64,000 nucleotides of DNA. Source: Thermoplasmata archaeon. GTDB taxonomy: Archaea > Thermoplasmatota > Thermoplasmata > Lutacidiplasmatales > UBA184. Location of the stretch: assembly GCA_050749685.1 (NCBI GenBank), contig JBOGRS010000002.1, positions 3,881 through 67,880 of the forward strand, in the 5' to 3' direction. Each line of letters opens with the position of its first letter. Positions within the stretch are counted from its first letter, which is position 1. Below are positions 1 to 64,000 of the stretch, piece after piece. Under the pieces are notes generated by a model. That model did no database searches, was not told the DNA's origin, and saw only the letters and a program-made list of their open reading frames with translations. Position numbers and translations under genes: made by a program.

Positions 1-323
1 TCGACCCGGGCGTCCCGGATCGGCTTGCCCACCTCGATCGCGATCGTCTGGGCCATCGGCTCCCGGTCCGCCGCCAAGCGGTCGGAAAGCTCGCGCAAGC
101 GCCGTGCGCGGTCGTGGCCGTTCGTCTCGCCCCACGACGTCTCCGACGCCGCGGCCGCGTCGACGGCTGCCCGGGCATCTTCCGCGCCGCCGACGGCGAC
201 CTCCCCGCGGACACGCCCCGTGGACGGGTCGAAGAGGGGAGCGTAGGTCCCGGTCGAGGGCTCGACCGGGCGACCCGCGATGTAGAGGAGGGCGCGGCGC
301 CCCCGTGGCGCTCCTTCGGTCAT
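1..323 (-). CDS. aldehyde dehydrogenase family protein, N-terminal part only (gene runs off the left edge of the window)
   Basis: Minus-strand ATG at 323. Translation MTEGAPRGRRALLYIAGRPVEPSTGTYAPLFDPSTGRVRGEV...IAIEVGKPIRDA looks like an ALDH N-terminus. GC-rich third codon positions. Lies in tandem with the next ALDH. Confidence 0.65.
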   Translation of the reverse strand, partial: MTEGAPRGRRALLYIAGRPVEPSTGTYAPLFDPSTGRVRGEVAVGGAEDARAAVDAAAASETSWGETNGHDRARRLRELSDRLAADREPMAQTIAIEVGKPIRDARV

Positions 324-353
324 CTCGAACCTTGCGCCCCGGACGTGCTTCGG

Positions 354-1847
354 CTAGGCCGGGTCGCCGTAGACCGTGTAGTGCCAGCTCTTGCGCGCCT
401 GCCCGGTGAGGTCGAGGTAGATGTTCTTCGTCACGGTGTAATCGTAAAGGGAGTCGGTCCCGAGGTCCTTCCCGAAGCCGGACTGCTTCCTCCCGCCGTG
501 CGGGGTCTCCGACCCGAGCGGAAGGTGGTCGTTCACCCATACGTCCCCGAATCGAAGGGCGTTCGCTCCGCGCAGCGCGGTGCGGACGTCCGTCGTCCAG
601 AGACTCCCCGCGAGGCCGTAGTCAACGCCGTTGGCGATCTCGATCGCCTCATCGAACGTGCGGAACGTGAGGACGTCCAGGACCGGGCCGAAGATCTCCT
701 TCTGGGCGACCGCCATGTCCGGCGTGACCTCGTCGAGGACGGTCGGCGCCACGAACGCTCCCCCCTTCACCGTCGGGCGGCCGTCGGTCCCGCCGACGCG
801 CAGCTTCGCGCCCTCCTCGACGCCCGTCCGCACGAAGTCGAGGACGCGCCGCTGCTGGGTCGCATGGACGAGCGGACCGAGGTCCGTCGATCGCGCGAGC
901 GGGTCGCCCATCCGGATCGTCCCGATCCGGGCGAGGAGACCCTCCACGAACCGTGCGCGAACCGTCTCGTGGACGATGAGACGCGTCGCGGCGGTACAGT
1001 CCTGGCCCCCGTTCACGTACCCGGCGACGACCGCGCCTTCGATCGCCGCCGGTAGGTCGGCGTCCTCGAACACGACGAACGGTGCCTTGCCGCCGAGCTC
1101 GAGCTGCACGCGCTTCACCGTGGCGCTCGCGGATCCCATGACCGTGCGGCCGGTGGCCGTGTCGCCGGTGAGGCTCACCATGTCGACCTTCGGGTTGCGG
1201 CAGAGCTCGTCGCCGACCTCGCCCCCCGGTCCCGTGACGATGTTGAGCGCCCCCGCGGGGAGCCCGGCCTCCTGGAACGCTTTCCCGAGCTCGAGCGTCG
1301 AGAGCGGCGTCCAGCTCGCCGGTTTCAGGACGACGGTGTTCCCGACGACGAGCGCCGGTCCGATCTTCCACACCGCCATCATGAACGGGTAGTTCCACGG
1401 CGTGATGGCGCCGACGACCCCGACGGGCTCGCGGCGCAGGAGCGTCGTTCCGTCCCCCGTGAACTCGCTCGGATTGCGACTCTCCATCGTCCGGGCGGCC
1501 CCGGCGTAGAATACGAGGTTGTCGATCGCGAACGGGATGTCGGCGTCGGCCGCCTGCTTGATCGTCTTGCCCTGGTTGCGGCTCTCCAGGTCGGCGATCG
1601 CGGCGGCGCGTTCGGTGAGGATCCGTGCCGCCTTGAGGAAGACCTCGCCGCGGGAGCGCGGCGGAAGTCCCGGCCACGGTCCGCGGTCGAACGCCTCGCG
1701 GGCGGCGTCGATCGCCATGCGGGCGTCCTCCCGTCCGGCCCGGGGGACCGCCCCGACGGGCGACCCGTCGTACGGGTTCACCACGTCCTGGGTCGCTCCG
1801 CCGGCCGCGTCCACCCACGCCCCTCCCACGAACATGCGCTCCGCCAT
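354..1847 (-). CDS. NAD(P)-dependent aldehyde dehydrogenase
   Basis: ORF 354..2033 trimmed to the internal ATG at 1847 (MAERMFVGGAWVDAAG...). ALDH hallmarks are present (ELGGKAP, GQDCTA-like region). The 60-aa segment upstream of that ATG is Arg/Pro-rich junk. Confidence 0.85.
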   Translation of the reverse strand: MAERMFVGGAWVDAAGGATQDVVNPYDGSPVGAVPRAGREDARMAIDAAREAFDRGPWPGLPPRSRGEVFLKAARILTERAAAIADLESRNQGKTIKQAADADIPFAIDNLVFYAGAARTMESRNPSEFTGDGTTLLRREPVGVVGAITPWNYPFMMAVWKIGPALVVGNTVVLKPASWTPLSTLELGKAFQEAGLPAGALNIVTGPGGEVGDELCRNPKVDMVSLTGDTATGRTVMGSASATVKRVQLELGGKAPFVVFEDADLPAAIEGAVVAGYVNGGQDCTAATRLIVHETVRARFVEGLLARIGTIRMGDPLARSTDLGPLVHATQQRRVLDFVRTGVEEGAKLRVGGTDGRPTVKGGAFVAPTVLDEVTPDMAVAQKEIFGPVLDVLTFRTFDEAIEIANGVDYGLAGSLWTTDVRTALRGANALRFGDVWVNDHLPLGSETPHGGRKQSGFGKDLGTDSLYDYTVTKNIYLDLTGQARKSWHYTVYGDPA

Positions 1848-2023
1848 GCGTGATCGCCCGGCCCGGGGATGGGACCGCGGGTAAAGATGTTCGCGCCCGC
1901 TCCGCCCGGGGGCCACGTCGGTCCCGTAGGACGGGGAGGTCCGGGCAGGTCCATGCCCGCCCCCCACGCTAGGGTTTATCAAGGTCGAACCCGTCACGTT
2001 TCCCGCCCTCGGGGAGATCGTTC

Positions 2024-3889
2024 GTGGACCCAAAGTGGACCAAGGTCGTGGCGATCGTGATCGTCGTCGTCCTCGTGGGCGCGGGCATCGGCGTCTACTA
2101 CTACCTCACCCGCCCGTCCGGCTGCCACTTGAGTTCGACCGGGACGATCGTCTTCGACCAGCCCGAGGCGCCGGACTCGCTCGATCCCGCCTACACGTTC
2201 ACGACGCCCGGGTGGGCCGTCGTCCAGCAGATCTACCAGACCCTCGTGACGTACGACAACTCGAGCTGGACGACCTACGTGGGCCAGATCGCCAAGAACT
2301 GGACGGTCTCCTCGGACCAGTACCACTACAACTTCACGCTCTGGAGCGGCGAACACTTCTCGAACGGCGACACGTTGAACGCCTACACGATGTGGTTCAG
2401 CCTCTACCGCAGCCTCATCATGAACCAGGGACCGGCGTTCATCCTGGGCGAGAACTTCGGCTACCCCGGGCTCAGCTACTACTCGAACGCGAGCCAGATC
2501 GACAACGAGACGCACAACCTGACCCAGCTGCTGAACACCGGCAACTTCGCGAATCCGTCCTCGAGCCTTCTGCAGGCGATGGAGATGGACAACCAGTCCT
2601 TCCGGGTCCTGAGCCCGACCGAGATCGAGCTCAGTGTCGGGAGCGGCTACCTGGCGTCGACCTACGGCTACCTCTTCGCGACCCTCTCGGGACCGATCGC
2701 CGCGGCCGTCGACCCGGCCGTCGTCCAGGCGAACGGCGGTGTCCAGGCGGACTCCCCCAACACCTGGCTCACGACGCACGCCGTCGGGAGCGGGCCGTAC
2801 GTCCTCTCGGCGTACGACCCGAACAGCGGCGCCACGACGATCACGCCGGACCCGAACTACTGGGGTGCGGGCATCGCGAGCCAGGTCGCATGGAACAACG
2901 CGGTCCAACCGGCGAAGCAGTCCGTCCAGCTCGCGACCCAGAGCGACCCCGTCGCGACGGTCCAGGACATGAAGACCGGGGCGGTCGCGGGGGTCTCGGT
3001 CGCCTACCTCGGCCCGAGCGAGATCTCGCAGCTGAAGGGGACGTCGTGCGTGGTGGTCAACCCGCTCCCGACGGTCTACGGGTCCACGAGCGGCTCGTGG
3101 TACGTCTACATGAACCAGAGCCAGGCCCCGTTCGACAACCTCTCCGTGCGCGAGGCGGTGGTGCACGCGATCAACTATCCGCAGATCATCGACCTGGCCT
3201 TCGGAGGGTACGGCAGCTCGTGGGTGGGACCGGTGCCGCCCGGGTACCCGTACTACAATCCGGGCAACCTCTCCCCCTACGCGTACGACCTTAATCTCGC
3301 CAAGCAGGAGATGGCGAACTCGCCGTATGCCCACACCGCCCCGCCGACGGTCAACTTCATGTACATCAAGACGGGCGGGGGGGATTGGGACAGCGTCGTG
3401 ACCCTCCTCACGACGGACCTCGCCGCGATCGGGATCACGATCAACCCGGTCGGACTCTCGCTCTCGACGGTCACCGGCTCGGAGCAGACGCTCTCGAACG
3501 GCGTGTGCGGGACCGCGACCACCCAGAACGGCGGGCCCTTCCCGATGGGGATCGACTTCTACACGGCGGACTACATCTCGCCGGACGACTACACGCAGAA
3601 CATCGCCGAGGCGTACGGCAGCGCGAACCAGTGCGAGGCCGGTTACAACAACGCGACGATGGAGACGCTCATCTATGCCGCGGCGGCGTCGACCGATCCC
3701 ACGACGCTGACGAGCGACTACACCCAGATCACGAAGCTCATGTACGACAACTACACCGACGCCTGGCTCGTCGTGCCGACGAGCTTCCAGGTCTACAGCC
3801 CGCTCCTCCACGGCGTGATCGCGAACCCGATGGCGAGCGCCCTCCCGTACGCGATGTTCTACAACACCGAGACGACCACGAGCTCGTAG
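2024..3889 (+). CDS. ABC transporter substrate-binding protein (family 5, peptide/nickel type) with an N-terminal membrane anchor
   Basis: GTG start, then a hydrophobic segment VVAIVIVVVLVGAGIGV. The rest looks like a family-5 solute-binding protein. Lies convergent with the oppBCDF-like operon. Confidence 0.8.
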   Translation: MDPKWTKVVAIVIVVVLVGAGIGVYYYLTRPSGCHLSSTGTIVFDQPEAPDSLDPAYTFTTPGWAVVQQIYQTLVTYDNSSWTTYVGQIAKNWTVSSDQYHYNFTLWSGEHFSNGDTLNAYTMWFSLYRSLIMNQGPAFILGENFGYPGLSYYSNASQIDNETHNLTQLLNTGNFANPSSSLLQAMEMDNQSFRVLSPTEIELSVGSGYLASTYGYLFATLSGPIAAAVDPAVVQANGGVQADSPNTWLTTHAVGSGPYVLSAYDPNSGATTITPDPNYWGAGIASQVAWNNAVQPAKQSVQLATQSDPVATVQDMKTGAVAGVSVAYLGPSEISQLKGTSCVVVNPLPTVYGSTSGSWYVYMNQSQAPFDNLSVREAVVHAINYPQIIDLAFGGYGSSWVGPVPPGYPYYNPGNLSPYAYDLNLAKQEMANSPYAHTAPPTVNFMYIKTGGGDWDSVVTLLTTDLAAIGITINPVGLSLSTVTGSEQTLSNGVCGTATTQNGGPFPMGIDFYTADYISPDDYTQNIAEAYGSANQCEAGYNNATMETLIYAAAASTDPTTLTSDYTQITKLMYDNYTDAWLVVPTSFQVYSPLLHGVIANPMASALPYAMFYNTETTTSS

Positions 3890-3900
3890 GTGGAACGCCG

Positions 3901-4947
3901 CTATCCGGGCGCCGACACCTCCGACGCGAGGAGGGTCGACGGCGCGATCTCGGCGACCTCCTCGGCGCGGTGGCAGGCGGCCTCCTGCTCCGGGCGGCCC
4001 GGGATCGCGCGGAGCTCGGGCTCCTCCCGGCGACATCGGTCGATCACGAACGGGCAGCGGCCGGCGAAGCGGCAGCCGGTGGGACGCTCGACGAGCGTGG
4101 GGATCTCCCCCGTGACCCGATAGCGCGCGCGGCGCCGCCGCACGTCGGGTACGGGAAGCGCGGCGAGGAGCGCCTTGGTGTACGGGTGCACGGGATGCTC
4201 GAGGAGCGCATGGACCGGGCCCACCTCGGCCACGCGTCCGAGATAGAGGACGGCGACGCGGTCCGCGACGTAGCGTACGGCGGCGACGTTGTGGGTGATG
4301 AGGAGATAGGCGTAGCCCGAATCGCGCTGCAGTTCGACGAGGCGGTTGAGGATCTGGGCCTGCACCGCGACATCGAGCGCGCTCGTCGGCTCGTCGAGCA
4401 CGATGAGCTTCGGCCCGACCGAAAGGGCCCGCGCCAGGGAGAGGCGCTGGCGTCCGCCGCCCGAGAACTCGTGGGGGTACTGGTCGAGGCAGTCCGCGGG
4501 GAGGCCCACCTGCGGGAGGATCTCCGCCACGGCCGACCTCAGCGCGCTCCCCCGCAGCGGGGTCTGCGCCCGGATCGGCTCGCTGACGATCTGCCAGACC
4601 CGAAGACGCGGGTCGAGCGAGCTCACGGGATCCTGGAAGACGACCTGGACGTTGCGCCGCCAGCGGCGCAGCGGGGCGCCGTCGAGGCGGGTGATGTCCT
4701 CGCCGTCGAACTCGAGCCGGCCGGACGTGGCGGCGTGCAGGCGCGCCACGAGCCATCCGAACGTCGTCTTGCCGGATCCCGATTCCCCGATGAGCCCGAG
4801 GGTCTCGCCCCGCCGGATCGTGAGCGAGACGCGATCCACGGCGTGGATCGCCCGCGCCTTCCGACGCCCGACCATCTCGGTGACCGTCCGCGAGATCGGG
4901 AACTCCTTCGTGAGGGCCTCGGCCGCCACGAGGGGGGGTGCGCTCAC
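3901..4947 (-). CDS. oligopeptide/dipeptide ABC transporter ATP-binding protein (OppF-like)
   Basis: Walker A GESGSGKTT, signature LSGGQ-like FSGGGRQR, Walker B LIVLDEPTSALD, and the C-terminal oligopeptide-type extension. GTG start at 4947 overlaps the oppD-like stop by 4 nt (GTGA). Confidence 0.85.
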   Translation of the reverse strand: MSAPPLVAAEALTKEFPISRTVTEMVGRRKARAIHAVDRVSLTIRRGETLGLIGESGSGKTTFGWLVARLHAATSGRLEFDGEDITRLDGAPLRRWRRNVQVVFQDPVSSLDPRLRVWQIVSEPIRAQTPLRGSALRSAVAEILPQVGLPADCLDQYPHEFSGGGRQRLSLARALSVGPKLIVLDEPTSALDVAVQAQILNRLVELQRDSGYAYLLITHNVAAVRYVADRVAVLYLGRVAEVGPVHALLEHPVHPYTKALLAALPVPDVRRRRARYRVTGEIPTLVERPTGCRFAGRCPFVIDRCRREEPELRAIPGRPEQEAACHRAEEVAEIAPSTLLASEVSAPG

Positions 4948-6092
4948 GCCCTCCCCCCCACATCGAGCGCGAAGTGGCAGGAGGCGCGGTGAGCGGGGTG
5001 CTCCCGGTCGTGGACGGCGAAGGGTGGGGCGGGGTCCGCGCCGCAGACGGGTCGCGCGATCGGGCAGCGCGGGTGGAACGTGCACCCGGCGGGAAGGCGG
5101 GAGAGGTTCGGGACCGACCCCGGGAGGGACGGGAGCGCTCCGTCCGACTTGTAGCGGTTCGGGACCGACCTCAGGAGCGCCTTCGTGTAGGGATGGTGGG
5201 GGCGCTCGAAGACGTCCTCCACCGGCCCGAACTCGACCAGGTGACCCGCGTACATCACCCCCACCTGGTCGGCGATCTCGGCGATCACCCCGAGGTCGTG
5301 GCTGATGAACAGGATCGAGGTGTCGACCTCGTCCATCAGCTCCTTCATGAGGGTGAGGACCTGGGCCTGGATCGTCACGTCGAGCGCGCTCGTCGGCTCG
5401 TCCGCGATGAGGAGCGACGGCTTCGCGCTCAGCGCCATCGCGATCATGATCCGCTGGCGCATCCCGCCCGAGAGCTCGTGCGGGTAGAGGTCGAGGATCG
5501 TCTCGGGGTCGTTGATCCGCACGAGGCGCAGGAACTCGAGGACCTCGGTGCGGAGATCGGCGCGCTTCGGGAGGGGCACCGACCGGGGGCGGCCGGGGGT
5601 CCCCGACGGAGGGGTCGGGACGAACGCGTTCACGAGGTGGGAGGCGATGTCGTGGGGCGGCCGCTCCGTGTAATCGTGCGGCTCGAGCGGCGTGAAGCGC
5701 GGCGTCCTTCCGCTCTCGCGCGCGTGGCGGATCGCCACGGCCTCGGCCACCTGGGAGAGGATCCGGTAGGCCGGGTTGAGCGAGTTGATCGGTTCCTGGA
5801 AGATCATCCCGATCTCCGTGCCGCGTACCGTCGGCATCCTCCACTTCGGAACGGTGAGGAGGTCCGTCCCGCGGTAGACGATGCGCCCTCCGAGGATGCG
5901 CGCCGGCGGCTCGGGAAGGAGGCGAGGGATCGCGTGTCCGAGGGTGCTCTTCCCGCAGCCGGTCTCGCCGACGATCCCGACGACCTCGCGCGGACGCATC
6001 TCGAAGGTCACGTCGGAGAGCGCACGGAAGCGTCCGGCGCCCACGACATACTCCGCGCTCAGGCCATCGATGCGCAGGATCGGCTCGCTCAC
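4944..6092 (-). CDS. oligopeptide/dipeptide ABC transporter ATP-binding protein (OppD-like)
   Basis: GETGCGKST Walker A, LSGGMRQR signature, LLIADEPTSALD Walker B, and the OppD-type C-terminal tail. GTG start at 6092. Confidence 0.9.
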   Translation of the reverse strand: MSEPILRIDGLSAEYVVGAGRFRALSDVTFEMRPREVVGIVGETGCGKSTLGHAIPRLLPEPPARILGGRIVYRGTDLLTVPKWRMPTVRGTEIGMIFQEPINSLNPAYRILSQVAEAVAIRHARESGRTPRFTPLEPHDYTERPPHDIASHLVNAFVPTPPSGTPGRPRSVPLPKRADLRTEVLEFLRLVRINDPETILDLYPHELSGGMRQRIMIAMALSAKPSLLIADEPTSALDVTIQAQVLTLMKELMDEVDTSILFISHDLGVIAEIADQVGVMYAGHLVEFGPVEDVFERPHHPYTKALLRSVPNRYKSDGALPSLPGSVPNLSRLPAGCTFHPRCPIARPVCGADPAPPFAVHDREHPAHRASCHFALDVGGRA

Positions 6093-7123
6093 GCTTCCGC
6101 CCCGTCGCCGATCGACGTCGGTCCGCTCGAGCCCGCGGGCATCGGCGCGGGCCCGCCCGGTTGGGCGAGGATCCGCCGGCTCCTCGGGTCGAGCAGGTCA
6201 CGCAGGCCATCGCCGAGCAGGCTGAACGCGAGGACCGTGACGAAGATCGCGAGCCCGGCGGAGCCGATCGTCCAGGGGTAGGTGAGCAGGTAGCGCTCGT
6301 AGCCCTGGACCATGTTGCCCCACTCGGGGACGGTGACCGGGACGCCGATGCCGACGTAGGAGATCGTGGAGAAGGTGACGATCACCGTCCCGACGTCGAG
6401 CGTGAAGTAGACGACGAGCGGCTCGAGGAGGTTGCGCAGGACATGCTGCACGAGGATCCGCGCGTCGGTGACCCCGGCGGCGCGCGCTGCCGTCACGTAG
6501 CCGAGCGGTTTCACCGCCAGGACCTCGCCGCGCGTGAGCCGGACGTAGTAGGGCCACCACGTGATCATGATCGCGGCGACGGCCTGGACGGTCCCGCGAC
6601 CGAGCGCGGCCGTGAGGGCGAGCGCGAGCACGAGGCTCGGGAAGGCGAGGAAGACGTCGGTGACGCGCAGGATGACGATCGAGAGGACGCCACCGACGCT
6701 CCCCGGGCGGTCCCAGTAGCCGGCGACGAGCCCGAGGCTGCCGCCGACGAGGAGTGCCACGCCGGCGACCGAGAAGCCGATCGCGAGGTCGAGGGGGAGG
6801 GCCGCGAGGACCCGAGCGAGCATGTCCCGCCCGAGGTTGTCGGTGCCGAACGGGTGCGCGAGGCTCGGGGGCTGGCCGGCGGTGAAGTAGGCGCTAGGGG
6901 AGTACGGCAGGATCGACGCGGGAGGGCCGAAGAGGCCGGTGACCAGCGGGACGGCCTCGATGAGGAACGCGACCGCGAGGATGACGCTCACGAGGAGGAA
7001 GCCCGCGAGCGTGAGAGGGTTCGCCCGCATCACGCGCCACAGGCCGAGGGCGCGCGTCCGGACGTCCCAGCCACCTCGCGCCCGGGGCGTCGGGGGGCCG
7101 TGGGAGGACGGGCGGGGGGCCAT
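6089..7123 (-). CDS. ABC transporter permease (OppC/DppC-like)
   Basis: Multi-pass membrane protein with a binding-protein-dependent permease signature region. Its stop overlaps the oppD-like start. Confidence 0.8.
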   Translation of the reverse strand: MAPRPSSHGPPTPRARGGWDVRTRALGLWRVMRANPLTLAGFLLVSVILAVAFLIEAVPLVTGLFGPPASILPYSPSAYFTAGQPPSLAHPFGTDNLGRDMLARVLAALPLDLAIGFSVAGVALLVGGSLGLVAGYWDRPGSVGGVLSIVILRVTDVFLAFPSLVLALALTAALGRGTVQAVAAIMITWWPYYVRLTRGEVLAVKPLGYVTAARAAGVTDARILVQHVLRNLLEPLVVYFTLDVGTVIVTFSTISYVGIGVPVTVPEWGNMVQGYERYLLTYPWTIGSAGLAIFVTVLAFSLLGDGLRDLLDPRSRRILAQPGGPAPMPAGSSGPTSIGDGAEA

Positions 7124-8146
7124 CTAGCGCCACTCCACGCGCGGGTCGAGGAGGCCGTAGAGGATGTCGGCGGCCAGGTTGGCGACGACGACCCCGATCG
7201 CGAAGACGATGACCGTGCCGATCGCGAGCGAGAAATTGTAGTTCGTCACGCTGTCGTAGGCGAGCTGGCCGATCCCGTGCCACTGGAAGATCGACTCGAT
7301 GACGACGGTCCCGCTGAGGAGCGCTCCGGCGGTGACGCCCAGGACGGTCGTCGTCGTGATGAGCGAGTTGCGGAGCGCGTGCTTGTAGAGGACGAGGAAC
7401 TCCGCGAGACCTTTCATGCGTGCGGTCTTCACGTAGTCGAGCGGGAGGACCTCGAGCATCGAGGCGCGCGTCATCCGCGTCGCGATCCCCATGTTGAGCA
7501 GGGCGAGGGCCGTCGCCGGCAGGACGAGGTGCGCGAGCGCGTCGCCGACCAACCCGAGGTTCCCCGAGAGGAGGGCGTCGAGGACGCTCATGTGCGTCCA
7601 TTCGTGGATGTTGGGCGTGCCCCCCGTGAACTGGCCGGAGGTGGGGAGCCCGAGGACCGGTCCGACCACGATCGCGAGCGCGAGCGCGCCCAGGTAGGTC
7701 GGCGTCGCCCAGCCGCTCAGGTAGAAGATCCGCACGAGGTGGTCCGCGAGGCGCCCGTTCGAGTTCGCCGCGATGACCCCGAGCGGGATCCCGACGACGA
7801 TCATGAGGAAGAGCGAGGCCAGGACGAGTTCGAGCGTCGCCGGAAACGCCGCCTGGACGAGCGGGAGGACCTGCCCGCCGGACGAGCTCGTCCCCCAGTT
7901 CCCGCTGAAGAGCTGCGCGAGGTAGTCCCCGAACTGGACGTAGAGCGGGTGGTTGAGGCCGAAGTACTGGTCGCACGCGGCGACGGCGGACGGCTTCGCG
8001 TGACCGCCCAGCCACGCGGCACACGGGTCGCGGATCGAGATGTGGCTGAAGAAGAAGGTGAGCGCGATGACCCCGAGGAGGACCGGGACGAGCTGGACCA
8101 GGCGCTTTCCGATGAACAGGGCGAGGCGGGCGGGGTTCCGTGCCAC
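7124..8146 (-). CDS. ABC transporter permease (OppB/DppB-like)
   Basis: MARNPARLALFIGKRLVQLVPVLLGVIALTFF... is a typical OppB N-terminus. GTG start. First gene of the oppBCDF-like operon. Confidence 0.85.
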   Translation of the reverse strand: MARNPARLALFIGKRLVQLVPVLLGVIALTFFFSHISIRDPCAAWLGGHAKPSAVAACDQYFGLNHPLYVQFGDYLAQLFSGNWGTSSSGGQVLPLVQAAFPATLELVLASLFLMIVVGIPLGVIAANSNGRLADHLVRIFYLSGWATPTYLGALALAIVVGPVLGLPTSGQFTGGTPNIHEWTHMSVLDALLSGNLGLVGDALAHLVLPATALALLNMGIATRMTRASMLEVLPLDYVKTARMKGLAEFLVLYKHALRNSLITTTTVLGVTAGALLSGTVVIESIFQWHGIGQLAYDSVTNYNFSLAIGTVIVFAIGVVVANLAADILYGLLDPRVEWR

Positions 8147-8294
8147 GGCCGATGCAACCCTCCGCTAGCGGCCGGGGTGCTTCCCGGGTGGACCCACGTC
8201 GGTGGGAGTCCGGGAGCCTACTAATACCTAGGGTGACGCCGCCGTGCCGGCACCGGGCGACGGGACGAACCCGCGCCCGGCCCCCACCCCGGCG

Positions 8295-9905
8295 CTACGG
8301 GAGATAGTCCCGCGGCAGGGTCCTCAGTTCGAGGAACGTGGCGTGGATCGCGTCGAGGAACTGGTCGACGTCCTTCTCCGTGTGCGCGCTCGAGAAGGTG
8401 ATCCGCTCGTAGTTGTCGGGATGCGTATAGATGCCCTTGTCCAGGAGGAGCTGGTGGTTCCTCAGGTAGAAGTTCCAGTCGATCTGCAGCGATTCGCGGT
8501 AGTTCGTGATCTTCTTGCGACGCGTGAAGAAGTACTGGAGCATGCCGTTGACCGACTGGACGAGGACGCTCACCTTCGCCTCCCTCGCCGCCGTCTCGAT
8601 CCCCTTTTCCATGCGCTGGGTGAGGCGACCGAAGCGCGCGTAGAGGTCCTCGCCCCCTCGGGCGAGGAGCTTCAGGTTCGCGTGGGTCCCCGCGAGCGAG
8701 AGGTTGTTGGCGAAGTAGGTCCCTCCGAAGCTGATCCGTCCCGGGGAGATGAGGTCCATGAACTCCGCCTTCCCCGAGACCGCCGAGATGACCACCCCGC
8801 CGCCCAGCGCCTTCGCCCAGCACGAGAGGTCCGGCTCGACACCGTAGAGCTGCTGCGCCCCGCCGGGAGCGACCCGGAAGCCGGTGAACACCTCGTCGAA
8901 GATGAGCAGAAGGTCGTTCTCCCGCGTGATCTCGCGCAGACGCTTCAGGAAGTCCGGCGCCGGTGGGATGATCCCGGCGTTCGCCATGACGGGTTCCAAG
9001 ATGACGGCCGCGAGACGGTCGCGGTAGCGCTTGATCATCCGCTCCACCGACGTGATCGAGTTGTACGCCGCCACCATCACGTAGTCCGTCACCCCGGGAG
9101 GGATGCCGGCCGAGTTCGGGAGCGGACGGGGGTACTCGTCCAGGCCCGCGACGATCGGAGGGGCCTCGGCGCTGATGAGCGCGTAGTCGTGCTGACCGTG
9201 ATAGTGGCCCTCGAACTTGAGGATCCCGTCCTTCCCCGTGACCGCGCGCGCGATGCGGATCGCGTTCATCGTCGCGTCCGACCCGTTCGAGCAGAACGCG
9301 ACGCGCTCCGCGTTGGGCACGAGCTTGCGGAACTGCTTCGCGACCTCGATTTCGAGTTCGGTCGGGGACGCGAAGTGCAGGCCCAACTCGGCCTGCTGGC
9401 TCACGGCCTTGACCATGTCGGGGTGGGCGTGACCGTTGATGAGGACCCCGTAGGCCAGGTTGAAGTCGAGGTACTCGTTCCCGTCGACATCCCAGATCCG
9501 GGCGCCCTTCCCGCGCGTGATGAACGGCGGGCACGGGTCGTACGACGCGACGCGGATGAGCGAGCTCGTCGAGTTGGGGATGTACCTCTTGCCCTCCTCG
9601 AAGAGCTTTGCGCTCTTGCGCAACTTCGGGACGAGCCGGGCGATCGGGATCGGCAGCGGAGGGGGAGCTTCCGCCTCCGGCGGGGGAGGGGGGCCGCGCT
9701 CGCGCTCGGGTTCGCGCTCGACGATCCGCAACGTGGGCTCGACGTCGGTGGCGGCAGGGGCCGGGGTCGAGGGAGCGCCCTCCTCCGAGGGAACGACCGC
9801 ACCTTCCGAGGCGGAGGGGGGGGCGAAGGCCCCCGCTACGTTCGGTGCGTCCCGGGCCCTCGTCGGGGGTGGAGGGGCGGGTTCCCGTTCCGCCATGAAG
9901 AACAC
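8295..9905 (-). CDS. hemL: glutamate-1-semialdehyde 2,1-aminomutase-like class III aminotransferase with a roughly 100-aa Pro/Ala/Glu-rich N-terminal extension
   Basis: AYGVLINGHAHP, FDEVFTGFR and the PLP-lysine region WAKALGGG match the GSA-AT family. ATG at 9905 sits right next to an AT-rich promoter island. A TTG near 9640 is an alternative shorter start. Confidence 0.7.
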   Translation of the reverse strand: MFFMAEREPAPPPPTRARDAPNVAGAFAPPSASEGAVVPSEEGAPSTPAPAATDVEPTLRIVEREPERERGPPPPPEAEAPPPLPIPIARLVPKLRKSAKLFEEGKRYIPNSTSSLIRVASYDPCPPFITRGKGARIWDVDGNEYLDFNLAYGVLINGHAHPDMVKAVSQQAELGLHFASPTELEIEVAKQFRKLVPNAERVAFCSNGSDATMNAIRIARAVTGKDGILKFEGHYHGQHDYALISAEAPPIVAGLDEYPRPLPNSAGIPPGVTDYVMVAAYNSITSVERMIKRYRDRLAAVILEPVMANAGIIPPAPDFLKRLREITRENDLLLIFDEVFTGFRVAPGGAQQLYGVEPDLSCWAKALGGGVVISAVSGKAEFMDLISPGRISFGGTYFANNLSLAGTHANLKLLARGGEDLYARFGRLTQRMEKGIETAAREAKVSVLVQSVNGMLQYFFTRRKKITNYRESLQIDWNFYLRNHQLLLDKGIYTHPDNYERITFSSAHTEKDVDQFLDAIHATFLELRTLPRDYLP

Positions 9906-10096
9906 ATCCCAGTGGGTTCTGGGACCTGAAAGTCCGTATATATAATTGTCGAGGGAGCAGAACTCCAGATATTCTGCGTAGAGTGATTATCCAGTCGCAT
10001 GGTGAATTAAGGTTAAGGTTGGTATCGCCGTTTCACGGCTAACTTACACCCAACGAATGGGGTAGGAGTGCTCCCAAACCCACCGAATTGCCCATT

Positions 10097-11293
10097 TCAC
10101 GCACGGGGCGGGAACGGCGGGAGAGGGGGTTCGGGGGGGGCGATCGACGTCGCGATCCCCCGTTCCGCGAGAAATGCGCGGAACGGTCCAAAGGGGACGC
10201 ATCGCTCGGGGGGAACGACCCCGCTACCGCGGATCTCTCCGCGGGCGATCATCTCGGCACCGATCGCACCCCCGACGCCGACGGCATACTCGGTCGCCGA
10301 CAGCCCCCACTCGGTCTTGGGCGGAAAGCGTGCGGTAGCGTGCCGCACGACGGGGACACCGTTCCGGGTCCCCCGGACCTCGAGGTCACAGACTTCCCAG
10401 TCGTCGATCGCGACGCCGTCCGGCACCCCGAGGAGGTTCTCGCGTCGTAGCAGGGCAAGGAGGAACTCGCGGGGCACGACCGGATGGCCCCGTACCTCGA
10501 CCGGGACGCTCCCGCCGAGCCCCAGCTGGGACATCGTCCGCAGAAGGTCGATCCCCGGCCCGCCTTCCTTCCACTCGCAGTGCTTCAACCCCTTCGCCTT
10601 CAGGCTCTCGGGCAGCGTGGCGGCCTCCGAGTGGAGGGTACGGTAGACCTGGGTCGGTCCGACCGGCGGGGCGAACGGGAAGGACTCCGCCCCGCTCATC
10701 GGCGGGTGCTCCCGGTAGGCCCCTCCCTCCCACACGACGGCATTCATCTGCATCTCGTCGAGGAAGGTGCTGGGCGACCACGTGAAGAGGATCTCGGGGC
10801 CGTTGCGGGTGAGGTCCCTCCACCCGTCGCGGATGACGATCGACTCCACCGTGTCGAGGTCGTCGGTCGCGGCCATCGCGAGCACGTTCGAGACCCCGGG
10901 GACCTGCCCCAGTCCGGGGATGGCGAGGAGCTTCTTCGCGCGGAACCTCTCGTCCCAGGCGAGCTGGCGCCGGGTCATATGGAAGAGCCCTCCAAAATCG
11001 AGGTAGGGGACCTCGGCGGCGAGGCACGCCTCCATGACCTCGAGGTGGAACGTGTACTGGACGGCGTTCACGCAGACGCTCGCGCCGTCGAGCGTACGCG
11101 CGAGCGCGTCCGGGTCGCGGACGTCCACGGATTGGGCCGTGACGCGGTCGCTTTGGGTCGCCCGGGCCGCCGCCTCGGCAAGTCCGAGGTCAAGGTCCGC
11201 GACGCGGACCCGGTCGAACACCCCGCCGCGCGCGAGCTCGCGCACCGCGCAACGGCCCGTCAATCCGCCCCCACCGAGCACCACCGCGTGCAA
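10097..11293 (-). CDS. saccharopine dehydrogenase-like NAD(P)-binding protein
   Basis: Rossmann motif HAVVLGGGGLTG at the N-terminus when started from TTG 11293. The maximal ORF reaches 11401 but adds 36 aa of Gly/Arg-rich sequence. The start is uncertain. Confidence 0.55.
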   Translation of the reverse strand: MHAVVLGGGGLTGRCAVRELARGGVFDRVRVADLDLGLAEAAARATQSDRVTAQSVDVRDPDALARTLDGASVCVNAVQYTFHLEVMEACLAAEVPYLDFGGLFHMTRRQLAWDERFRAKKLLAIPGLGQVPGVSNVLAMAATDDLDTVESIVIRDGWRDLTRNGPEILFTWSPSTFLDEMQMNAVVWEGGAYREHPPMSGAESFPFAPPVGPTQVYRTLHSEAATLPESLKAKGLKHCEWKEGGPGIDLLRTMSQLGLGGSVPVEVRGHPVVPREFLLALLRRENLLGVPDGVAIDDWEVCDLEVRGTRNGVPVVRHATARFPPKTEWGLSATEYAVGVGGAIGAEMIARGEIRGSGVVPPERCVPFGPFRAFLAERGIATSIAPPEPPLPPFPPRA

Positions 11294-11386
11294 TCGGACC
11301 CCGCCTCGCCCACCCTCTCCGGCTAGGAAACCCTTTGGTCGGCGGATGCCCGAACCGATATCCGACCCCAACCCCATCGGCGGACC

Positions 11387-11866
11387 GTGCGCTTCCCCCA
11401 CCTACGGCTCGAACTCTCCCTTCTCCGCCAGGGCATTTCGGTGGGCTGGGAGTTCGGGGCCCGTTCGCTCGAGGAGCTCGCCGCCGTGGGCGAGTTCCTG
11501 GAGCACTGCGTCTACGAGCCCGGCTCCCTCCATCGTATCCCGGAGGGTGTGTCCTTCACGTTGAGGAACCCGCCGCTTCGCATGGGGGCCTTCTCGGGGA
11601 TCCGGCTCCTGTGGGACGGAGCCGCGGTGCCCTCCCGAGAGGCCGAGCTTCGGATGGAGGGGGAGGAGGTCGGCCGCCGACTCGACCGGATCGATGCGGA
11701 CCGCCCGGCCACGTTCACGTTCGGTCGCCGCACGGAGTTCCGCATCCGCCTCGACCGGCCCGCGGCCGGAGACCACCACGTTCGGCTCGAGCTGCAGAGC
11801 GTCGCGATCCCGCCGTTGGTCTGGTTCGAGTTCACCGAGCCGCTGGGGGAGGGGAAGGGGCGGTGA
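11387..11866 (+). CDS. hypothetical protein, translationally coupled to the downstream glycosidase
   Basis: ATG start and GC-rich third codon positions throughout. Its TGA overlaps the GTG of the next gene (GTGA at 11863-11866). No family recognised. Confidence 0.45.
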   Translation: MRFPHLRLELSLLRQGISVGWEFGARSLEELAAVGEFLEHCVYEPGSLHRIPEGVSFTLRNPPLRMGAFSGIRLLWDGAAVPSREAELRMEGEEVGRRLDRIDADRPATFTFGRRTEFRIRLDRPAAGDHHVRLELQSVAIPPLVWFEFTEPLGEGKGR

Positions 11867-14061
11867 CCGACGACGTTGAGCCACCTCTCCTCGAGCTCGA
11901 GCGGTCCGACCCCCGCCAACCGATCCTGGTGACCGGACTGGCCGCCGCTGCCGTCCTGTCGGGGAGCAGCGAGGTCGCACTCTCCCGAGAGACACGCGGG
12001 GCCGAACTCGAATGGGGTGGGGTGTACGCCCAAGGGATCCGGTTGACCGGGCCCTGGACGGTTCGCCTCGCGGCCGGAGGGCGGGCCTCCACGCTTCCCG
12101 AGACGCTCCATCACCTCGCCGCCTACCGATGGGGGGTCGGGAGCGAACACGCCACCGGATCCATCGGGTGGCGGCAGGAGATCGTCCCGTTCGAGCACGC
12201 CCCGGGCGTCGTCCGTCGCCTGATCTTTGCCCCAGCGGCCCGGTTCTCGATCACCCTCACGACGCGGTTCGAGCCGTTCCTCGCGCCGGTGCTGATGGAG
12301 GGGATCAAGCCGTACGCCTACCACCTCGAGGGCACGGGGACGAGCATCGAGTTCCGTTCCCACGGCTTCGGCGCGACGCTCGACGCGGATCCTCCCGCCC
12401 AGCGCATGGCGGTCGATGGACGACCCTGGGACGGCGACCCCCTCCAGGGCGAGGTTCGGGAGGTGCGGACCGAGCACGACCTCACCGTGGACGAGCGCGG
12501 CGCGGTGATCACGTGGGTGATGCGCGGCGGTCTCGAGCGTTCGTTCCGCGACGTCGCCGCGGCCACCGTCCTCGGAGCCCGGGAGGATCTCACCTCCCGC
12601 GCTCGCGTTTGGCAGGAGTGGCGCGCCGGCACTCCCGAGATGCGCCTGCCCGACGACCCCGTTCTGGAGTCGGGTTATCGCCTCGCTCGTAGCGCCCTCC
12701 GCAGCCTCTACACCTCGCCGGACGCCGAGCTCACGGGGCTCGTCGCCGGGTACCCGTGGTACTCGGCCGTGTGGTGCCGCGACCTCGCCTGGATGCTCCC
12801 GGCGGTCGCATGGCTGGGCGACCATGCATGGGCCGAGAGAGCGATCCGTTCGGTATTCCGCTTCCAGGCGCGCGCCGCGATCCCGATCCTTGCCGCGGAG
12901 GCGGGCGAGCTTCCGATGCAGATCTCCCCCGGTCCGATCTTCCTGTACGGAACCTCGGACACGACGCTCTACTATCCCGCCCTCCTGCGACAGGTCGCGG
13001 ACCATGCCGGCCGGACCGACCTCCTCCGCGACCTCGCGCCCGAGCTGGAACGGATCGCGGCGTGGGCCCATGCGCGGACCCTCGCTCCGTCCGGTCTCTT
13101 CCGCAACGGTGGGGAGATCGCCGAGGTCCGCGCCGCCACGTCCGGCCTCAGCCGGATCGACTATGGGTTCGAGGCCGTCGATACGACGATCTGGGATTCG
13201 ACCGACCGTCGTGACCACGCGATCGACCTCCAGGTCCTCTATCGGTCGGCGTTGGGAGCGCTCGCGGACCTCGCGTCGCGGCGCGGGGAGGAGGCGACCG
13301 CGCAGAGGTATCGGGCCGAAGGCGAGGCGCTGGCGCACGCCGTCGCGGAACGCTACTGGTGGCCGGAGGAGGGCTATCTCTACGATTCGCTCACGTCGGA
13401 TGGAACCCCGGTCGCGAAGGTGCGTCCGAACGCGCTGAGGGCCGTGGCCGCCGGACTGCTGGCTCCGGAGCGGGCCCGGACCGTCCTCGATCGTGCCCTC
13501 CAGGACGACCTCGCGACGCCGTGGGGACTTCGGACGCTCTCCCGCCGCGACCCCGGGTACCGGCCGACGGCGTACCATGACGGCGAGGTCTGGCCGATCG
13601 CGACCGCCTGGGCGGCCGAGGCCGCCTACGCGCTGGGCGATGCCGTCCGAGGGGGGGAGATCCTCCGGGGGTGCGCGGAGCGGATCGTCGCCGAGCACGG
13701 CCTCGCGAACGAATGCTACCGCGGCGACCGCCCCGAAGCGTACGACTCCTGCTTCCTCCTGGGGTTCAGCGTCGCGCCGTTCCTCACGACGCTCTTCGAG
13801 GGCCTCTGGGGACTTCGAATCGGGCCGCAGGCGAAGGAGATCGCCATCGATCCTCACTTTCCGCCATCCTGGACGCGTGCGAGCGTCCGTGGGCTCCGGG
13901 TCGGCCCGGGCGTGGTGGACGTGGAGCTCGTCGACGATCACCTTAGCGTGCGCTGGTCCGGGCCCTCGACGCTCGGAGTTCGGTCGGGCGCCGCTTCCAT
14001 GGTGCTGGGGCCCTCCGATCGCTGCGCGATCGCCGGCCCGTTCCCCTCGAAGGGATTTTAA
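11863..14061 (+). CDS. amylo-alpha-1,6-glucosidase / glycogen debranching enzyme-like six-hairpin glycosidase (GDE_C family)
   Basis: GYPWYSAVWCRDLAWM and the following alpha/alpha-toroid-like region match the GDE_C family. GTG start at 11863. The 908-aa maximal ORF starting at 11335 is rejected as upstream read-through. Confidence 0.65.
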   Translation: MTDDVEPPLLELERSDPRQPILVTGLAAAAVLSGSSEVALSRETRGAELEWGGVYAQGIRLTGPWTVRLAAGGRASTLPETLHHLAAYRWGVGSEHATGSIGWRQEIVPFEHAPGVVRRLIFAPAARFSITLTTRFEPFLAPVLMEGIKPYAYHLEGTGTSIEFRSHGFGATLDADPPAQRMAVDGRPWDGDPLQGEVREVRTEHDLTVDERGAVITWVMRGGLERSFRDVAAATVLGAREDLTSRARVWQEWRAGTPEMRLPDDPVLESGYRLARSALRSLYTSPDAELTGLVAGYPWYSAVWCRDLAWMLPAVAWLGDHAWAERAIRSVFRFQARAAIPILAAEAGELPMQISPGPIFLYGTSDTTLYYPALLRQVADHAGRTDLLRDLAPELERIAAWAHARTLAPSGLFRNGGEIAEVRAATSGLSRIDYGFEAVDTTIWDSTDRRDHAIDLQVLYRSALGALADLASRRGEEATAQRYRAEGEALAHAVAERYWWPEEGYLYDSLTSDGTPVAKVRPNALRAVAAGLLAPERARTVLDRALQDDLATPWGLRTLSRRDPGYRPTAYHDGEVWPIATAWAAEAAYALGDAVRGGEILRGCAERIVAEHGLANECYRGDRPEAYDSCFLLGFSVAPFLTTLFEGLWGLRIGPQAKEIAIDPHFPPSWTRASVRGLRVGPGVVDVELVDDHLSVRWSGPSTLGVRSGAASMVLGPSDRCAIAGPFPSKGF

Positions 14062-14084
14062 GGGCCGGAAGGTCGCACCGCCGT

Positions 14085-15017
14085 ATGGCGACGGCCGTCC
14101 ACGTCGAGGGGCTCCGGAAGACGTACGGCGCCCTCGCCGCGGTCGATGGGATCGACTTCACGGTCCCGGAAGGGCAGGTCTTCGCGTTCCTCGGACCGAA
14201 CGGCGCGGGGAAGACGACCACCGTCGAGATCCTCGAGGGACTGCGTCGCCTCACCTCGGGGAGCGTCGAGGTGCTCGGTCTCGACCCGTGGACCCAGGCG
14301 GCGCAGCTCCACCAGGCGATCGGCGTGATCCCCCAGGACTTCCGGTTCTTCGAGAAGATCACCCCCGCCGAGGCGATCGCGTACTACGGGGTCCTCTTCG
14401 GAACGTCGCCGGACCCGACGGAGTTCCTGCGGCGGGTGGACCTCCTCGACAAGGCGAGGGCGCACTTCGACACGCTCTCGGGGGGCCAGAAGCAGAAGCT
14501 CGGGCTCGCGCTCTCGCTCGTCAACAACCCGCGGATCTGCTTCCTCGACGAACCGACGACCGGCCTCGACCCGCAGGCACGGCGCGGGATCTGGGAGGTC
14601 ATCCGCCAGCTTCGCTCCGAAGGGCGCACCGTCTTCCTCACCACCCACTACCTCGAAGAGGCGGAGCTCCTCGCCGACCAGGTGGCGATCATCCATCGCG
14701 GCAAGATCATCGCTCGCGGCACCCCGGCCGAGATCATCGCCGCGCACGGCCGCCCCGACCGCCTCGCCGTCCAGGGTCCGCCGGAGCTCGCCGCCTACCT
14801 GCGCTCCCACCTTCCCCTCGCCGTCGCGAGCGACCACGGCCGGATCGAAGTGCAGATGCGGGAGAGCCGGGACGCGCTCAAGGTGCTCACCCAGATCGAC
14901 GCGTCCGGGCTTCCGTGGCGTGGGTTCACGACCGTCTCCGACACGCTCGAGGACGTCTTCGTGACGATGGTGGGCCAGATGGACGACGGGACGCTCAAGT
15001 CGGAGGCCCTCCCGTGA
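14085..15017 (+). CDS. ABC-2 type transporter ATP-binding protein
   Basis: GPNGAGKTT Walker A, LSGGQKQKL signature, FLDEPTTGLD Walker B. Confidence 0.9.
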   Translation: MATAVHVEGLRKTYGALAAVDGIDFTVPEGQVFAFLGPNGAGKTTTVEILEGLRRLTSGSVEVLGLDPWTQAAQLHQAIGVIPQDFRFFEKITPAEAIAYYGVLFGTSPDPTEFLRRVDLLDKARAHFDTLSGGQKQKLGLALSLVNNPRICFLDEPTTGLDPQARRGIWEVIRQLRSEGRTVFLTTHYLEEAELLADQVAIIHRGKIIARGTPAEIIAAHGRPDRLAVQGPPELAAYLRSHLPLAVASDHGRIEVQMRESRDALKVLTQIDASGLPWRGFTTVSDTLEDVFVTMVGQMDDGTLKSEALP

Positions 15018-16111
15018 ACGGCCGGCGGATCTGGGCCGACTTCCTCGTCTTCTCCCGCGGGTACTTCCGCAACATCGCCGCGCTCTTCTTCTCCTTGTTC
15101 TTCCCGATCATCCTCATCGTCCTGTTCGGCCTCATCTTCTCGAACTCCGGGAACACGACGCCCACGATCTACGCCGAGAACATGGATCATGGCTCGAACG
15201 TGAGCAGTCACTTCCTCGACGCCCTCAACAAGACGGGCGCGATCCGGGTCGACGTCGTCGCGCCGGGAGAGAACTTCTCGCAGTGGCTCGTCGCGAACGG
15301 ACACACCGTCGGTCTCGTCATCCCGGCCGGGTTCCAGTCGAGCTATCTCAACGGCACCCCGATCGCGGTCACCGCGTTCGTCGACCCGCAGGACCCGGGC
15401 GGCTCGGGGCTCCTGCTCGGCGCCCTCCAGGGGGTAGGGTCGCAGTTCAACCTTCAGGCCGCCGGGGGCCACACGATCATCTACACCTCCACGGAGAACG
15501 TCGGGAGTTCCGTCTACACGTACATCGACTACCTCGTCCCGGGGCTCATCGGGTTCTCGATCCTCACGAGCCCGATGTTCTCGATGGTCGATATCAGCTC
15601 TAACTACCGCAAGGAACACCTCTTCCGCCAGCTCTCGCTCACCCCCCTCACCCGCGGCGAGTGGCTCACGTCCAAGATCGTCTGGTTCGTCGTCCTCTCG
15701 TTCGTCTCCGCCGTCATCATGCTCGGCGTCGGCGTCGGCGCGTTCGGAGCCCACCTGACCCTCGACTGGCAGATGCTGCCGTTCCTCGTGGCCGGACCGT
15801 TCTTCTTCGTTTCCCTGGGCATGCTCGCCGGCTCCGTCGCGCGGACCCCCGAGAGTGCGGCGATCATCGGGAACGTGATCACCTTCCCGATGATGTTCCT
15901 CGCCGGGACCTTCTTCCCGGTGTCGAATTTCCCGACGTTCCTTCAGGTCTTCGCGCACATCCTTCCGCTCTACTACATCATCGACGGGATGAACCAGGTG
16001 ATGCTCTTCGGCAACTTCGCACGCGCCGGCGTCGACCTCGCGATCATCGCGGTCGCGGGCGTGATCGTCTTCCTCGCGGCGATCACCGTGTTCAAGTGGC
16101 GGGACGAGTGA
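15014..16111 (+). CDS. ABC-2 family transporter permease
   Basis: GTG at 15014 overlaps the ATPase stop (GTGA). Six hydrophobic segments in an ABC-2 topology. Confidence 0.8.
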   Translation: MNGRRIWADFLVFSRGYFRNIAALFFSLFFPIILIVLFGLIFSNSGNTTPTIYAENMDHGSNVSSHFLDALNKTGAIRVDVVAPGENFSQWLVANGHTVGLVIPAGFQSSYLNGTPIAVTAFVDPQDPGGSGLLLGALQGVGSQFNLQAAGGHTIIYTSTENVGSSVYTYIDYLVPGLIGFSILTSPMFSMVDISSNYRKEHLFRQLSLTPLTRGEWLTSKIVWFVVLSFVSAVIMLGVGVGAFGAHLTLDWQMLPFLVAGPFFFVSLGMLAGSVARTPESAAIIGNVITFPMMFLAGTFFPVSNFPTFLQVFAHILPLYYIIDGMNQVMLFGNFARAGVDLAIIAVAGVIVFLAAITVFKWRDE

Positions 16112-16159
16112 CCTTCCGAGCGAACCGTTAAGTCCGGGGTCGGGGCCTACGGGAGGATC

Positions 16160-16702
16160 ATGACCGAGGCGGCGTCCCGGTTCCGCGAGATGATGGCGCG
16201 CTGGCCGACGGGCGTATCGGTCGTGACCGCCCACGGACCCGAAGGCGACGCGGGGCTCACGGTCAACGCCTTCCTCTCGGTCGCCCTCCGGCCGCCCCTC
16301 GTCCTCATCGCGCTCACGGCCGACGCCGACACGACGCCGGTGATCCGGCGCGCGCGCGCGTTCGTCGTCAACGTCCTCGCGCACGACCAAAAATCGCTCT
16401 CCGAACGTTTCGCGCTCACCCTACCCCCCCCGGAGAAGTTCCGAGGCCTCCTGTTCTCGCGCAACGCCGATGGGGTCGCCCTTCTCGAGGGGACGACGGT
16501 CGCCTTCTCCTGCCACGTGGTCGAGGAGCGCGCGGCCGCGGACCATATCCTCTTCCTGGGCGAGGTCGTCGCGATCGACGCGGGACGCGACGTGGCCCCG
16601 CTCGTCTTCTTCCACAGCGACTATGCCCGGCCGGTCGGCGGCGGCCACCTGAGCCTCCCTCCGCCGAAGGGGGGGCCGCCGGCGGCCCCGCCATCCTCAT
16701 AA
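16160..16702 (+). CDS. flavin reductase-like FMN-binding domain protein
   Basis: WPTGVSVVTA...GLTVNAF region is typical of the flavin reductase / HpaC family. TAA stop. Confidence 0.8.
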   Translation: MTEAASRFREMMARWPTGVSVVTAHGPEGDAGLTVNAFLSVALRPPLVLIALTADADTTPVIRRARAFVVNVLAHDQKSLSERFALTLPPPEKFRGLLFSRNADGVALLEGTTVAFSCHVVEERAAADHILFLGEVVAIDAGRDVAPLVFFHSDYARPVGGGHLSLPPPKGGPPAAPPSS

Positions 16703-16725
16703 CTTCGTTCCGGCCCTACCCGGTC

Positions 16726-17688
16726 GTGACGGAGGCGGCTGTGCCCCGCGCCGTTCGGGTCGCGATCATCGGGAGCGGACCGGCCGGCCTGACCGCCGCC
16801 CTCTACGCCGCGCGCGCGAACCTCACCCCCCTCGTGATCGCGGGCGTGCCCTCGGGGGGCCAATTGATGCTCACGACGGACGTCGAGAACTTCCCCGGCT
16901 TTCCCGAAGGAATCCAGGGACCCGAGCTCGTCGAGAAGATGCGCGCCCAGGCCCAGCGCTTCGGGACCCAGTTCCTCGACGCGAACGTGACGCGCGTCGA
17001 CTTCACCCGCCGCCCGTTCGTTCTCGAGGCCGGTCGGGAGGCGACGATCGTCGCCGACACCGTGATCATCGCGACCGGGGCGAACGCCCGCTGGCTCGAC
17101 CTGCCGTCGGAGCAGAAGCTGCGCGGCCGCGGCGTGAGCGCGTGCGCCACATGCGATGGGTTCTTCTTCAAGGGCAAGGAGATCGCGTGCATCGGCGGGG
17201 GCGATTCGGCGATGGAGGAGGCGACCTTCCTCACGAAGTTCGCGACACACGTGACGATCATCCACCGTCGCGCTGAGTTCCGCGCGAGCCCGATCATGCT
17301 CGATCGGGCCCGCGCCAACCCGAAGATCTCCTTCCTCACCGACACCGAGGTCGTCGAGGTCCTCGGTGACACGACGGTCGAGGGACTGAGGCTGCGCCAC
17401 CGCCCGTCCGGGCGGGTGAGCCAGATGAAGGTCGGCGGACTCTTCCTCGCGATCGGCCACGATCCGGCGACCGAGGCCCTGCGGGGCGCCGTCGAGCTCG
17501 ACCCGAAGGGGTTCGTGCGGACCCACGAGATCACGCGGACAAGCGTCGACGGGGTCTTCGCGGCCGGCGACGTCTACGACCACCGCTACCGCCAGGCGAT
17601 CACGGCCGCGGGGTTGGGATGCATGGCCGCGATCGACGCGGAACGGTGGCTCGAGGCCCGCGTTCCGGCCGCTCCCACCCCTCGATAG
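16726..17688 (+). CDS. trxB: thioredoxin-disulfide reductase
   Basis: GSGPAG FAD motif, redox-active CATCDG, and the second dinucleotide motif GGGDSAMEEA. Confidence 0.9.
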   Translation: MTEAAVPRAVRVAIIGSGPAGLTAALYAARANLTPLVIAGVPSGGQLMLTTDVENFPGFPEGIQGPELVEKMRAQAQRFGTQFLDANVTRVDFTRRPFVLEAGREATIVADTVIIATGANARWLDLPSEQKLRGRGVSACATCDGFFFKGKEIACIGGGDSAMEEATFLTKFATHVTIIHRRAEFRASPIMLDRARANPKISFLTDTEVVEVLGDTTVEGLRLRHRPSGRVSQMKVGGLFLAIGHDPATEALRGAVELDPKGFVRTHEITRTSVDGVFAAGDVYDHRYRQAITAAGLGCMAAIDAERWLEARVPAAPTPR

Positions 17689-17710
17689 ACGTACCTCCTC
17701 GGCGGGCCGA

Positions 17711-17726
17711 CGCAAGGCTTTAAATG
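17711..17726 (+). promoter_or_regulatory. archaeal BRE/TATA promoter for the ferredoxin-GGR unit
   Basis: cgcaaggCTTTAAATgcc lies about 35 nt upstream of the ferredoxin GTG. It is an AT-rich island in GC-rich sequence. Confidence 0.5.
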
Positions 17727-17759
17727 CCTCCGCTTGGGTGACAACGCGAGCGATCGACC

Positions 17760-17951
17760 GTGCCGAGCAAGAAGACGCTGCACATCGAGTCCTCGGGGCA
17801 GCTGTGCGTCTACTGCGGGGCCTGCGTCGGGGTCTGCCCCCTCAACTGCATCTACCTGGACGAGACCCGGATCACGTTCGACGAGCGCGTCTGCACGCGG
17901 TGCGAGATCTGCGTGAAGGCCTGCCCCGTCGGCGCCATCGAGATCGGCTAG
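17760..17951 (+). CDS. 2x[4Fe-4S] ferredoxin
   Basis: Two CxxCxxCxxxCP motifs (CVYCGACVGVCP, CTRCEICVKACP). GTG start. Confidence 0.8.
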   Translation: MPSKKTLHIESSGQLCVYCGACVGVCPLNCIYLDETRITFDERVCTRCEICVKACPVGAIEIG

Positions 17952-17999
17952 GCGGGGGCGACCGGGCCGATCTCCGGGACCAACGGAAGGGGAAGGAAG

Positions 18000-19190
18000 A
18001 TGGCCAGCGACCTCACGACGGACGTCCTCATCGTCGGCGCCGGGCCGAGCGGGAGCATGACCGCGAAGTGGGCGGCGAAGAACGGTGCGCGCGTCCTCAT
18101 GATCGAGAAACGGCAGGAGATCGGTAGCCCCGTGCGCTGCGGCGAGGGGATGAGCAAGTCGTGGCTCGAGGAGGTCGGGATCAAGCCCGGCCGATGGATC
18201 AACTGCGAGGTCGAGGGGGCGCGGATCTTCTCCCCCAGCGAACGAGTCCTCGAGATCAACGAGAAGCACGCCGGTAACGAGGTCGGTTACGTCGTCGAGC
18301 GCGACGAGTTCGATAAGCAGCTCGCGATCGACGCCGGCAACGCGGGTGCGGACGTGATGCTCAAGACGGCGGCGACGGCGGTCCTCAAGGAGAACGGTCG
18401 GGTCGTCGGAGTGAAGGCGAAGACGTTCGGCGAGCCGTTCGAGATCCGCGCGAAGGTGACGATCGCCGCGGACGGGTTCGAATCGCAGGTCGGCCGATGG
18501 GCCGGACTCCCGACGAACCTCGCCCTCCGCGACATGGACTCGTGCCTGCAGTACCGCATGACCAACGTCGACTCCGACGTGCGCTACTGCGACTTCTACC
18601 TCGGCAAGGTCGCGCCGGGGGGCTACGTCTGGATCTTCCCGAAGGCGGAGGGCCTCGCGAACGTCGGGATCGGTGTCCAGCTCTCCCAGATCAAGTCCCC
18701 CGCCGAGGCGAAGACCTACCTCGACCGGTGGATCGCCCACCACCCCGCGTACGCGAAGGGGAAGAAGATCGACATGGTCGGCGGCGGGGTCTCGATCTCG
18801 AAGCCCGTCGCGCAGACCGTCACGGACGGTTTCATGATCGTCGGCGACGCCGCGAGGATGATCGACCCCCTCACGGGCGGAGGCATCGCGAACGGCTGCA
18901 TCGCGGGGAAGATCTGCGGGGAGGTCGCGGCGAAGGCGGCGATCGCCGGGACGCCCACGAAGGACGTCCTCATGGAGTACGATAAGGCGTGGCGCGCCAA
19001 GCTCGAGGAGAAGCTCTACCGCAACTGGTTCGCGAAGGAGAAGCTCTGCTCGCTCTCTGACGCGACGTTCGACAAGGTGATCGAGGCGCTCGAGGGGGTC
19101 AAGCTCGAGAAGCTCTCGGTCCACAACATCTTGAAGGCCGTTCGGGACAAGTATCCCGAAGTCACCAAGGAGTTCGAGGCGTTCCTCTAG
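18000..19190 (+). CDS. geranylgeranyl reductase family / digeranylgeranylglycerophospholipid reductase
   Basis: VLIVGAGPSGS FAD motif, the conserved RCGEG region and the C-terminal GGR fold. The adjacent ferredoxin matches known ferredoxin-dependent archaeal GGRs. Confidence 0.9.
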   Translation: MASDLTTDVLIVGAGPSGSMTAKWAAKNGARVLMIEKRQEIGSPVRCGEGMSKSWLEEVGIKPGRWINCEVEGARIFSPSERVLEINEKHAGNEVGYVVERDEFDKQLAIDAGNAGADVMLKTAATAVLKENGRVVGVKAKTFGEPFEIRAKVTIAADGFESQVGRWAGLPTNLALRDMDSCLQYRMTNVDSDVRYCDFYLGKVAPGGYVWIFPKAEGLANVGIGVQLSQIKSPAEAKTYLDRWIAHHPAYAKGKKIDMVGGGVSISKPVAQTVTDGFMIVGDAARMIDPLTGGGIANGCIAGKICGEVAAKAAIAGTPTKDVLMEYDKAWRAKLEEKLYRNWFAKEKLCSLSDATFDKVIEALEGVKLEKLSVHNILKAVRDKYPEVTKEFEAFL

Positions 19191-19213
19191 GGGACGTCGG
19201 GAGTAGTTCGCCC

Positions 19214-19867
19214 ATGCCCGGCGCGCCCAACCGTCCTCCCGAGACCCCCGCACCCATCGCACCCCCTCCCCCCGAGGGGCTGGACGGGGCCGCCCGCAAG
19301 GCCCTGCGACGTCTCGTGCCCTCCCGCACGGCGCTCCTCCTCGACCTGTGGAAGTCGAGCGTCCCGGCCGACATCTATACGCCGTTCGCCCGCGCCGAAG
19401 CCGCGTTCCTCAGCAAGGAGTACGCCGCGGCGGAGAACCACCTCGACCAGCTCGCCGTACGCTTCGCCGAGCCGCGGTGGCCGACGCTCCCCGTGCCGTT
19501 CCGCGACCTTCGGGTTGCGATCGTCGCCCCCATGCCACCCCATTGGGACCCGGACCATGCGCTCGCGCCTCCCGAGAAGGAGGCGAAGCGACAACGCCAG
19601 TACGCCGACACCCAGCTCAAGCTCGCGACGGCGACACTCGAGTGGATGGGAGCGCACGCGATCGCCGTCGACGACCTCTCGGGTGCCCTCGCCGAGGCGT
19701 CCGCGACCCTCGGGCGCGACGGCGCGTCGGACGCGTTCTGGCTCACCCTGGACGGACTGTGGAGCTCGGCCTACGCCCGCCTGCCGGCCCCGACCGCGGC
19801 CGGGACCCGCCCGGTGGCGGTTCCGACGGCGCCGCAAGGGACGAGCGCCCCGTCCGACCCGGCGTGA
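19214..19867 (+). CDS. hypothetical protein
   Basis: ATG start, consistently GC-rich third codon positions, no recognisable domain. Confidence 0.45.
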   Translation: MPGAPNRPPETPAPIAPPPPEGLDGAARKALRRLVPSRTALLLDLWKSSVPADIYTPFARAEAAFLSKEYAAAENHLDQLAVRFAEPRWPTLPVPFRDLRVAIVAPMPPHWDPDHALAPPEKEAKRQRQYADTQLKLATATLEWMGAHAIAVDDLSGALAEASATLGRDGASDAFWLTLDGLWSSAYARLPAPTAAGTRPVAVPTAPQGTSAPSDPA

Positions 19868-19874
19868 GCGAAGC

Positions 19875-20396
19875 GTGCCGCGCGAGCGCCCGCGCCGACG
19901 TCCTGCCACCGCCGACGAGCTCGATGGGTTGCTCGAGGGCCTGCGCGCGCTCGCCGCCACCCGGCGTCGCGAGGGACGGGCGGACGCGTCGGCCGAGAAA
20001 CTTCTCGTGCGGGCGGCCGACGCCCTTCACCACCATCGCGATCCCGAGGCCGAGACCTTCCTCCTGACGGCCGAGCGGATCCTCAGGGAACAATCCCCCG
20101 AGGTCGAGCTCCTCGAATTCCCCCGCGGGCTCGTGGGCTATGTCCCTTCCGGTGAACGCGGCGCACCACCGCAACGGGACGAGGAGCAGCTCTCGAACCG
20201 TCTCCTTCTGGTCCAACGTCTGCTCGCGGTCCGCCGGGCGGAGGGCGCGTCCCTCGACGATCTGGTCGAGCGTCTCAACGAGGCCGAGGCCGCCTATCGA
20301 AAGGGCGACCGGTCCACGGCGCGTCGCCTGGTCGACGCGGTCCACGACCGGCTCGACATGGGGGATGCCCCCGGGCGCGGCGCGCGAGAGGCTTAA
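19875..20396 (+). CDS. hypothetical protein (helical, Glu/Arg-rich)
   Basis: GTG start right after the previous stop. GC-rich third codon positions. TAA stop, which is rare here and so more likely genuine. Confidence 0.4.
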   Translation: MPRERPRRRPATADELDGLLEGLRALAATRRREGRADASAEKLLVRAADALHHHRDPEAETFLLTAERILREQSPEVELLEFPRGLVGYVPSGERGAPPQRDEEQLSNRLLLVQRLLAVRRAEGASLDDLVERLNEAEAAYRKGDRSTARRLVDAVHDRLDMGDAPGRGAREA

Positions 20397-20425
20397 AGAG
20401 CCCGGGCGGGGTCGCCGAGGACGCC

Positions 20426-21427
20426 ATGGCCCCTCCGCCCCGGTTCGGGACGTTCTCGATCGTCGCTGCCGATCTCGATCGGGGGGAGTGGGGCGTCGCG
20501 GTGCAGTCGAAGTTCCTCGCCGTCGGCTCCGTCGTCCCGTGGGCCCGGGCGAAAGTCGGAGCCATCGCGACGCAGGCGTACGCGAACGTTCGCTTCGGGC
20601 CCGAGGGGCTCGAGTTGCTCGCGCAGGGCGTGAGCGCCCCCGAGGTCGTCCGCCGCCTCACCTCGGCCGATCCGCGAAGCGCCTTGCGGCAGATCGGCGT
20701 CGTGGACGCACGGGGCAACGCCGCGTCCTTCACCGGCCCCGAATGCTCCGAGTGGGCGGGGCACGTGACCGGATCCGGCTTCGCCTGCCAGGGGAACATC
20801 CTGTTCGGCCCGAGCGTCGTCGCGGCGATGGCCCGCGCGTACGAGACCACGCCCGGCGACCTCCCCGAGCGCCTCCTGGCCGCGCTCTCCGCGGGCCAGC
20901 GCGAGGGAGGCGACCGACGGGGCATGCAGTCGGCGGCGATGCTCATCGTGCGCGAGCGGGGCGGGTATGATGAAGGGAGCGACCGGTGGGTCGACGTCCG
21001 CGTCGACGACCATCCGTCGCCGATCGAGGAGCTACGGCGCGTCTTCCGCCTCTACGACCTCACGATGCTGAGCCGCGAGGATCCGGCGACGTTGGTGTCC
21101 GTCGGCCCCGAGGTGGCGCGGACCCTTCAACACGAGCTCGGTCTGCTCGGCTTCTACTCGGGTCGGGTCACCGGGGCGTGGGACGACGCGAGCCGGGCGG
21201 CGTTCGCGAAGTTCCTCAGCGAGAACAACTTCGAGAACAAGCAGCGCGAGGACGGCCGGATCTGGCCCTCGATCCTCGAGTTCCTCGGGGAACGCGCGCG
21301 CGCGGAGGCGTCGCGACGCACGCGTACGGCCCCGATCCGGCCGAACGCGCTCAGCCAGGGCCCCGGCGCGGCGCCAGGAGGAACGCCATCCCCGACTCCG
21401 GCGGCGACCGACGACCCGAAGGCGTAG
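20426..21427 (+). CDS. DUF1028 (Ntn-hydrolase-like) protein with a C-terminal PG_binding_1-like domain
   Basis: N-terminal FSIVAAD... is typical of DUF1028. The C-terminal LQHELGLLGFYSGRVTGAWDDASRAAFAKF matches the putative peptidoglycan-binding repeat pattern. Confidence 0.65.
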   Translation: MAPPPRFGTFSIVAADLDRGEWGVAVQSKFLAVGSVVPWARAKVGAIATQAYANVRFGPEGLELLAQGVSAPEVVRRLTSADPRSALRQIGVVDARGNAASFTGPECSEWAGHVTGSGFACQGNILFGPSVVAAMARAYETTPGDLPERLLAALSAGQREGGDRRGMQSAAMLIVRERGGYDEGSDRWVDVRVDDHPSPIEELRRVFRLYDLTMLSREDPATLVSVGPEVARTLQHELGLLGFYSGRVTGAWDDASRAAFAKFLSENNFENKQREDGRIWPSILEFLGERARAEASRRTRTAPIRPNALSQGPGAAPGGTPSPTPAATDDPKA

Positions 21428-21435
21428 TCGTCCGC

Positions 21436-21663
21436 ATGCGCCGCACGTACGGCTCGGCCGAGGTGGCCGAACGTCTCGCGCGCGCCCTCGCGCCGGACCA
21501 CGACGGGTTCGTGCGCTGCGCGCAGGACGGCGCGACGCTCGAGTTCCGGATCGAGGCGCCGACCCCGACCCGGGCCCGTGCGACGATCGAGGACCTGCTC
21601 GCGTGCCTCGGGTCGGCCGAACGGACCAGCGGGATCACCTCCGCGCGTCGCGAAGTTCCGTAA
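21436..21663 (+). CDS. pcc1: small protein resembling KEOPS subunit Pcc1
   Basis: 76 aa, MRRTYGSAEVAERLARALAPDHDGF...ATLEFRIEA...RARATIEDLLACL. The size and alternating pattern resemble Pcc1/CTAG. Identification is weak. Confidence 0.35.
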   Translation: MRRTYGSAEVAERLARALAPDHDGFVRCAQDGATLEFRIEAPTPTRARATIEDLLACLGSAERTSGITSARREVP

Positions 21664-23500
21664 GGTACGCCCCGAGCACGTCGGTGAGCGGAGGGAGGAC
21701 GTCCTCCCAGCGACCCACGATCCCGACGTCGACGCCGGCGAACACGGGGGCATCGGGGCGAGCATCGATCGCGAGCAGTGCCTTCGCTCGCCTCCACCCG
21801 ACGAGGTGATTCGGCGATCCGCTCACGCCCACGAGGACGGCGAGCTCGGGGGCAAGGCTCACCCCGGTGAGCCCCACCTGGCGACGACGGCTCACCCACC
21901 CGGCATCCACGACCTTTCGTGTCGCCGCGAGCGCCGCCCCCCACCGCGCGAGGACGGGGAGAAGCGCCGGTAGGCGATCCGGACCCCCGAGACCGGTCCC
22001 GACCGCGACGACGACCCGTGCCGTGGCGAGGTCGCCCCAGCCATCGTCCCCGTCCGGCAGGGTCTCGAGGATCTCGATGCTCTCCGCCGGGAAGGTCGGC
22101 TCGATCCGCGTCCACTCGACGGGCGCTTCCCGGGCGATCGGGGCCGACGGGAGGGTCGACGTGCGGAACGTCGCGAAGCTCGGACGTCGTCGGGAGGCGA
22201 TCCAGGCGATCACCCCGCCGCCGAACGACGGTTTCCCCCACAGGATGCGCCCGTCCTCCTCCGCACGCAGCGCGATCGCGTCGCCCGCGAGGCCGAGCGC
22301 CGCCCAGGCGGCGAGCTGACCGGCCACCTCGCGCCCGAACGGCGTCGCGCCCACGACGATCGCGGCGGCATGTTCGCGCGTCGCAAGGACCTCGGCGAGG
22401 GCGCGGGCGACGGTCTGCGAGCTGGGATGTCCGGGCGGGACCACCAGGTAGCCGCGCCATCCCCCCGACGCCGCGAGGTCGGCCGAATCGACGCGGTCGG
22501 GAGGCGGGCCGACCCAAACGGGGGACGGCCAGCACCGCGGCAGGCCACGTCGGACCTCCTCGAGGATGCCCCGTGCCTCGGGCGAGCCACGGCCCTCCGG
22601 CCCGGTGACGAGGACGAGGACTTCGTCCTCGTCCCGGAACGTGAGCGGAAGCGGGGGAAGTGGGAGGGGTGCGGCCGCGGGACGATCGAGCAGCGGTCGA
22701 AGTCGATCGACGGCGGCGCGAACGCGCTCGGGGATCGTTCCGTCGCCCAGCACGACGGGGCGTCGGTGGGGTTCGACGTTCACGAGCGCCTCGACGATCG
22801 TCGGCGACCCCTGGGCTCCGACCGCGGTGGGTTCGAGCCCGAGATCGGCGAGCGAGAGCCGTCCAACGCGCTCCTCCGGGATGGCGTCGACGATCTCGGG
22901 CGCGACCTTGTTCGGCCGTACGATCTTCTCGCCAACCGTCACGACGGCCGGAGGGAGGAATCGACAGCGCTGCGTGCCCCCGTCGGTCTCGCCGACCATC
23001 TCGAACGCATCCCCACCGGGGGCTCGGACGAGGCTGCGCGCGGCCGTGAGGACCGGTACCCCGAGGAGCGCGGCGACCTCGGGGGCGACCTGGCCGGTCT
23101 CGGAGTCGGTGCTCCAGCACCCGGCGAGGACCATGTCGTGCTTTCCCCGTCCGAGGGCGCGGACCAGGACCCGCGCGGTCACCAGCGTATCGGATTGGGC
23201 CAGCGCGGGATCGGTGATCAGGACGGCCTCGTCCACCCCCTGGGCGAGCGCCTCCCGGAGCGGCCGGACCGATCCGAGGGGCCCCATCGCGAGTGCGGTC
23301 ACGCGTTCGCCCGGGCGGCGCAGGTCGAGGGCCACCCGAAGCGCGCGCCGATCGAACGGGTTGATGACGAGGTCGACGCCGTCCCGCACCATCGCCCGCC
23401 GTGCCGCGTCGAACCGCACATGCGCGAGGTCGGGGACGGGCTTGACGAGGACCGCGAACTGCACCCGTCCCCTCGGGGGTCGACCACCCGACGAAATCAT
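21635..23500 (-). CDS. fused electron transfer flavoprotein beta-alpha (EtfB-EtfA / FixAB-like)
   Basis: N-terminal FAVLVKPVPD is the EtfB start. The C-terminal VGVSGSPNHLVG...DAPVFAGVDVGIVG is the EtfA FAD-binding region. Strong RBS GGAGGTtacttATG. Confidence 0.8.
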   Translation of the reverse strand: MISSGGRPPRGRVQFAVLVKPVPDLAHVRFDAARRAMVRDGVDLVINPFDRRALRVALDLRRPGERVTALAMGPLGSVRPLREALAQGVDEAVLITDPALAQSDTLVTARVLVRALGRGKHDMVLAGCWSTDSETGQVAPEVAALLGVPVLTAARSLVRAPGGDAFEMVGETDGGTQRCRFLPPAVVTVGEKIVRPNKVAPEIVDAIPEERVGRLSLADLGLEPTAVGAQGSPTIVEALVNVEPHRRPVVLGDGTIPERVRAAVDRLRPLLDRPAAAPLPLPPLPLTFRDEDEVLVLVTGPEGRGSPEARGILEEVRRGLPRCWPSPVWVGPPPDRVDSADLAASGGWRGYLVVPPGHPSSQTVARALAEVLATREHAAAIVVGATPFGREVAGQLAAWAALGLAGDAIALRAEEDGRILWGKPSFGGGVIAWIASRRRPSFATFRTSTLPSAPIAREAPVEWTRIEPTFPAESIEILETLPDGDDGWGDLATARVVVAVGTGLGGPDRLPALLPVLARWGAALAATRKVVDAGWVSRRRQVGLTGVSLAPELAVLVGVSGSPNHLVGWRRAKALLAIDARPDAPVFAGVDVGIVGRWEDVLPPLTDVLGAYLTELRDARR

Positions 23501-23527
23501 AAGTAACCTCCGTCCGTCGTCCCCCGG

Positions 23528-24502
23528 GTGGCGATCGCGTCCGCGTCGTGGCCGCCTCCTTCGGGCCCGCCCCGCGCACCGCCGCGGACCGGGCGATACG
23601 TGCTCGGCGTCGTCATCACGGTCGTCGCCATCCTCAGCCAGTACTTCCTGCCCGAACTCGTCCCGGCATTGCGCCCCCTCTACGGGAACCTCATCGGCGA
23701 CCTCGCGGTCGTCTACGGCGTCCCGTTGGTCGCGTTCGCGCTCCTGGTGGGACCGTCCCCGCTACGGGGGTGGGCCTCCCGGATGGGGACCGCGACGTGG
23801 GAAGGATTGCGGTGGTACGGCCTCGGGTCGGCCCTCGCGATCCTCGTGATCCTCACCCTCACGATCGTCTACCTCGCCCTCGACCCGGGAGCCCTCGATC
23901 TCCTCAACCGCCCGAACCCGGCGCTCCAGGCCGCGCGGTCCGACCCCTGGTTCTGGGTCGCGTTCTCGTTCGTCATCGGGGCGTTCGAGGAGGTGATCTT
24001 CCGCGGCTGGATCTTCGGCTATTGGGTCGGACGGCCCGGCGTCTCGTGGGTCGGGCCCGCGATCGGGTCGAGCGCGATCTTCGCCGGCGTCCACCTCTAC
24101 TACGGGTTCACGTACGCGGCGGCGGCGCCCCTCGTCTTCCCGGACCTCTTCTTTCTCGGCTTCGCCTTCGCGGCCGCCGTGAAGGCCTCGGGAGGGAATC
24201 TCGTGGTCGTCGCCATCCTCCACGGACTCAACGACGCCGGGGCGTTCCTCACCCTCGTGAACTCGCAGAACGCCCTGCTCCTCCACTACGGGGTGATCGG
24301 GATCGGACTCGTGTTCGCGCTCGTGAGCTACCTTCGGCGCTCCGCCGCATCACCCCGGGCACCCCCGCTGTACCCGCCGGGACCCGCCGGAACCGAGCCG
24401 TTCGATCCCTACGCCCTCCTTCGCGCTCCGCCTCCCCCCCCTCCGATCGGGGAGGCGAGCGGTGTCGCTCCACCCCCCCGACCTCCGCCCCCGGCGGGAT
24501 GA
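23528..24502 (+). CDS. CPBP family intramembrane metalloprotease (CAAX protease-like)
   Basis: EEVIFRGW motif and a second His-containing TM motif. Pro-rich C-terminal tail. Confidence 0.7.
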   Translation: MAIASASWPPPSGPPRAPPRTGRYVLGVVITVVAILSQYFLPELVPALRPLYGNLIGDLAVVYGVPLVAFALLVGPSPLRGWASRMGTATWEGLRWYGLGSALAILVILTLTIVYLALDPGALDLLNRPNPALQAARSDPWFWVAFSFVIGAFEEVIFRGWIFGYWVGRPGVSWVGPAIGSSAIFAGVHLYYGFTYAAAAPLVFPDLFFLGFAFAAAVKASGGNLVVVAILHGLNDAGAFLTLVNSQNALLLHYGVIGIGLVFALVSYLRRSAASPRAPPLYPPGPAGTEPFDPYALLRAPPPPPPIGEASGVAPPPRPPPPAG

Positions 24503-24526
24503 GGGCGGTGCGTGCCGTGCCCACGG

Positions 24527-25144
24527 TCACGGCTCGGAGGTCGTTCCGAGGACGGTCGACGGATCGGCCGGGGGCCGATAGGAGAGCCTCGTCCCGTCGA
24601 CCCGGGCCCACGGCGTCCGACGATGCGCCTGCGAGCGGGTCGGGGAGAGAAGGTGGATGACCTCGACTCCGCGGACGACGAGCGCATCCGCGATGAGGGA
24701 GCGATGACACCGCCACGGCACTGCCTCGGCACACATGATGGCGACCGTGCGATGCCGCGCCTCGCTCAGCAGGTGCGCGAGCCCTTGGGAGAATTCCTCC
24801 GTCGCCATGTAGTCGGCGAATCCGCGGAACGATGCGTTGCGCCACCCGCCGTTCGGCGAGTCGGGGCGCGGCCGACGTAGACCGCCGAGCTCGGGAAGGG
24901 GGAGGTAGCCGACCCCCCGCGCGGCGAGCGCGTCCGGCAACGTGTCGCGGTTGTACTGGGGATTGTGACGGGAGCGCGGAACGGTGCGAACGTCCACGAG
25001 CTCCGTGACGTACGCCGGGCGCACCACGTCGATGAGCTCGTCCAGGGTGCGCGTCGAATGTCCGACCGTGCGGATCGCGCCGGGCCCGTGGGGAGGCGCG
25101 ACCGCGGGACCGAGATCGTCCGCCGCGCGGTCGTCGCGTCCCAT
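24527..25144 (-). CDS. DUF488 family protein
   Basis: IRTVGHSTRTLDELIDV...LVDVRTVPRSR is characteristic of DUF488. Start placed at an internal ATG; the maximal ORF reaches 25186. Confidence 0.65.
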   Translation of the reverse strand: MGRDDRAADDLGPAVAPPHGPGAIRTVGHSTRTLDELIDVVRPAYVTELVDVRTVPRSRHNPQYNRDTLPDALAARGVGYLPLPELGGLRRPRPDSPNGGWRNASFRGFADYMATEEFSQGLAHLLSEARHRTVAIMCAEAVPWRCHRSLIADALVVRGVEVIHLLSPTRSQAHRRTPWARVDGTRLSYRPPADPSTVLGTTSEP

Positions 25145-25454
25145 GGGCTCGGCCACGCCGATGCCACGGCCGCACGTGAAGCCCACTCTCTACGACTCCG
25201 GAACGCGCCGTTCGAGGGATTCCCTCGACGCGCGAACGCGGGACGCGCCACCCCCCGATTCGGGACGGCCGGGGACCCGTCGCGTCGGTCGTCCGAGAGC
25301 CGGGCTCCCATCGCCCTCGCTCGCGTCGTGCGACGAAGGGTCGACACGGGGGCGAGGACGGAGGCGCGAAGATCGGGACGTTCCGAGCCGAGAGATCGAC
25401 CCCGAACGCCCCGGGCGCCGCAAAGGGTAAGCCGCGCCCCCCCTCGTCGGCGCG

Positions 25455-25889
25455 ATGGACCCCGACGAGGTTTCCCTCCGTCAGATGCTCGAGACGGCGC
25501 GGACGATCGCCGTGGTCGGCCTCTCGGACAAGCGGGAGCGGGACTCGAACGAGGTCGCGCGCTACCTTCAGTCCGTGGGCTACCGGGTGATCCCCGTCAA
25601 CCCATCGCTCACCGAGGTCCTCGGCGAGCGCGCCTACCCGTCGCTCTCGGCGATCCCATCGGAGATCAGGGTCGACCTCGTCGACATCTTTCGTCGAAGC
25701 GACCAGGTGCCCCCGATCGTCGAGGAGGCGGTCCGGCGCGGGGTCGGGGTGATCTGGATGCAGCTCGGGGTCGAGAGCGCCCGGGGGAGCGAGCTTGCCG
25801 AAGCTCATCATATCCAGGTCGTCGAGAACCAATGCATCATGGTCCAGCACCGGCGGCTCGGTGTGCCGCCCCGTCCCCCGCAGCATTAA
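25455..25889 (+). CDS. CoA-binding domain protein
   Basis: IAVVGLSDKRERDSNEVARYLQSVGYRVIPVNP matches the CoA_binding family. Confidence 0.8.
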   Translation: MDPDEVSLRQMLETARTIAVVGLSDKRERDSNEVARYLQSVGYRVIPVNPSLTEVLGERAYPSLSAIPSEIRVDLVDIFRRSDQVPPIVEEAVRRGVGVIWMQLGVESARGSELAEAHHIQVVENQCIMVQHRRLGVPPRPPQH

Positions 25890-25913
25890 GCCCCCCCGCG
25901 GGCTCCCTCGTCG

Positions 25914-26714
25914 ATGGCCACTCGCCCGGCGACGCTGCCTCCACCGACGCGTCCGTCGGCCTCGGCCCCGAATCCCGCCGCGCCGGCTACGAGGGTCCGC
26001 GTACCCGAGGTGAGGGACCTCGGCGCGTCCCGCCACGACGCGATCACCGCGCAGCGGTGGGTCGCCCAGGGAACGTCGAAGGTCCTCGGGGAGGTCGACG
26101 TGGAGGAGGCGACGCTCCACGGTGGGATCGCGATCCGGGGCACGCTGACCGCCGACCGCGTCCACCTGGACGGATACCTCGAGGTCGAGGGGCCCACCCG
26201 CGTCGCCCACCAGCTCGCGCTCGCCGGGGATGCGCGCTTCACCTCGGATGTCCGCGCCGGTGAGATGCGGGGCGAAGGCTCGATCGAGGTCGGCGGCCCG
26301 CTGGTCGTCGCGGGCACCCTCGCGTGGACCGGACACCTGGACGTACGGGGCGACGTGCGGGCGGCCGCGCTGCGGTTCGACGGACGGCTCACCGTCCAGG
26401 GGAACCTCTATGCCGACACCGTCGAAGGGACGCTGCGGGGCGCCTCCCGCGTGCAGAACATCCTCGCACCCTCCATCGCGATCGATCGGCACGCCCCGCT
26501 GTTCGGAGCGAAGGGATGTCTCGATGCCCTACGGATCGAGGGCCGCGAGGTCCGCCTCGCAGGCGTCGTGGCCCAGTACCTTCGCGCCGACCGCGCCAGC
26601 CTGGGACCGGACTGCCACATCGCCCGTCTCGACGGAACGATCGTCCGTCGCCACGCGTCGGCCCGCGTGGGACCGGAGTCGACCTCCCCCCGCCCGTACG
26701 GGCTCCGCCGTTAG
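25914..26714 (+). CDS. bactofilin-like polymer-forming cytoskeletal protein
   Basis: A Gly/Val-rich beta-helical repeat follows the Pro/Ala-rich N-terminus (GxLxVxGxV repeats, for example HGGIAIRGTLTADRVHLDGYLEVEG). Confidence 0.55.
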   Translation: MATRPATLPPPTRPSASAPNPAAPATRVRVPEVRDLGASRHDAITAQRWVAQGTSKVLGEVDVEEATLHGGIAIRGTLTADRVHLDGYLEVEGPTRVAHQLALAGDARFTSDVRAGEMRGEGSIEVGGPLVVAGTLAWTGHLDVRGDVRAAALRFDGRLTVQGNLYADTVEGTLRGASRVQNILAPSIAIDRHAPLFGAKGCLDALRIEGREVRLAGVVAQYLRADRASLGPDCHIARLDGTIVRRHASARVGPESTSPRPYGLRR

Positions 26715-26753
26715 ACTCTCGCCCCGCGCCGGTGCCCTTTATCTTTCCGCGCC

Positions 26754-29738
26754 TTGTCGAGCCGAACCGTGCACTCCGAGGCGTCCCCGAGCGCGGTTCC
26801 ATCGCTGGTCGACGTCCACCGTACGGTCCTCGACTTCTGGGAGCGGAACGACCTCGCCCGCGCCCTCGCCGCCGGCCGTGAGGACGGACCGGAGTTCCGG
26901 TTCACCGAAGGCCCGCCGACCGCGAATGGCGCCCCGCACATCGGCCACCTGATCTCGCGGGCGCTCAAGGACGTCCAGCTCCGCTACCGTCGGATGACCG
27001 GGCACCGGATCGTTTCTCCGATGGCCGGCTGGGACTGTCACGGTCTTCCCGTCGAGCTCGAGATCGAGAAGAAGCACGGCCTCAAGTCGAGGGTCGAGAT
27101 CGAGTCCTACGGCGTCGAGAAGTTCTGCGAGGAGTGCCGGCGAGGCGCGCTCGAGGTCGCGGGCGCGTGGCGGGAGATGAGCCGCCAACTGGGCTACTGG
27201 CTCGACTACGACCGCGCCTACTTCACGATGAGCCCGGCGTACATCGAGAGCGTCTGGTGGTCGCTCAAGACGCTCTTCGACCGTCGCCTCCTCGAGAAGG
27301 GGTACTACGTCCTTCCCTACTGCCCGCGCTGCGAGACCACCCTCTCCTCCCACGAGGTCGCTCAAGGATATGCCGAGACGACCGACCCGTCCGTCGTCGT
27401 GCGGGTCCGCCTTTCCACGTCCCCCAAGGGAGTCCCGCGCGACCTCCTCGTCTGGACGACGACGCCGTGGACCCTGCCCGCCAACCTCCTCATCGCCGCG
27501 CGGTCCGACCTCACCTACGTCGTCCTTCGCACCCCCGAAGGGACCGAGGAGGTCGTGGCCGAGGCCGCCGCGGGGCGCTACGGCACGACGGCGACCCACG
27601 TGACCGATCGTCTGACGGGAGCCCAGCTCGAGGGCCTCGCCTACGAACCTCTCTTCCCGTTCGCCGGCCCGGGGCCGGGGAGATTTCGCGTCGTCCTCGA
27701 TGCCATGGTGGACCCGACGGAGGGGACCGGTCTCGTGCACATCGCGCCCAGCTTCGGCCCGGACGACCAGCGCGTGGGCGAGCGCGAAGGGGTGGGGGCG
27801 TTCGACCCCCTCGATAGCCGGGGCGTCTTCGACGCGCGCGTCCCGCCGGTCGCCGGACGATCGTTCAAGGCGGCGGACCCGATCCTGCTCGACGACCTCG
27901 CCCGACGAGGGCGCCTCGCCCACCGAGGGACGATCCAGCACACCTACCCGTTCTGTTGGAGGTGTCGCCACGCCCTCCTGTACCGGGCGATCGACTCGTG
28001 GTTCGTACGCACGAGCCGCTTCACCACCGCGCTCCGGACGAACAACGCGACGGTCCTATGGGTGCCCGCCCACCTTCGGGACGGGCGGTTCGGGAACTTC
28101 CTCGCGGAGGCGAAGGACTGGGCGCTCTCGCGCAGCCGCTACTGGGGCACGCCGCTCCCCGTGTGGATCTGTCCCTCGGGCCACGTCACGTGCATCGGGA
28201 GCTTCCGCGAGCTCGCCGAACGCTCCGGTCACGACCTTCCGGCCAACTTCGACCCCCACCGGGTGACCGTCGACCGGATCCATTTCCCGTGCCCCCAGTG
28301 CGCCGCGCCGACGCGCCGCGAGCCGTACACGATCGACGGGTGGTACGATAGCGGGTCGGCCCCGTTCGCCCAGTACCACTACCCGTTCGAGCCGGGGCCG
28401 TTCCTCCCCGACGCCCCGCTCGACTACGTCGCCGAGGGCCTCGACCAGACGCGCGGATGGTTCTACACCCTGCTCGTCCTCGCGACGGCGCTCTTCGATC
28501 GTCCCGCGTACCGGGCCTGTCTCTCGAACGGCCTTGTCCTCGACGACTCCGGCCAGAAGATGTCGAAGTCGCGCGGGAAGGCGATCGAACCCCTCGGCCT
28601 TCTGGAACGCCAGGGCGCCGACGCGGTCCGCTGGGGGTTCTTCCTGATCGACTTCACCGAGCCGATGCGGGTGACCGAGGCCGCGATCCGCCAGGCCGGG
28701 GCGCGCACCCTCGGCACCCTCCTCAACGTGGCGGAGTTCTACCGGCAGAACACGGTTACCCTCCCCAACGCGGGCGAGGCGACGCCCCATCCGACGGGCG
28801 TGCTCGACCGGTGGCTCCTCTCCCGGGTCGACGCCACGATCGCGACGACCCGCGCGTCGCTCGACGCGTTCGACCCACGCCGGGGAGCGCTCGCCCTCCG
28901 GCACCTCATCGACGACGTGAGCACGTGGTACCTGCGCCGTTCGCGCCCCCGCTTCTGGTCCGAGGAGGCGACCGAGGACCGGAGCGCCGCGAGCGCCACG
29001 CTGGGGTTCGGTCTGGTCACGCTCGCCCGCCTGACCGCGCCGTTCACTCCGTTCGTGGCGGAGCAGCTGTACCAGACCGTCACCGGCGCGACGTTCGGGT
29101 CCGGGGAGAGGTCCGTCCATCGCGAACCGTTCCCGGTTTCGCTCGGTACCCGCGACGAGGGACTCGAGCTCGAGATGGACCGGTTGCGCGAGCTCGTGGA
29201 AATGGGGCGGGAGCTCCGGCAGCGGGCCCAGGTGCGTTCGCGCATCCCGCTCGAGACGTTCGTCATCGTCGGGACCCCCCCCTTCGCCCCGTCGACCTCC
29301 GCCGAGGGGGAGGCTCTCCTGCGCGACGAGCTCAACGTCCGCGCCGTCCAGGTCGTCCCGTCCGTCGACCTCCTCCGCTTCCCCGAGAACGCGTGGGTGC
29401 GGCGCGAAGAGGGCGGCGAGGTCCGCGCGCTCCTGTCGCGGAGCCCGACACCCGAGCTCTACCGCGAGGGTCTCGTGCGCGAGGTCCTGCGTCGGCTGCA
29501 GCTCGAACGCAAAGCGCGCGGGCTCCGCTATACCGACCGGATCACGCTCACCGTTTATGCGCCCGACCCGATCGGCGCGGCGATCCAGGGCGAGGGCGAA
29601 CGCATCGCGCGCGAACTTCTCGCCGACCCGGCGACGATCGTGGTCGGCCCCCCTCCGTCCGACGGGGGCGTCACGACCTGGGAGGTCGAGGGCATCACCT
29701 TCGGCGCGCGTCTCGAGCGCCGGAACCCTCGCCCGTAG
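26754..29738 (+). CDS. ileS: isoleucine--tRNA ligase
   Basis: HIGH-like PHIGH, KMSKS, and the IleRS-specific WTTTPWTLP. TTG start at 26754; a GTG at 26769 is an alternative. Confidence 0.9.
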   Translation: MSSRTVHSEASPSAVPSLVDVHRTVLDFWERNDLARALAAGREDGPEFRFTEGPPTANGAPHIGHLISRALKDVQLRYRRMTGHRIVSPMAGWDCHGLPVELEIEKKHGLKSRVEIESYGVEKFCEECRRGALEVAGAWREMSRQLGYWLDYDRAYFTMSPAYIESVWWSLKTLFDRRLLEKGYYVLPYCPRCETTLSSHEVAQGYAETTDPSVVVRVRLSTSPKGVPRDLLVWTTTPWTLPANLLIAARSDLTYVVLRTPEGTEEVVAEAAAGRYGTTATHVTDRLTGAQLEGLAYEPLFPFAGPGPGRFRVVLDAMVDPTEGTGLVHIAPSFGPDDQRVGEREGVGAFDPLDSRGVFDARVPPVAGRSFKAADPILLDDLARRGRLAHRGTIQHTYPFCWRCRHALLYRAIDSWFVRTSRFTTALRTNNATVLWVPAHLRDGRFGNFLAEAKDWALSRSRYWGTPLPVWICPSGHVTCIGSFRELAERSGHDLPANFDPHRVTVDRIHFPCPQCAAPTRREPYTIDGWYDSGSAPFAQYHYPFEPGPFLPDAPLDYVAEGLDQTRGWFYTLLVLATALFDRPAYRACLSNGLVLDDSGQKMSKSRGKAIEPLGLLERQGADAVRWGFFLIDFTEPMRVTEAAIRQAGARTLGTLLNVAEFYRQNTVTLPNAGEATPHPTGVLDRWLLSRVDATIATTRASLDAFDPRRGALALRHLIDDVSTWYLRRSRPRFWSEEATEDRSAASATLGFGLVTLARLTAPFTPFVAEQLYQTVTGATFGSGERSVHREPFPVSLGTRDEGLELEMDRLRELVEMGRELRQRAQVRSRIPLETFVIVGTPPFAPSTSAEGEALLRDELNVRAVQVVPSVDLLRFPENAWVRREEGGEVRALLSRSPTPELYREGLVREVLRRLQLERKARGLRYTDRITLTVYAPDPIGAAIQGEGERIARELLADPATIVVGPPPSDGGVTTWEVEGITFGARLERRNPRP

Positions 29739-30357
29739 CCAGGTCGACCCGACCCACCTCGCCGCCGGGCGACGTCTCGTGGAAGATCTCCGCCGTGAAC
29801 GTGAGGACGCGCGTCGAGGGTTCGCGCCACGCACGCGCCGGGAGCCCTGCCTTCTCGCACGCGGCGTCGAGGAACGCGCGAGCGTCCCACCCCCATTCGA
29901 CGGCCACCTGCGGCAGGAGGATTCCGCTCGTTCCGTCGGCCTCGACCAGGAGACCGTCCCACCCGATGCGGATCGCCCGCGGTCGATCGTCCGCCGCCTC
30001 GGCGCTCACGGGGAGGGGGATCGACAGCACGGAGACCTCCACGACGAGATCGTCCATCTCGGCCGAGGTCACGGGGGGGAAGCGTGGGTCCTCGGTCGCG
30101 GCGGCGACCGCCGCGCGCGCGAGGCCCTCGGCCAGCGGGAAGTGGGGAAGCGGGAAGCCGATGCATCCGCGGAGCCGGCCGCTGCGCGCTCCGCTGAGCG
30201 TTACGAACACCCCGCGCTTCTCGTCGAAGAGGGGCGGAACGTCCTCGCGCGGTCGGACGGTGGGGCTCGCGACGGAGTCGCCGTTCGCCGCGAGGTGGCG
30301 CGTGATCGCGGTGCGCGCCCACCGTACCGCGAACTCCCCCTCCGGATGGGTCACCAT
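29695..30357 (-). CDS. AMMECR1 domain protein
   Basis: LRGCIGF motif. Internal ATG at 30357 chosen. Overlaps the ileS 3' end by 44 nt in convergent orientation. Confidence 0.75.
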   Translation of the reverse strand: MVTHPEGEFAVRWARTAITRHLAANGDSVASPTVRPREDVPPLFDEKRGVFVTLSGARSGRLRGCIGFPLPHFPLAEGLARAAVAAATEDPRFPPVTSAEMDDLVVEVSVLSIPLPVSAEAADDRPRAIRIGWDGLLVEADGTSGILLPQVAVEWGWDARAFLDAACEKAGLPARAWREPSTRVLTFTAEIFHETSPGGEVGRVDLATGEGSGARDARRR

Positions 30358-30414
30358 CGCCCCGCCATCGCGGACCCCGCCCTTAGGGTCTTGGGGGCGG
30401 CGGTCGGAGCCGGC

Positions 30415-30428
30415 CAACGCTTTATACG
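30415..30428 (+). promoter_or_regulatory. archaeal TATA box for rpl40e (leaderless-type spacing)
   Basis: cgcTTTATACgg is centred about 32 nt upstream of the ATG at 30456. Confidence 0.5.
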
Positions 30429-30455
30429 GAACCCGTCGTCCCGCCGCACCGTTCC

Positions 30456-30608
30456 ATGCCGTTCCCCGAAGCGACGAACCGGCTGCTCCACAAGAAGATC
30501 TGCATGAACTGCTCGGCGAGGAACCCCCCGAAGGCCGTCCAGTGCCGCAAGTGCGGCTATCACGGCCTCCGCACGAAGTCGAAGGAACGCTCGGGCAAGA
30601 CTCAGTAG
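30456..30608 (+). CDS. rpl40e: 50S ribosomal protein L40e
   Basis: 50-aa translation [50 protein letters not shown] with a C4 zinc ribbon. Absent from the ORF track because it is under 60 aa. Confidence 0.85.
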
Positions 30609-30624
30609 GCCCCGGACCGTTCCC

Positions 30625-31425
30625 TCAGCGTGCGGCCGCGTCGTTCGCCGGGGCCGGCGCCCCCGCCCGCTTGCGTTGGATCTCCCGCGCGAGCGCGAAG
30701 CGCTTGCGGATGAGGAACGTTAAGTTCTTCCGACCGTCCTGCCAGCTCGAGAGCTTGGGCGCGCCCCACCGCTCCGCGTAGTGGATCGGGACCTCCTCGA
30801 AGCGGAGGCCCTCGATGAGGATGTCCAGTTTGAGCTCCTCGCTGAACGGCATCCCGTCGTCGGACGGCCGGACCCTCTCGAGGACCTCCCGCCGGAAGAC
30901 CCACATGCCGCTCTGGCTGTCGCGGAGCTCGCCGCCCGCCGCGGACCTGAGGAAGCGGTGGTAGAGAATGGCGACGAACAGGTTGAGCACCCGGTTGCCG
31001 ATGCGATGCTCCGTCGTCATCGCCGTGCGATCGAGATAGGCGAGGCGGTTGCACGAGATGAAGTCGAGCTTGGCATCGAGAAGCCGACGCACGAGCTGCG
31101 GGATCTCCTCGACCGGATAGGTCGCATCGCCGTCGGCGGTGGCGATCACCTCGCCCCACGCCGCGGCGAAGCCGGTCTTGTACGCTTGGCCGTACCCCTT
31201 GCGGGGCTCGTTAACGACCCGTGCCCCCTCGGCCCGTGCGAGGTCCGGCGTCCCGTCGGTCGAGCTCCCGTCGACGACGAGGATCTCCCATTCGAGCGGG
31301 TCGTGGGGGAACCACTGGGGGTTCGCCGACTCCGCCGCCTCCCGAAAGGTCCGTAGCACATGGCCGATGGACTCCGACTCATTGAGCGTCGGAACGATCA
31401 GCGTCGCGCGCACGGGCCGTCGCAT
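30625..31425 (-). CDS. family 2 glycosyltransferase (dolichyl-phosphate sugar transferase-like)
   Basis: IVPTLNE...ILVVDGSSTDGT...ADGD matches the GT2 catalytic core. Confidence 0.85.
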   Translation of the reverse strand: MRRPVRATLIVPTLNESESIGHVLRTFREAAESANPQWFPHDPLEWEILVVDGSSTDGTPDLARAEGARVVNEPRKGYGQAYKTGFAAAWGEVIATADGDATYPVEEIPQLVRRLLDAKLDFISCNRLAYLDRTAMTTEHRIGNRVLNLFVAILYHRFLRSAAGGELRDSQSGMWVFRREVLERVRPSDDGMPFSEELKLDILIEGLRFEEVPIHYAERWGAPKLSSWQDGRKNLTFLIRKRFALAREIQRKRAGAPAPANDAAAR

Positions 31426-31468
31426 GGCGGGCCGTTCGCTTAAGCCTCACCGGTCATGGCTTTAAGGC

Positions 31469-31924
31469 ATGCCTCGGACGACGACGTCGAAGCGCCGGCG
31501 TCTCCCCTCCCGCCGGCGGTTCGGGACGTTCGGGACGACCGCCGACGTGGGGATATGGGCACGCGCTCCCCACGGCGACGAGCTCTTCGACGCCCTCGGG
31601 GTGGCCCTCTTCAGCGTGGTGACCGACCTTCGCAAGGTCCGACCGCGCGAGGAACGCGCCGTGGACGCGAGCGCCGACGATCCGGCGGGGCTCGCGGTCG
31701 CGTTCCTCAACGCCCTCGTGATCCTCGCCGGGGACGGCTTCCTCGTACGCGACGTCCATGCACGGCTTCTGGGGCAGCCCCCGACGAGCGTCCTCGCGGC
31801 CGTGCGCGGGGAGATGTTCGACCCGTTGCGCCACGTCGTCAAGACCGAGGTCAAGGCCGTCACCCTCCATCAACTCGAGGTCGATCTGGCGCGGGGTCGG
31901 GCGAGGGTCATCCTCGACATCTGA
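31469..31924 (+). CDS. archease
   Basis: FGTFGTTADVGIWARA (the HTAD-type start motif), GVALFSVV, and the C-terminal KAVTLHQLEV. It has an Arg-rich N-terminal 18 aa. Confidence 0.7.
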   Translation: MPRTTTSKRRRLPSRRRFGTFGTTADVGIWARAPHGDELFDALGVALFSVVTDLRKVRPREERAVDASADDPAGLAVAFLNALVILAGDGFLVRDVHARLLGQPPTSVLAAVRGEMFDPLRHVVKTEVKAVTLHQLEVDLARGRARVILDI

Positions 31925-31953
31925 CCTCCCGCGGGGGGGGCGGGGCGTTCCCG

Positions 31954-33090
31954 CTAGGGCATGTGGCGCTCGAGGGCGGCGAGCGAGGCGCCGGGAGGGA
32001 ACGTGCGACCCGCCTTGAGGAGGATGCGTTCGAGGGCCGCGAAGGTGACGAGGAGGTCCGGCCAGCCGGCGATCCCCATGTGGCCGATGCGGAAGATCTT
32101 GCCCTTCAACGGCCCCTGCCCGCCCTGCAACGCGACGTTGTAGGTGTCCGAGAGGACCTTGCGCACCCCGGCATCATCGAGGCCGTGCGGCATCCGAAGC
32201 GCGGTGACGGTGTCCGAGGCGTACGTCGGATCCGGAAACAGCTCGAGGCCGATCGCTTCGCACGCGTCGCGCGTGGCCTCGGCGAGGGCTCGCGTGCGGG
32301 CGAGGCGGGCGTCCAGTCCCTCCTCCCGGAGCATCGCGAGGGCCTCGCGAAGGGCGAGGAAGAGCGGGACCGCGGGGGTCCAGGGCGTGTCGTTCTTCTC
32401 GAGGCTCTTCGCGTGCTCCTTCAGGTCGAGGTAGAACGTCCCGGGCCGAAGCTGGGCGAGCGCCCGTTCGGACAGGTGCACCATGGCGAGACCGGCCGGC
32501 GCGGCGAGCCCCTTCTGGCTGCCGGCCACCAACGCATCGATCCCCCACGCATCGATGGGCGTTGGGATCCCCGCCACGGCCGAGATGCCGTCGACGAGGA
32601 ACAGGGCTCCGGACGCTCGCACGGCCGGCGCGAGGTCGGCGAGGTCGTTGCGAAGTCCCACGCTCGTCTCGTTATAGACGACGCAGACCGCCCGGACGTC
32701 GCCCTTCTCGAGCTCCCGCCGTGCCGCCTCGGTCGGCATGTGCTGGCCCCATGGGGCCGTCAGCGTCGTCACGGAGTCGCCGTAGCGCCGGACGATCTGG
32801 TCCGTCCGCTCGCCGAAGTTCCCGTTCGAGAGGACGAGGGTGCGCTCGCCCCGCGGCACGAGCGACGAATAGACCGCCTCGAGCCCCGCGCTCCCGCTCC
32901 CGGTGAGGACGAGCTGGGTCCCCTTCGTCCCGAAGAGGACGGGGAGGAGCTCCTTGATCTCCCCGACGACGCCGTGGAAGGCGTCCCCCCGGTGGTTGAG
33001 CGAGGACATGGACATCGCCCTCAGGACGCGGGGGTGGATGCGCACGGGTCCGGCGATCAGGAAGGTCGCGGTCTCAGGGTCGAAGGTCAT
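31954..33090 (-). CDS. class V aminotransferase (serine-pyruvate / phosphoserine aminotransferase-like)
   Basis: ATG at 33090 (MTFDPETATFLIAGPV...). PLP fold with the SQKGL lysine region. The 188-aa extension in the maximal ORF is read-through into serA. ATGA overlap with the serA stop. Confidence 0.85.
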   Translation of the reverse strand: MTFDPETATFLIAGPVRIHPRVLRAMSMSSLNHRGDAFHGVVGEIKELLPVLFGTKGTQLVLTGSGSAGLEAVYSSLVPRGERTLVLSNGNFGERTDQIVRRYGDSVTTLTAPWGQHMPTEAARRELEKGDVRAVCVVYNETSVGLRNDLADLAPAVRASGALFLVDGISAVAGIPTPIDAWGIDALVAGSQKGLAAPAGLAMVHLSERALAQLRPGTFYLDLKEHAKSLEKNDTPWTPAVPLFLALREALAMLREEGLDARLARTRALAEATRDACEAIGLELFPDPTYASDTVTALRMPHGLDDAGVRKVLSDTYNVALQGGQGPLKGKIFRIGHMGIAGWPDLLVTFAALERILLKAGRTFPPGASLAALERHMP

Positions 33091-34121
33091 GTTGGTCCGC
33101 GTGCCTCGGGGTTCACCAAGGACTGCAACGGTTCGCCCCGCAGCGCGCGCAGGACCTCGTCCACGACCTGCTGGCCCGCGCGTCGTTGGGCCTCGTGCGT
33201 CGAGGCACCGAGGTGGGGCGTGGGGATCACTTTCGGGTGGGACAGCAGCTCGGCGCGGGTCGGGGGCTCGACCTCGAAGACGTCGAGCGCCGCCCCCCCG
33301 ATCCGACCCGCGTCCAAGGCCCGGAGCAGCGCCGCCTCGTCGACAAGCGCGCCGCGGGCGACGTTGATGAGCACCGCGCCCCGCTTCATCCGCTCCATCC
33401 GCTCGGCGTTCATGAGGTGCCGGTTCTCCGGCGTCAGGGCCGCGTGCAGGCTCACGATGTCCGACCTCGCGAGCACGCGGTCGAGGTCGGCGAGCTCCGT
33501 CGCGTCCCGGCTCTCGCGAACGAACGGGTCGTAGGCGATCGTCGTGACCCCGAACGCGGCGAGCCGTCGGGCCACCTCGCGGGCGATCCGGCCGTATCCG
33601 ATGAACCCCACGGTCCGGCCTTGAAGCTCGCCGCGGTTCTGGCCGCGGGGCCACTTACCGGCGCGGGTCGCTTCGATCTGCGCGTAGAGGTCGCGGACGA
33701 GCAGGAGGCAGAAGGCGACGGTCAGCTCGGCGACGCTCGCCGTCGCCGCCGTGGGGGCGTTGACGACCCGGATCCGCCGGGCGGTCGCCGCGGGAAGATC
33801 GACGTTGTCGACGCCGACCCCGGCGCGAGCGATCACCTGGAGTCGGGGAGCACGGCCGATGAGCTCGGCGGTCACGCGGGTCCGACTGCGAACCACGAGC
33901 GCCCACGCCTCGGCGAGATGTTCCTCGAGGGCTTCGTGCCCCGCCGTGGCGTCGATGACGCGGCACGGACCCTTCAGGAGCTGCGCGACCGCCCCCGCAT
34001 CGATCGGATCGGCGATCACGACGAGCGGTGGGGCGGGCGCCGACACGAGGGTGGACGACCCGCCCGCGTTGAAAACCCTTTGCCCGGCTCCGGTCCGCTC
34101 CGCTTCCTCGGAAGGGTTCAA
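33087..34121 (-). CDS. serA: D-3-phosphoglycerate dehydrogenase (short form) / 2-hydroxyacid dehydrogenase
   Basis: GxGxxG NAD motif GFIGYGRIAREVA, catalytic His in VIPTPHLGAST. TTG start at 34121; a GTG at 34046 would give a more typical N-terminus (VSAPAPPLVVIADPI). Confidence 0.8.
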   Translation of the reverse strand: MNPSEEAERTGAGQRVFNAGGSSTLVSAPAPPLVVIADPIDAGAVAQLLKGPCRVIDATAGHEALEEHLAEAWALVVRSRTRVTAELIGRAPRLQVIARAGVGVDNVDLPAATARRIRVVNAPTAATASVAELTVAFCLLLVRDLYAQIEATRAGKWPRGQNRGELQGRTVGFIGYGRIAREVARRLAAFGVTTIAYDPFVRESRDATELADLDRVLARSDIVSLHAALTPENRHLMNAERMERMKRGAVLINVARGALVDEAALLRALDAGRIGGAALDVFEVEPPTRAELLSHPKVIPTPHLGASTHEAQRRAGQQVVDEVLRALRGEPLQSLVNPEARGPT

Positions 34122-34155
34122 CTATCGTCCCGCGGTCCCCGCCGATCGACGGACC

Positions 34156-34512
34156 GTGATCGCGGGCACCTCCGTCCACCTCGATGCGACGGCCGAGGGG
34201 CGCTCGGCCCACCGATGGCTGAGGGCCGCGTTCCTCCTCCAAACGATCCAAAGCGCGTTCTGGATCCTCCTCGGGATCGTTGCGCTCACCGCGTTCTCCT
34301 CGCCGCCGTTCCTGGCCGAGGGCGTGTTCTTCATCGTGGTCTCGCTCCTCTTCCTCGGCGTCGGGTGGTTCTTCTGCCTCGGTCCGGCCGGACGCGGGAT
34401 GCGGAGGGGGCCCGGGGACCGTCGCTCCTCCTCGGGATCGCCGGCCTTCCGCTCGGGTTCGTGGTGGTGGGTCTCCTCTATCTCGTGGCGTACGGGAAAT
34501 TGGGCTCGGTGA
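34156..34512 (+). CDS. small two-TM membrane protein (possibly the 5' part of a frameshifted gene)
   Basis: GTG start. Two clear helices: AFWILLGIVALTAF and VFFIVVSLLFLGVGWFF. Coding-like third codon positions in more than one frame downstream (see finding). Confidence 0.35.
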   Translation: MIAGTSVHLDATAEGRSAHRWLRAAFLLQTIQSAFWILLGIVALTAFSSPPFLAEGVFFIVVSLLFLGVGWFFCLGPAGRGMRRGPGDRRSSSGSPAFRSGSWWWVSSISWRTGNWAR

Positions 34513-34891
34513 CGTCGGTGGGGACCTTGACCCCGTCCGGTGCGGCGACGTGGAATCCGTCGTGGGCGATCGCGGCGCCGTCCCCCCCTCCCGGGTCGCC
34601 ACTCTCGACGACGGCGCCCGCTGAGGACACGACACGGTTCGTCGTGGCACCGCGCGTCGCGAGCCCGCCTCTGCCGACCCCGACGGCTCCCGCGTGGGGG
34701 AGTCCCTCACCCGCCCCGACCGACCTCGCCGACCCGGCGGCCTCCTCGCTGGACCCCGCGTCGGAGGCGCCGGACCCCCGCCTCCCGTCGATCTGCCCAC
34801 GCTGCCAGCTCGCCGCCGACTGGGTGCCGCAGTACCACGCTACTACTGTTACGCGTGCGGGCGCTACGTCCCGAAGTAGGCGATGGCCCCG

Positions 34892-35818
34892 CTACGGCAC
34901 CTTCGGAACGGGGACCTTATCGATCGCACCCTGTACGATCTGGGCGCCCCGGACGCCACGGATCCACGGTTCCGGCTTGACGAGGACGCGATGGGCCAGC
35001 GCGGGGAGCGCCAACGATTTTACGTCGTCCGGTACGACGTAGTCGCGACCCTCGAAAAGCGCCCGGGCGCGCGCGAGCTTGAGAAGCGCGAGCGACCCGC
35101 GGGGGGACGCCCCCACTTCCGCGCGGGGGTCGAGACGGGTGGACGCAACGACCTCCACGACGTAGCCCTCGATCGCCGGATCGATCGTCACGTCCTCGGC
35201 GGCGCGCTGGATCGCGCGGAACTGGTCCGCGGAGAGGACGACCGGGACCGTCGCATCGTCCGACTTGCGTTCGCGCCGCTGGCGCAGGATCTCGCGCTCC
35301 TCCTCGGCGGTGGGGTAGCCCACCGAGAGGCGCATCAGGAAGCGGTCGACCTGGGCCTCCGGGAGGGGATAGGTTCCCTCGAGGTCGATGGGGTTCTGGG
35401 TCGCGAGCACGAGGAACGGGCGCTCGAGCTTGTGGGTCGCCCGCTCGCTCGTGACCTGGTACTCCTGCATCGCCTCGAGCAGGGCCGATTGGACCTTCGG
35501 GGGCGCCCGGTTGATCTCATCGGCGAGCAGGACGTGCGTGAAGAGCGGGCCGGGACGAAAACTAAACGCGCCCCGTTGCGCGTCATACATCTCCCCTCCC
35601 GTGATGTCGTGGGGGAGAAGGTCCGCCGTGAACTGGATGCGGTTGAAGGTGAGGCCGAGCGCCGTGGCGAACGACTTCGCCATGAGCGTCTTGCCGAGGC
35701 CGGGAAGGTCCTCGAAGAGGAGGTGGCCGTCGGCGACGGCGCCGATCGTCAACTGGTCGAGGACCGTGTCCCGGCCCACGACGGCGCGGTGGACGGCGTC
35801 CCGCACCTGACCCAGCAA
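34892..35818 (-). CDS. MoxR family AAA+ ATPase
   Basis: Walker A GLPGLGKT, Walker B LLADEINR, and the MoxR-specific C-terminal helical domain. TTG start at 35818. Confidence 0.9.
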   Translation of the reverse strand: MLGQVRDAVHRAVVGRDTVLDQLTIGAVADGHLLFEDLPGLGKTLMAKSFATALGLTFNRIQFTADLLPHDITGGEMYDAQRGAFSFRPGPLFTHVLLADEINRAPPKVQSALLEAMQEYQVTSERATHKLERPFLVLATQNPIDLEGTYPLPEAQVDRFLMRLSVGYPTAEEEREILRQRRERKSDDATVPVVLSADQFRAIQRAAEDVTIDPAIEGYVVEVVASTRLDPRAEVGASPRGSLALLKLARARALFEGRDYVVPDDVKSLALPALAHRVLVKPEPWIRGVRGAQIVQGAIDKVPVPKVP

Positions 35819-36305
35819 CGCTCGAGCTTCCGCGCCGTTCGTCGGACGTCCCCCCGGGACCGTCAGCCATACCGCTATAACTGCCTATCCGAAAACCCTC
35901 GGGAACTCGCCCGGGGGAGCGCATCCCGCACGCATCCGTCCCGAGGATCGGGGTCGGCGACGCGCCGAGCCGGTCCACCGGCGCCGGCTCCCGGGAACGC
36001 TCGGGAATCGGCACCGGGACCGTGGGCGCGGAACGGTCGACGCCCCGCGACCGGATCCGGGTTCCCTTTCGGGATCGGCGGACGCTCGTGCGATCGCGAT
36101 AGTGTTCCCCGGCCGTAACGGTCTCGCGTCACGGCTAGGCCGATCGGCCCTCTCAGCGGCCTGACCCCGGCCGGGGGTATCGGACGCCGGGGTTGTCCTC
36201 ACGTCATCCCCTGCGGACGACCCGTCCGCGTTCGGTCAAGAGGGACCCTTCGTCGGAATCCGGGGGCGCCGCGCGGGCGCCCCGTTCGACCGTAGGCGTC
36301 CCGGT

Positions 36306-36788
36306 CTATGAGGGTGGCGCTGCCCCGCTCGTTCCGCTCTCTTGGCGGGCGAAGAGATAGGCCAGCAGCAGGAGGACCCCCACCACGAGGGCGGCGGCGA
36401 TCGCGACCTGGGCGGAGCCCGCCGGAAGCGCGATCGTGCTCCCGAGCGCGAGGGCGACGGCGAGCGACGGAAGACCGACGGTCGGAAGGAGGCCGGAGAG
36501 CGGCCGAGGATCGACGGCGGATTCGCCCACCACGAGAAGGAGGATCAACCCGGCGACGCCCGCCATCAGCTCGGTCACCGTCGTGACCGGGGCGACTGCG
36601 ACCAAGGCACCCGCGGCGACGAGGACGGGAAGAGGGGCGTACGGCCGGAAGCGGGGTCGGGTGAGACCCAGCGCGAGGGTCAAGCCCACGCCTCCGGCCA
36701 CGAGAAGGAACGCCGTCACGAGCCCCTCGCGGCCCAGCGTCCCGACGACGGCGAGCGGGACCGCCGCCAGGATCGATGCGCTCACCAA
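36306..36788 (-). CDS. hypothetical membrane protein (MoxR/DUF58 cluster)
   Basis: Four hydrophobic helices. TTG/GTG start near 36785-36788, about 40 nt downstream of the DUF58 stop. The maximal ORF up to 36926 overlaps the DUF58 gene and is rejected. Confidence 0.5.
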   Translation of the reverse strand: MVSASILAAVPLAVVGTLGREGLVTAFLLVAGGVGLTLALGLTRPRFRPYAPLPVLVAAGALVAVAPVTTVTELMAGVAGLILLLVVGESAVDPRPLSGLLPTVGLPSLAVALALGSTIALPAGSAQVAIAAALVVGVLLLLAYLFARQESGTSGAAPPS

Positions 36789-36826
36789 CCCGTCGAGACC
36801 TTGGCGGGGGGGCAAGGTCGGCGGCC

Positions 36827-38134
36827 TCAAGCCACCCTCCACGCCCGGGCCGGGCTCTTGAGGTAGTTCACCAGCGGGGCGAGCGACCAGTAGTCCTCCC
36901 ACTCCACGACCGGTGCCTCGGCCCACGCGGCCCCGAGGCGTTGGCGTCGCGCGAGTCGGAGGAGGCGAAGGGCGGTCGCATCGTCGGCGGTCGTGGGCGA
37001 GTCCGTCGGGCTCATGAGGGGGATCGGACTCGGCGAGAGGACGAAGGTGGGGTAGCCCCGGCGTCGTAGGTGCGGGAGGACGGTGATCGACCCTTCGTCG
37101 ACGAGCGTCGACAGGAGGAGCGTCGTGATCCCCGCCGGGAAGTACCGCCGCAAGGAGACCGCGAGCCGTTCGGGGGGACCGGGGGTCTCGACCGGGCCGG
37201 CGCGCTGGAGGGCGACCGCGATGCGGCGCCGTTGCACGCGTCCGGTCCCGAGCGCGACCGGGGTGAGGAACTCTCCGTAGAGCCCCAACCCGACCCGGGA
37301 CTTCGCGGAGAGGAAGGCGTCGGCGATGCCGAGCGCGGCGGCGCGGGTGATCGAGAGGAGCTGGGCGTCACGCTGGGATCCGAGCGAGGTGGGCCGTAGG
37401 TCGAGGAGCACGAGGAGATCCCCCGTCCGCTCGAGCTGATAGTCGTTCGCCAGGAGGCGGCCGGAACGCGCCGTCGCCCACCAGTTGATCTGGCGCGCCG
37501 TGTCCCCCGGGCCGGCGGCTCGGACCGCGAAGAACTCCCCCGAGGATCCGATCGTCCGCGAGCGGATCTCGCCCGGGGACGAGGTGGTCCGCCGAAGGTG
37601 CGCTCCGCCAATCCGGGCGACCTCGGGAGGAAAGCGCTCGATCCGGAGCGCCGGACCCGTGAGGGGGAGGGGGAGCTCGACCAGTCCGAGCGGATCCTCC
37701 CAGGCGACGTCGGGCCGCGCCAACGGGAGAAGGCACGGGAACGGCGCGTGGAAGGTCGCAGAAAACTCGACCGCGCCGGCCCGGGGGCGGACCGTCGGAC
37801 GGCGGGAGGTCGAAAGCGGCTCCGCCGGATAGAATCGCACGTGGACGGCGCGGGCGTCCACGGTCGGCGGGAGGACGATCTCCCCGCGAACCTCGACGTT
37901 CGCGCCGCTCCCCGATTCGGTCCATCGGAGCGTCGCCGGAGCTTCGCCGCTGGGTGCCTCGAGGAAGGCGGCCACCGGCGCGAGGAGGAGCGGAAGGGCG
38001 AGGAAGAGGGGCACCGGATTGAGGAGCGCGAGCGCGAGGACGACCAGGACGCCGCCCGAGGCGTAGAGGAGGAACGCCCGCGGTCGGAACGCCGGGCGGG
38101 CGTGGGTCTCCTCGTCCCGGGCGGACCACGTCAC
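36827..38134 (-). CDS. DUF58 domain protein (vWA-like, MoxR partner)
   Basis: FFAVRAAGPGDTARQINWWATARSGRLLANDYQLERTGDLLVLLD is the DUF58 signature. Two N-terminal TM helices. GTG at 38134 overlaps the upstream stop (GTGA). The first 220 aa of the maximal ORF are read-through. Confidence 0.75.
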   Translation of the reverse strand: MTWSARDEETHARPAFRPRAFLLYASGGVLVVLALALLNPVPLFLALPLLLAPVAAFLEAPSGEAPATLRWTESGSGANVEVRGEIVLPPTVDARAVHVRFYPAEPLSTSRRPTVRPRAGAVEFSATFHAPFPCLLPLARPDVAWEDPLGLVELPLPLTGPALRIERFPPEVARIGGAHLRRTTSSPGEIRSRTIGSSGEFFAVRAAGPGDTARQINWWATARSGRLLANDYQLERTGDLLVLLDLRPTSLGSQRDAQLLSITRAAALGIADAFLSAKSRVGLGLYGEFLTPVALGTGRVQRRRIAVALQRAGPVETPGPPERLAVSLRRYFPAGITTLLLSTLVDEGSITVLPHLRRRGYPTFVLSPSPIPLMSPTDSPTTADDATALRLLRLARRQRLGAAWAEAPVVEWEDYWSLAPLVNYLKSPARAWRVA

Positions 38135-38538
38135 GTTCCGCGCTCCAACCGGGCGACCTCTCCCTCGACCCATGCGCGGAACTCGGATGCGGGCAGATCG
38201 AGGAGCCGACGCTCGTCCTCGGCGCTCGTGTGCGCGAGCGTTCCGTGGCCCAGCTCGCGGTGCAGCGTCGCGATCGTGGCGACGATCGTCTGGCGACCGA
38301 GGCGCCCGGTGGTGAACGCGTCGCGCAGCGCGACCAGGGGATCCCCCGACAGCGGGGGAAGGGGGGCGACCGGGCGTCGCACCTTCGGCCAGAGCTCCTG
38401 CGCCGCGAGCGCCGCGGCCGCGATGGCGGCCAGGGTGGCGGCCGGTACGGCGGTCGACAGATTGCCCCCCGCCCATCCGGCCGCGGCGAGGCCGACGATG
38501 ACCACCCCGACCCAAAACCAGCGAGGCAGCTCGATCAT
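38131..38538 (-). CDS. small membrane protein (MoxR/DUF58 cluster)
   Basis: ATG at 38538 (MIELPRWFWVGVVIVGLAAAGWAGG...). ATGA overlap with the upstream gene and GTGA overlap with the DUF58 gene. Confidence 0.5.
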   Translation of the reverse strand: MIELPRWFWVGVVIVGLAAAGWAGGNLSTAVPAATLAAIAAAALAAQELWPKVRRPVAPLPPLSGDPLVALRDAFTTGRLGRQTIVATIATLHRELGHGTLAHTSAEDERRLLDLPASEFRAWVEGEVARLERGT

Positions 38539-39482
38539 GTCGCCTTCCGTGGGTGGCGATCGAGGTCGGAGAGGGCCCGGGTGAGGGAGGCGCGTGCGCG
38601 CTCGACCGATGCGATGGGGATCGGGTGGGGCGAGTAGCGGGCCTCCTCGAAGAGCAGGGTGAGCTCGTGGGAGGTCGCGGGCGTGACGCCCAAGTGGACC
38701 GTGCACTCGCGCTCGATCTCCCGCGGCGTGAGGCTCGCGAGGTCGAACGGGCCGTCCTCGATGCGGCTGAGGAGACGTGCATACGCCGCGACAATCCGGG
38801 AACGCGGGTCGGCGTCGGGATCGGCGTCCAAACCCTCGAGCGCGAGCCCGATCGTGGCGCGAGCGCTCGGCGTCGCGCCCCGACCGGTGCCTCGGGCCTC
38901 CCGATCGCGATGGGCGGCGATCAGGAAGGGGGTGACGACCGTCGCCACGACGAGCCCCCCGACCAGGATCGCCAGGTACTCCACCCACCCGGGGACTCCT
39001 CCGGATTCCAGCGGCACCCCGAAGCCGTTCCCGGTCCCGTTCGTCCCGCTCCCCCCCGACGAGGACCCGGTCCCGTTGGCGGCCGGTGGCGGAGCCGATC
39101 CCCCGACCCCGGCGAACCCGTGGCCGAACTCTCGCAGGAGGATCGCGATGGCGATCGTGGCGATGAACACGAGGAGGACCGCGGCGATGGCGAAGTTGGG
39201 GTACGCGACGCGGTCCTTGAGGCGGACGGCGATCCGCCAGCCCGCAACCCCGATGAGGACGAAACCGACCAGCTCGATCCCGAGCACGACCGTGCTGCCC
39301 GGCGTTCCCGTCGCGCCGGTGACCACTTGGGGAGGAGGGGGGATGACGGGGGCGGCGAGGAGCGAGGCCGCCGCTCCGAACGCGACCGCCGAGAGGACGA
39401 AGAGGGCGATCGCGGGAGAGAAGCGCGCGGGGGTGCGGACCTTTGGGGGTGCCGCTCCAGCGGTGCCCGTATCGGCGTTCAT
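38535..39482 (-). CDS. DUF4129 domain membrane protein
   Basis: Four TM helices with a Gly/Ser/Asn-rich loop. The C-terminal IVAAYARLLSRIEDGPFDLASLTPREIERE matches DUF4129, a common MoxR/DUF58 neighbour. Confidence 0.6.
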   Translation of the reverse strand: MNADTGTAGAAPPKVRTPARFSPAIALFVLSAVAFGAAASLLAAPVIPPPPQVVTGATGTPGSTVVLGIELVGFVLIGVAGWRIAVRLKDRVAYPNFAIAAVLLVFIATIAIAILLREFGHGFAGVGGSAPPPAANGTGSSSGGSGTNGTGNGFGVPLESGGVPGWVEYLAILVGGLVVATVVTPFLIAAHRDREARGTGRGATPSARATIGLALEGLDADPDADPRSRIVAAYARLLSRIEDGPFDLASLTPREIERECTVHLGVTPATSHELTLLFEEARYSPHPIPIASVERARASLTRALSDLDRHPRKAT

Positions 39483-40390
39483 CGCGGCGTCGAGACCTCC
39501 GTCCGCCCCCCCGCCGTCGGGGTAGGGGAGGGGTCCTTCACGAGGAAGTAGGCGCTCCGCCGTTCGTGCTCCGCGGTTACGACGGCGAAGTCCACTACGC
39601 GGTAGCCGATGTCAAAGGCCGCGCGGAAGGCGTCGCGCACCGCGTGGCGCCACCGCCTCACCGAAGCGGGCTCGTGCTCGAGGACGAGCTTGAGGTCGAA
39701 CGGAATCTCGAGATGGACGTGAGCCGCCGACGGTTCGACGACCGCGGTCGGGAGGCGGATGCCGGAGTCGCCGACTTCGGTCTCCACGATCGCAACGGAG
39801 CGGGCCCAGCGGTCCCGGTCCTCCTCGGGAGCGGGAAGACCTCCGGCGAGCCGCTCCACCGTCCGAGGCTCCGCGAGTTCCCAGGCGTAACCCACCCGGT
39901 CGCTCTCGTCGCCGGCGTCCGGGGCGTCCGAGCGCCGTCCGAAGTAGTGGGGCAGGAAGCGGTCCGGACGGGCGCCCAGCCGTCGCACGAGGAGGAAGGC
40001 GGTCCGGCTCTCGAGCGGGTCGAAGGCTCCCCGGATCCGGGGGAGGCCCTGGGCGAGCACCTCGTCGCGCTGGAACGCCTTGAGGCGGAAGCCCACATGG
40101 TGGTTCTGGTACTCCGGCCGCACGGCGGTGGCGACGGCGTAGTGGTAGAGACTGGTGCCGTCCCACCCCAGAAGTCCGACCGCGAACCCGGCGAGGTAGA
40201 TGTCGGCGAACGCTCCCAGGACCAGTCCCCCGTGGTCCTGCAGCGTCCGCTGGACTGACGCGGGGACGGCGGGTTCGCCCGCGGGACCGAACGCGACGGC
40301 GTGGACCTCCTCGACGGCCCGACGTTCCTCGGGCTTGTCCAGTCGGCGGAAGCGGAAGCCTTGGACCTCGCGGGCGGTCCGCAGCGCCAT
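39479..40390 (-). CDS. GNAT-fold family protein (COG3375-like)
   Basis: ATG at 40390. ATGA overlap with the DUF4129 gene. FRFRRLDKPEERRAVEEVHAVAFG and HYAVATAVRPEYQNHHVGFRL resemble an acetyltransferase fold. Weak call. Confidence 0.45.
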   Translation of the reverse strand: MALRTAREVQGFRFRRLDKPEERRAVEEVHAVAFGPAGEPAVPASVQRTLQDHGGLVLGAFADIYLAGFAVGLLGWDGTSLYHYAVATAVRPEYQNHHVGFRLKAFQRDEVLAQGLPRIRGAFDPLESRTAFLLVRRLGARPDRFLPHYFGRRSDAPDAGDESDRVGYAWELAEPRTVERLAGGLPAPEEDRDRWARSVAIVETEVGDSGIRLPTAVVEPSAAHVHLEIPFDLKLVLEHEPASVRRWRHAVRDAFRAAFDIGYRVVDFAVVTAEHERRSAYFLVKDPSPTPTAGGRTEVSTPR

Positions 40391-40436
40391 CGGCGTGGGA
40401 CCGTGAGGACGTACTTAACGGTCGAGGAGCGGGGTG

Positions 40437-40871
40437 TTAGAGGCGGATGCGCAGGTCCGACTTCTTACGGAGATAGCGCTGTTCGTCTTCGGGCGTGAGG
40501 TCCCAGAGGAGGTCCTCGAGGTCGGGGATGTTGCGGAGGAACTCGGCCTTGCTCTTCGTGAGCATCAGGTGCTCGAAGCGTCGGCGGGCGAGGTAGTAGG
40601 ACCCGACCAGGTAGGCGCCGATGATCGATACGATCGGGCCGGCGAGGACGAAGACGAGGTTGTAGTTGGGACCGTTCGAAGAGCTCTGGTCGGTGACCGC
40701 ATCGATCGAACGAAAAACGTAGCTCGTGTTGAGCGGAGTGAACGCACCGACCGCAAGGACGGTCATGAAGACCCCGACCGCGAGGACCACGATCGACAGC
40801 GCGAAGCGCTGCGCCCGAAGGAAGTGGCGGAAGCGCCGCTCGAACGGTACGCGCTCCTCGTCCCGGGCCAT
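40437..40871 (-). CDS. hypothetical membrane protein
   Basis: Two TM helices. Visibly lower GC and more Lys/Asn than its neighbours. Confidence 0.5.
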   Translation of the reverse strand: MARDEERVPFERRFRHFLRAQRFALSIVVLAVGVFMTVLAVGAFTPLNTSYVFRSIDAVTDQSSSNGPNYNLVFVLAGPIVSIIGAYLVGSYYLARRRFEHLMLTKSKAEFLRNIPDLEDLLWDLTPEDEQRYLRKKSDLRIRL

Positions 40872-41038
40872 CTCGGCGGACCGGAGCCCGGCCGTCTTAT
40901 CAAGCTATGGAGGTGTCACGGCGTGGAATGCGGTCACTCGGGGTGTCCGGGGTCGTCCGGGGCCGACCGGACCCCCCTAAGGGCCCACCTTCCGCGTCGT
41001 GGATGGGTTTAAGGGGAGGTCGGGACGACATATGGGGG

Positions 41039-41530
41039 ATGACCGCTGGTAACCCGCCCCCTGGGTACCCCTCGTCGGCGAACCCGCCGCCCCCACCTCC
41101 GATATGGACTCCCCCACCCCCGTCGCACGGTCGGGGGGTCTCGATTTCTCTCGAGACCCTCGGGACGTGGGCATTCATCGTCGGCTTCCTCCTCGTGTTC
41201 GTCGGAGCCCTCGTCGTGGTCGGATGGGTGAGCGAGCCGGGAAGCTGCTTTTCGAGCCCCAGCACCTGTGACGCCAACCACACCGCCGGCGTGGTGAATG
41301 CGATCTGGGCGGCCAAGATCCTCTGGGTCCTCGGCCTCTCGGGCATTGGCGCGGGCGCCGGGATCAAGCTCCACTGGGGAGCCCCCGTACCGCGTGGGTC
41401 GACGCCGGAGGAATACACGTGGGCGGTCGCCGAGCGCCGCCGCTACCTCCTCCTGTTCGTCGTCGCGCTGGTCCTGCTCACGATCGTGATGCTGACCACG
41501 AACGCGCTACCGGTCCTCAGCGTACCGTAG
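41039..41530 (+). CDS. hypothetical membrane protein with a Pro-rich N-terminus
   Basis: ATG at 41039 (MTAGNPPPGYPSSANPPPPPP...). Three TM helices. Confidence 0.45.
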   Translation: MTAGNPPPGYPSSANPPPPPPIWTPPPPSHGRGVSISLETLGTWAFIVGFLLVFVGALVVVGWVSEPGSCFSSPSTCDANHTAGVVNAIWAAKILWVLGLSGIGAGAGIKLHWGAPVPRGSTPEEYTWAVAERRRYLLLFVVALVLLTIVMLTTNALPVLSVP

Positions 41531-41619
41531 GGCGCCCGCAGCCCCCCCCAGGAGCAACCCCTTCTCGCCTCCCTCTTCTTGGCCTCCCGACGGCCGATCG
41601 ACTCCCTCGATAGGACGAG

Positions 41620-42369
41620 TTATCGGTCGATCCGTCCGAACGAGGGTTCGGACGGTTTGGCGTCCTCGTCGGAGACCGCGGACGGGGCGCGTACCCGGCT
41701 GAGGATCGGGCCACGCAGCCTCACAAAGACCCATCCCATCCCGGCGGCGACGATCGCGGCGGCGACCAGGCCTTCGACCGCACCGAGGAAGGCTCCCAGG
41801 CCGAGGAAATAGAACGCAATGACGGAGACCAGCGCCCCCGAAAGGGGACCCCCGCCCACCCGATGACTCTCGCGCGTCGCGCGGAGCGATAGGAGCGATC
41901 CTGCGATCTCGATCTGCAAGAGGGCGACCGACTGGACAAGGACGAGGCCGACCCCGATGGGCGTCAGGAGGCCGGCGCCGAAGTAACCGGCGACCGTCGC
42001 GAGGATGAGGATGCCGCCCACGCCGGCCCGGAACCCGAGCGCGTAGAACGGCGACGCTTCGGTCGACCCGAAGTAGACGGAGCGTACGAGCATCCACTGG
42101 GCGAGCTCGCCGCCCGCGACGAGGACGAGCGACTCGACGGCACCGTCCAGGACGAACCCGGCGGTCATCGACGTGAGAAAGAGGAGGAAGACGAGGGCGA
42201 GCGGGACCCCGACGAAGAGCCCGGCGGTATAGGCGATCATCTCCTTTCGCTCGTCGAACAGCGAGCGGGGGACCTGAGGGGCCGCGAACTTGCCGATCTC
42301 CCAGTAGACGAACCCCCCCGAGAGGAGGACCCCGACGAATCCGCCCAGGTAGATCGCGCTGTTGACCAC
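41620..42369 (-). CDS. hypothetical polytopic membrane protein
   Basis: Six or seven hydrophobic helices. Starts 2 nt after the trmI stop, so it may be co-transcribed. Confidence 0.55.
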   Translation of the reverse strand: MVNSAIYLGGFVGVLLSGGFVYWEIGKFAAPQVPRSLFDERKEMIAYTAGLFVGVPLALVFLLFLTSMTAGFVLDGAVESLVLVAGGELAQWMLVRSVYFGSTEASPFYALGFRAGVGGILILATVAGYFGAGLLTPIGVGLVLVQSVALLQIEIAGSLLSLRATRESHRVGGGPLSGALVSVIAFYFLGLGAFLGAVEGLVAAAIVAAGMGWVFVRLRGPILSRVRAPSAVSDEDAKPSEPSFGRIDR

Positions 42370-42371
42370 GG

Positions 42372-43184
42372 TTAGACCCCGCGTCGTGCCCCGGTGAGAA
42401 AGCCGGTGTGGCCCAGCATCTCGAATTCCGGTCGGGTTCCGCCGTCACCGACGTGGAGCGAACGCTCGAGGATCTCGACCGATCGGACGTCCTCGAACTC
42501 CCGACGGCGGAGCTCGCGCACGGTGCGCTCCAGCTGGTTATACGTCGGCGTGTAGGTCGCCAGTCCGCCTCCAGGGACCAACGCCGTTCGGGCGGCCTCC
42601 AGCACCGCCCACGGTTCGGGCAGGTCGAGGAGCACGCTGCCCGCCCCCGTCGCGTCGAACCCGTCGGCCGCGACGTCCCGAACCCGAAACTCGACTCGAT
42701 CCACGAGCCCGGCGCGCGCCACGTTCCGCCGCGCGATCTCGAGGAAGTCGTCGCGGCGGTCGAACGTCACGACGCGTCCCGAGGGGCCGACGAAGTGAGC
42801 CAGGACGATGGTGAGGGCTCCGCTGCCGGCCCCGGCTTCGAGCACGCGACCTCCCGGCGCGACACCGGCGAGATAGAGCATCTGCATCGCGTCCTTCGGC
42901 GTCACGATCTGCGCTTTGCGTTCGACCTGAGCGACGAGGTCCGAGAGGGAGGGGCGCAGGGCGACGTACGTGGCTCCCGCCCAGGTCACGGTCGTCCCTG
43001 GGGGTCGGCCGACGAGCGGTGCGAGGTCGACGACCCCCTCCCGGTCGAGCGTCTGAGGATGGGCGATCAGCTTGAGGAGGCGACCCCTCTCACCGGGACG
43101 CCAGAGGAGGATCGTCTCACCCTCGTGCAACACCGGAGCTCCGTCGGGCACGCGTCGCAAACCCGGTTCTTCGTTATAACGCAT
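42372..43184 (-). CDS. trmI: tRNA (adenine-N1)-methyltransferase TrmI (m1A57/58)
   Basis: ATG at 43184 (MRYNEEPGLRRVPDGAPVLHEGETILLW). SAM motif VLEAGAGSGALT. GCD14-type C-terminus. Confidence 0.8.
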   Translation of the reverse strand: MRYNEEPGLRRVPDGAPVLHEGETILLWRPGERGRLLKLIAHPQTLDREGVVDLAPLVGRPPGTTVTWAGATYVALRPSLSDLVAQVERKAQIVTPKDAMQMLYLAGVAPGGRVLEAGAGSGALTIVLAHFVGPSGRVVTFDRRDDFLEIARRNVARAGLVDRVEFRVRDVAADGFDATGAGSVLLDLPEPWAVLEAARTALVPGGGLATYTPTYNQLERTVRELRRREFEDVRSVEILERSLHVGDGGTRPEFEMLGHTGFLTGARRGV

Positions 43185-43631
43185 GTACCTCGAGCGAGGA
43201 CGAGCCCCGCACCGGCCGGAGGTCGCGGACGGGCCCAACGTCCCTTCGTGGTCGCGAGCCAACGTCCCGGTCCTTCGGTCGACCGGCGAATCCGTCGCGG
43301 ACCCTCCGCCGGAGGACCGGAACCTCCTCGGCAACCCGTCAGAGGCGCCCGATGCGTTCGTCGCGCGATGGCGATGGGCCGCGAGTCACGAGATCCGTAT
43401 CGATTCGGAGGGTCATCCCCGCCGAAACAAACCGGGGTCAATGTCCCGGAGTCCCCTCTACGGCGATCGACGTGGGGAGGGGGACGTCCGAACCGGAATG
43501 GTGGGCCTTATACCACCATGCCATTTCGGCCCCGGCACGAGGGATTCTCCGACGTTGGAGGGCGACCAATTGGGCTGCCGATGTCCCGTACGGGGGAGCC
43601 GTCGCACCGAGTCGAACCGGCACGGAGACGC

Positions 43632-43705
43632 GCGGGCATAGTGTAGTCTGGTTATCACATAGCCTTGCCAAGGCTATGACCCGGGTTCAAATCCCGGTGC
43701 CCGCA
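43632..43705 (+). tRNA. tRNA-Gly (anticodon GCC)
   Basis: Cloverleaf traced by hand. Acceptor GCGGGCA/UGCCCGC, anticodon arm UAGCC-UUGCCAA-GGCUA, T arm CCGGG-UUCAAAU-CCCGG, discriminator A. No CCA encoded. Confidence 0.9.
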
Positions 43706-43948
43706 TCCCCTTCCCTCCGGGTCGATCACCCGCGCCCCCGAGTCAGAGGACGGTGGCCCTCCTTCACGGCCCTCGGCCTACGCTCCGGGAGCGCCTCCGA
43801 TCGACCCGCGCCGTCCGCTGGCCGCGAGCCACGTCTGGGTGAAATGGACGACTCCGCCCCATCCCGCGGGGATTCCGTTCCGTCCCTTCCTCGTGCGACG
43901 GGTGCCGCGTTCCTCGGCCACCGCGCGATCGAGCGGCGTGCGTGCGGA

Positions 43949-46900
43949 TCACGTGCAGTTGCTGGCGCACGCGATCGACGAGGTCACGAGCGACGGGATG
44001 GAGAGACCGAGGCCCGCAAGCCCGAGGGTGATCCCCGCCGCATCCGCGATCGAGGTCTGCGACGCCTCGTCGGCGACCTCGGTGCTCGGATACAACTGAA
44101 CGATCACGCTGATCGCGGCCAGAACCACGCCGGCGGCGGACAGGATGACCTGCGCGAGCGTGTCCCCCACCGCGAGCGCGATGACGGACGCGACCAGCGC
44201 GAGGAAGCCGATGGCCAGGCCGACGATGTAGTTGCCGTCGATCGATTGCGTGAGGTAGGTGAAGAGCAGGTCCGCGAGCCCTTGGAAGAACGTCAGCACC
44301 GCGTTGACGATCCCCTCCCCGAGCTGGGCGCCCGAGTTGTTCGCGAGGAAGTCGATCGTGGTCGAGAACGGGTCGGTCCCTCCGAAGTTCGGAACGATGG
44401 TCTGCAAGGATGTGAGGATCGAGCCGGCGGCGAGCAACGCGGCGAGCCCTCCGGCGACGATGCCGGCGATGACCGCCTGCACCGCCGTGGACGCCCCTTC
44501 CGTCGCCGGGGTCGCGGTGCCTAGGCTCACGACGTCGATCACGTACATCACGATCGCCACGATCGCGAAGATCCCACCGATGAGGCCGGCGGCCGAATCG
44601 AGGAAGATCGCGATGTCGTTGCCCGCTCCGCTGAGATCGAGCGGCGATAAGATCGGTCCGGAGAGGTTGAACGTCGTGAAGATGTTCTGCATCGACCCGT
44701 TGTAGGCGCTCGAGGCGATCGCCCCGGTTCCGAGCAGGATGGAGAGGAGCGGGAGCGCGATGTAGGCGATCGCGGTCCCGAACGCCGTTTCCAACGCGTT
44801 CTTGATGGTCGTGAACAGCTTGGTGAGCTGGTCCTTCACCCACTGGAGGATGAAGTTGAGGGCGGAGAGGATCGCGTTGATCGCCGACTTGATCGCGGAG
44901 ATCGCCGCGTTCCAGGCCCCGACGACCCACTGGCCGATCTCCTTGGCGAGATTGACGATGAAGTTCGCCACCGCGAGGACGACCGAGACGATCGCGTCCA
45001 CGACCGAAACGATGATCGCGCCGAGGGCCTGCCAGAAGTTCTGCGGCGGGACCCCGACGGCGCTGTTGTAGCCGCCGAGCGGGAAGTACGGCGCGGCGTA
45101 CGCGACGCTCCCGTCCACCCCAAGGAGCTCGAATTGCAGCTGGCTCAGCGCCGTGAAGCCGCCCGTCGCGGCGCCCGTCGAGTTCACCGGCTGCAGGGCC
45201 CGGATGAGCAGGCCCGCGCACGTCGTGTCGATGGTCGCGGTCAGGCTCCCGGCGATGTCCATCGCGCTCTGCCCCGTGCGGTTCGAGAACTGCGCCAGGC
45301 TGAGGCAGGGCAGCCGCGTGAGCTGGCCATTGTCGAGGATCGTGCTGAAGGTGGAGTTGCCGAAGGCGGTCCGGCTGACGAGCAGGAGGTTCTGGCCCGC
45401 GACGAGCGGCGTCCCCGGGACGCTCCCCCCGACGATGTCGAGGTAGAACGCGTAGAAGTGCTGGTCCCCGTTGTAGTGCGGACCGTATCCGGGGATGTTC
45501 TGGACCTCGCCGGTCGAGTTGAGCAGCGTCACCGGCATCCGTGCGAGCGCGTAGACCTGGAAGACCACCGAAAAGCCTCCCTGGTTGTAGGTGTGGCTCC
45601 CCGAGGCGGGGTCGCTCGAGAACGTCATTGACGTGCTCGCGGCGGACCCGCTCCCGAGGGAGTAGTCCTGGTAGAGAGCGAGGCTGATCTTGATCGTCGA
45701 CGCCGTCGGATCGACGGGAAGCTGGTAGCCGACGTAGTACGAGTAGGACCAGTGGACGCAGGTGTCCCCGAACGAATAGTCGTTCGAGCCTCCGACCGTC
45801 GGCGTGTACATCGATGGCGAGCCGGGATAGCTTGATGCCTGGATCTGGACGACACCGCCGGCGTTCGAATCGGCGCCGAAATCGAAGATCGAGATGCACC
45901 CGCTCGTCGCCGTCTTGAGGTAGACGCCGAGGATCTTCGGGCCGCTCGTCGGGTTGACGGCGAGGCTGTCGAGTGCACCGTTGGTCCCGGTGCTCCCCGT
46001 CGTAGGGTTGAGCGGACCGGCGTAGGCGAGCCCGTCCCAGGGGTAGGTGGAGGCCTCCGACGCGACGTAGGCGTTGGCGGAGGACGAGAGGGCGTGGTTC
46101 GCCGTGGTATCGTAGATGGCGCGGCCGTAGGCCTTCATGCCGTCGGTGAGGGTGGGGTCCGAGAAGTGGACCGCCCACGGCGGGATGTGGAACTGGCGAT
46201 CCCCGTAGTAGGTAGCCCACGCGTGGGGATCGGACACCGTGCAGCCGCTCGCCGATCCCCGCGCGTAGCTCACGTTGACGGAGGGGTAGTAGGGGAGGCC
46301 CTGGACGACGGAGAGCTTCCAGTACTGCTCCGTGTACGGGTAGTAGTTCACCGTCGAGTAGGACATCGTCCGGCCGTCGAACACGGTGTAGTTCGATCCG
46401 ATAGGTTCGGTGCAGTTGAAAACCGGGATCGAGATCTCCCCACCGGTCACGAGGCCGGAGGCGTACGGGTCCGCACGGGTAGGATCAGTGTAGTACTGGA
46501 TGACGATCTGAGCGTTCTCAATCGTTCCCGGACCGCCCGAGACGGCAAGGTCCCAGTTGGCGCGGGACTGGAACTCCGCGAGGGTGAGGCCCGAGGACGA
46601 ATAGTTCGTCACGGCCCCACCGACGGGGGTGTTGTTGAACAGCGGGATCTCGCTCACCGGAGCGGTCGGGGTACCCAACGCGACCGTCGTTCCGAGGACG
46701 GGGAAGACCCCGCCCCCGATGTTGATGAGCTCGACGGAGAGCGACGCGAGGTCCGGTGAGACGATCTCGTCGTAGAGCGTCACGGAGCGGATCGACGCGC
46801 TCGAGCCCGGATGCTGTACCGAGGGGATGGTCACGACGCCCGAGGTGGCGAAGCTCGAGACCTCCGTCGACGAGAAACCGTCGCTGAACTGATGGGAACC

Positions 46901-49900
46901 GTCCAGGATGCTGTCCCCGGCGGAGTTGGGGTCGAGCGGGTTCGAGACGTAACCCGTGACCGTCCCGAAGACCTCCTGGAAGTCGGTGAGGCCATCATGG
47001 TCGGTGTCGGCGTTGCTCGCCTGCCCACCGACGATGAACGTCCGCATGAAGTCCGTGAGCCCCGTTCCCGAGTTCGCGTCGTTGCCCGGGGCGAGGTGCA
47101 GGAAGAGCGTGGCGTACTCGTCCGGGATCCCGTCGCCATCCCAGTTGGGAACGGAGATGAGCTGGGCCGAGGAGGTCGCGGTCCGTCCGTCCGAGGCGCT
47201 CACCTGGACGGCCAGGACCGGGTTCCCAGATTCCGTGTAGGTGTGCCCGACCGTGCCTACGAGGGAACCGGAGGTGGTGGTGCCACCGGAGCCGTCGCCG
47301 AAGGTCCACGCGTAGCTCAAGGACAGGGACACGTTCGCCCGGTCCGCCGCGGAACCGAGGACGATCGCCATGAACGGCGCGGTGTGGTTGACACCGTAGA
47401 CCGTGAACCCATCGTAGGGCAGGACGACCGTCAGTGGCTGGTTCACGACCGTGACGGTCGCGCTCGCCTCACCCACTGGACTACCGTCCTCGGTCGACAG
47501 CGTGAGCGTTTGGGTGTAGGTTCCGGGAGCCGCGTAGGTGTGTCCGGTCGTGAGTCCGCCGGTCGAGGGGGTCCCGTCGCCCCAATCCCACACGCCGCTC
47601 ATGCGGGCGAGGTCCGCTGGCGCGCCTCCCACCGAGCGCGGCGCAAAGAGCGCGTACTCGTCGACCGTCACGGATCGATCGGAGAGGGTGACCCCGACGG
47701 ACGCGTCCGAAACGACCACGTTGTGCGTCGTCGACGCCGAGAGACCCTCATCGTCCGTGACGGTGAGCGTGACCGGGAACGTTCCCTCGCTCGTGAAGGT
47801 GTGCTCGACCATCGGACCGGCTCCGACGAGCGCACCGCTCGGCTGGCCGTCGCCGAACGTCCAGTGGAACGAGAGGTTCCCCCCCGGCGCGGCACCGGCA
47901 TAGTCGACGCTGCTCGTGGCGTCGAACGCGACGGAGGTGAACTCCGCGATCGAGCCGCCGGGTCCGGTGAAGGTCGGGATCGGCGGCGCATTCGTGACGT
48001 TCACGAACTGCCAACTGACCGTGGTGTACCCGAGAGCGCCATCGGACACGTAGAGGGCGAGCGCGTAGCTGGTCGCCGAGTATCGGTAGAGGTGCGTGAT
48101 CGTCGCGAGCGGGCCGACGCCGGACTGGTGGCTCGTCCCGCCATCCCCGAACGCCCAGGTCGCGCCGAAGGAGGTCGAGCTGTAATTGAGCGAGGTGATC
48201 GTCGCATTGAGAGGGATGTGCGGCACCTGAGCGATGCGGTCCGGGACGACCAGCTGGACGGTGGGAGCCACGTCCGCGACGCTCGCGTCCCCGCTCTCCA
48301 CGACGGGGATGGTGGACGCAAAGCTCCCGGCATAGTCGTCCTCCACGCTCAGGCCGAGCTCGTAGGAGCCCCCCGGAAGCCAGCGGTGGGCGACGGCGAT
48401 CGTCCCGAGGGTGGGTTCCGCCGTGAGCGGAATCGCCGTCGCGATGCGGGACGACGCCCCGTCCCCGAAGTTCCAGATCGTCGTGAGATGGGTCCGCGAC
48501 GGCGAGAAGACCTGCGCCTTGAGGAAAACGAGCTGTCCCACGGACGCTGCGTTCCCGTCGATGTTCCAGATGGTGGTGGCCGTCTGGGAGGCGATGAACC
48601 GATGCGTGTAGAGCTGGGACGAACAGATCGAACTCGAGTAGGTGGTCGCGCACGAACCTCCATTGCCCCAGAAGTCGACGGTGAGGTCGACCGGGTTCGC
48701 GCCCTTGATCGTGCCGCTCGACGGTGCGACGTAGGCGATCCGGATCGTGTCGTTGTCCGCGAGCTGGATGGGAACGTTCGTGAGCGTGAGGACATCGTTC
48801 CTCGGGTCGCCGTGGGCGCGCACGAGAAGGCCGTATGCGATGAGGCGCCCGTTCTCGAGCACACTCACGTTGAGCGTGTTGCCGGGGGTCCCCTTCATCG
48901 TGAGGGTGATGTTGGCGAGCGTGTAGGCGGAGTAGAGGCCGACGTTCGGGTTCACGTCGGACACCACGAGCGAGGTGGAGTCGTGCGACGTGAGCGACTC
49001 CTCGTCCGTGACCGCGAGGTTGGCGGTGTAGGTCCCGGGCTCGAAGTACGCCGTCCGGCCGATGACCCCGTTCGACGCGCTGGCGTCCGAGACGTTCGGG
49101 ACGGACGTGGACCACGAGTAGTTGAGACCGGGAAGGTCCGTTGGGACGTCGACGGTGGCCGTACCGTTGAGCGGGATCACGGCTCCGACCACGTACGGAG
49201 CCACCGGCGTCGCGCCCGCGCTGGCGCCCGGCGGGGGGTTCACGATCGTGACCGTGGTCTCGGTCAAGGCCGTCGCGCCCTCTTCGTCGGTGACCCTTAG
49301 GGTGACGGCGTACGTCCCGCTCTCCGTGTAAACGTGGGACGCGGTGATCCCGGCACCCAGGGTCCCGTCGCCGAAGTCCCACCAGTAGCGCAGGTGAGGA
49401 ACATCCGGTGGGACATCCGTCGTGGCCGCCCCCGAGACGGTCACGTTGGTGTCCTCGGCGTACGTGTCGAGGGTGAGCGAGGACGTCGTGAAGGTGATCA
49501 CGGGATTGGGGAGAGGGTTCACGACCCTGATGTCGGAGCGGAAGCTCTGGTTGGCCGCGCCGGTGCGGTTGTCGTAGACGGTGACCCCCACCACGTAGTT
49601 TCCGGCATCACGGTAGGCGTGCGCGACCGGGTTGCCCCACGTCGAGTTGTTGTCGCCGAAGTCCCAGCGGTAGGCGAGGGCGTCGGACTCGTACGAGGCA
49701 GGCGTGGTCGTCGCGGCCCCGGTGAACTCGATCGGCGAGTCCTCGTTCGCCGTCGTGACGTTGGTCGTGATCGACGGGTGGAGCACGGGAGGAAGAACGT
49801 TCGCGACATCGGTCGCGATCTGGTAGTCTCCTTCCGCGTCGTAGACCGTGAGGGAGATCGCGAACGAGCCGGAACGTGCGTAGGTGTGGGTGAACGATAC

Positions 49901-50974
49901 CTCCTCCGAGGAGGTGCAGATCGATCCGGCCGAGGCGCAACCGGCCGGCGGTGGGACGATCGACTTGTCGTAGCCGATGGCGCCGGTCGAATTCGTCTGC
50001 CCGTAGAACCAGAGGAGGAGGTATCCCGAAAAGGTACCCGCGACCGTGGAGGTCGGCACTCCGCCCGTGATGTTGGCAAAGACCGTCATCGGGACCCCGG
50101 CCGTGGCCGTCGTGGGGTTCATCCCGCTCACCGAGATCGCGGGGGTGGTCAGCGCTCGGGCCGCACCGACGGCCTGGAAGCCCCCGATGACCATGAGGAG
50201 GCAGAGGGCGAAGGCGGTCGTGGCCCGAAGCGCGATGCTGGGAGGTCTACGGGCCGATCGCCCCCCCGAGCGCGCGGTCCGTTCGCCGGCCGGCCCCGGA
50301 CCCTGGTCCCGAGCAAGGGGCGTCCACGCGGAGCTCCGAGAGGATGGCGCCGGCCCGACCCCAGCCCGCCCGGCAGGGCGGGGGGAGGCGCGGCGAGGTG
50401 CTCGGGCCAAGCTACGCAGCTCACGGTGCACGGCGAAGAGCGCGGTGAGGTCGTCCGCTCGCGCCGCGCTCGAGAGGAGGACGAGCGCCGACCCGATCGC
50501 GGCGTCGCGGGCAGGCGAGGGTGAGGCGCGGCGTATCCTGCGGCCCATCGCGATGGCCGATCGAAGGATCGTCGTACGCGCACGCTGCCGGACGATGCGC
50601 AATTCCTCGCGGGCGCGTCGCTCCGCCTCGCGGAGCCCGAATCCATCTCCCGAGTCCGAGGCGTGCATCGCGGAGGCGGAGGGCCCGGAATCCAACACGG
50701 TGGACGGCATCGCCTCGCGGGCGGCCGACCGGATCCGCGTCCCCTCCTCCCGCAACGCGAAGATCGGCGATGCGCCCTCCGTGAGGCGGCCGGCCAGGCC
50801 TTCCGCCAATCCCAGAAGCTGGAGCGCGGCGTCGGTCCGCCCGGCGTGAGCTAATTGATCGATCGCATGCCCGACCCGAGCGATCGGGAAGGCAATTCCT
50901 GCGGCCCGGAGCGACGCGGCCACATCGACAAGTCGTTCCTGGCGGGTCTGGATTTCGCGCTCCACGTCGAACAT
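43949..50974 (-). CDS. giant (2341 aa) surface glycoprotein-like protein with many PKD repeats, TSP3-like Ca-binding motifs and a polytopic C-terminal membrane domain
   Basis: Repeated PKD signatures (WDFGDG, WNFGDG, WTFGDG, WAFGDG, WDWGDG). DxDxDGxxD motifs (DTDHDGLTDFQE, WDGDGIPDE). Dozens of N-x-S/T sequons. A signal-anchor-like segment RSARRPPSIALRATTAFALCLLMVIGGFQAVGAARA follows a 260-aa N-terminal region. Seven or eight hydrophobic helices fill the last 450 aa. ATG at 50974 lies about 24 nt downstream of a TATA-like element. Confidence 0.8.
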   Translation of the reverse strand: MFDVEREIQTRQERLVDVAASLRAAGIAFPIARVGHAIDQLAHAGRTDAALQLLGLAEGLAGRLTEGASPIFALREEGTRIRSAAREAMPSTVLDSGPSASAMHASDSGDGFGLREAERRAREELRIVRQRARTTILRSAIAMGRRIRRASPSPARDAAIGSALVLLSSAARADDLTALFAVHRELRSLARAPRRASPRPAGRAGVGPAPSSRSSAWTPLARDQGPGPAGERTARSGGRSARRPPSIALRATTAFALCLLMVIGGFQAVGAARALTTPAISVSGMNPTTATAGVPMTVFANITGGVPTSTVAGTFSGYLLLWFYGQTNSTGAIGYDKSIVPPPAGCASAGSICTSSEEVSFTHTYARSGSFAISLTVYDAEGDYQIATDVANVLPPVLHPSITTNVTTANEDSPIEFTGAATTTPASYESDALAYRWDFGDNNSTWGNPVAHAYRDAGNYVVGVTVYDNRTGAANQSFRSDIRVVNPLPNPVITFTTSSLTLDTYAEDTNVTVSGAATTDVPPDVPHLRYWWDFGDGTLGAGITASHVYTESGTYAVTLRVTDEEGATALTETTVTIVNPPPGASAGATPVAPYVVGAVIPLNGTATVDVPTDLPGLNYSWSTSVPNVSDASASNGVIGRTAYFEPGTYTANLAVTDEESLTSHDSTSLVVSDVNPNVGLYSAYTLANITLTMKGTPGNTLNVSVLENGRLIAYGLLVRAHGDPRNDVLTLTNVPIQLADNDTIRIAYVAPSSGTIKGANPVDLTVDFWGNGGSCATTYSSSICSSQLYTHRFIASQTATTIWNIDGNAASVGQLVFLKAQVFSPSRTHLTTIWNFGDGASSRIATAIPLTAEPTLGTIAVAHRWLPGGSYELGLSVEDDYAGSFASTIPVVESGDASVADVAPTVQLVVPDRIAQVPHIPLNATITSLNYSSTSFGATWAFGDGGTSHQSGVGPLATITHLYRYSATSYALALYVSDGALGYTTVSWQFVNVTNAPPIPTFTGPGGSIAEFTSVAFDATSSVDYAGAAPGGNLSFHWTFGDGQPSGALVGAGPMVEHTFTSEGTFPVTLTVTDDEGLSASTTHNVVVSDASVGVTLSDRSVTVDEYALFAPRSVGGAPADLARMSGVWDWGDGTPSTGGLTTGHTYAAPGTYTQTLTLSTEDGSPVGEASATVTVVNQPLTVVLPYDGFTVYGVNHTAPFMAIVLGSAADRANVSLSLSYAWTFGDGSGGTTTSGSLVGTVGHTYTESGNPVLAVQVSASDGRTATSSAQLISVPNWDGDGIPDEYATLFLHLAPGNDANSGTGLTDFMRTFIVGGQASNADTDHDGLTDFQEVFGTVTGYVSNPLDPNSAGDSILDGSHQFSDGFSSTEVSSFATSGVVTIPSVQHPGSSASIRSVTLYDEIVSPDLASLSVELINIGGGVFPVLGTTVALGTPTAPVSEIPLFNNTPVGGAVTNYSSSGLTLAEFQSRANWDLAVSGGPGTIENAQIVIQYYTDPTRADPYASGLVTGGEISIPVFNCTEPIGSNYTVFDGRTMSYSTVNYYPYTEQYWKLSVVQGLPYYPSVNVSYARGSASGCTVSDPHAWATYYGDRQFHIPPWAVHFSDPTLTDGMKAYGRAIYDTTANHALSSSANAYVASEASTYPWDGLAYAGPLNPTTGSTGTNGALDSLAVNPTSGPKILGVYLKTATSGCISIFDFGADSNAGGVVQIQASSYPGSPSMYTPTVGGSNDYSFGDTCVHWSYSYYVGYQLPVDPTASTIKISLALYQDYSLGSGSAASTSMTFSSDPASGSHTYNQGGFSVVFQVYALARMPVTLLNSTGEVQNIPGYGPHYNGDQHFYAFYLDIVGGSVPGTPLVAGQNLLLVSRTAFGNSTFSTILDNGQLTRLPCLSLAQFSNRTGQSAMDIAGSLTATIDTTCAGLLIRALQPVNSTGAATGGFTALSQLQFELLGVDGSVAYAAPYFPLGGYNSAVGVPPQNFWQALGAIIVSVVDAIVSVVLAVANFIVNLAKEIGQWVVGAWNAAISAIKSAINAILSALNFILQWVKDQLTKLFTTIKNALETAFGTAIAYIALPLLSILLGTGAIASSAYNGSMQNIFTTFNLSGPILSPLDLSGAGNDIAIFLDSAAGLIGGIFAIVAIVMYVIDVVSLGTATPATEGASTAVQAVIAGIVAGGLAALLAAGSILTSLQTIVPNFGGTDPFSTTIDFLANNSGAQLGEGIVNAVLTFFQGLADLLFTYLTQSIDGNYIVGLAIGFLALVASVIALAVGDTLAQVILSAAGVVLAAISVIVQLYPSTEVADEASQTSIADAAGITLGLAGLGLSIPSLVTSSIACASNCT

Positions 50975-50984
50975 TTCCGTCCTT

Positions 50985-51000
50985 CCTAATTCGTATACGG
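50985..51000 (-). promoter_or_regulatory. TATA-like element for the giant gene (leaderless spacing)
   Basis: Minus-strand ccGTATACgaattagg sits about 24 nt upstream of the ATG. AT-rich island. Confidence 0.4.
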
Positions 51001-51323
51001 GCGAAGGGGATCGACTCCCGCGGTCGATCTCGAGCCGTAGAAGGCTCGCGCTCGAGCCCGGGTTCGAGCCGCACGTCCGGGATCCCCGGTCCCGGCGTGA
51101 GGGATGGGGGGAGGCTCCCCCAGACCTCGAATGCTGAACGACGATCCCCTTACCGGTGAGGGCATCAAGCCCCCGGCTTAAACCTTTGGGAGCGTCTTGT
51201 CAACAATATGGCAACGGAGCGACTTCGCAAGCTCTCGAACGCGCCCCGGGGCGTTCCGGACCGATTCCGGCCGTCCGCCCGACGCCGGAAGCGGGCCGCC
51301 GCGCCCGAGGGACTCCGGCCTGC

Positions 51324-52043
51324 CTACCAATCGACCGAGGCGGTCCGGCTCCACTCTTGGACGATTGCCTCTCCTGCGGAGGTGAGCTGTAAAGTTTCGG
51401 ACTCCCCCTCCAGGACGACGAGAGAGTTCACCCGCGCCCACAGAAGGGTCGCCGCGAGCTCCTTCGGGATCTCGGCGCGGGTGCCGAATACGAAAAGCTC
51501 CAGGAGGCGAGCGCCCGGATCCGAGGATCGGGAGAGCGATACGTGCGTGTGGTGGCTCCCGAGCTCCCGCAGCGTGCGCGGCCAATCGCCCTGGGGGATC
51601 CGTCGAAGGTCGTACGGGCAGATGAACCGTGACTCCTCGCGGGGCTGCTCCTGGAACCATGCCTCGTACTCGAGATGCTCCGGGACCGTTTCGGAGGTCC
51701 AGTACTGGCTGATCGTGTCGGCCCCGGCGGAAACACCTCCCGGATGCGCACCGAGGAACTCGCGGATCGCCGGCGCGGGCCGCAGCTTGCCCTCCATCGG
51801 GCTCACCTGCTCGCCCTCGAGGACATGCACACATCCGATGCACGCGGGGGCGGCCTCGACGAGCCGTTCGCTGTAGTAGTTCGCGAGACCGGGGTCGGTC
51901 ACCCAGAACGACGGCGCCTTTCCTTCCGGCGTTCCAGCGAGGAACCGGACTGCGTGATCCGCCGCCTCCGTGCGGTCCGCGTGGAGGCTGAGGCAATGCG
52001 CGCCGAGCGGAAGCTCTTCGAGGTCCGAAATGACTTCGGGCAA
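51324..52043 (-). CDS. hypothetical protein, possibly MEDS-like sensory domain
   Basis: LPLGAHCLSLHADRTEAADHAVRFLAG resembles the MEDS N-terminal motif. TTG at 52043 lies about 30 nt downstream of a CTTTTTAT TATA-like element inside the maximal ORF (which reaches 52151). Confidence 0.35.
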   Translation of the reverse strand: MPEVISDLEELPLGAHCLSLHADRTEAADHAVRFLAGTPEGKAPSFWVTDPGLANYYSERLVEAAPACIGCVHVLEGEQVSPMEGKLRPAPAIREFLGAHPGGVSAGADTISQYWTSETVPEHLEYEAWFQEQPREESRFICPYDLRRIPQGDWPRTLRELGSHHTHVSLSRSSDPGARLLELFVFGTRAEIPKELAATLLWARVNSLVVLEGESETLQLTSAGEAIVQEWSRTASVDW

Positions 52044-52211
52044 CGGTGATCCTTCTTTCACGGGGGGCGGATAAAAAGCCTTGTCCGAAAGCTGCGGGAA
52101 CCGCGCGCCGTGAGAATCCACCGCCCCCTCCACGGTGCATCGTCGCGGCACGCCCGTGAGTGCGACGACCCCGTCGAGCTGGATCGGCGCGGTCGACGGG
52201 GGTCCGGGAGG

Positions 52212-53000
52212 TTACGTGCGGAAGCCCTGCGACAGAAGGCCCCGCAGGAGTTCGGTATGCTTGCGCTCGTCCGCCTCCATGCTGGCCACCAAGATGGCCA
52301 TCGTGCCCTGAAGGTGATGCGCGAGACCGGCATCTGCCTGGGACTCCGCCCTTCGCTCCCCCTCGATCAGCGCCTCGATCTCCTTGCGCGTGATCCCGGC
52401 GGCGAAGGCGCCGGTCACCCCGCGGTCGATGTAGGGTAGGAGCGAGGTGACGATCTCGGCATGTCGAAGGCTATCGGAAGCGATCTGACGGAGGATCGCC
52501 CGCGTGAGCTCGTCGCGCGCGCGCTGGGCGAGCCGCATGCATTCGGTCACCGCCACCTGTTCGGCCCTCACTCGCTGACGGATCCACCGAGAGAGCTGGC
52601 GAAGGCGAGGATCGACCGGAGCGCTCGACGGCGGGGCGTGGCCGGGGGACGTCCGGCGCGGGTGGTCGGTCAGCTCCGCGAGCGCGACGGCCTCCTCCAA
52701 GACCACATGGACCGGACTTCGTCCCTCTTCGTGCGCGCGGATGAGCCGTTCGAGGGTCTTTCGGGCGATCGCGCGCGCCGCATCATCGGTGGAGAAGCGC
52801 AGGAACCCCTCTTCACGTCGCTTCCCCGAGAGGTACTGCGACACCGCCGAGGGGGCGATACCGAGAAGCTCCGCCACCCGACGGGAGGAGAGTCCGAGTT
52901 GCTCGACGCCCTCACGGGCGGCGAGCGCCTGGACCAGCCGTACGAGGGAGGTCGGCGCCGGGACACACGGTCGCACGGCCGAAATGTGAGCGCTCGGCAT
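52212..53000 (-). CDS. HTH transcriptional regulator with a C-terminal ferritin-like / four-helix-bundle domain
   Basis: N-terminal HTH LSSRRVAELLGIAPSAVSQYLSG. The C-terminal DSLRHAEIV...EADERKHTELL looks like a ferritin-like metal-binding helix pair. The ATG abuts an AT-rich operator region. Confidence 0.55.
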   Translation of the reverse strand: MPSAHISAVRPCVPAPTSLVRLVQALAAREGVEQLGLSSRRVAELLGIAPSAVSQYLSGKRREEGFLRFSTDDAARAIARKTLERLIRAHEEGRSPVHVVLEEAVALAELTDHPRRTSPGHAPPSSAPVDPRLRQLSRWIRQRVRAEQVAVTECMRLAQRARDELTRAILRQIASDSLRHAEIVTSLLPYIDRGVTGAFAAGITRKEIEALIEGERRAESQADAGLAHHLQGTMAILVASMEADERKHTELLRGLLSQGFRT

Positions 53001-53073
53001 AGGGAGAGAAATTCACATCGTGAACTTAAATGTAGTTGCTTCACGTGCGCATCCACTAAATAGCCACCCCGGG
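53001..53073. promoter_or_regulatory. AT-rich divergent promoter region with inverted-repeat operator candidates
   Basis: TTCACatcGTGAA (53012-53024) is a perfect 5-3-5 inverted repeat. TTCACGTG (53040-53047) follows. TATA-like TTAAAT and CTAAATA elements sit roughly 25 nt from each divergent start codon. Confidence 0.45.
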
Positions 53074-53937
53074 ATGGCCGGCGGAAGGGGCGACGTGACG
53101 GGGCTGAGCGAAGCACAGATCCTCGCCCTTGGAGCGTTCGCGGGTTTCACGATCTTTCTCGGGCTCGCCTTCGGGCTACGCCGAAGCTCCTCCGCCGGTG
53201 CGCGCGCCTTCCTGAGCGCGCTGGCGGGCGGGATCCTGCTCTTCCTCTTCTACGACGTCCTCAAGAACGCCAACGAGATCATCAATCCGCTGATTCCGGC
53301 GCAGGGAGGGAGCAACGGCCCCCTCGCCCTCGCCTACATCGCGATCCTGCTCGTCGGCTGGAGCGTCGGGTTCCTTTCGCTCGCCGGTTTCGAAAGGGCG
53401 TACTACGCCCGCCTCGCACGGGCAAGTCCCACGTCCGTGTCCTCCTCACCGACGACGGGGGATGTCGCACGCCACGGAATCGATCCGCTCGCGATCTCGA
53501 TGATGATCGCGATCGGGATCGGCCTCCACAACTTCTCGGAAGGTCTCGCGATCGGGACGGCGTACGCGGGCGGGGCCGTCGCGGCCGGCACGGTCCTCGT
53601 GATCGGATTCGCCGCGCACAACTCGACCGAGGGGTTCGGCATCCTCGGTCCCGGCATGCTCGCCGCCCGCAGCTACTCCGGTCGCCGACTCCTCGTGCTC
53701 GGATTGGTCGGAGGGGGACCGACCTTCCTCGGGACGATGGCCGGGAGCCTCGTCTATTCGGCTCCGCTTTCTATCCTGTTCTATGGGATGGCGGCCGGTG
53801 CGATCGTCTACGTCGTGCTCGAGATGGTGCGGCCGATGATGGTGCTCGCGACCCGCAGCTACGCGTGGATCGGCGTGGTCCTCGGCTTCATCCTGGGGTT
53901 CGCCACCGACGCGATCGTGACGTTCGGCGGAGGATGA
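53074..53937 (+). CDS. ZIP family metal (zinc/iron) transporter
   Basis: GIGLHNFSEGLAIG and HNSTEGFGI are the ZIP TM4/TM5 metal-binding signatures. Eight TM helices. Confidence 0.85.
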   Translation: MAGGRGDVTGLSEAQILALGAFAGFTIFLGLAFGLRRSSSAGARAFLSALAGGILLFLFYDVLKNANEIINPLIPAQGGSNGPLALAYIAILLVGWSVGFLSLAGFERAYYARLARASPTSVSSSPTTGDVARHGIDPLAISMMIAIGIGLHNFSEGLAIGTAYAGGAVAAGTVLVIGFAAHNSTEGFGILGPGMLAARSYSGRRLLVLGLVGGGPTFLGTMAGSLVYSAPLSILFYGMAAGAIVYVVLEMVRPMMVLATRSYAWIGVVLGFILGFATDAIVTFGGG

Positions 53938-54046
53938 TCCGCACGGCTCTCCCCGTCCCGTCGGTGGGCGGCGCGCCCGCCGGACGATCTCCCGGGCCAT
54001 CGTCTCGCCAGCGCGATGTTTATCCTGACGATGTGATTCCGCCGAC

Positions 54047-54919
54047 ATGGCCCTCGTACGCCGGGTGACCGTTCGGGGCAATCGGTCGTTCGAGTACGTC
54101 TCGAAGGGGAGAGGGCCGGCCACCCTCCTCGTCCACCCCGGCGGTCCCGGGATGACCTACCACTACCTCCGCGGCCTCCTCCAGCTCGCGACGACGCACC
54201 TTCGGGTGATCCTGTTCAACCCTCGCGGCGTGGGGAAGTCCTGGACTCCGGCCCGAACGAACGCGTACACGGTCCCGAACCTCGCGGAGGACGTCGAGGC
54301 CCTGCGCGCCGCCTTCGACATCGACGAACTGCATCTCCTCGGGTACTCCGCGGGTGGGTTCGTCGCCCTCGAGTACGCCCACCGCTATCAGAAGAACCTC
54401 ACCTCCTTGCTCCTCGCGGCGACCGCCGGGAGCGCGGCCGAGGTCCGTCAGGCCAACCGATTGATCCGCGAGCACGCCACGCCCCCCCAGCACCGCCGAC
54501 TCGTCGAGCTCGAGCGCGCGCGCAAGTTCGACTCGAAGGAGTACGCCGAGCTCACCGAGGAGATCGCGCGACCGTTCGCCCGTCGGTTCCTGATGGGCAC
54601 GCCGGGCGATCTCAAGGCGACCAAGACCCACGCGGTCGTCTACCGCACGATGATGACGCGCACCGGGGACGAGTTCGCGTTGGATGGGACGATCGCCCGT
54701 TGGGACGGTCAGAAGTACTACTCGAAGATCGAGGTGCCGACGCTCGTCCTCGTCGGCCGCTACGACTTCTTCCTCGAAGCGTCCCGGGAGATGGCGGACC
54801 GCATCGTGCCGGCGCACCTTCGGGTCCTGCCGCAGAGCAGCCACCTCGCCATCCTCGAGCAGCCGAGAGAGTTCCTGAAGACGATCCGCGAGTTCCTCGT
54901 GGACGTGACGGGCGACTGA
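54047..54919 (+). CDS. alpha/beta hydrolase (proline iminopeptidase-like)
   Basis: Nucleophile elbow GYSAGG. HPGGPG oxyanion region. Confidence 0.8.
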   Translation: MALVRRVTVRGNRSFEYVSKGRGPATLLVHPGGPGMTYHYLRGLLQLATTHLRVILFNPRGVGKSWTPARTNAYTVPNLAEDVEALRAAFDIDELHLLGYSAGGFVALEYAHRYQKNLTSLLLAATAGSAAEVRQANRLIREHATPPQHRRLVELERARKFDSKEYAELTEEIARPFARRFLMGTPGDLKATKTHAVVYRTMMTRTGDEFALDGTIARWDGQKYYSKIEVPTLVLVGRYDFFLEASREMADRIVPAHLRVLPQSSHLAILEQPREFLKTIREFLVDVTGD

Positions 54920-54988
54920 AGCCCGCCGCCGGGGGGGCCACCCCCAGCATCCCCTTAAATCACGGGTCGCGCCATCGCCCCACCGCCG

Positions 54989-56233
54989 ATGGCCCTGCTC
55001 ACGCCCGACGACACCCTCGTCCTGCTCGAGGTGTTCATCTTCCTCGCCCTCGCCCAGGTCGTCCACACGCTCACGAGCCGCATCGGCCTTCCCGAGATCG
55101 TCGCGGACCTTCTGGTCGGCATGACCCTCGGCGTCTACGCGCTCGGGGGGACCCTCGACGGCTGGCTCGGCGTCCCGCTGTTTCAGCAAGGGTCGGGGCT
55201 CCTCCTGTTCGCCGACCTCTCGGCGATCCTCCTCCTCTTCGTGGCCGGACTCGGAGGAGGATTCTCGTCGCTGCGCCGTGCCGGCCGATACGCCGTCGCG
55301 GCGGCCATCGCCGGAGACCTCGTCCCGTTCGGCCTCGTCTTCCTCCTCATGTCGAGGATCTATCCGCTCGACGCCGCGCTCCTCATCGCGGTCGCCGCGG
55401 CCGCGACGAGCGCCGCGGTCGCGGCGTCGCTCATCCAGAGCGCCCGTCTGACCCACGCTCACGGCGCGCAGTTCCTGATGAACGTCGCCGCGCTCGACGA
55501 CGTGGTCGCCCTGGTTCTCCTCTCCGTCGTCCTCGCGACGTTCGGGGGCGAGCTCAACGTGCTCGACATCGCCCGTAGCGCGACCTTGTCGGTGGCGGGA
55601 TGGCTCGTCCTCCTCCTCGTCGCGGTCGTCGTCGTGCCACGCCTCTTGCGGGTACGCGTGCTCCGCGAGGTCGAGAACCTGCCGTTCGCGCTCCTGTTCG
55701 TCGTGATCGCCGTCGTCCTCGCCCTCGGGTTCTCGCCGATCGTCGGTGCGTACATCGCCGGCCTCGCCGTCGCCGAGAGCGTCGTCGCCCAACGTACCCG
55801 CCGCACTGCCGGAGTGATGCTGATGGTGTTCGGCGCGCTCTTCTTCGTCGTCGTCGGCTCCGAGTTCAACGTGCACTTGCTCACGGACCCGACCCTCCTC
55901 ATCGCGGCCCTGGCGATCGCGGTCATCGCGGCGCTCGGAAAGGTGGTCGGGGTCTATCCGTTCGCCCGGGTGCGTCTCGGGACGATGCCCCCCGCCCGGG
56001 CCGTCGCCGTCGGCATGATCCCCCGCGGCGAGATCGGCCTCATCGTCGGAGGGATCGGCCTCTCCACGGGCGTCCTCACCCAGGAGATGTTCGGCGAGGT
56101 GATCCTGATGGCCGTCGTCACGACGCTCGCGGGCGCGCTCCTGTTCCGGCGCTATGCGGGGGCGCTCGGACCGCCGTCCGAAGAGCTGCTCGAGAGCTCC
56201 GCGCGTCCTCACGGGACCGCCCCGGGGCGATGA
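54989..56233 (+). CDS. cation:proton antiporter (CPA1/CPA2 Na+/H+ exchanger family)
   Basis: Eleven or more TM helices and conserved Asp-containing TM segments typical of Kef/NhaP-type exchangers. Confidence 0.8.
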   Translation: MALLTPDDTLVLLEVFIFLALAQVVHTLTSRIGLPEIVADLLVGMTLGVYALGGTLDGWLGVPLFQQGSGLLLFADLSAILLLFVAGLGGGFSSLRRAGRYAVAAAIAGDLVPFGLVFLLMSRIYPLDAALLIAVAAAATSAAVAASLIQSARLTHAHGAQFLMNVAALDDVVALVLLSVVLATFGGELNVLDIARSATLSVAGWLVLLLVAVVVVPRLLRVRVLREVENLPFALLFVVIAVVLALGFSPIVGAYIAGLAVAESVVAQRTRRTAGVMLMVFGALFFVVVGSEFNVHLLTDPTLLIAALAIAVIAALGKVVGVYPFARVRLGTMPPARAVAVGMIPRGEIGLIVGGIGLSTGVLTQEMFGEVILMAVVTTLAGALLFRRYAGALGPPSEELLESSARPHGTAPGR

Positions 56234-56276
56234 GTCGGATCGGCCCGCCGCGCCCGGTTCGTACGAACGGGGTTTA

Positions 56277-57002
56277 ATGCCGCGCGCCCCACCGGCCGTC
56301 GTTTCGGGAGCCCACGTGGACGCGGAAGCGATGGTCATCGCGGGATCGCTCGCCGGCCTCTTCCTCCTGCTCGCCACGTTGACGGTCCGTGGCTTCCTCA
56401 AGTTCGGCCGGAGCCGGCGTCGCGTCGATCTCGCGTGGGCCGCGGGCATTGCCCTCGCGGCCGCGGCGATGGCCGTCGAGCTCGTCGTCTTTCTGGGTGT
56501 CGTTTCGAGCCCGATCCTCCAGGCCTACGTCTTCTTCTCCGCCGCGATCGTCGGCGTCCTCTCGCTCGGAGCGACCCGCGTTCTCCGTAGCCCCCGCCTC
56601 GAGAGCGCGTACACGGCGTGGACGCTCGCGACCTGCGCCGTCACCGGCTTCTTTAGTGCGATCACACCGCTTCCCGCCACGATGGTGTCGCAGGGGATCA
56701 TCACCGGCAACCCGCCGGTCCTGCTCCTCGTCGTCTCCTCGCTCGTCACCGGACCCGCGACGATCGTCCTGGTCGCCGCGTCGATCCTCGCCCTCCGCCG
56801 TTCCTGGAGGTGGCAGACACTCCTGCTCGTGGGGGGTGCCCTCGTCCTCGGCGCGGGCGGCACGCTTTACATCGCGTCGTTCCCGGTCGCGCTCTACTAT
56901 GCCGAGTTCTTCGGGATCATCCTGCTCTTCCTCGGCCTGATCAGCCTCCCCCAACCGACGGCCGCGCCCTCGGCGACGGGGACGCTGGCGGGCGCCGAAT
57001 AG
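56277..57002 (+). CDS. hypothetical membrane protein
   Basis: Six hydrophobic helices. ATG at 56277; an ATG at 56331 is an alternative start. Confidence 0.5.
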
Positions 57003-57047
57003 GTCGGGGCGGCGCGCGGAGAACGTTCCCTCCGAGGGGGGGGCCCG

Positions 57048-57584
57048 TCACGGGGGCGACGTGCGCGTCCAGCGCATCTCGTGCACGACCTCGCCGTCCG
57101 CGTGGCCCAAGGGGTCCACCCGTCCCGTCGCGACCAAGCCGCAGCGACGATAGAGGCGGACGGCGGCAACGTGCCCCGGATGGACTCCCAGGACGACCTC
57201 GGCCGACGGTGCGACGTCGCCGGCCCAGGCGAGAAGGTTCGCGAGAAGCTCCCGGCCCACGCCCTGTCCGCGGACCTCGGGCGTCACCCACATGCCCCAG
57301 ACGTGGAAGCGGTCCTCCTGCCAGAAGAGCCCCGCCATGCCGACGAACCCACCGTCGGACGCTTCGGCCACCCAAATGGTGTCCCTTGAGGAGACGGAGG
57401 ATCGACGTGCGATCTCCTGCCACTCACCGGCGCTCCGTGGGGATTCTCGCGCCCATGTGCTCCCGAACGCGAGCGGATCGGACGCGAGCGCCTCGAGGCG
57501 GATTTCCCGCAACTCGAGCCCATCGTCCGGCCCAACCCGCCGGCACCGGGTCGCGGGACCGCGTGACGCCTCCCACCCCCTCAC
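57048..57584 (-). CDS. GNAT family N-acetyltransferase
   Basis: The acetyl-CoA binding motif region [11 protein letters not shown] is present. Confidence 0.8.
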
Positions 57585-57727
57585 GCTCGTTCGTCCCGGG
57601 CTCCCGCAGGGCCCGGATCGCCCTTCGTACGTCCGGCCCCAGGCGACGCAAAAGGGTAAATACAGTGCGTCGAGTGGGCGGGCCCTTGCCGGCCGCAGTT
57701 CTGTCCGCGGCCCCGAGTGGTGAACCA

Positions 57728-57943
57728 GTGACGGGCTCCGGTTCCACGGTCGCCCGGGGCGTCATCGAGTACACCCGCTTCGAACGGGCCCGGATCCTCG
57801 GGGCGCGGGCCCTCCAGATCTCGCTCGGAGCACCGATCTTGATCGAGGTGCCCACGTCGCTCATCGACCCCGTCGCCATCGCCGAGGCGGAGTTCGCCGC
57901 CAACATGATCCCGATGACCGTTCGCCGCGGCGCCGCGCGCTAG
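57728..57943 (+). CDS. rpoK: DNA-directed RNA polymerase subunit K (Rpo6/RpoK)
   Basis: [27 protein letters not shown]...IAEAEF...IPMTVRRG is the Rpb6/RpoK core. GTG at 57728 has an SD-like GGTGA 8 nt upstream. An in-frame TTG at 57686 coincides with the TSS predicted from an upstream TATA element. Confidence 0.6.
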
Positions 57944-57963
57944 GCGCCGGTCGCGACGCCGTC

Positions 57964-58755
57964 TCACAGCGCCGCGTCGTCGAGCGCGCGGGCGCACGCG
58001 CACTCGATCGGGCCGTCGAGTCGGGGAAGAAGGAGCGATAGCGTCGACCGCATTCGGGTGGAGTTGCGGCGCACGACCTCGGCGATCGTCCTGGCGTCCA
58101 CCGGTCGCTCCGCCCACACATCGAAGTCCGTGACCATCGCGAGACACAGGTAGCACAGCCCCCGTTCGCGCGCGAGGGTGACCTCGGGGACGAGCGTCAT
58201 CCCGATCACGTCCGCGAACGAGCGGAAGTACTTCGACTCGGCCCGGGTCGAGAATCGTGGGCCCTCGACGCAGACGTACGTCTTCCCCGGGACGAAGGGG
58301 GTCCCGGCGGCGTCGCCCATCATGACCGCCGCTCGCGTGAGGTCGGGGCAGAACGGATCGGCGAGCGACACATGGTAGACCTTCCCTCCATCGAAGAAGG
58401 TGGTCGGCCGTTGCTTCGTGAGATCGACGAACTGCGACGGAAGGACGAAGGTCCCCGGGGGAAGGTCGGGCTGCAGGGAGCCCACCGAACTCACGGTGAC
58501 GATCGCCTCGGCGCCGAGCGCACGCAGCGCGTCGACGTTCGCGCGGTAGTTGACCCGATGCGGCGGGATCGAGTGCCCGGGCCCGTGCCGCGGAAGGAAG
58601 AGGATCTTGAGGTTCCCGACCTTCCCCTCCCGGATCGGGCCGGACGGCGCGCCCCAGGGGGTCGCGACCTCATGGAGGGTGGATTCCACGCCGTCGAAGA
58701 TCTCGGTGATGCCCGAGCCCCCGATGACCCCGATCGTCCGTCGCACGTTCGTCAT
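57964..58755 (-). CDS. mtaP: S-methyl-5'-thioadenosine phosphorylase
   Basis: ATG at 58755 (MTNVRRTIGVIGGSG). PNP/MTAP family motifs are present. ATGA overlap with the translin gene stop. Confidence 0.9.
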   Translation of the reverse strand: MTNVRRTIGVIGGSGITEIFDGVESTLHEVATPWGAPSGPIREGKVGNLKILFLPRHGPGHSIPPHRVNYRANVDALRALGAEAIVTVSSVGSLQPDLPPGTFVLPSQFVDLTKQRPTTFFDGGKVYHVSLADPFCPDLTRAAVMMGDAAGTPFVPGKTYVCVEGPRFSTRAESKYFRSFADVIGMTLVPEVTLARERGLCYLCLAMVTDFDVWAERPVDARTIAEVVRRNSTRMRSTLSLLLPRLDGPIECACARALDDAAL

Positions 58756-59348
58756 GGGTGCTCGGAGGGCGCCGAAGGGGGAGCGAGGCGCGCCCGGTAA
58801 AGGAGACGGGCCATCGTCACCTCGCCGCGGGTGCGTTCCAGGATCGCGCGCGCGGCGTCCTGCTTCGGCTTGAGCGACACGATGCTGCGGGTGGTGTCGA
58901 AGCGCATCAGCGTCCGGTAGAGCTGGTCCATGAGGTGGACGTAGCGTTCCGCGGCGTCGACCTCGCCCGCGGCGAGCCGGTGGAGCGCGAGGCGTCGCAC
59001 CTCCCCGACGACGTCGCCCAGCCCGAGAAGATAGACCTCGGGCGCGACGCCGAGCGCGTCCGGGCCCGGGAGCGGCCCCGGGGCGACGATCCCGCCCAGG
59101 AGGCACGCCTCGACCCCCTCCTGGAGCGCATCCTGGACGATCCCCTCGTCGCTGCGTGCCTCGCCCGCGATGGCGCTAGCGAGGGCGCGGGTGCCGTTAC
59201 GCACCTGGGCGATCTCGGCCACGACATCACGGCCCTCGTGAAGGTGGACCATCGCGCCCTGGGCGGTCCGACGCAGCTGGCGCGCCCTTTGGTAGAGTTC
59301 GTCCCGGCGCACCTCACGCTGGCGCAAGTGCGCCTCGATCGCGGTCAC
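58752..59348 (-). CDS. translin family protein
   Basis: EVYLLGLGDVVGEVRRLAL...ERYVHLMDQLYRTLMRFD...LKPKQD matches the translin C-terminal core. GTG start at 59348; the ATG at 59420 would overlap the DUF357 gene by 41 nt. Confidence 0.6.
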   Translation of the reverse strand: MTAIEAHLRQREVRRDELYQRARQLRRTAQGAMVHLHEGRDVVAEIAQVRNGTRALASAIAGEARSDEGIVQDALQEGVEACLLGGIVAPGPLPGPDALGVAPEVYLLGLGDVVGEVRRLALHRLAAGEVDAAERYVHLMDQLYRTLMRFDTTRSIVSLKPKQDAARAILERTRGEVTMARLLYRARLAPPSAPSEHP

Positions 59349-59379
59349 GACCTCCTCGGCGACGGGGGGGTCCGGGGGT

Positions 59380-59664
59380 TCACCGGAACGGGGTGAACCG
59401 GACGTTATCGCCCCCTCCATCGAGGAGCCCCAGGCGGACCCCGGCGTCCAGCCAGGCGTGCGCGTAGCTCGCTGCGGCGAGGGCGCGCTCGAGGTCGCCC
59501 TGCTCGCGGAAGTGACGCGCGTCCGCCAGGTACGCGCGCGCCATGCCAAGGAAGTCCTCGGAGGCCCCGACGAGGAACGAGTTCTGGGGCGGGGCGACCG
59601 TGACGCGCTCGAGCGCCTCCGCCGTCAGTCGGAGGTACTTCTCGAGGAGGGGTTCGTCGGGCAC
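59380..59664 (-). CDS. DUF357 family protein
   Basis: LEKYLRLTAEALERVTVAPPQNSFL...FLGMARAYLADARHFREQGDLERALAAASYAHAWLDAGVRLGL is a close match to archaeal DUF357. Confidence 0.7.
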   Translation of the reverse strand: MPDEPLLEKYLRLTAEALERVTVAPPQNSFLVGASEDFLGMARAYLADARHFREQGDLERALAAASYAHAWLDAGVRLGLLDGGGDNVRFTPFR

Positions 59665-59733
59665 GGCCGGTGGAACGGTGCGACGCCGGTCCGCGATATA
59701 ACCGCGGTGCCGGGGCGCTCTCGGGGCCCGGCC

Positions 59734-60393
59734 TCACGCCTTCGGGACCTTCTCCCAGTCCTTGAGGAAGCGCGCGAGGCCGAGGTCGGTGAGCGGGTGA
59801 TGGGCCAGCTTCTCCATGACCGAGAAGGGCATGGTCGCGATGTCCGCGCCGATCTTGGCGGCATCGAGCACGTGCACCGGATGGCGGACCGACGCGACCA
59901 AGACCTGGGTCGGGTAGCGGTAGTTCCGGTAGATCTGCACGATGTCGCGGATGAGCTCCATACCGTCCTGCCCCTGGTCGTCGAGCCGTCCGATGAATGG
60001 GCTCACGTACGTCGCGCCCACCTTGGCCGCGAGGAGGGCCTGGTTGGCCGAGAATACGAGGGTCATGTTGACCCGAGTCCCCTCCGACGCGAGGATCTTC
60101 GTCGCGGCGAGCCCGGCCGGGGTCATCGGGACCTTCACGTAGATCGACGGGTGAAGACCGCGAAGGTGGCGTCCTTCGGTGAGCATCGTGGCCACCTCGG
60201 TACCGACGACCTCGGCGGAGACCGACGGCACCCCGAGCGCACAGATCTCACGGAGGACGTCCTCGAACTTGCGGCCCTCCTTGGCGACGAGGGAAGGATT
60301 GGTCGTCACCCCGTCCAGGATGCCGACCTCCCACATCGTTCGGATCTCCGCGATGCTCGCCGTGTCCAGGAAGAGCTTCACCCGCTTGACCAC
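59734..60393 (-). CDS. tal: transaldolase (short Fsa/TalC type)
   Basis: [11 protein letters not shown]...GVTTNPSL and the Schiff-base Lys region YVKVPMT. Confidence 0.9.
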
Positions 60394-60424
60394 CCCTTGA
60401 TCGTTCCGCCCTACCGCCGACCGG

Positions 60425-61396
60425 CTACTGAACCTTGCCCCTCAGGGCGAGGAGCTCCCAGGCTTCCTCGAGGGCGTGCTCCTTCGAGAGGCCGTACGTG
60501 TCCATGAGGGCCCACGGATCGCCCGACTCGCCGAAGACGTCCGGGACTCCGACCCTCCGCACCGGGACCGGGTAGTTCTCCGAGGTCGCCGAGGCGACCA
60601 TGCTCCCGATCCCCGTGAGGACGGTGTGCTCCTCCATCGTGAGGATCGCACCGGTGTCGCGGGCGGCGCGCAGGATCGCCTTCGCATCGAACGGCTTGAC
60701 GCTCGCGAGGTCGAGGACGCGGGCCTCGACGCCGACCCGGTGGAGCTCCTCGGCCACGTCGAGCGCACGCGCGACGAGGGCGCCGACGGCCACGATCGTG
60801 AGGTCCGACCCTCCCCGGAGCTCCGCCGCGCGGCCCAACACGAAGCTCCCGTCGGTGACGACGGGGAGGTTCTCGCGAGTCAGGCGGACGTAGGCGGGAC
60901 CGTCGAACGAGGTGATCGCGCGTACCGCCGAACGCGTCGTCGGTCCGTCGGCGGGAACGACGACGGTCATGTGGGGTAGTCCGCGCATGAGCCCGATGTC
61001 CTCGAGCATCTCGTGGGTCCCGCCGTCGCCGCCGACCAGGAGGCCCCCGTGGGTCGCGACGATCTTGACGTTCGCCTCGTTGTAGCAGATCGACTGGCGG
61101 ATCATGTTGTAGGCGTGGCCCGCCGCGAAGACGGCGAAGGTGCTGGCGAAGACCGTCCGGCCTCCGAGGGCGAGGCCGGCGGCCAGGCTCATCATTGTCG
61201 GCTCCATCACGCCGACGTTGAAGAACCGCTCGGGGTGCGCCTTGCCGAAGAGCTGGGTCCGCGTCGACCCCGAGAGGTCGGCGTCGAGGACGACGAGGCC
61301 GGGGTCCTTCGCGCCGAGCTCGACCAGCGTCTGCCCGTAGGCGTCCCGAAGGCTCTCGGTCGAGCGGGGAGCCGCCACGGAAGGGGCCTCCGCCAT
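60425..61396 (-). CDS. transketolase, C-terminal (pyrimidine-binding) subunit
   Basis: ATG at 61396 shares one nt with the upstream TGA. Transketolase pyrimidine-binding and C-terminal domains are present. Confidence 0.9.
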
Positions 61397-62235
61397 CAGA
61401 GGCTTCCCCCCAGCTCCGCGAGCGCCTTCTCCGCCTCGGCCCGGCTCGGCGGCTTTCCGTGGTAGACGTGCGTATTCTCCATGAAGGAGACCCCCTTGCC
61501 CTTGACCGTCCGGGCGACGATCGCGGTTGGACGGCCCTTGACCTCGCGGGCCCGGGCCAGCGCGCCCAGGATCGCCCCGAAATCGTGGCCGTCGATGACG
61601 AGGGTCTCGTAGCGGAAGGCGCGCAGCTTCTCGTCGATCGGCTCGATCCCCATGATCGACTCGGTGCTGCCGTCCGTCTCGTAGCCGTTGCGATCGAGCA
61701 GGACGACGAGGTTGTCGAGCGCGTAGTGCCCCCCGGCCAAGATCGCCTCCCACGTCGGCCCGGCCTGGGCCTCCCCGTCCCCGATGATCGCGTAGACGCG
61801 GTTCTCGCGGTGGGCGAGCCGCGCATCGAGGGCCATGCCCACGGCCATCCCGATCCCTTGGCCGAGGCAGCCGGTCGATGCCTCGATGCCCGGGAGCTTC
61901 TTTCGGTCGACGTGACCCTGGAGGCGGCTCCCGAGCTGACGGAGCGTCGCGAGCTCGGAGACCGGGAGGAAGCCGCGGTGGGCCAGGGCGGCATAGAGCG
62001 CGGGGGCGGCGTGGCCCTTGGAGAGCACGAGCCGGTCGCGTTCGTCCCAGGACGGTCGCGCGGGGTCGATCTTGAGCTCGTGGAAGACGAGTGCCGTCAC
62101 GAGGTCGGTCACCGAGAGGCTCCCTCCCGGGTGACCGCTCCCGGCGGCGAACGTCATCCGGATGATGTCGCGCCGGATCTCCTTCGCCGTCGCGGCGAGC
62201 TGGTTCACGAGGTCGGGCGGCGCGTCCGGGACCAT
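61396..62235 (-). CDS. transketolase, N-terminal (TPP-binding) subunit
   Basis: GSGHPGGSLS...GDGEAQAG TPP-binding motif. Confidence 0.9.
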   Translation of the reverse strand: MVPDAPPDLVNQLAATAKEIRRDIIRMTFAAGSGHPGGSLSVTDLVTALVFHELKIDPARPSWDERDRLVLSKGHAAPALYAALAHRGFLPVSELATLRQLGSRLQGHVDRKKLPGIEASTGCLGQGIGMAVGMALDARLAHRENRVYAIIGDGEAQAGPTWEAILAGGHYALDNLVVLLDRNGYETDGSTESIMGIEPIDEKLRAFRYETLVIDGHDFGAILGALARAREVKGRPTAIVARTVKGKGVSFMENTHVYHGKPPSRAEAEKALAELGGSL

Positions 62236-62260
62236 CGGCGGCGCGCTCAGACAGGGGAGT

Positions 62261-63187
62261 CTATTTAGGCGTTGGGCCCGAGGCCCGGCGCGAACGCGCC
62301 GCCCGCGCCGGTCGCCCGGTCGCGGGCGGCGTGGGACCGTCGGTGAGGAGGCTCCGCAAGGTCCTCAGGTCCTGCTCGTACTTCGCGTAACCCTGATCGT
62401 CGAGCGGCGTCTCGAGATACCCCGGGACCTTCGACCAGACGGGATCGTTGACGAGGGGTCGAAACCCCTCGGTGCCGATCTCCCCCGCACCGATGTTCTC
62501 GTGGCGGTCGCGGCGCGACCCGAGCGGGAGCTTCGCGTCGTTGAGGTGGAAGGCGTAAACGCTCGCCCGCCCGAGGTTGGCTTCCAGACGGTCCATCGTC
62601 GCGCCGTACGTGCTCGGCGTGCGGAAGTCGACGCCCGATGCAAAGAGGTGGCACGTATCGAGGGCCACGCCGGTGCGATCGCGCGCCCCGACCCGATCGA
62701 TCACCTCGGCGAGCTCGGCGAACGTCGTTCCCATCGCGGTCCCCTGGCCCGCGGCGTTCTCGAGGAGCACGCGGACCCGGCCCTCCGCCACCTCGGCGAA
62801 CGCTCGGGTGAGGCTCTCGACCAACACCCGGACCCCTTCGCTCGCGCCGGAGTCGAGGTGGGCCCCGGGGTGGAAGATGAGGCCGTCCACCCCGAGCTTC
62901 TCGGCGCGACGGATCTCCTCGACGAAGGCGGCGCGGGAGCGGGCGAGCATCGCGGTCTTCGGCGAGGCGAGGTTGGCGAGGTACCCGTGGTGGACCGCGG
63001 TCGCCCGGATCCCCTCGGCCCGGACGTTCGCACGGAAGGCGGCCGCGGCGTCGTCCGGGATCGCGGGTCCGTTCCACATCTGGGGACTCTTCGAGAAGAT
63101 CTGCAGGGCCTGGCCGCCGATGCGGCGCGCTTGTGCGGGCACCTCGGCGAGGCCCGCGGCGATGCCGATGTGCGCGCCCAGGTACAC
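62261..63187 (-). CDS. nfo: deoxyribonuclease IV (endonuclease IV, AP endonuclease family 2)
   Basis: Aligns along its length to Nfo (LGAHIGIAAG, FHPGAHL, LENAAGQG, DTCHLFASG, HLNDAK). The overlapping 270-aa alternative-frame ORF is rejected. Confidence 0.85.
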   Translation of the reverse strand: MYLGAHIGIAAGLAEVPAQARRIGGQALQIFSKSPQMWNGPAIPDDAAAAFRANVRAEGIRATAVHHGYLANLASPKTAMLARSRAAFVEEIRRAEKLGVDGLIFHPGAHLDSGASEGVRVLVESLTRAFAEVAEGRVRVLLENAAGQGTAMGTTFAELAEVIDRVGARDRTGVALDTCHLFASGVDFRTPSTYGATMDRLEANLGRASVYAFHLNDAKLPLGSRRDRHENIGAGEIGTEGFRPLVNDPVWSKVPGYLETPLDDQGYAKYEQDLRTLRSLLTDGPTPPATGRPARAARSRRASGPTPK

Positions 63188-63208
63188 GGCGGCGCGGACG
63201 GGGGAGCG

Positions 63209-63218
63209 GGATTTAACC
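63209..63218 (-). promoter_or_regulatory. TATA-like element for nfo (leaderless spacing)
   Basis: Minus-strand gcgGTTAAATccc is centred about 26 nt upstream of the nfo ATG at 63187. Confidence 0.35.
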
Positions 63219-63273
63219 GCTCGCCCGGCGCGAGGGTGTCCGGGGCCAGCGTGCGCTCAGGAGGTGAGGGGGA

Positions 63274-63396
63274 GGCTGACAGCTTTCCACGGTTCCCGTA
63301 GGCTCGCGCACTTCAGTACCGCGCGGAACGCCAGTGGGCTTAACTGCCGGGTTCGGAATGAGACCGGGTGTTTCCCCACCGCTTTGGCCGTCAGCC
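63274..63396 (-). rRNA. rrf: 5S ribosomal RNA, unlinked to 16S/23S
   Basis: Minus-strand RNA GGCUGACGGCC AAAGCGGUGGGGAAACACCCGGUCUCAUUCCGAACCCGGCAGUUAAGCCCACUGGCGUUCCGCGCGGUACUGAAGUGCGCGAGCCUACGGGAACCGUGGAAA GCUGUCAGCC. It contains the universal 5S blocks GGGAAACACC, CAUUCCGAAC, GUUAAGCC, GUACUG, GCGAG and ACGGGAA. A 10-bp terminal helix I closes it. Confidence 0.85.
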
Positions 63397-63415
63397 AAGA
63401 AAAGCCACCGTGCAT

Positions 63416-63427
63416 CGATATTTAACG
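63416..63427 (-). promoter_or_regulatory. TATA box for the 5S rRNA gene
   Basis: Minus-strand cgTTAAATATcg is centred about 25 nt upstream of the 5S 5' end at 63396. Confidence 0.5.
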
Positions 63428-63573
63428 TTCGCCCGCACGCGCTCGCCCGCGCGTCACGCCCTCCCCGGACCGCGCCCTGCGCGTGCCCGCCGCCGAGAGG
63501 GTATTTGTGCTCGGCCGGAGTGGGCGGGCCGTCGCCGGGCCGTGCGAACGCGGCGGGCGCCGAAGGTCGCTCG

Positions 63574-64000
63574 ATGAGCCACGACCCGCCGACGGTGCGC
63601 GTGCGCGAGTACCGTCTCGCCCTGGTCGTGGACGTCGCGGAGCTCCGCTTCCACGGCACGGTCGAGATCGACGTCGAGGGTCTCGGACCGACCCTGACGC
63701 TCGACGCGGTGGGACTCGAGATCGAGACCGCCCGCAGCGGACAGGGACCGCTCACCGTCACGTACGCGCCGGAGCGGGAGGAGATTGTGCTCGACGGATT
63801 CACCGAAGCGATCGGGACCGCGGTGCTCGACTTCCGCGGGAAGGTGGCGGAGAAGGGGATGGTCGGGCTCTACCGCTCCCGCTTCGGGGACGGAACGATC
63901 CTCACGACGCAATGCGCCCCCACGGGGGCGCGCCGCGTCTTCCCGTGCATCGACCGACCCGATGCGAAGGCGCCGATCGCTCTCGACCTCACCGTCGGAC
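63574..64000 (+). CDS. pepN: M1 family aminopeptidase N, N-terminal part (continues beyond the window)
   Basis: ATG at 63574. TTQCAPTGARRVFPCIDRPDAKA matches the M1 N-terminal-domain motif (E/QxTxARxxFPCxDEP). Confidence 0.8.
   Translation, partial: MSHDPPTVRVREYRLALVVDVAELRFHGTVEIDVEGLGPTLTLDAVGLEIETARSGQGPLTVTYAPEREEIVLDGFTEAIGTAVLDFRGKVAEKGMVGLYRSRFGDGTILTTQCAPTGARRVFPCIDRPDAKAPIALDLTVG

Follow-up and report, generated by a model that had tools for sequence, protein, structure and literature searches.

In archaeal box H/ACA guide RNAs, the ANA box lies 14-15 nt from the top of the pocket, and the upper stem (helix H2) measures 5-6 bp (PMC2377435). An n+15 rule likewise applies to H/ACA guides, and in Haloferax volcanii, stem-loops 1 and 2 of the sRNA sR-h45 guide U2586 and U1915 (E. 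coli numbering), respectively (PMC7075261). The pairing of MoxR with DUF58 is also widespread, as in the PFNA cluster aaa-atp/duf58/tgm (PMC6803598).

The locus described here lies in a window of 64,000 nucleotides (the whole stretch of DNA analysed) from a Thermoplasmata archaeon (assembly GCA_050749685.1, contig JBOGRS010000002.1). It was compared with 63 GTDB species-level loci, all from Thermoplasmata MAGs, Lutacidiplasmatales included. The Thermoplasmata group with this cluster consists of soil archaea. The supposedly empty spacer of this MoxR/DUF58 cluster is the site of a highly conserved, so far unannotated small RNA, and the 5.5-kb region, rather than being one oddly spaced operon, is likely to comprise a coupled membrane operon, the gene of a double-hairpin H/ACA guide sRNA, and a separately promoted MoxR gene. 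The genes are as follows:

39479-40390, minus strand: GNAT-fold protein, 303 aa (COG3375-type), the first gene of the chain in this genome
38535-39482, minus strand: DUF4129 membrane protein, 315 aa, with four hydrophobic segments and a C-terminal DUF4129 domain
38131-38538, minus strand: p135, small membrane protein of 135 aa with ~2 TM segments, defined by its ORF and ATGA/GTGA overlaps
36827-38134, minus strand: DUF58 protein, 435 aa, defined by Pfam PF01882 and AF2 fold
36306-36830, minus strand: polytopic membrane protein, 174 aa, starting at the TTG of a TTGA overlap with the DUF58 stop
34892-35818, minus strand: MoxR-family AAA+ ATPase, 308 aa from TTG 35818, defined by Pfam, a PDB match and motifs

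Gene models and gene order

The initial annotation had chained the GNAT-like, DUF4129, p135 and DUF58 genes by short overlaps and placed MoxR last; these four ORFs and that of MoxR are present in the ORF list with the coordinates and lengths given above, and the gene calls are identical in an independent assembly of the same genome. The 4-nt junctions read ATGA (GNAT/DUF4129), ATGA (DUF4129/p135) and GTGA (p135/DUF58), which supports the tight translational coupling that had been proposed. An additional 4-nt overlap, TTGA at 36830-36827, joins the DUF58 stop to the start of the 174-aa gene. This gene had been given a start at 36788 and four TM segments; its actual start is TTG 36830, and the 174-aa product has at least five hydrophobic segments. 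Because the TTG start of this fifth gene lies at the DUF58 stop, the overlap chain spans five genes. Counterparts in relatives are 170-178-aa ORFs beginning 4 nt before the DUF58 stop. Gene calls of 174 aa are present in two loci (L071 and L072), and the 174-aa protein has no family match in Pfam, NCBIfam or PADLOC.

The family assignments of MoxR, DUF58 and DUF4129 all stand above Pfam cut-offs. MoxR scores 205.6 bits with AAA_3 and 81.2 bits with AAA_lid_2, matches PDB 2R44 at E = 7e-75, and shows Walker A GLGKT, Walker B LLADE, ATQNP and EAQVDRF in its translation; start-codon comparison places an ancestral GTG start eight codons upstream of TTG 35818, where this genome reads ACG. The DUF4129 domain (PF13559; 31.9 bits, cut-off 24.8) occupies residues 233-300 of a protein with hydrophobic segments at 19-48, 59-86, 91-123 and 162-191, named 'DUF4129 domain-containing protein' by NCBI. 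The GNAT-like assignment is borne out by fold, though Acetyltransf_1 (18.1 bits) is under its Pfam cut-off of 20.7: the AF2 model (pLDDT 79.6) matches the Ard1, RimI and Naa GNATs at TMt ~0.7, and the JGI name on homologues is 'predicted GNAT superfamily acetyltransferase'. p135 gave zero matches in Pfam, NCBIfam and PADLOC, and its position is kept in nearly all related loci at 30-47% identity.

The DUF58 protein (PF01882; 30.9 bits, cut-off 23.4) has two TM helices at its N-terminus and also contains a beta-sandwich, the signature segment of DUF58 and a domain of vWA fold whose MIDAS (D245-L-R-P-T-S) is degenerate. In Foldseek, its AF2 model (pLDDT 83.5) best matches vWA domains, among them BatA-like 4jdu, BatB 3ibs and the MDN1 MIDAS domain 8ql1. 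The cluster had been said to lack a vWA/BatA-type protein, which is correct in that there is no separate BatA/BatB gene and incorrect in that DUF58 itself carries a vWA-fold domain. The protein has 376 homologues; among the matches listed, all are from Thermoplasmata MAGs.

The order DUF3198 / GNAT-like / DUF4129 / p135 / DUF58 / TM / spacer / MoxR / 2-Hacid_dh is kept, pre-MoxR spacer included, in 59 of the 63 species loci. Since the same order with the spacer is usual in relatives, the earlier claim of an atypical layout is refuted. The GNAT-like and DUF4129 genes share an ATGA overlap here, whereas in relatives they lie 60-130 bp apart or have a paralogue in between. The four-gene overlap coupling of DUF4129, p135, DUF58 and TM persists in relatives of only 43-60% identity, and these genes are the core of the coupled operon kept across relatives. 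Their products, DUF4129 (4 TM), p135 (~2), DUF58 (2) and the 174-aa protein (at least 5), plausibly form a membrane complex.

A conserved RNA in the spacer

The gap between the 174-aa gene and MoxR had been described as ~490 bp of non-coding DNA. Its size is as reported (36305 to 35819, 487 bp), but ~185 nt of it are a structured RNA. One RNA match per locus was found by nhmmer in 59 loci (36263-36102 in the window, E = 2e-45), and mean column identity of the RNA is 82% (DNA) versus 43-62% identity for DUF58, so that the RNA exceeds the flanking proteins in conservation. Indels of 1-2 nt fall in RNA loops, no reading frame is conserved, and identical peptide strings switch reading frame between loci. 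These frame-jumping peptides, the loop indels and a DNA identity above that of DUF58 mark the element as an RNA rather than a coding sequence. When 45 distinct sequences are aligned, pairing holds in 97.7% of cells and compensatory changes occur at 12 pairs, a result matched by 0 of 500 shuffles, whereas slid controls are 36-50% paired. Additionally, the 102 G-U cells show that the RNA is encoded on the same strand as the genes. In Rfam, zero families were found at gathering threshold or E <= 10, H/ACA models included, save one 10.6-bit match of HgcG/Pab40 motif 3 to hairpin 2. The spacer contains the following features:

36304-36316, minus strand: AT-rich last codon and stop of the 174-aa gene (CCCUCAUAG), possible BRE/TATA of the sRNA
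36100-36283, minus strand: putative H/ACA-type guide sRNA, ~185 nt, previously unannotated; SL0, then two H/ACA hairpins
36263-36283, minus strand: SL0, 8-bp stem-loop abutting hairpin 1, fixed in position and variable in sequence between species
36178-36262, minus strand: H/ACA hairpin 1; lower stem 36262-36254 / 36189-36181, apical hairpin 36229-36213
Hairpin 1 pocket strands, minus strand: ACGAAGGGUC 36253-36244; ACAACCC 36196-36190
Hairpin 1 K-turn GA, minus strand: 36237-36236 and 36205-36204; ANA box AUA 36180-36178
36103-36176, minus strand: H/ACA hairpin 2; lower stem 36176-36169 / 36114-36107, ACA box 36105-36103
Hairpin 2 pocket strands, minus strand: GGGGUCA 36168-36162; GUUAC 36119-36115
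Hairpin 2 K-turn GA, minus strand: 36154-36153 and 36130-36129; variable 3-nt loop 36133-36131
35881-36099, minus strand: spacer between the sRNA and the MoxR promoter, with a ~190-bp genome-specific insertion
35875-35880, minus strand: TATA-like box TTATAG of the MoxR gene, putative promoter, from the L071 comparison and gap alignment

In 52 of 57 distinct sequences versus 40% of shuffles, SL0 recurs as a stem-loop with 6 or more bp whose end is 0-2 nt short of hairpin 1, with 3ʹ-arm hexamers of 30 distinct kinds. To our knowledge, described H/ACA RNAs have no counterpart of SL0. In 57 species, the AT frequency rises to 0.56-0.84 between positions -50 and -46 relative to the hairpin 1 start, over a background of ~0.2, a peak ~27 nt upstream of the SL0 start. 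This pattern suggests that the sRNA is probably transcribed from a promoter of its own, one that overlaps the stop of the 174-aa gene. From that stop to hairpin 1 there are 38-50 nt in most loci (typically ~43 nt), and the distance of ~43 nt is kept even where two genes (L029) or 190 bp (the window) separate the RNA from MoxR; the RNA stays put where MoxR is displaced by 1.25 kb.

Downstream of the RNA, MoxR appears to have a TATA box of its own. The gap alignment shows an ATATA/TTATA box kept ~35-45 nt upstream of the MoxR start, and TTATAGCGG at this box is common to this genome and L071. The spacer, 487 bp here, is ~260-300 bp in most relatives, and its extra length is due to the ~190-bp insertion. 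This insertion is seen in both assemblies of the genome and missing in L071 (DUF58 80% identical), where the TATA box follows the RNA by ~25 nt; a homologue was found neither in the window nor in the 71 loci. What had been called a long GC-hairpin-rich spacer contains the structured RNA at 36283-36100; the rest of the gap is not more stably folded than its shuffled versions (z = -1.69).

H/ACA-type anatomy and probable rRNA targets

The four GA dinucleotides of the two K-turns and both A-N-A boxes are invariant columns. Hairpin 1 shows compensatory changes in the lower stem, the apical hairpin and the C-helix (C-G to U-A, 13 sequences); below the K-turn, its upper stem is limited to 4 Watson-Crick pairs unless G32-C34 pair too. 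In hairpin 2, compensatory changes occur at 106-168, 108-166, 119-158 (13 sequences), 122-153 and 133-138, and the variable 3-nt loop comes after an invariant C-G closing pair. The distance is 14 nt both from the last pairing pocket base of hairpin 1 (A36194) to its ANA box and from the upper-stem base of hairpin 2 to ACA, in agreement with the 14-15-nt rule and the 5-6-bp rule for helix H2 (PMC2377435) and with the n+15 rule (PMC7075261). As read from its sequence, the sRNA is built like an archaeal box H/ACA guide RNA with two hairpins.

Targets were sought among all 816 uridines of H. marismortui 16S, 23S and 5S rRNA, with no site chosen beforehand. Complementarity was thus measured on a haloarchaeal rRNA operon rather than on the 23S rRNA of the lineage itself, and bacterial 23S was added for hairpin 2. 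Hairpin 1 finds its top target in 23S at U2626 of the locus numbering (2621 in H. marismortui, 2586 in E. coli), in the site GGGUU[UA]GACCGUCGU, with 5+4+4 bp equalled by 1 of 200 shuffled guides. Its 5ʹ guide duplex requires a 2x1 internal loop; by contiguous pairs alone, the site ties with an A-loop site and is equalled by 33 of 200 shuffled guides. Hairpin 2 has its top target in helix 69 of 23S, at U1961 of the locus numbering (1956 in H. marismortui, 1940 in H. volcanii, 1915 in E. coli), with 5+7 = 12 contiguous bp equalled by 0 of 200 shuffled guides, and this site ranks first in bacterial 23S too. From these pairings, the sRNA most likely guides two 23S rRNA pseudouridine modifications, U2586 and U1915 (E. 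coli numbering).

Alternative explanations

The RNA could instead act in cis, as a 3ʹ-UTR stabiliser of the membrane operon or as a MoxR leader or L7Ae K-turn switch, and not as a trans guide. It always lies between DUF58/TM and MoxR, at a fixed ~43 nt from the stop of the 174-aa gene; the H/ACA model leaves SL0 unaccounted for; and L7Ae is known to regulate through K-turns located in mRNA leaders (PMC6298567). This is nevertheless quite improbable, as a TATA box stands between RNA and MoxR, the position of the RNA is unchanged where MoxR sits 1.25 kb off, and neither two ANA boxes at n+15 with bipartite pockets nor invariant pockets matching two known rRNA pseudouridine sites are expected in a UTR element. 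Slimmer still is the chance that the RNA belongs to another, undescribed structured class, its H/ACA likeness and target matches being coincidental. Rfam gives no significant match, the target match of hairpin 1 is not significant against shuffled guides by contiguous pairing alone, and very high sequence conservation could stem from other constraints; against this, several independent features coincide, namely K-turn consensus motifs and ANA boxes at 14 nt in both hairpins and the pocket geometry, and the top-ranked targets are the two sites of sR-h45 in identical order (PMC7075261).

For MoxR, its place beside the DUF58 operon may reflect inherited synteny in a slowly rearranging region, with no action on DUF4129/p135/DUF58/TM. 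Across the order, the unrelated housekeeping genes for tRNA methyltransferase GCD14, 2-Hacid_dh, aminotransferase, archease and IleRS are equally syntenic, MoxR has its own putative promoter with an RNA gene between it and the module, and a distant clade has the four-gene DUF58 module without MoxR within 6 kb. Such a history is unlikely given that MoxR adjacency is retained in 59 species despite junction insertions and that DUF58 has a vWA-type fold, as MoxR partners usually do. The association of MoxR with DUF58 is, moreover, widespread, as in the PFNA cluster (PMC6803598). As for the initial annotation, which read an atypical MoxR-last layout with an empty, long, hairpin-rich spacer as a sign of an unusual stoichiometric membrane complex, its overlaps are real and four of the products are truly membrane proteins. 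It is almost certainly wrong as a whole: the MoxR-last layout is the norm within the order, the spacer harbours a conserved RNA gene and a putative promoter, and the leftover GC-rich part is confined to this genome and shows no more folding than shuffles do.

Proposed model and comparison with known systems

In the favoured three-unit reading, the first unit is the coupled operon of the GNAT-fold protein, DUF4129, p135, DUF58 and the 174-aa polytopic protein. MoxR, the third, would be transcribed separately, with a TATA box of its own that lies downstream of the sRNA. Going by the general association of both families, MoxR most likely still acts with the upstream DUF58 module: a cytoplasmic MoxR AAA+ hexamer would dock on DUF58, a membrane-anchored protein, at its vWA-like domain and spend ATP assembling or remodelling the DUF4129/p135/TM complex.

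The second unit, the sRNA (36283-36100), would be transcribed on the operon strand, probably from its own promoter, and processed. By comparison with archaeal H/ACA RNPs already characterised, L7Ae would sit on the K-turn of each hairpin, Cbf5/Nop10/Gar1 would contact the lower stem and ANA box of that hairpin, and each pocket would pair with 23S rRNA. Hairpin 1 would thereby position U2586 (E. coli numbering) of the peptidyl-transferase centre for conversion to pseudouridine, and hairpin 2 would position U1915 of helix 69. Both sites and their 5ʹ-to-3ʹ order are those of Haloferax sR-h45 (PMC7075261), and the sites also correspond to the targets of Pab91 (2685) and Pab40 motif 3 (2016) in P. 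abyssi (PMC2377435).

The RNA gene between the DUF58 operon and MoxR

An unannotated H/ACA guide RNA is strongly supported as the occupant of the spacer that separates the MoxR gene from the genes upstream of it. The spacer belongs to a minus-strand cluster in a window with a G+C content of ~72%, whose closest database proteins come from MAGs named "Thermoplasmata archaeon". The genes and the spacer are arranged as follows:

40390-39479, minus strand, GNAT-like protein
39482-38535, minus strand, DUF4129 protein
38538-38131, minus strand, p135, a small membrane protein of 135 aa
38134-36827, minus strand, DUF58 protein
36830-36306, minus strand, TM174, a membrane protein of 174 aa
36305-35819, gap of 487 bp
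36283-36100, minus strand, the RNA in this gap (~185 nt), here termed the sRNA
35818-34892, minus strand, MoxR

Gene order and conservation of the cluster

The minus-strand ORFs drawn in the initial annotation are present at the same coordinates, as are the overlaps that chain them (ATGA 39482-39479, ATGA 38538-38535 and GTGA 38134-38131). The start that it gave to the fifth gene was wrong. This gene starts at TTG 36830, forms a TTGA overlap with the DUF58 stop codon and encodes a polytopic product of 174 aa. The corrected start follows from relatives, where an ORF of 170-178 aa begins 4 nt before the DUF58 stop, from the 174-aa gene call in a relative with 80% identical DUF58 (L071), and from another assembly of this genome, in which the 174-aa call is identical.

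With each GTDB species represented by one genome, a profile-based scan yielded 63 loci, all of them from Thermoplasmata MAGs, some of which carry the Lutacidiplasmatales label. When the window proteins were compared with these loci by tblastn, the order DUF3198, GNAT-like, (at times an extra DUF4129 paralogue), DUF4129, p135, DUF58, TM, gap, MoxR and 2-hydroxyacid dehydrogenase (2-Hacid_dh) was near-universal wherever contigs extend, and the gene calls of three long contigs were consistent with it. The gap 5ʹ of MoxR spans ~255-300 bp in most measured loci and 487 bp in the window. MoxR in last position behind a spacer, which had been regarded as an atypical layout, is thus the common arrangement among the 63 species loci. 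Since relatives share this order, the layout is ordinary, which is the outcome that the initial annotation itself had named as telling against its reading. At L003 4341-6600, and also in L007, L009 and other related loci, the core DUF4129 gene is separated from the GNAT-like gene by a second DUF4129-domain gene (~315 to 408 aa).

In a distant clade with ~43% DUF58 identity (L052, L055, L059 and L067), DUF4129-p135-DUF58-TM175 is kept as a series of overlapping or abutting genes, and neither the sRNA nor MoxR is found within 6 kb. Because these four genes persist there without a nearby MoxR, DUF4129-p135-DUF58-TM constitutes the conserved core of the cluster.

A conserved structured RNA in the spacer

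The initial observation was largely right, yet incomplete, and the gap that it described as a non-coding spacer is filled by a conserved structured RNA. Searches with nhmmer located exactly one sRNA copy per locus in 59 loci, and one in the window (36263-36102, E = 2e-45), and the copy always lies ~43 nt downstream of the TM gene stop codon. In the alignment, a core of ~165 nt is 80-100% conserved, with indels of 1-2 nt limited to a few places; the flanking DUF58 proteins are only 43-62% identical across loci. When the gaps were translated in six frames, the same peptide strings recurred, but the frame that encodes them differs between loci, so that conserved DNA is present without a conserved ORF. 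A small protein gene in the gap is ruled out by these changes of frame and by indels that are not multiples of three.

Folding with RNAalifold, followed by hand refinement, gave a structure of two multi-helix domains in which 97.7% of 1888 cells are paired and 12 pairs show compensatory changes. None of 500 shuffles reached these values, and when the structure was slid by 1-3 columns, 36-50% of cells were paired. The structure includes 102 G-U cells, which place the RNA on the gene strand. An RNA on the reverse strand is ruled out: read from that strand, the G-U cells turn into A-C mismatches, and the ANA and GA motifs belong to one strand only.

At the gathering threshold, Rfam returned only the 5S rRNA and tRNA-Gly in the whole window and no family for the sRNA, and at E <= 10 it gave only chance-level matches in the gap. 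A single hint, at 10.6 bits (threshold 77), aligned positions 201-267 of the HgcG/Pab40 model, in its motif 3 part, with the second hairpin of the sRNA. RNase P and SRP RNA were dropped as candidates, the sRNA being too short, the conserved motifs of these RNAs being absent, and Rfam being blank.

The sRNA accounts for the puzzling "long non-coding spacer" and removes the false lead of a MoxR-last oddity. It would be an H/ACA guide RNA family missing from Rfam, from an uncultured soil archaeal order and with unusually clean covariation; no description of an H/ACA guide RNA in Thermoplasmata was found in the literature searched. Annotators gain a concrete model with which to fill a conserved gap in dozens of MAGs. 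The RNA is of moderate interest to specialists in archaeal RNA modification and annotation, and ordinary with respect to MoxR biology.

Box H/ACA anatomy

The two domains correspond to two hairpins, each with the elements expected of an archaeal box H/ACA RNA:

36262-36181, minus strand, hairpin 1, with a 9-bp lower stem, pocket strands ACGAAGGGUC and ACAACCC, and a short upper stem
within hairpin 1, minus strand, K-turn with invariant GA/GA, a 3-nt loop and a C-helix
immediately 3ʹ of the hairpin 1 stem, minus strand, ANA box AUA
36176-36107, minus strand, hairpin 2, with a covarying 8-bp lower stem, pocket strands GGGGUCA and GUUAC, and an upper stem of ~6 bp
within hairpin 2, minus strand, K-turn of textbook form: a C-G closing pair that never varies, a 3-nt loop that does, and invariant GA/GA
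within hairpin 2, minus strand, apical hairpin of variable length
one nucleotide 3ʹ of the hairpin 2 stem, minus strand, ACA box

Across 45 sequences, every helix is 93-100% paired, and each lower stem contains compensatory changes. Additionally, in hairpin 1 the C-helix (44-68) covaries from C-G to U-A in 13 species, and the apical hairpin contains three covarying pairs. Among 45 distinct sequences, no variation occurs in any of the four GA dinucleotides or at either A of the two A-N-A boxes (columns 98-100 and 174-176). The upper stems contain K-turns with tandem sheared G:A pairs that, as judged from their sequence and geometry, appear to be of the H/ACA type and are predicted L7Ae sites.

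The dimensions of the hairpins agree with those of known guides. The lower stems, at 9 and 8 bp, are above the >= 7 bp requirement for archaeal box H/ACA RNAs, and the pockets measure 10/7 nt in hairpin 1 and 7/5 nt in hairpin 2, with upper stems above them. The upper stem, or helix H2, has ~6 levels in both hairpins, only 4 of which are Watson-Crick in hairpin 1, and the top of the pocket (3ʹ pocket duplex) lies 14 nt from the ANA box in both. Experiments in Pyrococcus established rules of 5-6 bp for helix H2 and 14-15 nt for the distance from the ANA box to the target U (PMC2377435), and an n+15 rule has been described for ANA-to-target spacing (PMC7075261). The dimensions of both hairpins agree with the Pyrococcus rules and with the n+15 rule.

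A further stem-loop of 6-9 bp, SL0 (36263-36283, minus strand), lies directly 5ʹ of hairpin 1, with a position that is fixed and a sequence that is free to vary across 57 species. It is present in 52 of 57 distinct sequences, compared with 40% of shuffles, and 30 different hexamers occur in its 3ʹ arm. SL0 lacks both a K-turn and an ANA box, and nothing comparable is present in described H/ACA RNAs; it could serve as a 5ʹ protective or processing hairpin.

Predicted targets in 23S rRNA

Targets were predicted by scanning all 816 uridines of the 16S, 23S and 5S rRNAs of the H. marismortui rrnB operon against both pockets, with no site chosen in advance; this haloarchaeal rRNA served as a proxy for the 23S rRNA of the sRNA's own Thermoplasmata lineage. 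In the H. marismortui proxy, the top-ranked site of each hairpin is a known pseudouridine site. The two predicted targets are testable and lie at functionally central positions of 23S rRNA, one in helix 69 and one in the peptidyl-transferase centre.

For hairpin 2, the best site in the H. marismortui proxy is GGGGUAAC[UA]UGACCCUC in helix 69, by contiguous pairs and duplex energy alike. The duplex has 5+7 contiguous pairs (12 bp) and a score of 11.5, against 8.0 for the next-best site, and none of 200 shuffled guides equalled it. The target sequence agrees base for base with H. volcanii 1932-1947 as described in PMC7075261, and this agreement identifies the target as H. volcanii U1940. The same site was again top-ranked in a bacterial 23S rRNA. 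When the predicted helix-69 target (CCGTAACTNTGACC...AAGGTAGC) was sought as a pattern in metagenomes, the single match lay in a bacterial LSU rRNA and confirmed the region. H. volcanii U1940 is equivalent to H. marismortui 1956 and E. coli 1915.

For hairpin 1, if a single small internal loop is permitted, the best site in the H. marismortui proxy is GCUGGGUU[UA]GACCGUCGU; its uridine has the number 2621 in H. marismortui, 2605 in H. volcanii and U2586 in E. coli. It has 5+4+4 pairs (13 bp with a 2x1 loop) and a score of 12.0, against 9.0 for the next-best site, and one of 200 shuffled guides equalled it. By contiguous pairs alone, the site ties with one at the A-loop and 33 of 200 shuffled guides score equally, making this target weaker than that of hairpin 2. 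A bacterial 23S rRNA was uninformative as a proxy for hairpin 1 because that bacterium has a C at the target position.

At position 2595 (locus numbering) of the H. marismortui 23S locus, L069, the 3ʹ pocket strand of hairpin 1 (ACAACC) can also pair with GGUUGU beside the A-loop (GAGGUUGU[UC]GCC). This pairing comprises 6+4 bp, but the ANA distance is 16 nt. The A-loop site is a possible secondary, atypical target of hairpin 1.

Putative transcription units and insertions in the gap

AT content peaks over the final codon and the stop of the 174-aa gene (AT 0.56-0.84 vs a background of ~0.2), ~27 nt upstream of SL0 (36283-36263). A distance of ~27 nt is usual between an archaeal TATA box and the start of transcription, and the peak suggests an sRNA promoter at the end of the 174-aa gene. 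Downstream of the sRNA, an ATATA/TTATA box ~35-45 nt before the MoxR start is conserved in relatives; in the window it reads TTATAG (35880-35875, minus strand), a form common to L071. Given this conserved box between the sRNA and the MoxR start, MoxR very probably has its own promoter.

In relatives, the MoxR gene begins GTG-AAC-GGx-GCx-GAG (VNGAEA...). Both in the window and in L071 this GTG is replaced by ACG (35840-35842, minus strand). The first canonical start is the TTG at 35816-35818 (minus strand), 8 codons downstream of the ACG, and an out-of-frame ATG lies at 35870; the assignment of the MoxR start to TTG 35818 is uncertain.

The sRNA remains beside the TM gene where the junction to MoxR is disrupted, as in the related locus L029. 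There, two genes on the opposite strand, one glyoxalase/VOC-like (137 aa) and one for a multi-TM protein of 225 aa, lie between the sRNA and MoxR (7970-9098), so the junction tolerates insertions. In the window, a GC-rich insertion of ~190 bp at 36099-35881, between the sRNA and the MoxR TATA box, explains why the gap measures 487 bp rather than the ~260-300 bp found elsewhere. It is unique to this genome; both assemblies contain it and L071 lacks it. The insertion was rejected as a repeat, mobile element or second RNA, with no homologue in the window or the loci, a fold no better than that of shuffles (z = -1.69) and only chance-level repeats.

Proteins of the cluster

The initial family assignments of MoxR, DUF58 and DUF4129 were borne out. 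MoxR scores 205.6 bits for AAA_3 and 81.2 bits for AAA_lid_2 in Pfam and matches PDB 2R44 at E = 7e-75; its translation retains an intact Walker A (GLGKT), Walker B (LLADE) and sensor/arginine motifs (ATQNP, EAQVDRF). The DUF4129 protein (PF13559) scores 31.9 bits against a cut-off of 24.8 over residues 233-300, and a homologue search returned 7 proteins only. DUF4129 usually occurs as the C-terminal domain of TgpA-type transglutaminases; no transglutaminase family match was found in the six proteins at E <= 0.01. NCBIfam and PADLOC returned nothing for the five non-MoxR proteins, and none of seven proteins matched the PADLOC models of anti-phage defence.

The DUF58 protein (PF01882) scores 30.9 bits against a cut-off of 23.4. 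Its AlphaFold model (pLDDT 83.5) contains two N-terminal TM helices, a beta-sandwich, the DUF58 signature segment and a C-terminal alpha/beta domain with a vWA-like fold. The best PDB matches of this last domain in the AF2 model are vWA domains (Foldseek probability 1.00), among them the BatA-like 4jdu, BatB 3ibs and the MIDAS domain of MDN1. An intact MIDAS motif (DxSxS...T...D) is absent from DUF58; in its place stands the degenerate D245-L-R247-P-T-S, whose D245 and R247 do not vary across 50 homologues. The cluster had been described as having no vWA-type protein. Separate BatA and BatB proteins are indeed absent, but the fold matches of its C-terminal domain make DUF58 itself the vWA-type partner. 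That DUF58 supplies this domain is a point for MoxR biology. Residues 184-236 (window ~37585-37427, minus strand), the most sequence-invariant stretch of DUF58 (GEFFAVR...DT.RQINW.ATAR.G.LLANDY.LERTGD), are also the part modelled with least confidence (pLDDT < 50); they may form a partner-induced or MoxR-binding segment.

The label "GNAT-like" is correct, as the names of homologues and the superposition of the AlphaFold model attest. The protein scores 18.1 in Pfam, below the cut-off of 20.7, and matches the PDB profile of an AANAT-like protein at E = 0.0036, and its homologues bear the JGI name "predicted GNAT superfamily acetyltransferase". In the AlphaFold model (pLDDT 79.6), the N-terminal ~170 residues superpose on GNATs of the Ard1, RimI and Naa type (Ard1, RimI and Naa50, TMt ~0.7, probability 1.00). 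The gene overlaps DUF4129 in this genome and its closest relative only; elsewhere, 60-130 bp or a paralogue lies between the two. For this reason the membership of the GNAT-fold gene in the membrane module is doubtful. A TTAAGTA box at 40412-40418 (minus strand), ~25 nt upstream of the GNAT-like ATG in the 46-bp intergenic region after DUF3198, may act as promoter for the operon, whose transcript would then be leaderless.

Other features of the window

No 16S or 23S rRNA gene was found in the 64-kb window, which fits the unlinked rRNA genes of Thermoplasmata. Features outside the cluster include:

63274-63395, minus strand, stand-alone 5S rRNA
43632-43705, plus strand, tRNA-Gly(GCC)
43949-50974, minus strand, protein of 2341 aa, rich in PKD repeats and with hydrophobic segments at its C terminus

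The 2341-aa PKD-repeat protein is probably a giant surface protein. Between MoxR and the 2-hydroxyacid dehydrogenase gene, a gap of ~770 bp (34122-34891) occupies a place that spans ~20-100 bp in many relatives and holds larger insertions in others. Its plus strand has a strongly negative AT skew and carries hydrophobic ORF fragments and a CxxC motif in differing frames. The region may hold a degraded or frameshifted gene for a small membrane or zinc-ribbon protein.

Function of the MoxR/DUF58 module

Four membrane proteins, among them the vWA-fold DUF58 with its non-canonical MIDAS, are encoded in strict 4-nt overlap, and a MoxR of intact motifs lies nearby in 59 species. The most economical account of the module would be the general MoxR model, in which an AAA+ ring works on a vWA-type adaptor or partner. 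The cytoplasmic MoxR ring would dock on DUF58 as its vWA-type adaptor, and its use of ATP would mature or remodel a membrane assembly of DUF4129, p135 and TM. The four-gene core DUF4129-p135-DUF58-TM is likely the client or adaptor set of MoxR.

Adjacency alone is weak functional evidence here, because synteny across the order extends to all genes of the neighbourhood. The same synteny favours the rival explanation that MoxR adjoins the DUF58 operon by synteny only, which we consider unlikely. A further proposal concerns the sRNA, which is kept between DUF58 and MoxR in at least 59 species. Pre-60S ribosomes of eukaryotes are remodelled by midasin/Rea1, an AAA+/MIDAS machine. MoxR shows a faint sequence match to it, and the DUF58 vWA-like domain a faint fold match to the MDN1 MIDAS domain, at rank 43 among generic vWA matches. 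The placement of the sRNA could be functional, with MoxR/DUF58 taking part in large-subunit or RNP biogenesis at the membrane or with the sRNA being made from the operon transcript, though we regard this as very improbable. Were the sRNA to come from the operon transcript, ribosome modification would be tied to the expression of the membrane complex.

Comparison with known systems

The Bifidobacterium PFNA operon (pkb2-fn3-aaa-atp-duf58-tgm) is a cluster of MoxR (MRP subfamily), DUF58 and transglutaminase genes (PMC6803598). Like that operon, the present cluster encodes a MoxR ATPase together with DUF58 and a polytopic membrane partner. Unlike it, the cluster lacks a transglutaminase core, a kinase and an FN3 protein; DUF4129 resides on a small four-TM protein with two further small membrane proteins coupled to it, and MoxR comes last, behind the sRNA gene and with a putative promoter of its own. 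The Bat (aerotolerance) operon of Bacteroides combines MoxR, DUF58 and the vWA proteins BatA and BatB. MoxR and DUF58 likewise occur together here, and the C-terminal fold of DUF58 resembles 4jdu (BatA-like) and 3ibs (BatB). However, separate BatA/BatB vWA proteins and a TPR protein are missing from this cluster, and the MIDAS is degenerate (DLRPTS).

The closest likeness of the sRNA is to sR-h45 of H. volcanii, a double-hairpin H/ACA RNA whose 5ʹ and 3ʹ stem-loops guide both predicted sites in the same order (PMC7075261). Each RNA has two hairpins that contain a K-turn of tandem G:A pairs, with an ANA box after the 5ʹ hairpin (AUA in both) and ACA after the 3ʹ hairpin. In sR-h45 the 5ʹ hairpin is directed to a uridine of the peptidyl-transferase centre (H. 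volcanii 2605, H. marismortui 2621) and the 3ʹ hairpin to helix 69 (H. volcanii 1940), as is predicted for the sRNA, and n+15 spacing holds for both RNAs. The two differ in the linker, which is 56 nt in sR-h45 and 4 nt in the sRNA, and in the extra 5ʹ stem-loop SL0 of the sRNA. Moreover, SL2 of sR-h45 leaves UNUN unpaired and yields two pseudouridines, whereas hairpin 2 of the sRNA would leave only UN unpaired, as is canonical. The RNAs belong to different lineages, Thermoplasmata and Halobacteria, and are likened by architecture and targets, not by sequence.

In P. abyssi, the listed targets are 23S position 2685 for Pab91 and position 2016, in helix 69, for motif 3 of Pab40 (HgcG) (PMC2377435). 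These guides share with the sRNA a lower stem of >= 7 bp, a helix H2 of 5-6 bp and an ANA box 14-15 nt from the target U. Assuming a numbering offset of ~99, P. abyssi 2685 and 2016 presumably equal E. coli 2586 and 1917, so that Pab91 and Pab40 motif 3 apparently have the target positions predicted for the sRNA. Unlike the sRNA, Pyrococcus splits its guides over two RNAs, one of a single hairpin and one of three, and the Rfam score of the Pab40 (HgcG) model on hairpin 2 is far under threshold (10.6 vs 77 bits). The sRNA is very probably a box H/ACA guide RNA of Thermoplasmata with the same function as sR-h45. This suggests that the combination of both guides in a single double-hairpin RNA, known so far from haloarchaea, has an older origin or a wider distribution.

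Follow-up and report, generated by a model that had tools for sequence, protein, structure and literature searches.

A giant Thermoplasmata PKD-domain protein, predicted to lie at the cell surface, belongs to an unnamed family with a shared membrane-proximal module

The window, by which we mean the whole 64,000-nucleotide stretch of Thermoplasmata archaeon DNA that was analysed, carries on its minus strand an open reading frame of 2341 aa (43949..50974; ATG start, stop codon at 43949-43951). The product, of 241.8 kDa (~242) and pI 4.6, is deposited at NCBI as 'PKD domain-containing protein [Thermoplasmata archaeon]', MGI0131599.1. We find that this open reading frame is a real gene, with the strand, start and length given in the first-pass annotation. 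Its coding signal is strong from codon ~277 on (GC3 0.91, codon score 0.5-0.76), its DNA holds no tandem repeats, and its longest direct repeat family measures 49 nt at 65-73% identity. The identical protein was found twice, as the NCBI entry and on a Logan contig, the two contigs being 69.7 and 44.0 kb long. Given that long DNA repeats are lacking and that the same protein occurs on two contigs, mis-assembly is unlikely. In DNA of 70% GC, long spurious reading frames are common, and the first 245 codons show weak coding signal and no conservation within the family. Nevertheless, that the gene is a chimeric repeat assembly or an over-extended reading frame is barely credible, since in addition to the strong signal downstream and the matching contigs there are three ~50%-identical collinear relatives, two of them full-length, and about 30 clusters.

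Within the reading frame, doubt is limited to the Ala/Arg-rich N-terminal extension (aa 1-244; 50243..50974, minus strand), whose translation is uncertain. The N-terminal 245 aa have a pI of 11.7 and contain 20% Ala and 16% Arg, and score +0.17 (aa 1-120) and -0.14 (aa 121-245) bits per codon versus 0.5-0.76 in the rest of the gene. The extension shows weak similarity to one relative, P0003 (E 2e-4 over 68 aa), and is absent from the equally close relative L016, where a stop codon interrupts the frame about 100 codons before the transmembrane (TM) segment, and from all other relatives. In most relatives the first hydrophobic segment lies within the first 60 residues (aa ~1-60); the 260-aa N-terminal 'cytoplasmic domain' proposed earlier is thus not a family feature, in addition to being weak in coding signal. 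The frame offers two alternative starts, GTG (codon 182) and TTG (codon 189), which would leave a pre-TM tail of ~56-63 aa, nearer to the length seen in relatives. The sequence 5' of the ATG (50975..51005, minus strand), as read from its letters, is locally AT-richer. It contains GTATAC at 50993-50998, beginning 24 nt upstream of the ATG, and the purine-rich AGGAAGG at 50981-50987, a putative Shine-Dalgarno element 6 nt before the ATG. The GTATAC element had been taken to support a leaderless full-length start, but because of AGGAAGG a leaderless start is not established.

A hydrophobic segment at aa 245-276 (50147..50242, minus strand; IALRATTAFALCLLMVIGGFQAVGAARA+LTTP, with LTTP after the site) follows the Arg-rich flank RSGGRSARRPPS, as the first-pass annotation had noticed. 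It ends in an A-x-A-like site and would serve as a signal peptide or signal anchor; cleavage at AARA+L is probable judging by that site. The protein has 33 N-x-S/T sequons where shuffled sequences give 18.1 +/- 3.9 (z 3.8) and the reversed motif occurs 13 times. None of the sequons lies in aa 1-276, which agrees with the sequon-rich ectodomain described before; relatives are enriched likewise (z 4-9), and the ectodomain is acidic (pI 4.3). With its hydrophobic signal segment, PKD matches and sequon enrichment, the product has the predicted make-up of an archaeal PKD surface protein.

Nine PKD domains occupy aa 277-1277 (47144..50146, minus strand; Pfam PKD_4 E 1.2e-74, PKD E 2.2e-53). Nine out of ten segments of ~95 aa in this region match Pfam PKD/PKD_4, seven of the nine above a Pfam cutoff and the first and seventh below it. 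Six strict WxFGDG cores and one WDFGDN are present, where at least five cores had been counted. Between PKD4 and PKD5 lies a non-PKD insert (aa 673-795; 48590..48958, minus strand) that is conserved in P0003 and has no match among the family models. The array is followed by acidic motifs of Ca2+-binding type at aa 1278-1360 (46895..47143, minus strand): WDGDGIPDEY, DTDHDGLTDFQE and NPLDPNSAGDS. Of the several DxDxDGxxDxxE motifs announced earlier, a single canonical one stands, at aa 1323; WDGDGIPDEY and NPLDPNSAGDS are degenerate, and the match to Pfam TSP3_bac (PF18884) is sub-threshold (10.5 bits versus a cutoff of 25, E 0.6). Proteins bearing TSP3_bac/Binary_toxB do match here (P0001, E 6.7e-11), and in a scan of GTDB species representatives this stretch alone gave matches, which fell in unrelated bacteria. 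By its motifs the stretch is TSP3-like, and not a scored member of TSP3_bac/TSP_3.

Between this stretch and the membrane the protein enters territory without family assignment; about 940 aa of each member fall in no described domain family. A beta-sandwich domain (aa 1399-1493; 46496..46780, minus strand), delimited by AF2 and the family consensus and ending in the family motif GTW.L.V....G.I, is modelled at a pLDDT of about 50-80 (model residues 1-95) and has no Pfam match. The most conserved block of the family comes next (aa 1488-1683; 45926..46513, minus strand). In alignment A2, of 31 sequences, its columns average 48% identity and 26 of them are invariant, and it carries the motifs YYTNP..ADP, WPYTE.YYKLSV.QGVPY, YLGDADFGI.PWNAHAAGD..LTNGMKALG and PLNPTALSTAGDG..DS; it matches nothing in PDB or Pfam. 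The beta-rich region that follows (aa 1678-1977; 45044..45943, minus strand) includes, in the structure model, a domain predicted to adopt the eight-stranded C2 beta-sandwich fold. Searches with the protein in pieces and with 13 relatives gave no Pfam C2 match, and the likeness to C2 domains of synaptotagmin, E-Syt, ferlins, cPLA2 and perforin is one of fold, at 8-15% identity. The C2-like domain is predicted to sit outside the cell, before the first TM helix. AF2 with a 13-sequence alignment is confident for the beta domains only.

The C-terminal hydrophobic domain (aa 1978-2341; 43952..45043, minus strand) holds six or seven TM-grade segments and an amphipathic stretch, and ends in ...CASNCT, as had been read. 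Peaks of 2.0-2.7 on the 19-aa Kyte-Doolittle scale are found at about 1984, 2068, 2131, 2168, 2250 and 2276, with a weak peak at 2312 and the amphipathic stretch, about 50 aa, at 2002-2056; six to eight TM helices are predicted. The earlier proposal of a 450-aa domain with seven or eight helices is right as to hydrophobic character and several TM-grade segments, but the domain is about 364 aa long and the remainder is beta-rich ectodomain. Similarly, AIxxAIxxIL repeats exist as a local pattern in the first TM segment and amphipathic stretch, but no internal duplication was found in the domain. Its GRAVY is 1.06, and it contains five Lys, no Arg and 19 Asp/Glu; it is acidic and Lys/Arg-poor throughout the family. 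Five Lys/Arg to 19 Asp/Glu is unusual for a constitutive polytopic domain, an observation that counts against an anchor. So does the low AF2 confidence, which extends to all helices of the domain and to the most conserved block (pLDDT about 40); a single-sequence AF2 model of the C-terminal 405 aa (pLDDT 47) is uninformative. Across the family, sequons in this domain concentrate in predicted outer loop 2 (1.0 per sequence) and loop 4, and Lys/Arg peak in predicted inner loop 1.

One portion of the membrane-proximal protein extends beyond the family. The module at aa 1812-2061 (44792..45541, minus strand), made up of the juxtamembrane domain, the first TM helix (FWQALGAIIVSVVDAIVSVVLAV) and amphipathic helices (KEIGQW...), is superfamily-wide: it aligns with distant PKD- or TSP3-bearing proteins and with two proteins without a Pfam match, and it is present in a second giant open reading frame, PKD-less, that adjoins the relative in L009. 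Since this membrane module recurs on other giant ectodomains, its alignments suggest that it is most readily understood as a cassette for anchoring or assembly. In the family, conservation is lowest in the C-terminal helices after the first, with column identities of 0.31-0.39 versus 0.56-0.65 in the ectodomain block, and between 2 and 9 hydrophobic segments, mostly 5-8, are counted across ~30 relatives. For these reasons the C-terminal helices fit an anchor better than a channel.

An exhaustive HMMER search revealed a family that falls into about 30 clusters at 50% identity, together with a looser superfamily, so the architecture is not unique; it does seem undescribed, no description having been found in the literature searched. 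The family is defined as P0003-P0032 and L016; the protein matches 30 of its representatives with E values from 0 to 1e-54, in alignments that stay collinear over 750-1050 aa. Roughly 30 full-length relatives have their parts in the same order, and the family is marked by the conserved block, then the juxtamembrane, first-TM and amphipathic module, then a hydrophobic C-terminus. The protein in the window has the same parts, with E 2e-78 to the HMM of the block and E 1.6e-104 to that of the module. Wherever a relative carries an organism name it is 'Thermoplasmata archaeon', and the organism label of the window itself confirms the Thermoplasmata-like host guessed from the sequence; as far as named members show, this is an unnamed family in uncultured Thermoplasmata. 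A metagenome scan gave four loci, and PDB sequence searches with the protein and both profiles gave no match. No conserved neighbouring genes were found among relatives: the 180-aa upstream and ~175-196-aa downstream open reading frames of L009 and L013 are unrelated, as are the upstream frames of the window and L007. An integrated mobile element, suggested by an adjacent tRNA-Gly and by mobile genes near some relatives, was considered and rejected, the genes of the window being housekeeping ones. Matches to Baculo_PEP_C and CATASP were judged compositional.

What could such a protein do? On balance we think it somewhat probable that it is a Sec-exported, heavily N-glycosylated giant surface protein with an envelope or adhesion role and a polytopic anchor. 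The N-terminal hydrophobic segment would target the chain to Sec and probably be cut off. Outermost would stand the nine PKD Ig-like domains, forming a stalk into which a single beta domain is inserted. Moving inward, one would meet the short acidic stretch, which from its TSP3-type motifs may bind Ca2+, then a beta sandwich, then the ~200-aa highly conserved block flanked by the acidic motifs NP..DP and GDG..DS, and then the membrane-proximal beta region with its C2-like sandwich. The membrane module would begin with a single TM helix that is conserved, as is the cytoplasmic amphipathic helix after it, which would carry all five lysines of the C-terminal domain; five or six poorly conserved TM helices would complete it. 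Many of the 29 sequons in the ectodomain of roughly 1700 aa may be glycosylated, and the whole may be stiffened by Ca2+. The polytopic helical bundle would give a firm hold in the membrane, which would matter if the cell has no rigid wall. Such a protein could serve as a spacer in the envelope or glycocalyx, or as an adhesin that makes contact with other cells or with a substrate. Against this reading, the 200-aa block and the first TM helix with its amphipathic helix are strongly conserved, which suggests some particular activity or partner that the role of anchor or adhesin leaves unexplained.

The resemblance to animal polycystin-1 (PKD1) that the first-pass annotation stressed is real insofar as tandem extracellular PKD domains and several TM helices occur in the same order, PKD array then multi-pass membrane region, a C2/PLAT-kind sandwich adjoins the membrane, and the first TM helix with its following amphipathic helix is conserved across the superfamily. 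But neither REJ nor GPS/GAIN, PLAT or PKD_channel was found in the protein, nor in 13 relatives searched over their counterpart of aa 1399-2341; for REJ and GPS the limit was E 1-10 with the whole protein and its pieces and E 0.01 with the relatives. Where PLAT would be expected, in the first inner loop, an amphipathic helix of ~50 aa is predicted, and the C2-like sandwich is predicted outside the cell, not in a cytoplasmic loop. Polycystin-1 has eleven TM helices, the last six being of PKD_channel/TRP type and making up a TRP-like channel half, whereas here there are six or seven hydrophobic segments (six to eight predicted helices), poorly conserved and variable in number after the first, in which no conserved polar or pore-like motif was seen. 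A receptor or channel whose PKD ectodomain senses force or ligand and whose C-terminal helices signal or conduct ions is therefore highly unlikely, and no sequence relation to polycystin-1 was found beyond the PKD domains. In gross layout the protein also resembles YhgE/Pip- or EsaA-type proteins, with their N-terminal TM, big external domain and C-terminal ABC-2-like bundle: one N-terminal hydrophobic segment comes first, then a long ectodomain, and several TM segments close the C-terminal end. Such kinship has very little probability: neither YhgE/Pip nor ABC2_membrane was matched in Pfam or NCBIfam at E up to 1-10 by the whole protein or its C-terminal piece, nor at E up to 0.01 by the 13 relatives, and no family in Pfam, NCBIfam or PDB sequences covers either end of the protein.

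A different comparison is with effectors that work on another membrane in a Ca2+-dependent manner: instead of simply anchoring the protein, the hydrophobic, Lys/Arg-poor helices and the C2-like domain, of lipid-binding type, would bring about cell-cell fusion, a contact-dependent pore or exchange of DNA or cytoplasm. Perforin and ferlins use C2 folds to bind membranes, and both are among the fold matches of the C2-like domain. The acidic, Lys/Arg-poor C-terminal domain weakly resembles the hydrophobic regions of phage tape-measure proteins at the level of composition (phrog_58, E 3e-4), and some relatives adjoin genes for transposase, reverse transcriptase, resolvase, integrase-like proteins, DNA methylase or DUF87/TrwB-like ATPase. 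We nonetheless regard a membrane-active effector as unlikely: sequons and Lys/Arg are placed as expected of a resident polytopic domain, the PHROG matches are far below convincing and were judged compositional, 2.9 million viral contigs and viral structure models gave no match, and neighbours are unconserved and, here and in L011, housekeeping.

The surface-protein reading has closer counterparts among prokaryotes. Methanosarcina PKD surface proteins were reportedly described by Jing et al. in 2002. To our knowledge, archaeal PKD surface proteins are either released by secretion or attached through one C-terminal TM segment or a lipid anchor. The present protein shares with these surface-layer or envelope proteins its exported, sequon-rich tandem PKD Ig-like domains and a presumed envelope or contact role, and differs in its ~360-aa multi-helix hydrophobic end and in ~700 aa of membrane-proximal domains without family assignment. 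PKD-rich archaeal surface proteins, strain-specific ones included, are discussed in PMC5498576, where, with reference to Jing et al., they are generally read as cell-cell interaction or envelope proteins. Giant Ca2+-stiffened bacterial adhesins (SiiE, RTX; TSP3/dockerin giants, 10.1101/2023.11.21.568195) also combine Ig-like arrays with acidic Ca2+-binding motifs and are thought to project a binding surface. They are exported by T1SS or anchored in the outer membrane or wall, whereas the archaeal protein, with a single membrane to cross, presumably leaves by Sec and has an integral polytopic anchor, and there are only one to three TSP3-like motifs.

The family thus consists of Thermoplasmata proteins of 2000-2400 aa labelled in databases only 'PKD domain-containing' or 'hypothetical', and the analysis removes a tempting but unsupported link to eukaryotic polycystin-1. 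A membrane module reused on several kinds of giant ectodomain could become a domain model for annotation. It is quite unlikely that the juxtamembrane domain, first TM helix, amphipathic helix, C2-like sandwich and acidic motifs together form an unrecognised Ca2+-responsive membrane machine rather than a passive anchor. If so, many giant surface proteins in uncultured archaea, and possibly in bacteria, would share the machine, which might remodel or fuse membranes at cell-cell contacts or pass tension in the ectodomain across the membrane. It is through their surface proteins that uncultured archaea adhere to one another, to minerals and to partners.

The open reading frame at 43949..50974 (minus strand, ATG start) encodes a protein of 2341 aa, with a computed mass of 241.8 kDa and pI of 4.6. 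Because the window has a GC content of ~70%, at which long spurious ORFs are abundant, we checked its coding signal using a codon-usage log-odds score trained on window genes confirmed by Pfam. Between codon ~277 and the stop codon, GC by codon position is 0.57/0.52/0.91 and the score is 0.5-0.76 bits/codon, the top of the six frames, indicating that the ORF called in the first-pass annotation is present and that its coding signal is strong from this point on. Mis-assembly of repeats is made unlikely by a DNA repeat scan, which finds no tandem or long direct repeats within the ORF, and by the presence of the exact protein on two contigs, the 69.7 kb NCBI MAG contig and a 44 kb independent Logan assembly (SRR27067714). 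As the PKD units have diverged in DNA sequence, repeat collapse is no concern. The NCBI label reads 'MAG: PKD domain-containing protein [Thermoplasmata archaeon]' (MGI0131599.1).

The architecture is borne out as real by its relatives. An exhaustive HMMER search of aa 1290-2341 against 1.84 billion cluster representatives yields 89 proteins at E <= 1e-3, of which 32 reach E <= 1e-30; a word-indexed protein search recovered almost none of this family. About 30 relatives of 2050-2380 aa are collinear over 750-1050 aa, and all keep the same order of parts: a hydrophobic N-terminal segment, PKD cores (1-7 by motif count), a TSP3-like stretch, a conserved block and an acidic hydrophobic C-terminus with few Lys/Arg and 2-9, mostly 5-8, hydrophobic segments. 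Wherever an organism is named it is a 'Thermoplasmata archaeon' MAG, labels being 'PKD domain-containing protein', 'PKD repeat protein' or 'hypothetical protein', and no relatives were found in IMG/VR viral contigs. A 13-sequence family alignment locates the regions under selection: column identity is 0.56-0.65 at aa 1488-1683, 0.5-0.6 at aa 1819-1965, 0.54 across the first TM and the beginning of the amphipathic helix, and only 0.31-0.39 in the remaining helices. None of the 13 members has a Pfam match over the equivalent of aa 1399-2341, and neither the profile of this alignment nor that of the conserved block has a PDB sequence match. The AF2 model built on the 13-sequence alignment (mean pLDDT 56) shows a beta sandwich of good confidence at aa ~1399-1493 and a beta-rich region at aa ~1678-1978 (pLDDT 75-89). 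Foldseek against the PDB returns C2 domains at E about 4e-4, suggesting that the confident membrane-proximal region may hold a C2-like domain; viral structure models gave no match.

At least five PKD cores had been proposed for the ectodomain, and we find six strict WxFGDG cores and one WDFGDN, with Pfam matches to PKD_4 (E 1.2e-74) and PKD (E 2.2e-53). Of ten consecutive pieces of the array, nine match PKD models; the exception, aa 673-795 (48590-48958, minus strand), is a non-PKD segment of ~120 aa between the fourth and fifth PKD domains that matches no family and is well conserved in the relative P0003. N-x-S/T sequons number 33, versus 18.1 +/- 3.9 in shuffled sequences and 13 matches to the motif read backwards, with none in the first 276 residues, and they are enriched in relatives as well (z of 4-9). 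The dozens of sequons noted earlier exceed expectation and suggest glycosylation. The canonical DxDxDGxxDxxE motif occurs once, as DTDHDGLTDFQE at aa 1323; the nearby WDGDGIPDEY and NPLDPNSAGDS are degenerate versions. TSP3_bac scores only 10.5 bits (cutoff 25), though the stretch aligns with proteins bearing TSP3_bac/Binary_toxB. The term 'TSP3-like' is fair, but to speak of 'repeats' in the plural was generous. The conserved block (aa 1488-1683) has 26 invariant columns among 31 aligned sequences, with the motifs YYTNP..ADP, WPYTE.YYKLSV.QGVPY, YLGDADFGI.PWNAHAAGD..LTNGMKALG and PLNPTALSTAGDG..DS.

From ~aa 1978 the protein is strongly hydrophobic (GRAVY 1.06), with Kyte-Doolittle 19-residue peaks of 2.0-2.7 near aa 1984, 2068, 2131, 2168, 2250 and 2276 and a weaker one of 1.7 near aa 2312. 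A soluble coiled coil had been named as the alternative for this region; to our knowledge, hydropathy this high is reached by no soluble coiled coil. AF2 gives helices only, at low confidence. The proposed C-terminus of AIxxAIxxIL-type helices stands as to its hydrophobic segments, but no internal duplication was found in the domain, where small-xxx-small motifs are in slight excess (53 vs 43.5 +/- 4.5). With the ectodomain outside, the first TM would cross inwards. The ~50-aa stretch following it, amphipathic as judged by the high hydrophobic moment of aa 2002-2056, holds all five Lys of the C-terminal domain and, family-wide, the highest Lys/Arg count and zero sequons. The loop at aa 2087-2121 carries two sequons (1.0 per sequence family-wide), the short predicted inner loop 3 none, and loop 4 (aa 2192-2243) sequons again, an alternation of sequons and Lys/Arg as expected for a resident polytopic domain. 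Although Cys makes up 0.3-1.3% of family proteins, it lies inside the last six residues in 16 of 42 members and is the final residue in 10 of 42. In the tail ...IACASNCT (43952-43969, minus strand) an N-x-T sequon sits between two Cys, and tails of the clade to which the window's protein belongs show C-x(3-6)-C enclosing N-x-T, e.g. CASNCT; relatives with Cys tails are P0003, P0009, P0011, P0012, P0013, P0018, P0022, P0024, P0025, P0027, P0030, P0033, P0039, P0041 and that of locus L016. Such a tail is possibly a lipidation, disulfide or metal site: if glycosylated and disulfide-closed it would lie outside, hence an even TM count, and if its Cys are lipidated or metal-binding it would lie inside.

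More distant relatives align at aa ~1800-2100 only, a region comprising the juxtamembrane domain, the first TM (FWQ..G..I.SV..AI) and an amphipathic helix (EIG.W ... WV.D). We re-aligned P0043, P0044, P0046, P0051, P0060 and P0069; a Pfam scan of P0043, P0044, P0046, P0051 and P0069 finds three with PKD domains, three with TSP3_bac repeats and P0051 without a match. P0062 and P0072 match about the same stretch and carry Big_7 arrays in place of PKD/TSP3_bac. All of these have several C-terminal hydrophobic segments, P0043 and P0069 also an N-terminal signal-like segment. At locus L009 (ENA ERZ27237515 k141_1123705), directly upstream of a PKD relative, another giant ORF (L009:1-6029, plus strand), with at least 2009 aa visible, has 35 sequons, five C-terminal hydrophobic segments, no Pfam domain and the module at profile E 5e-13. 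Its occurrence on differing ectodomains marks the membrane module as a cassette; the window holds one copy each of block and module.

The N-terminal 245 aa are the weak point of the architecture. They are Ala/Arg-rich (pI 11.7) and score +0.17 bits/codon at aa 1-120 and -0.14 at aa 121-245. Their sole similarity, a weak one, is to the corresponding extension in P0003 (E 2e-4 across 68 aa), the remainder of the two proteins being about 50% identical. The equally close L016 relative (49.5% identical) has a stop codon ~100 codons ahead of its TM, and in most other relatives the first hydrophobic segment lies inside the first 60 residues. In-frame starts at GTG codon 182 or TTG codon 189 would leave a tail of ~56-63 aa, closer to relatives. 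In favour of the long form are the choice of ATG 50974 by two gene callers and, in the locally AT-richer DNA immediately 5' of it, GTATAC 24 nt and AGGAAGG 6 nt upstream. The ORF does run through the proposed N-terminal region, but with a low codon score and no counterpart in L016 and most relatives; likewise GTATAC is in place for the proposed leaderless start, but AGGAAGG leaves leaderless initiation not established. Further upstream, a 320-aa ATG ORF (51178-52140, minus strand) has a codon score of -0.69 and no Pfam match; the best-scoring frame there, 51324-52121 (minus strand), matches a gene of 265 aa predicted on the Logan contig (L001:1854-2651), so that ~350 nt of non-coding DNA precede ATG 50974.

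The window is ordinary chromosome, with genes for aldehyde dehydrogenase, peptide ABC transporter parts, a class I aminoacyl-tRNA synthetase, geranylgeranyl reductase, ETF, a GCD14-type tRNA methyltransferase, and ZIP and Na+/H+ transporters. A convergent tRNA-Gly(GCC) (43632-43705, plus strand) lies 243 nt past the stop of the large ORF, and neither flank shows signs of an integrated element within the window. A complete, lone 5S rRNA (63274-63395, minus strand, 96.5 bits) is present and 16S/23S rRNA are absent from the 64 kb; unlinked rRNA genes have been reported in Thermoplasmata. Small DUF3198 (40437-40871, minus strand, E 1.5e-8) and DUF4129 (38535-39482, minus strand, E 1.4e-7) genes a few kb downstream show no link to the large gene. 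An 809-aa ATG ORF (54020-56449, minus strand), antisense to the Pfam-confirmed alpha/beta hydrolase (54047-54919, plus strand) and Na+/H+ exchanger (54989-56233, plus strand), almost certainly represents a shadow ORF of GC-rich DNA; by coincidence it is close in length to the 806-aa DUF87 ATPase adjoining P0003 in L007. The neighbourhoods of relatives are unrelated, and no conserved neighbour gene was found across them. Some lie amid molybdopterin genes. Several adjoin genes of mobile-element type (L013:2007-6679 and 16390-17862, L009:14485-19044 and L007:8824-11244), among them HTH regulators, an integrase-like ORF, DNA methylase, DDE transposase, a reverse transcriptase of group II intron type, resolvase and a DUF87/TrwB-like ATPase; other relatives and the window's gene lack such neighbours.

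What kind of protein is this? The first-pass annotation, whose observation is largely right, likened it to polycystin-1; PKD domains are shared, but every other defining feature fails in Pfam searches of the protein and 13 relatives, and the likeness is analogy without homology past those domains. YhgE/Pip, named as a family whose match to both ends would refute the reading, and ABC-2 gave no match in family searches. Among known kinds the protein comes nearest to the PKD-rich surface proteins of archaea (PMC5498576, which cites Jing et al. 2002), and bacterial adhesins with Ca2+-stiffened Ig arrays offer a functional resemblance. Unlike these, the protein has a polytopic C-terminal domain, a C2-like juxtamembrane domain and a conserved block of ~200 aa, all three absent from family databases. 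Full-text searches of a single literature collection found no paper describing such a protein, which so far fits the claim that no such archaeal architecture is known to have been described. We lean towards a function in the envelope or in adhesion, for a protein that would be glycosylated, stabilised by Ca2+ and held by a reusable polytopic anchor, and the strong conservation of the block and of the first-TM module hints that the family may have a more specific activity.
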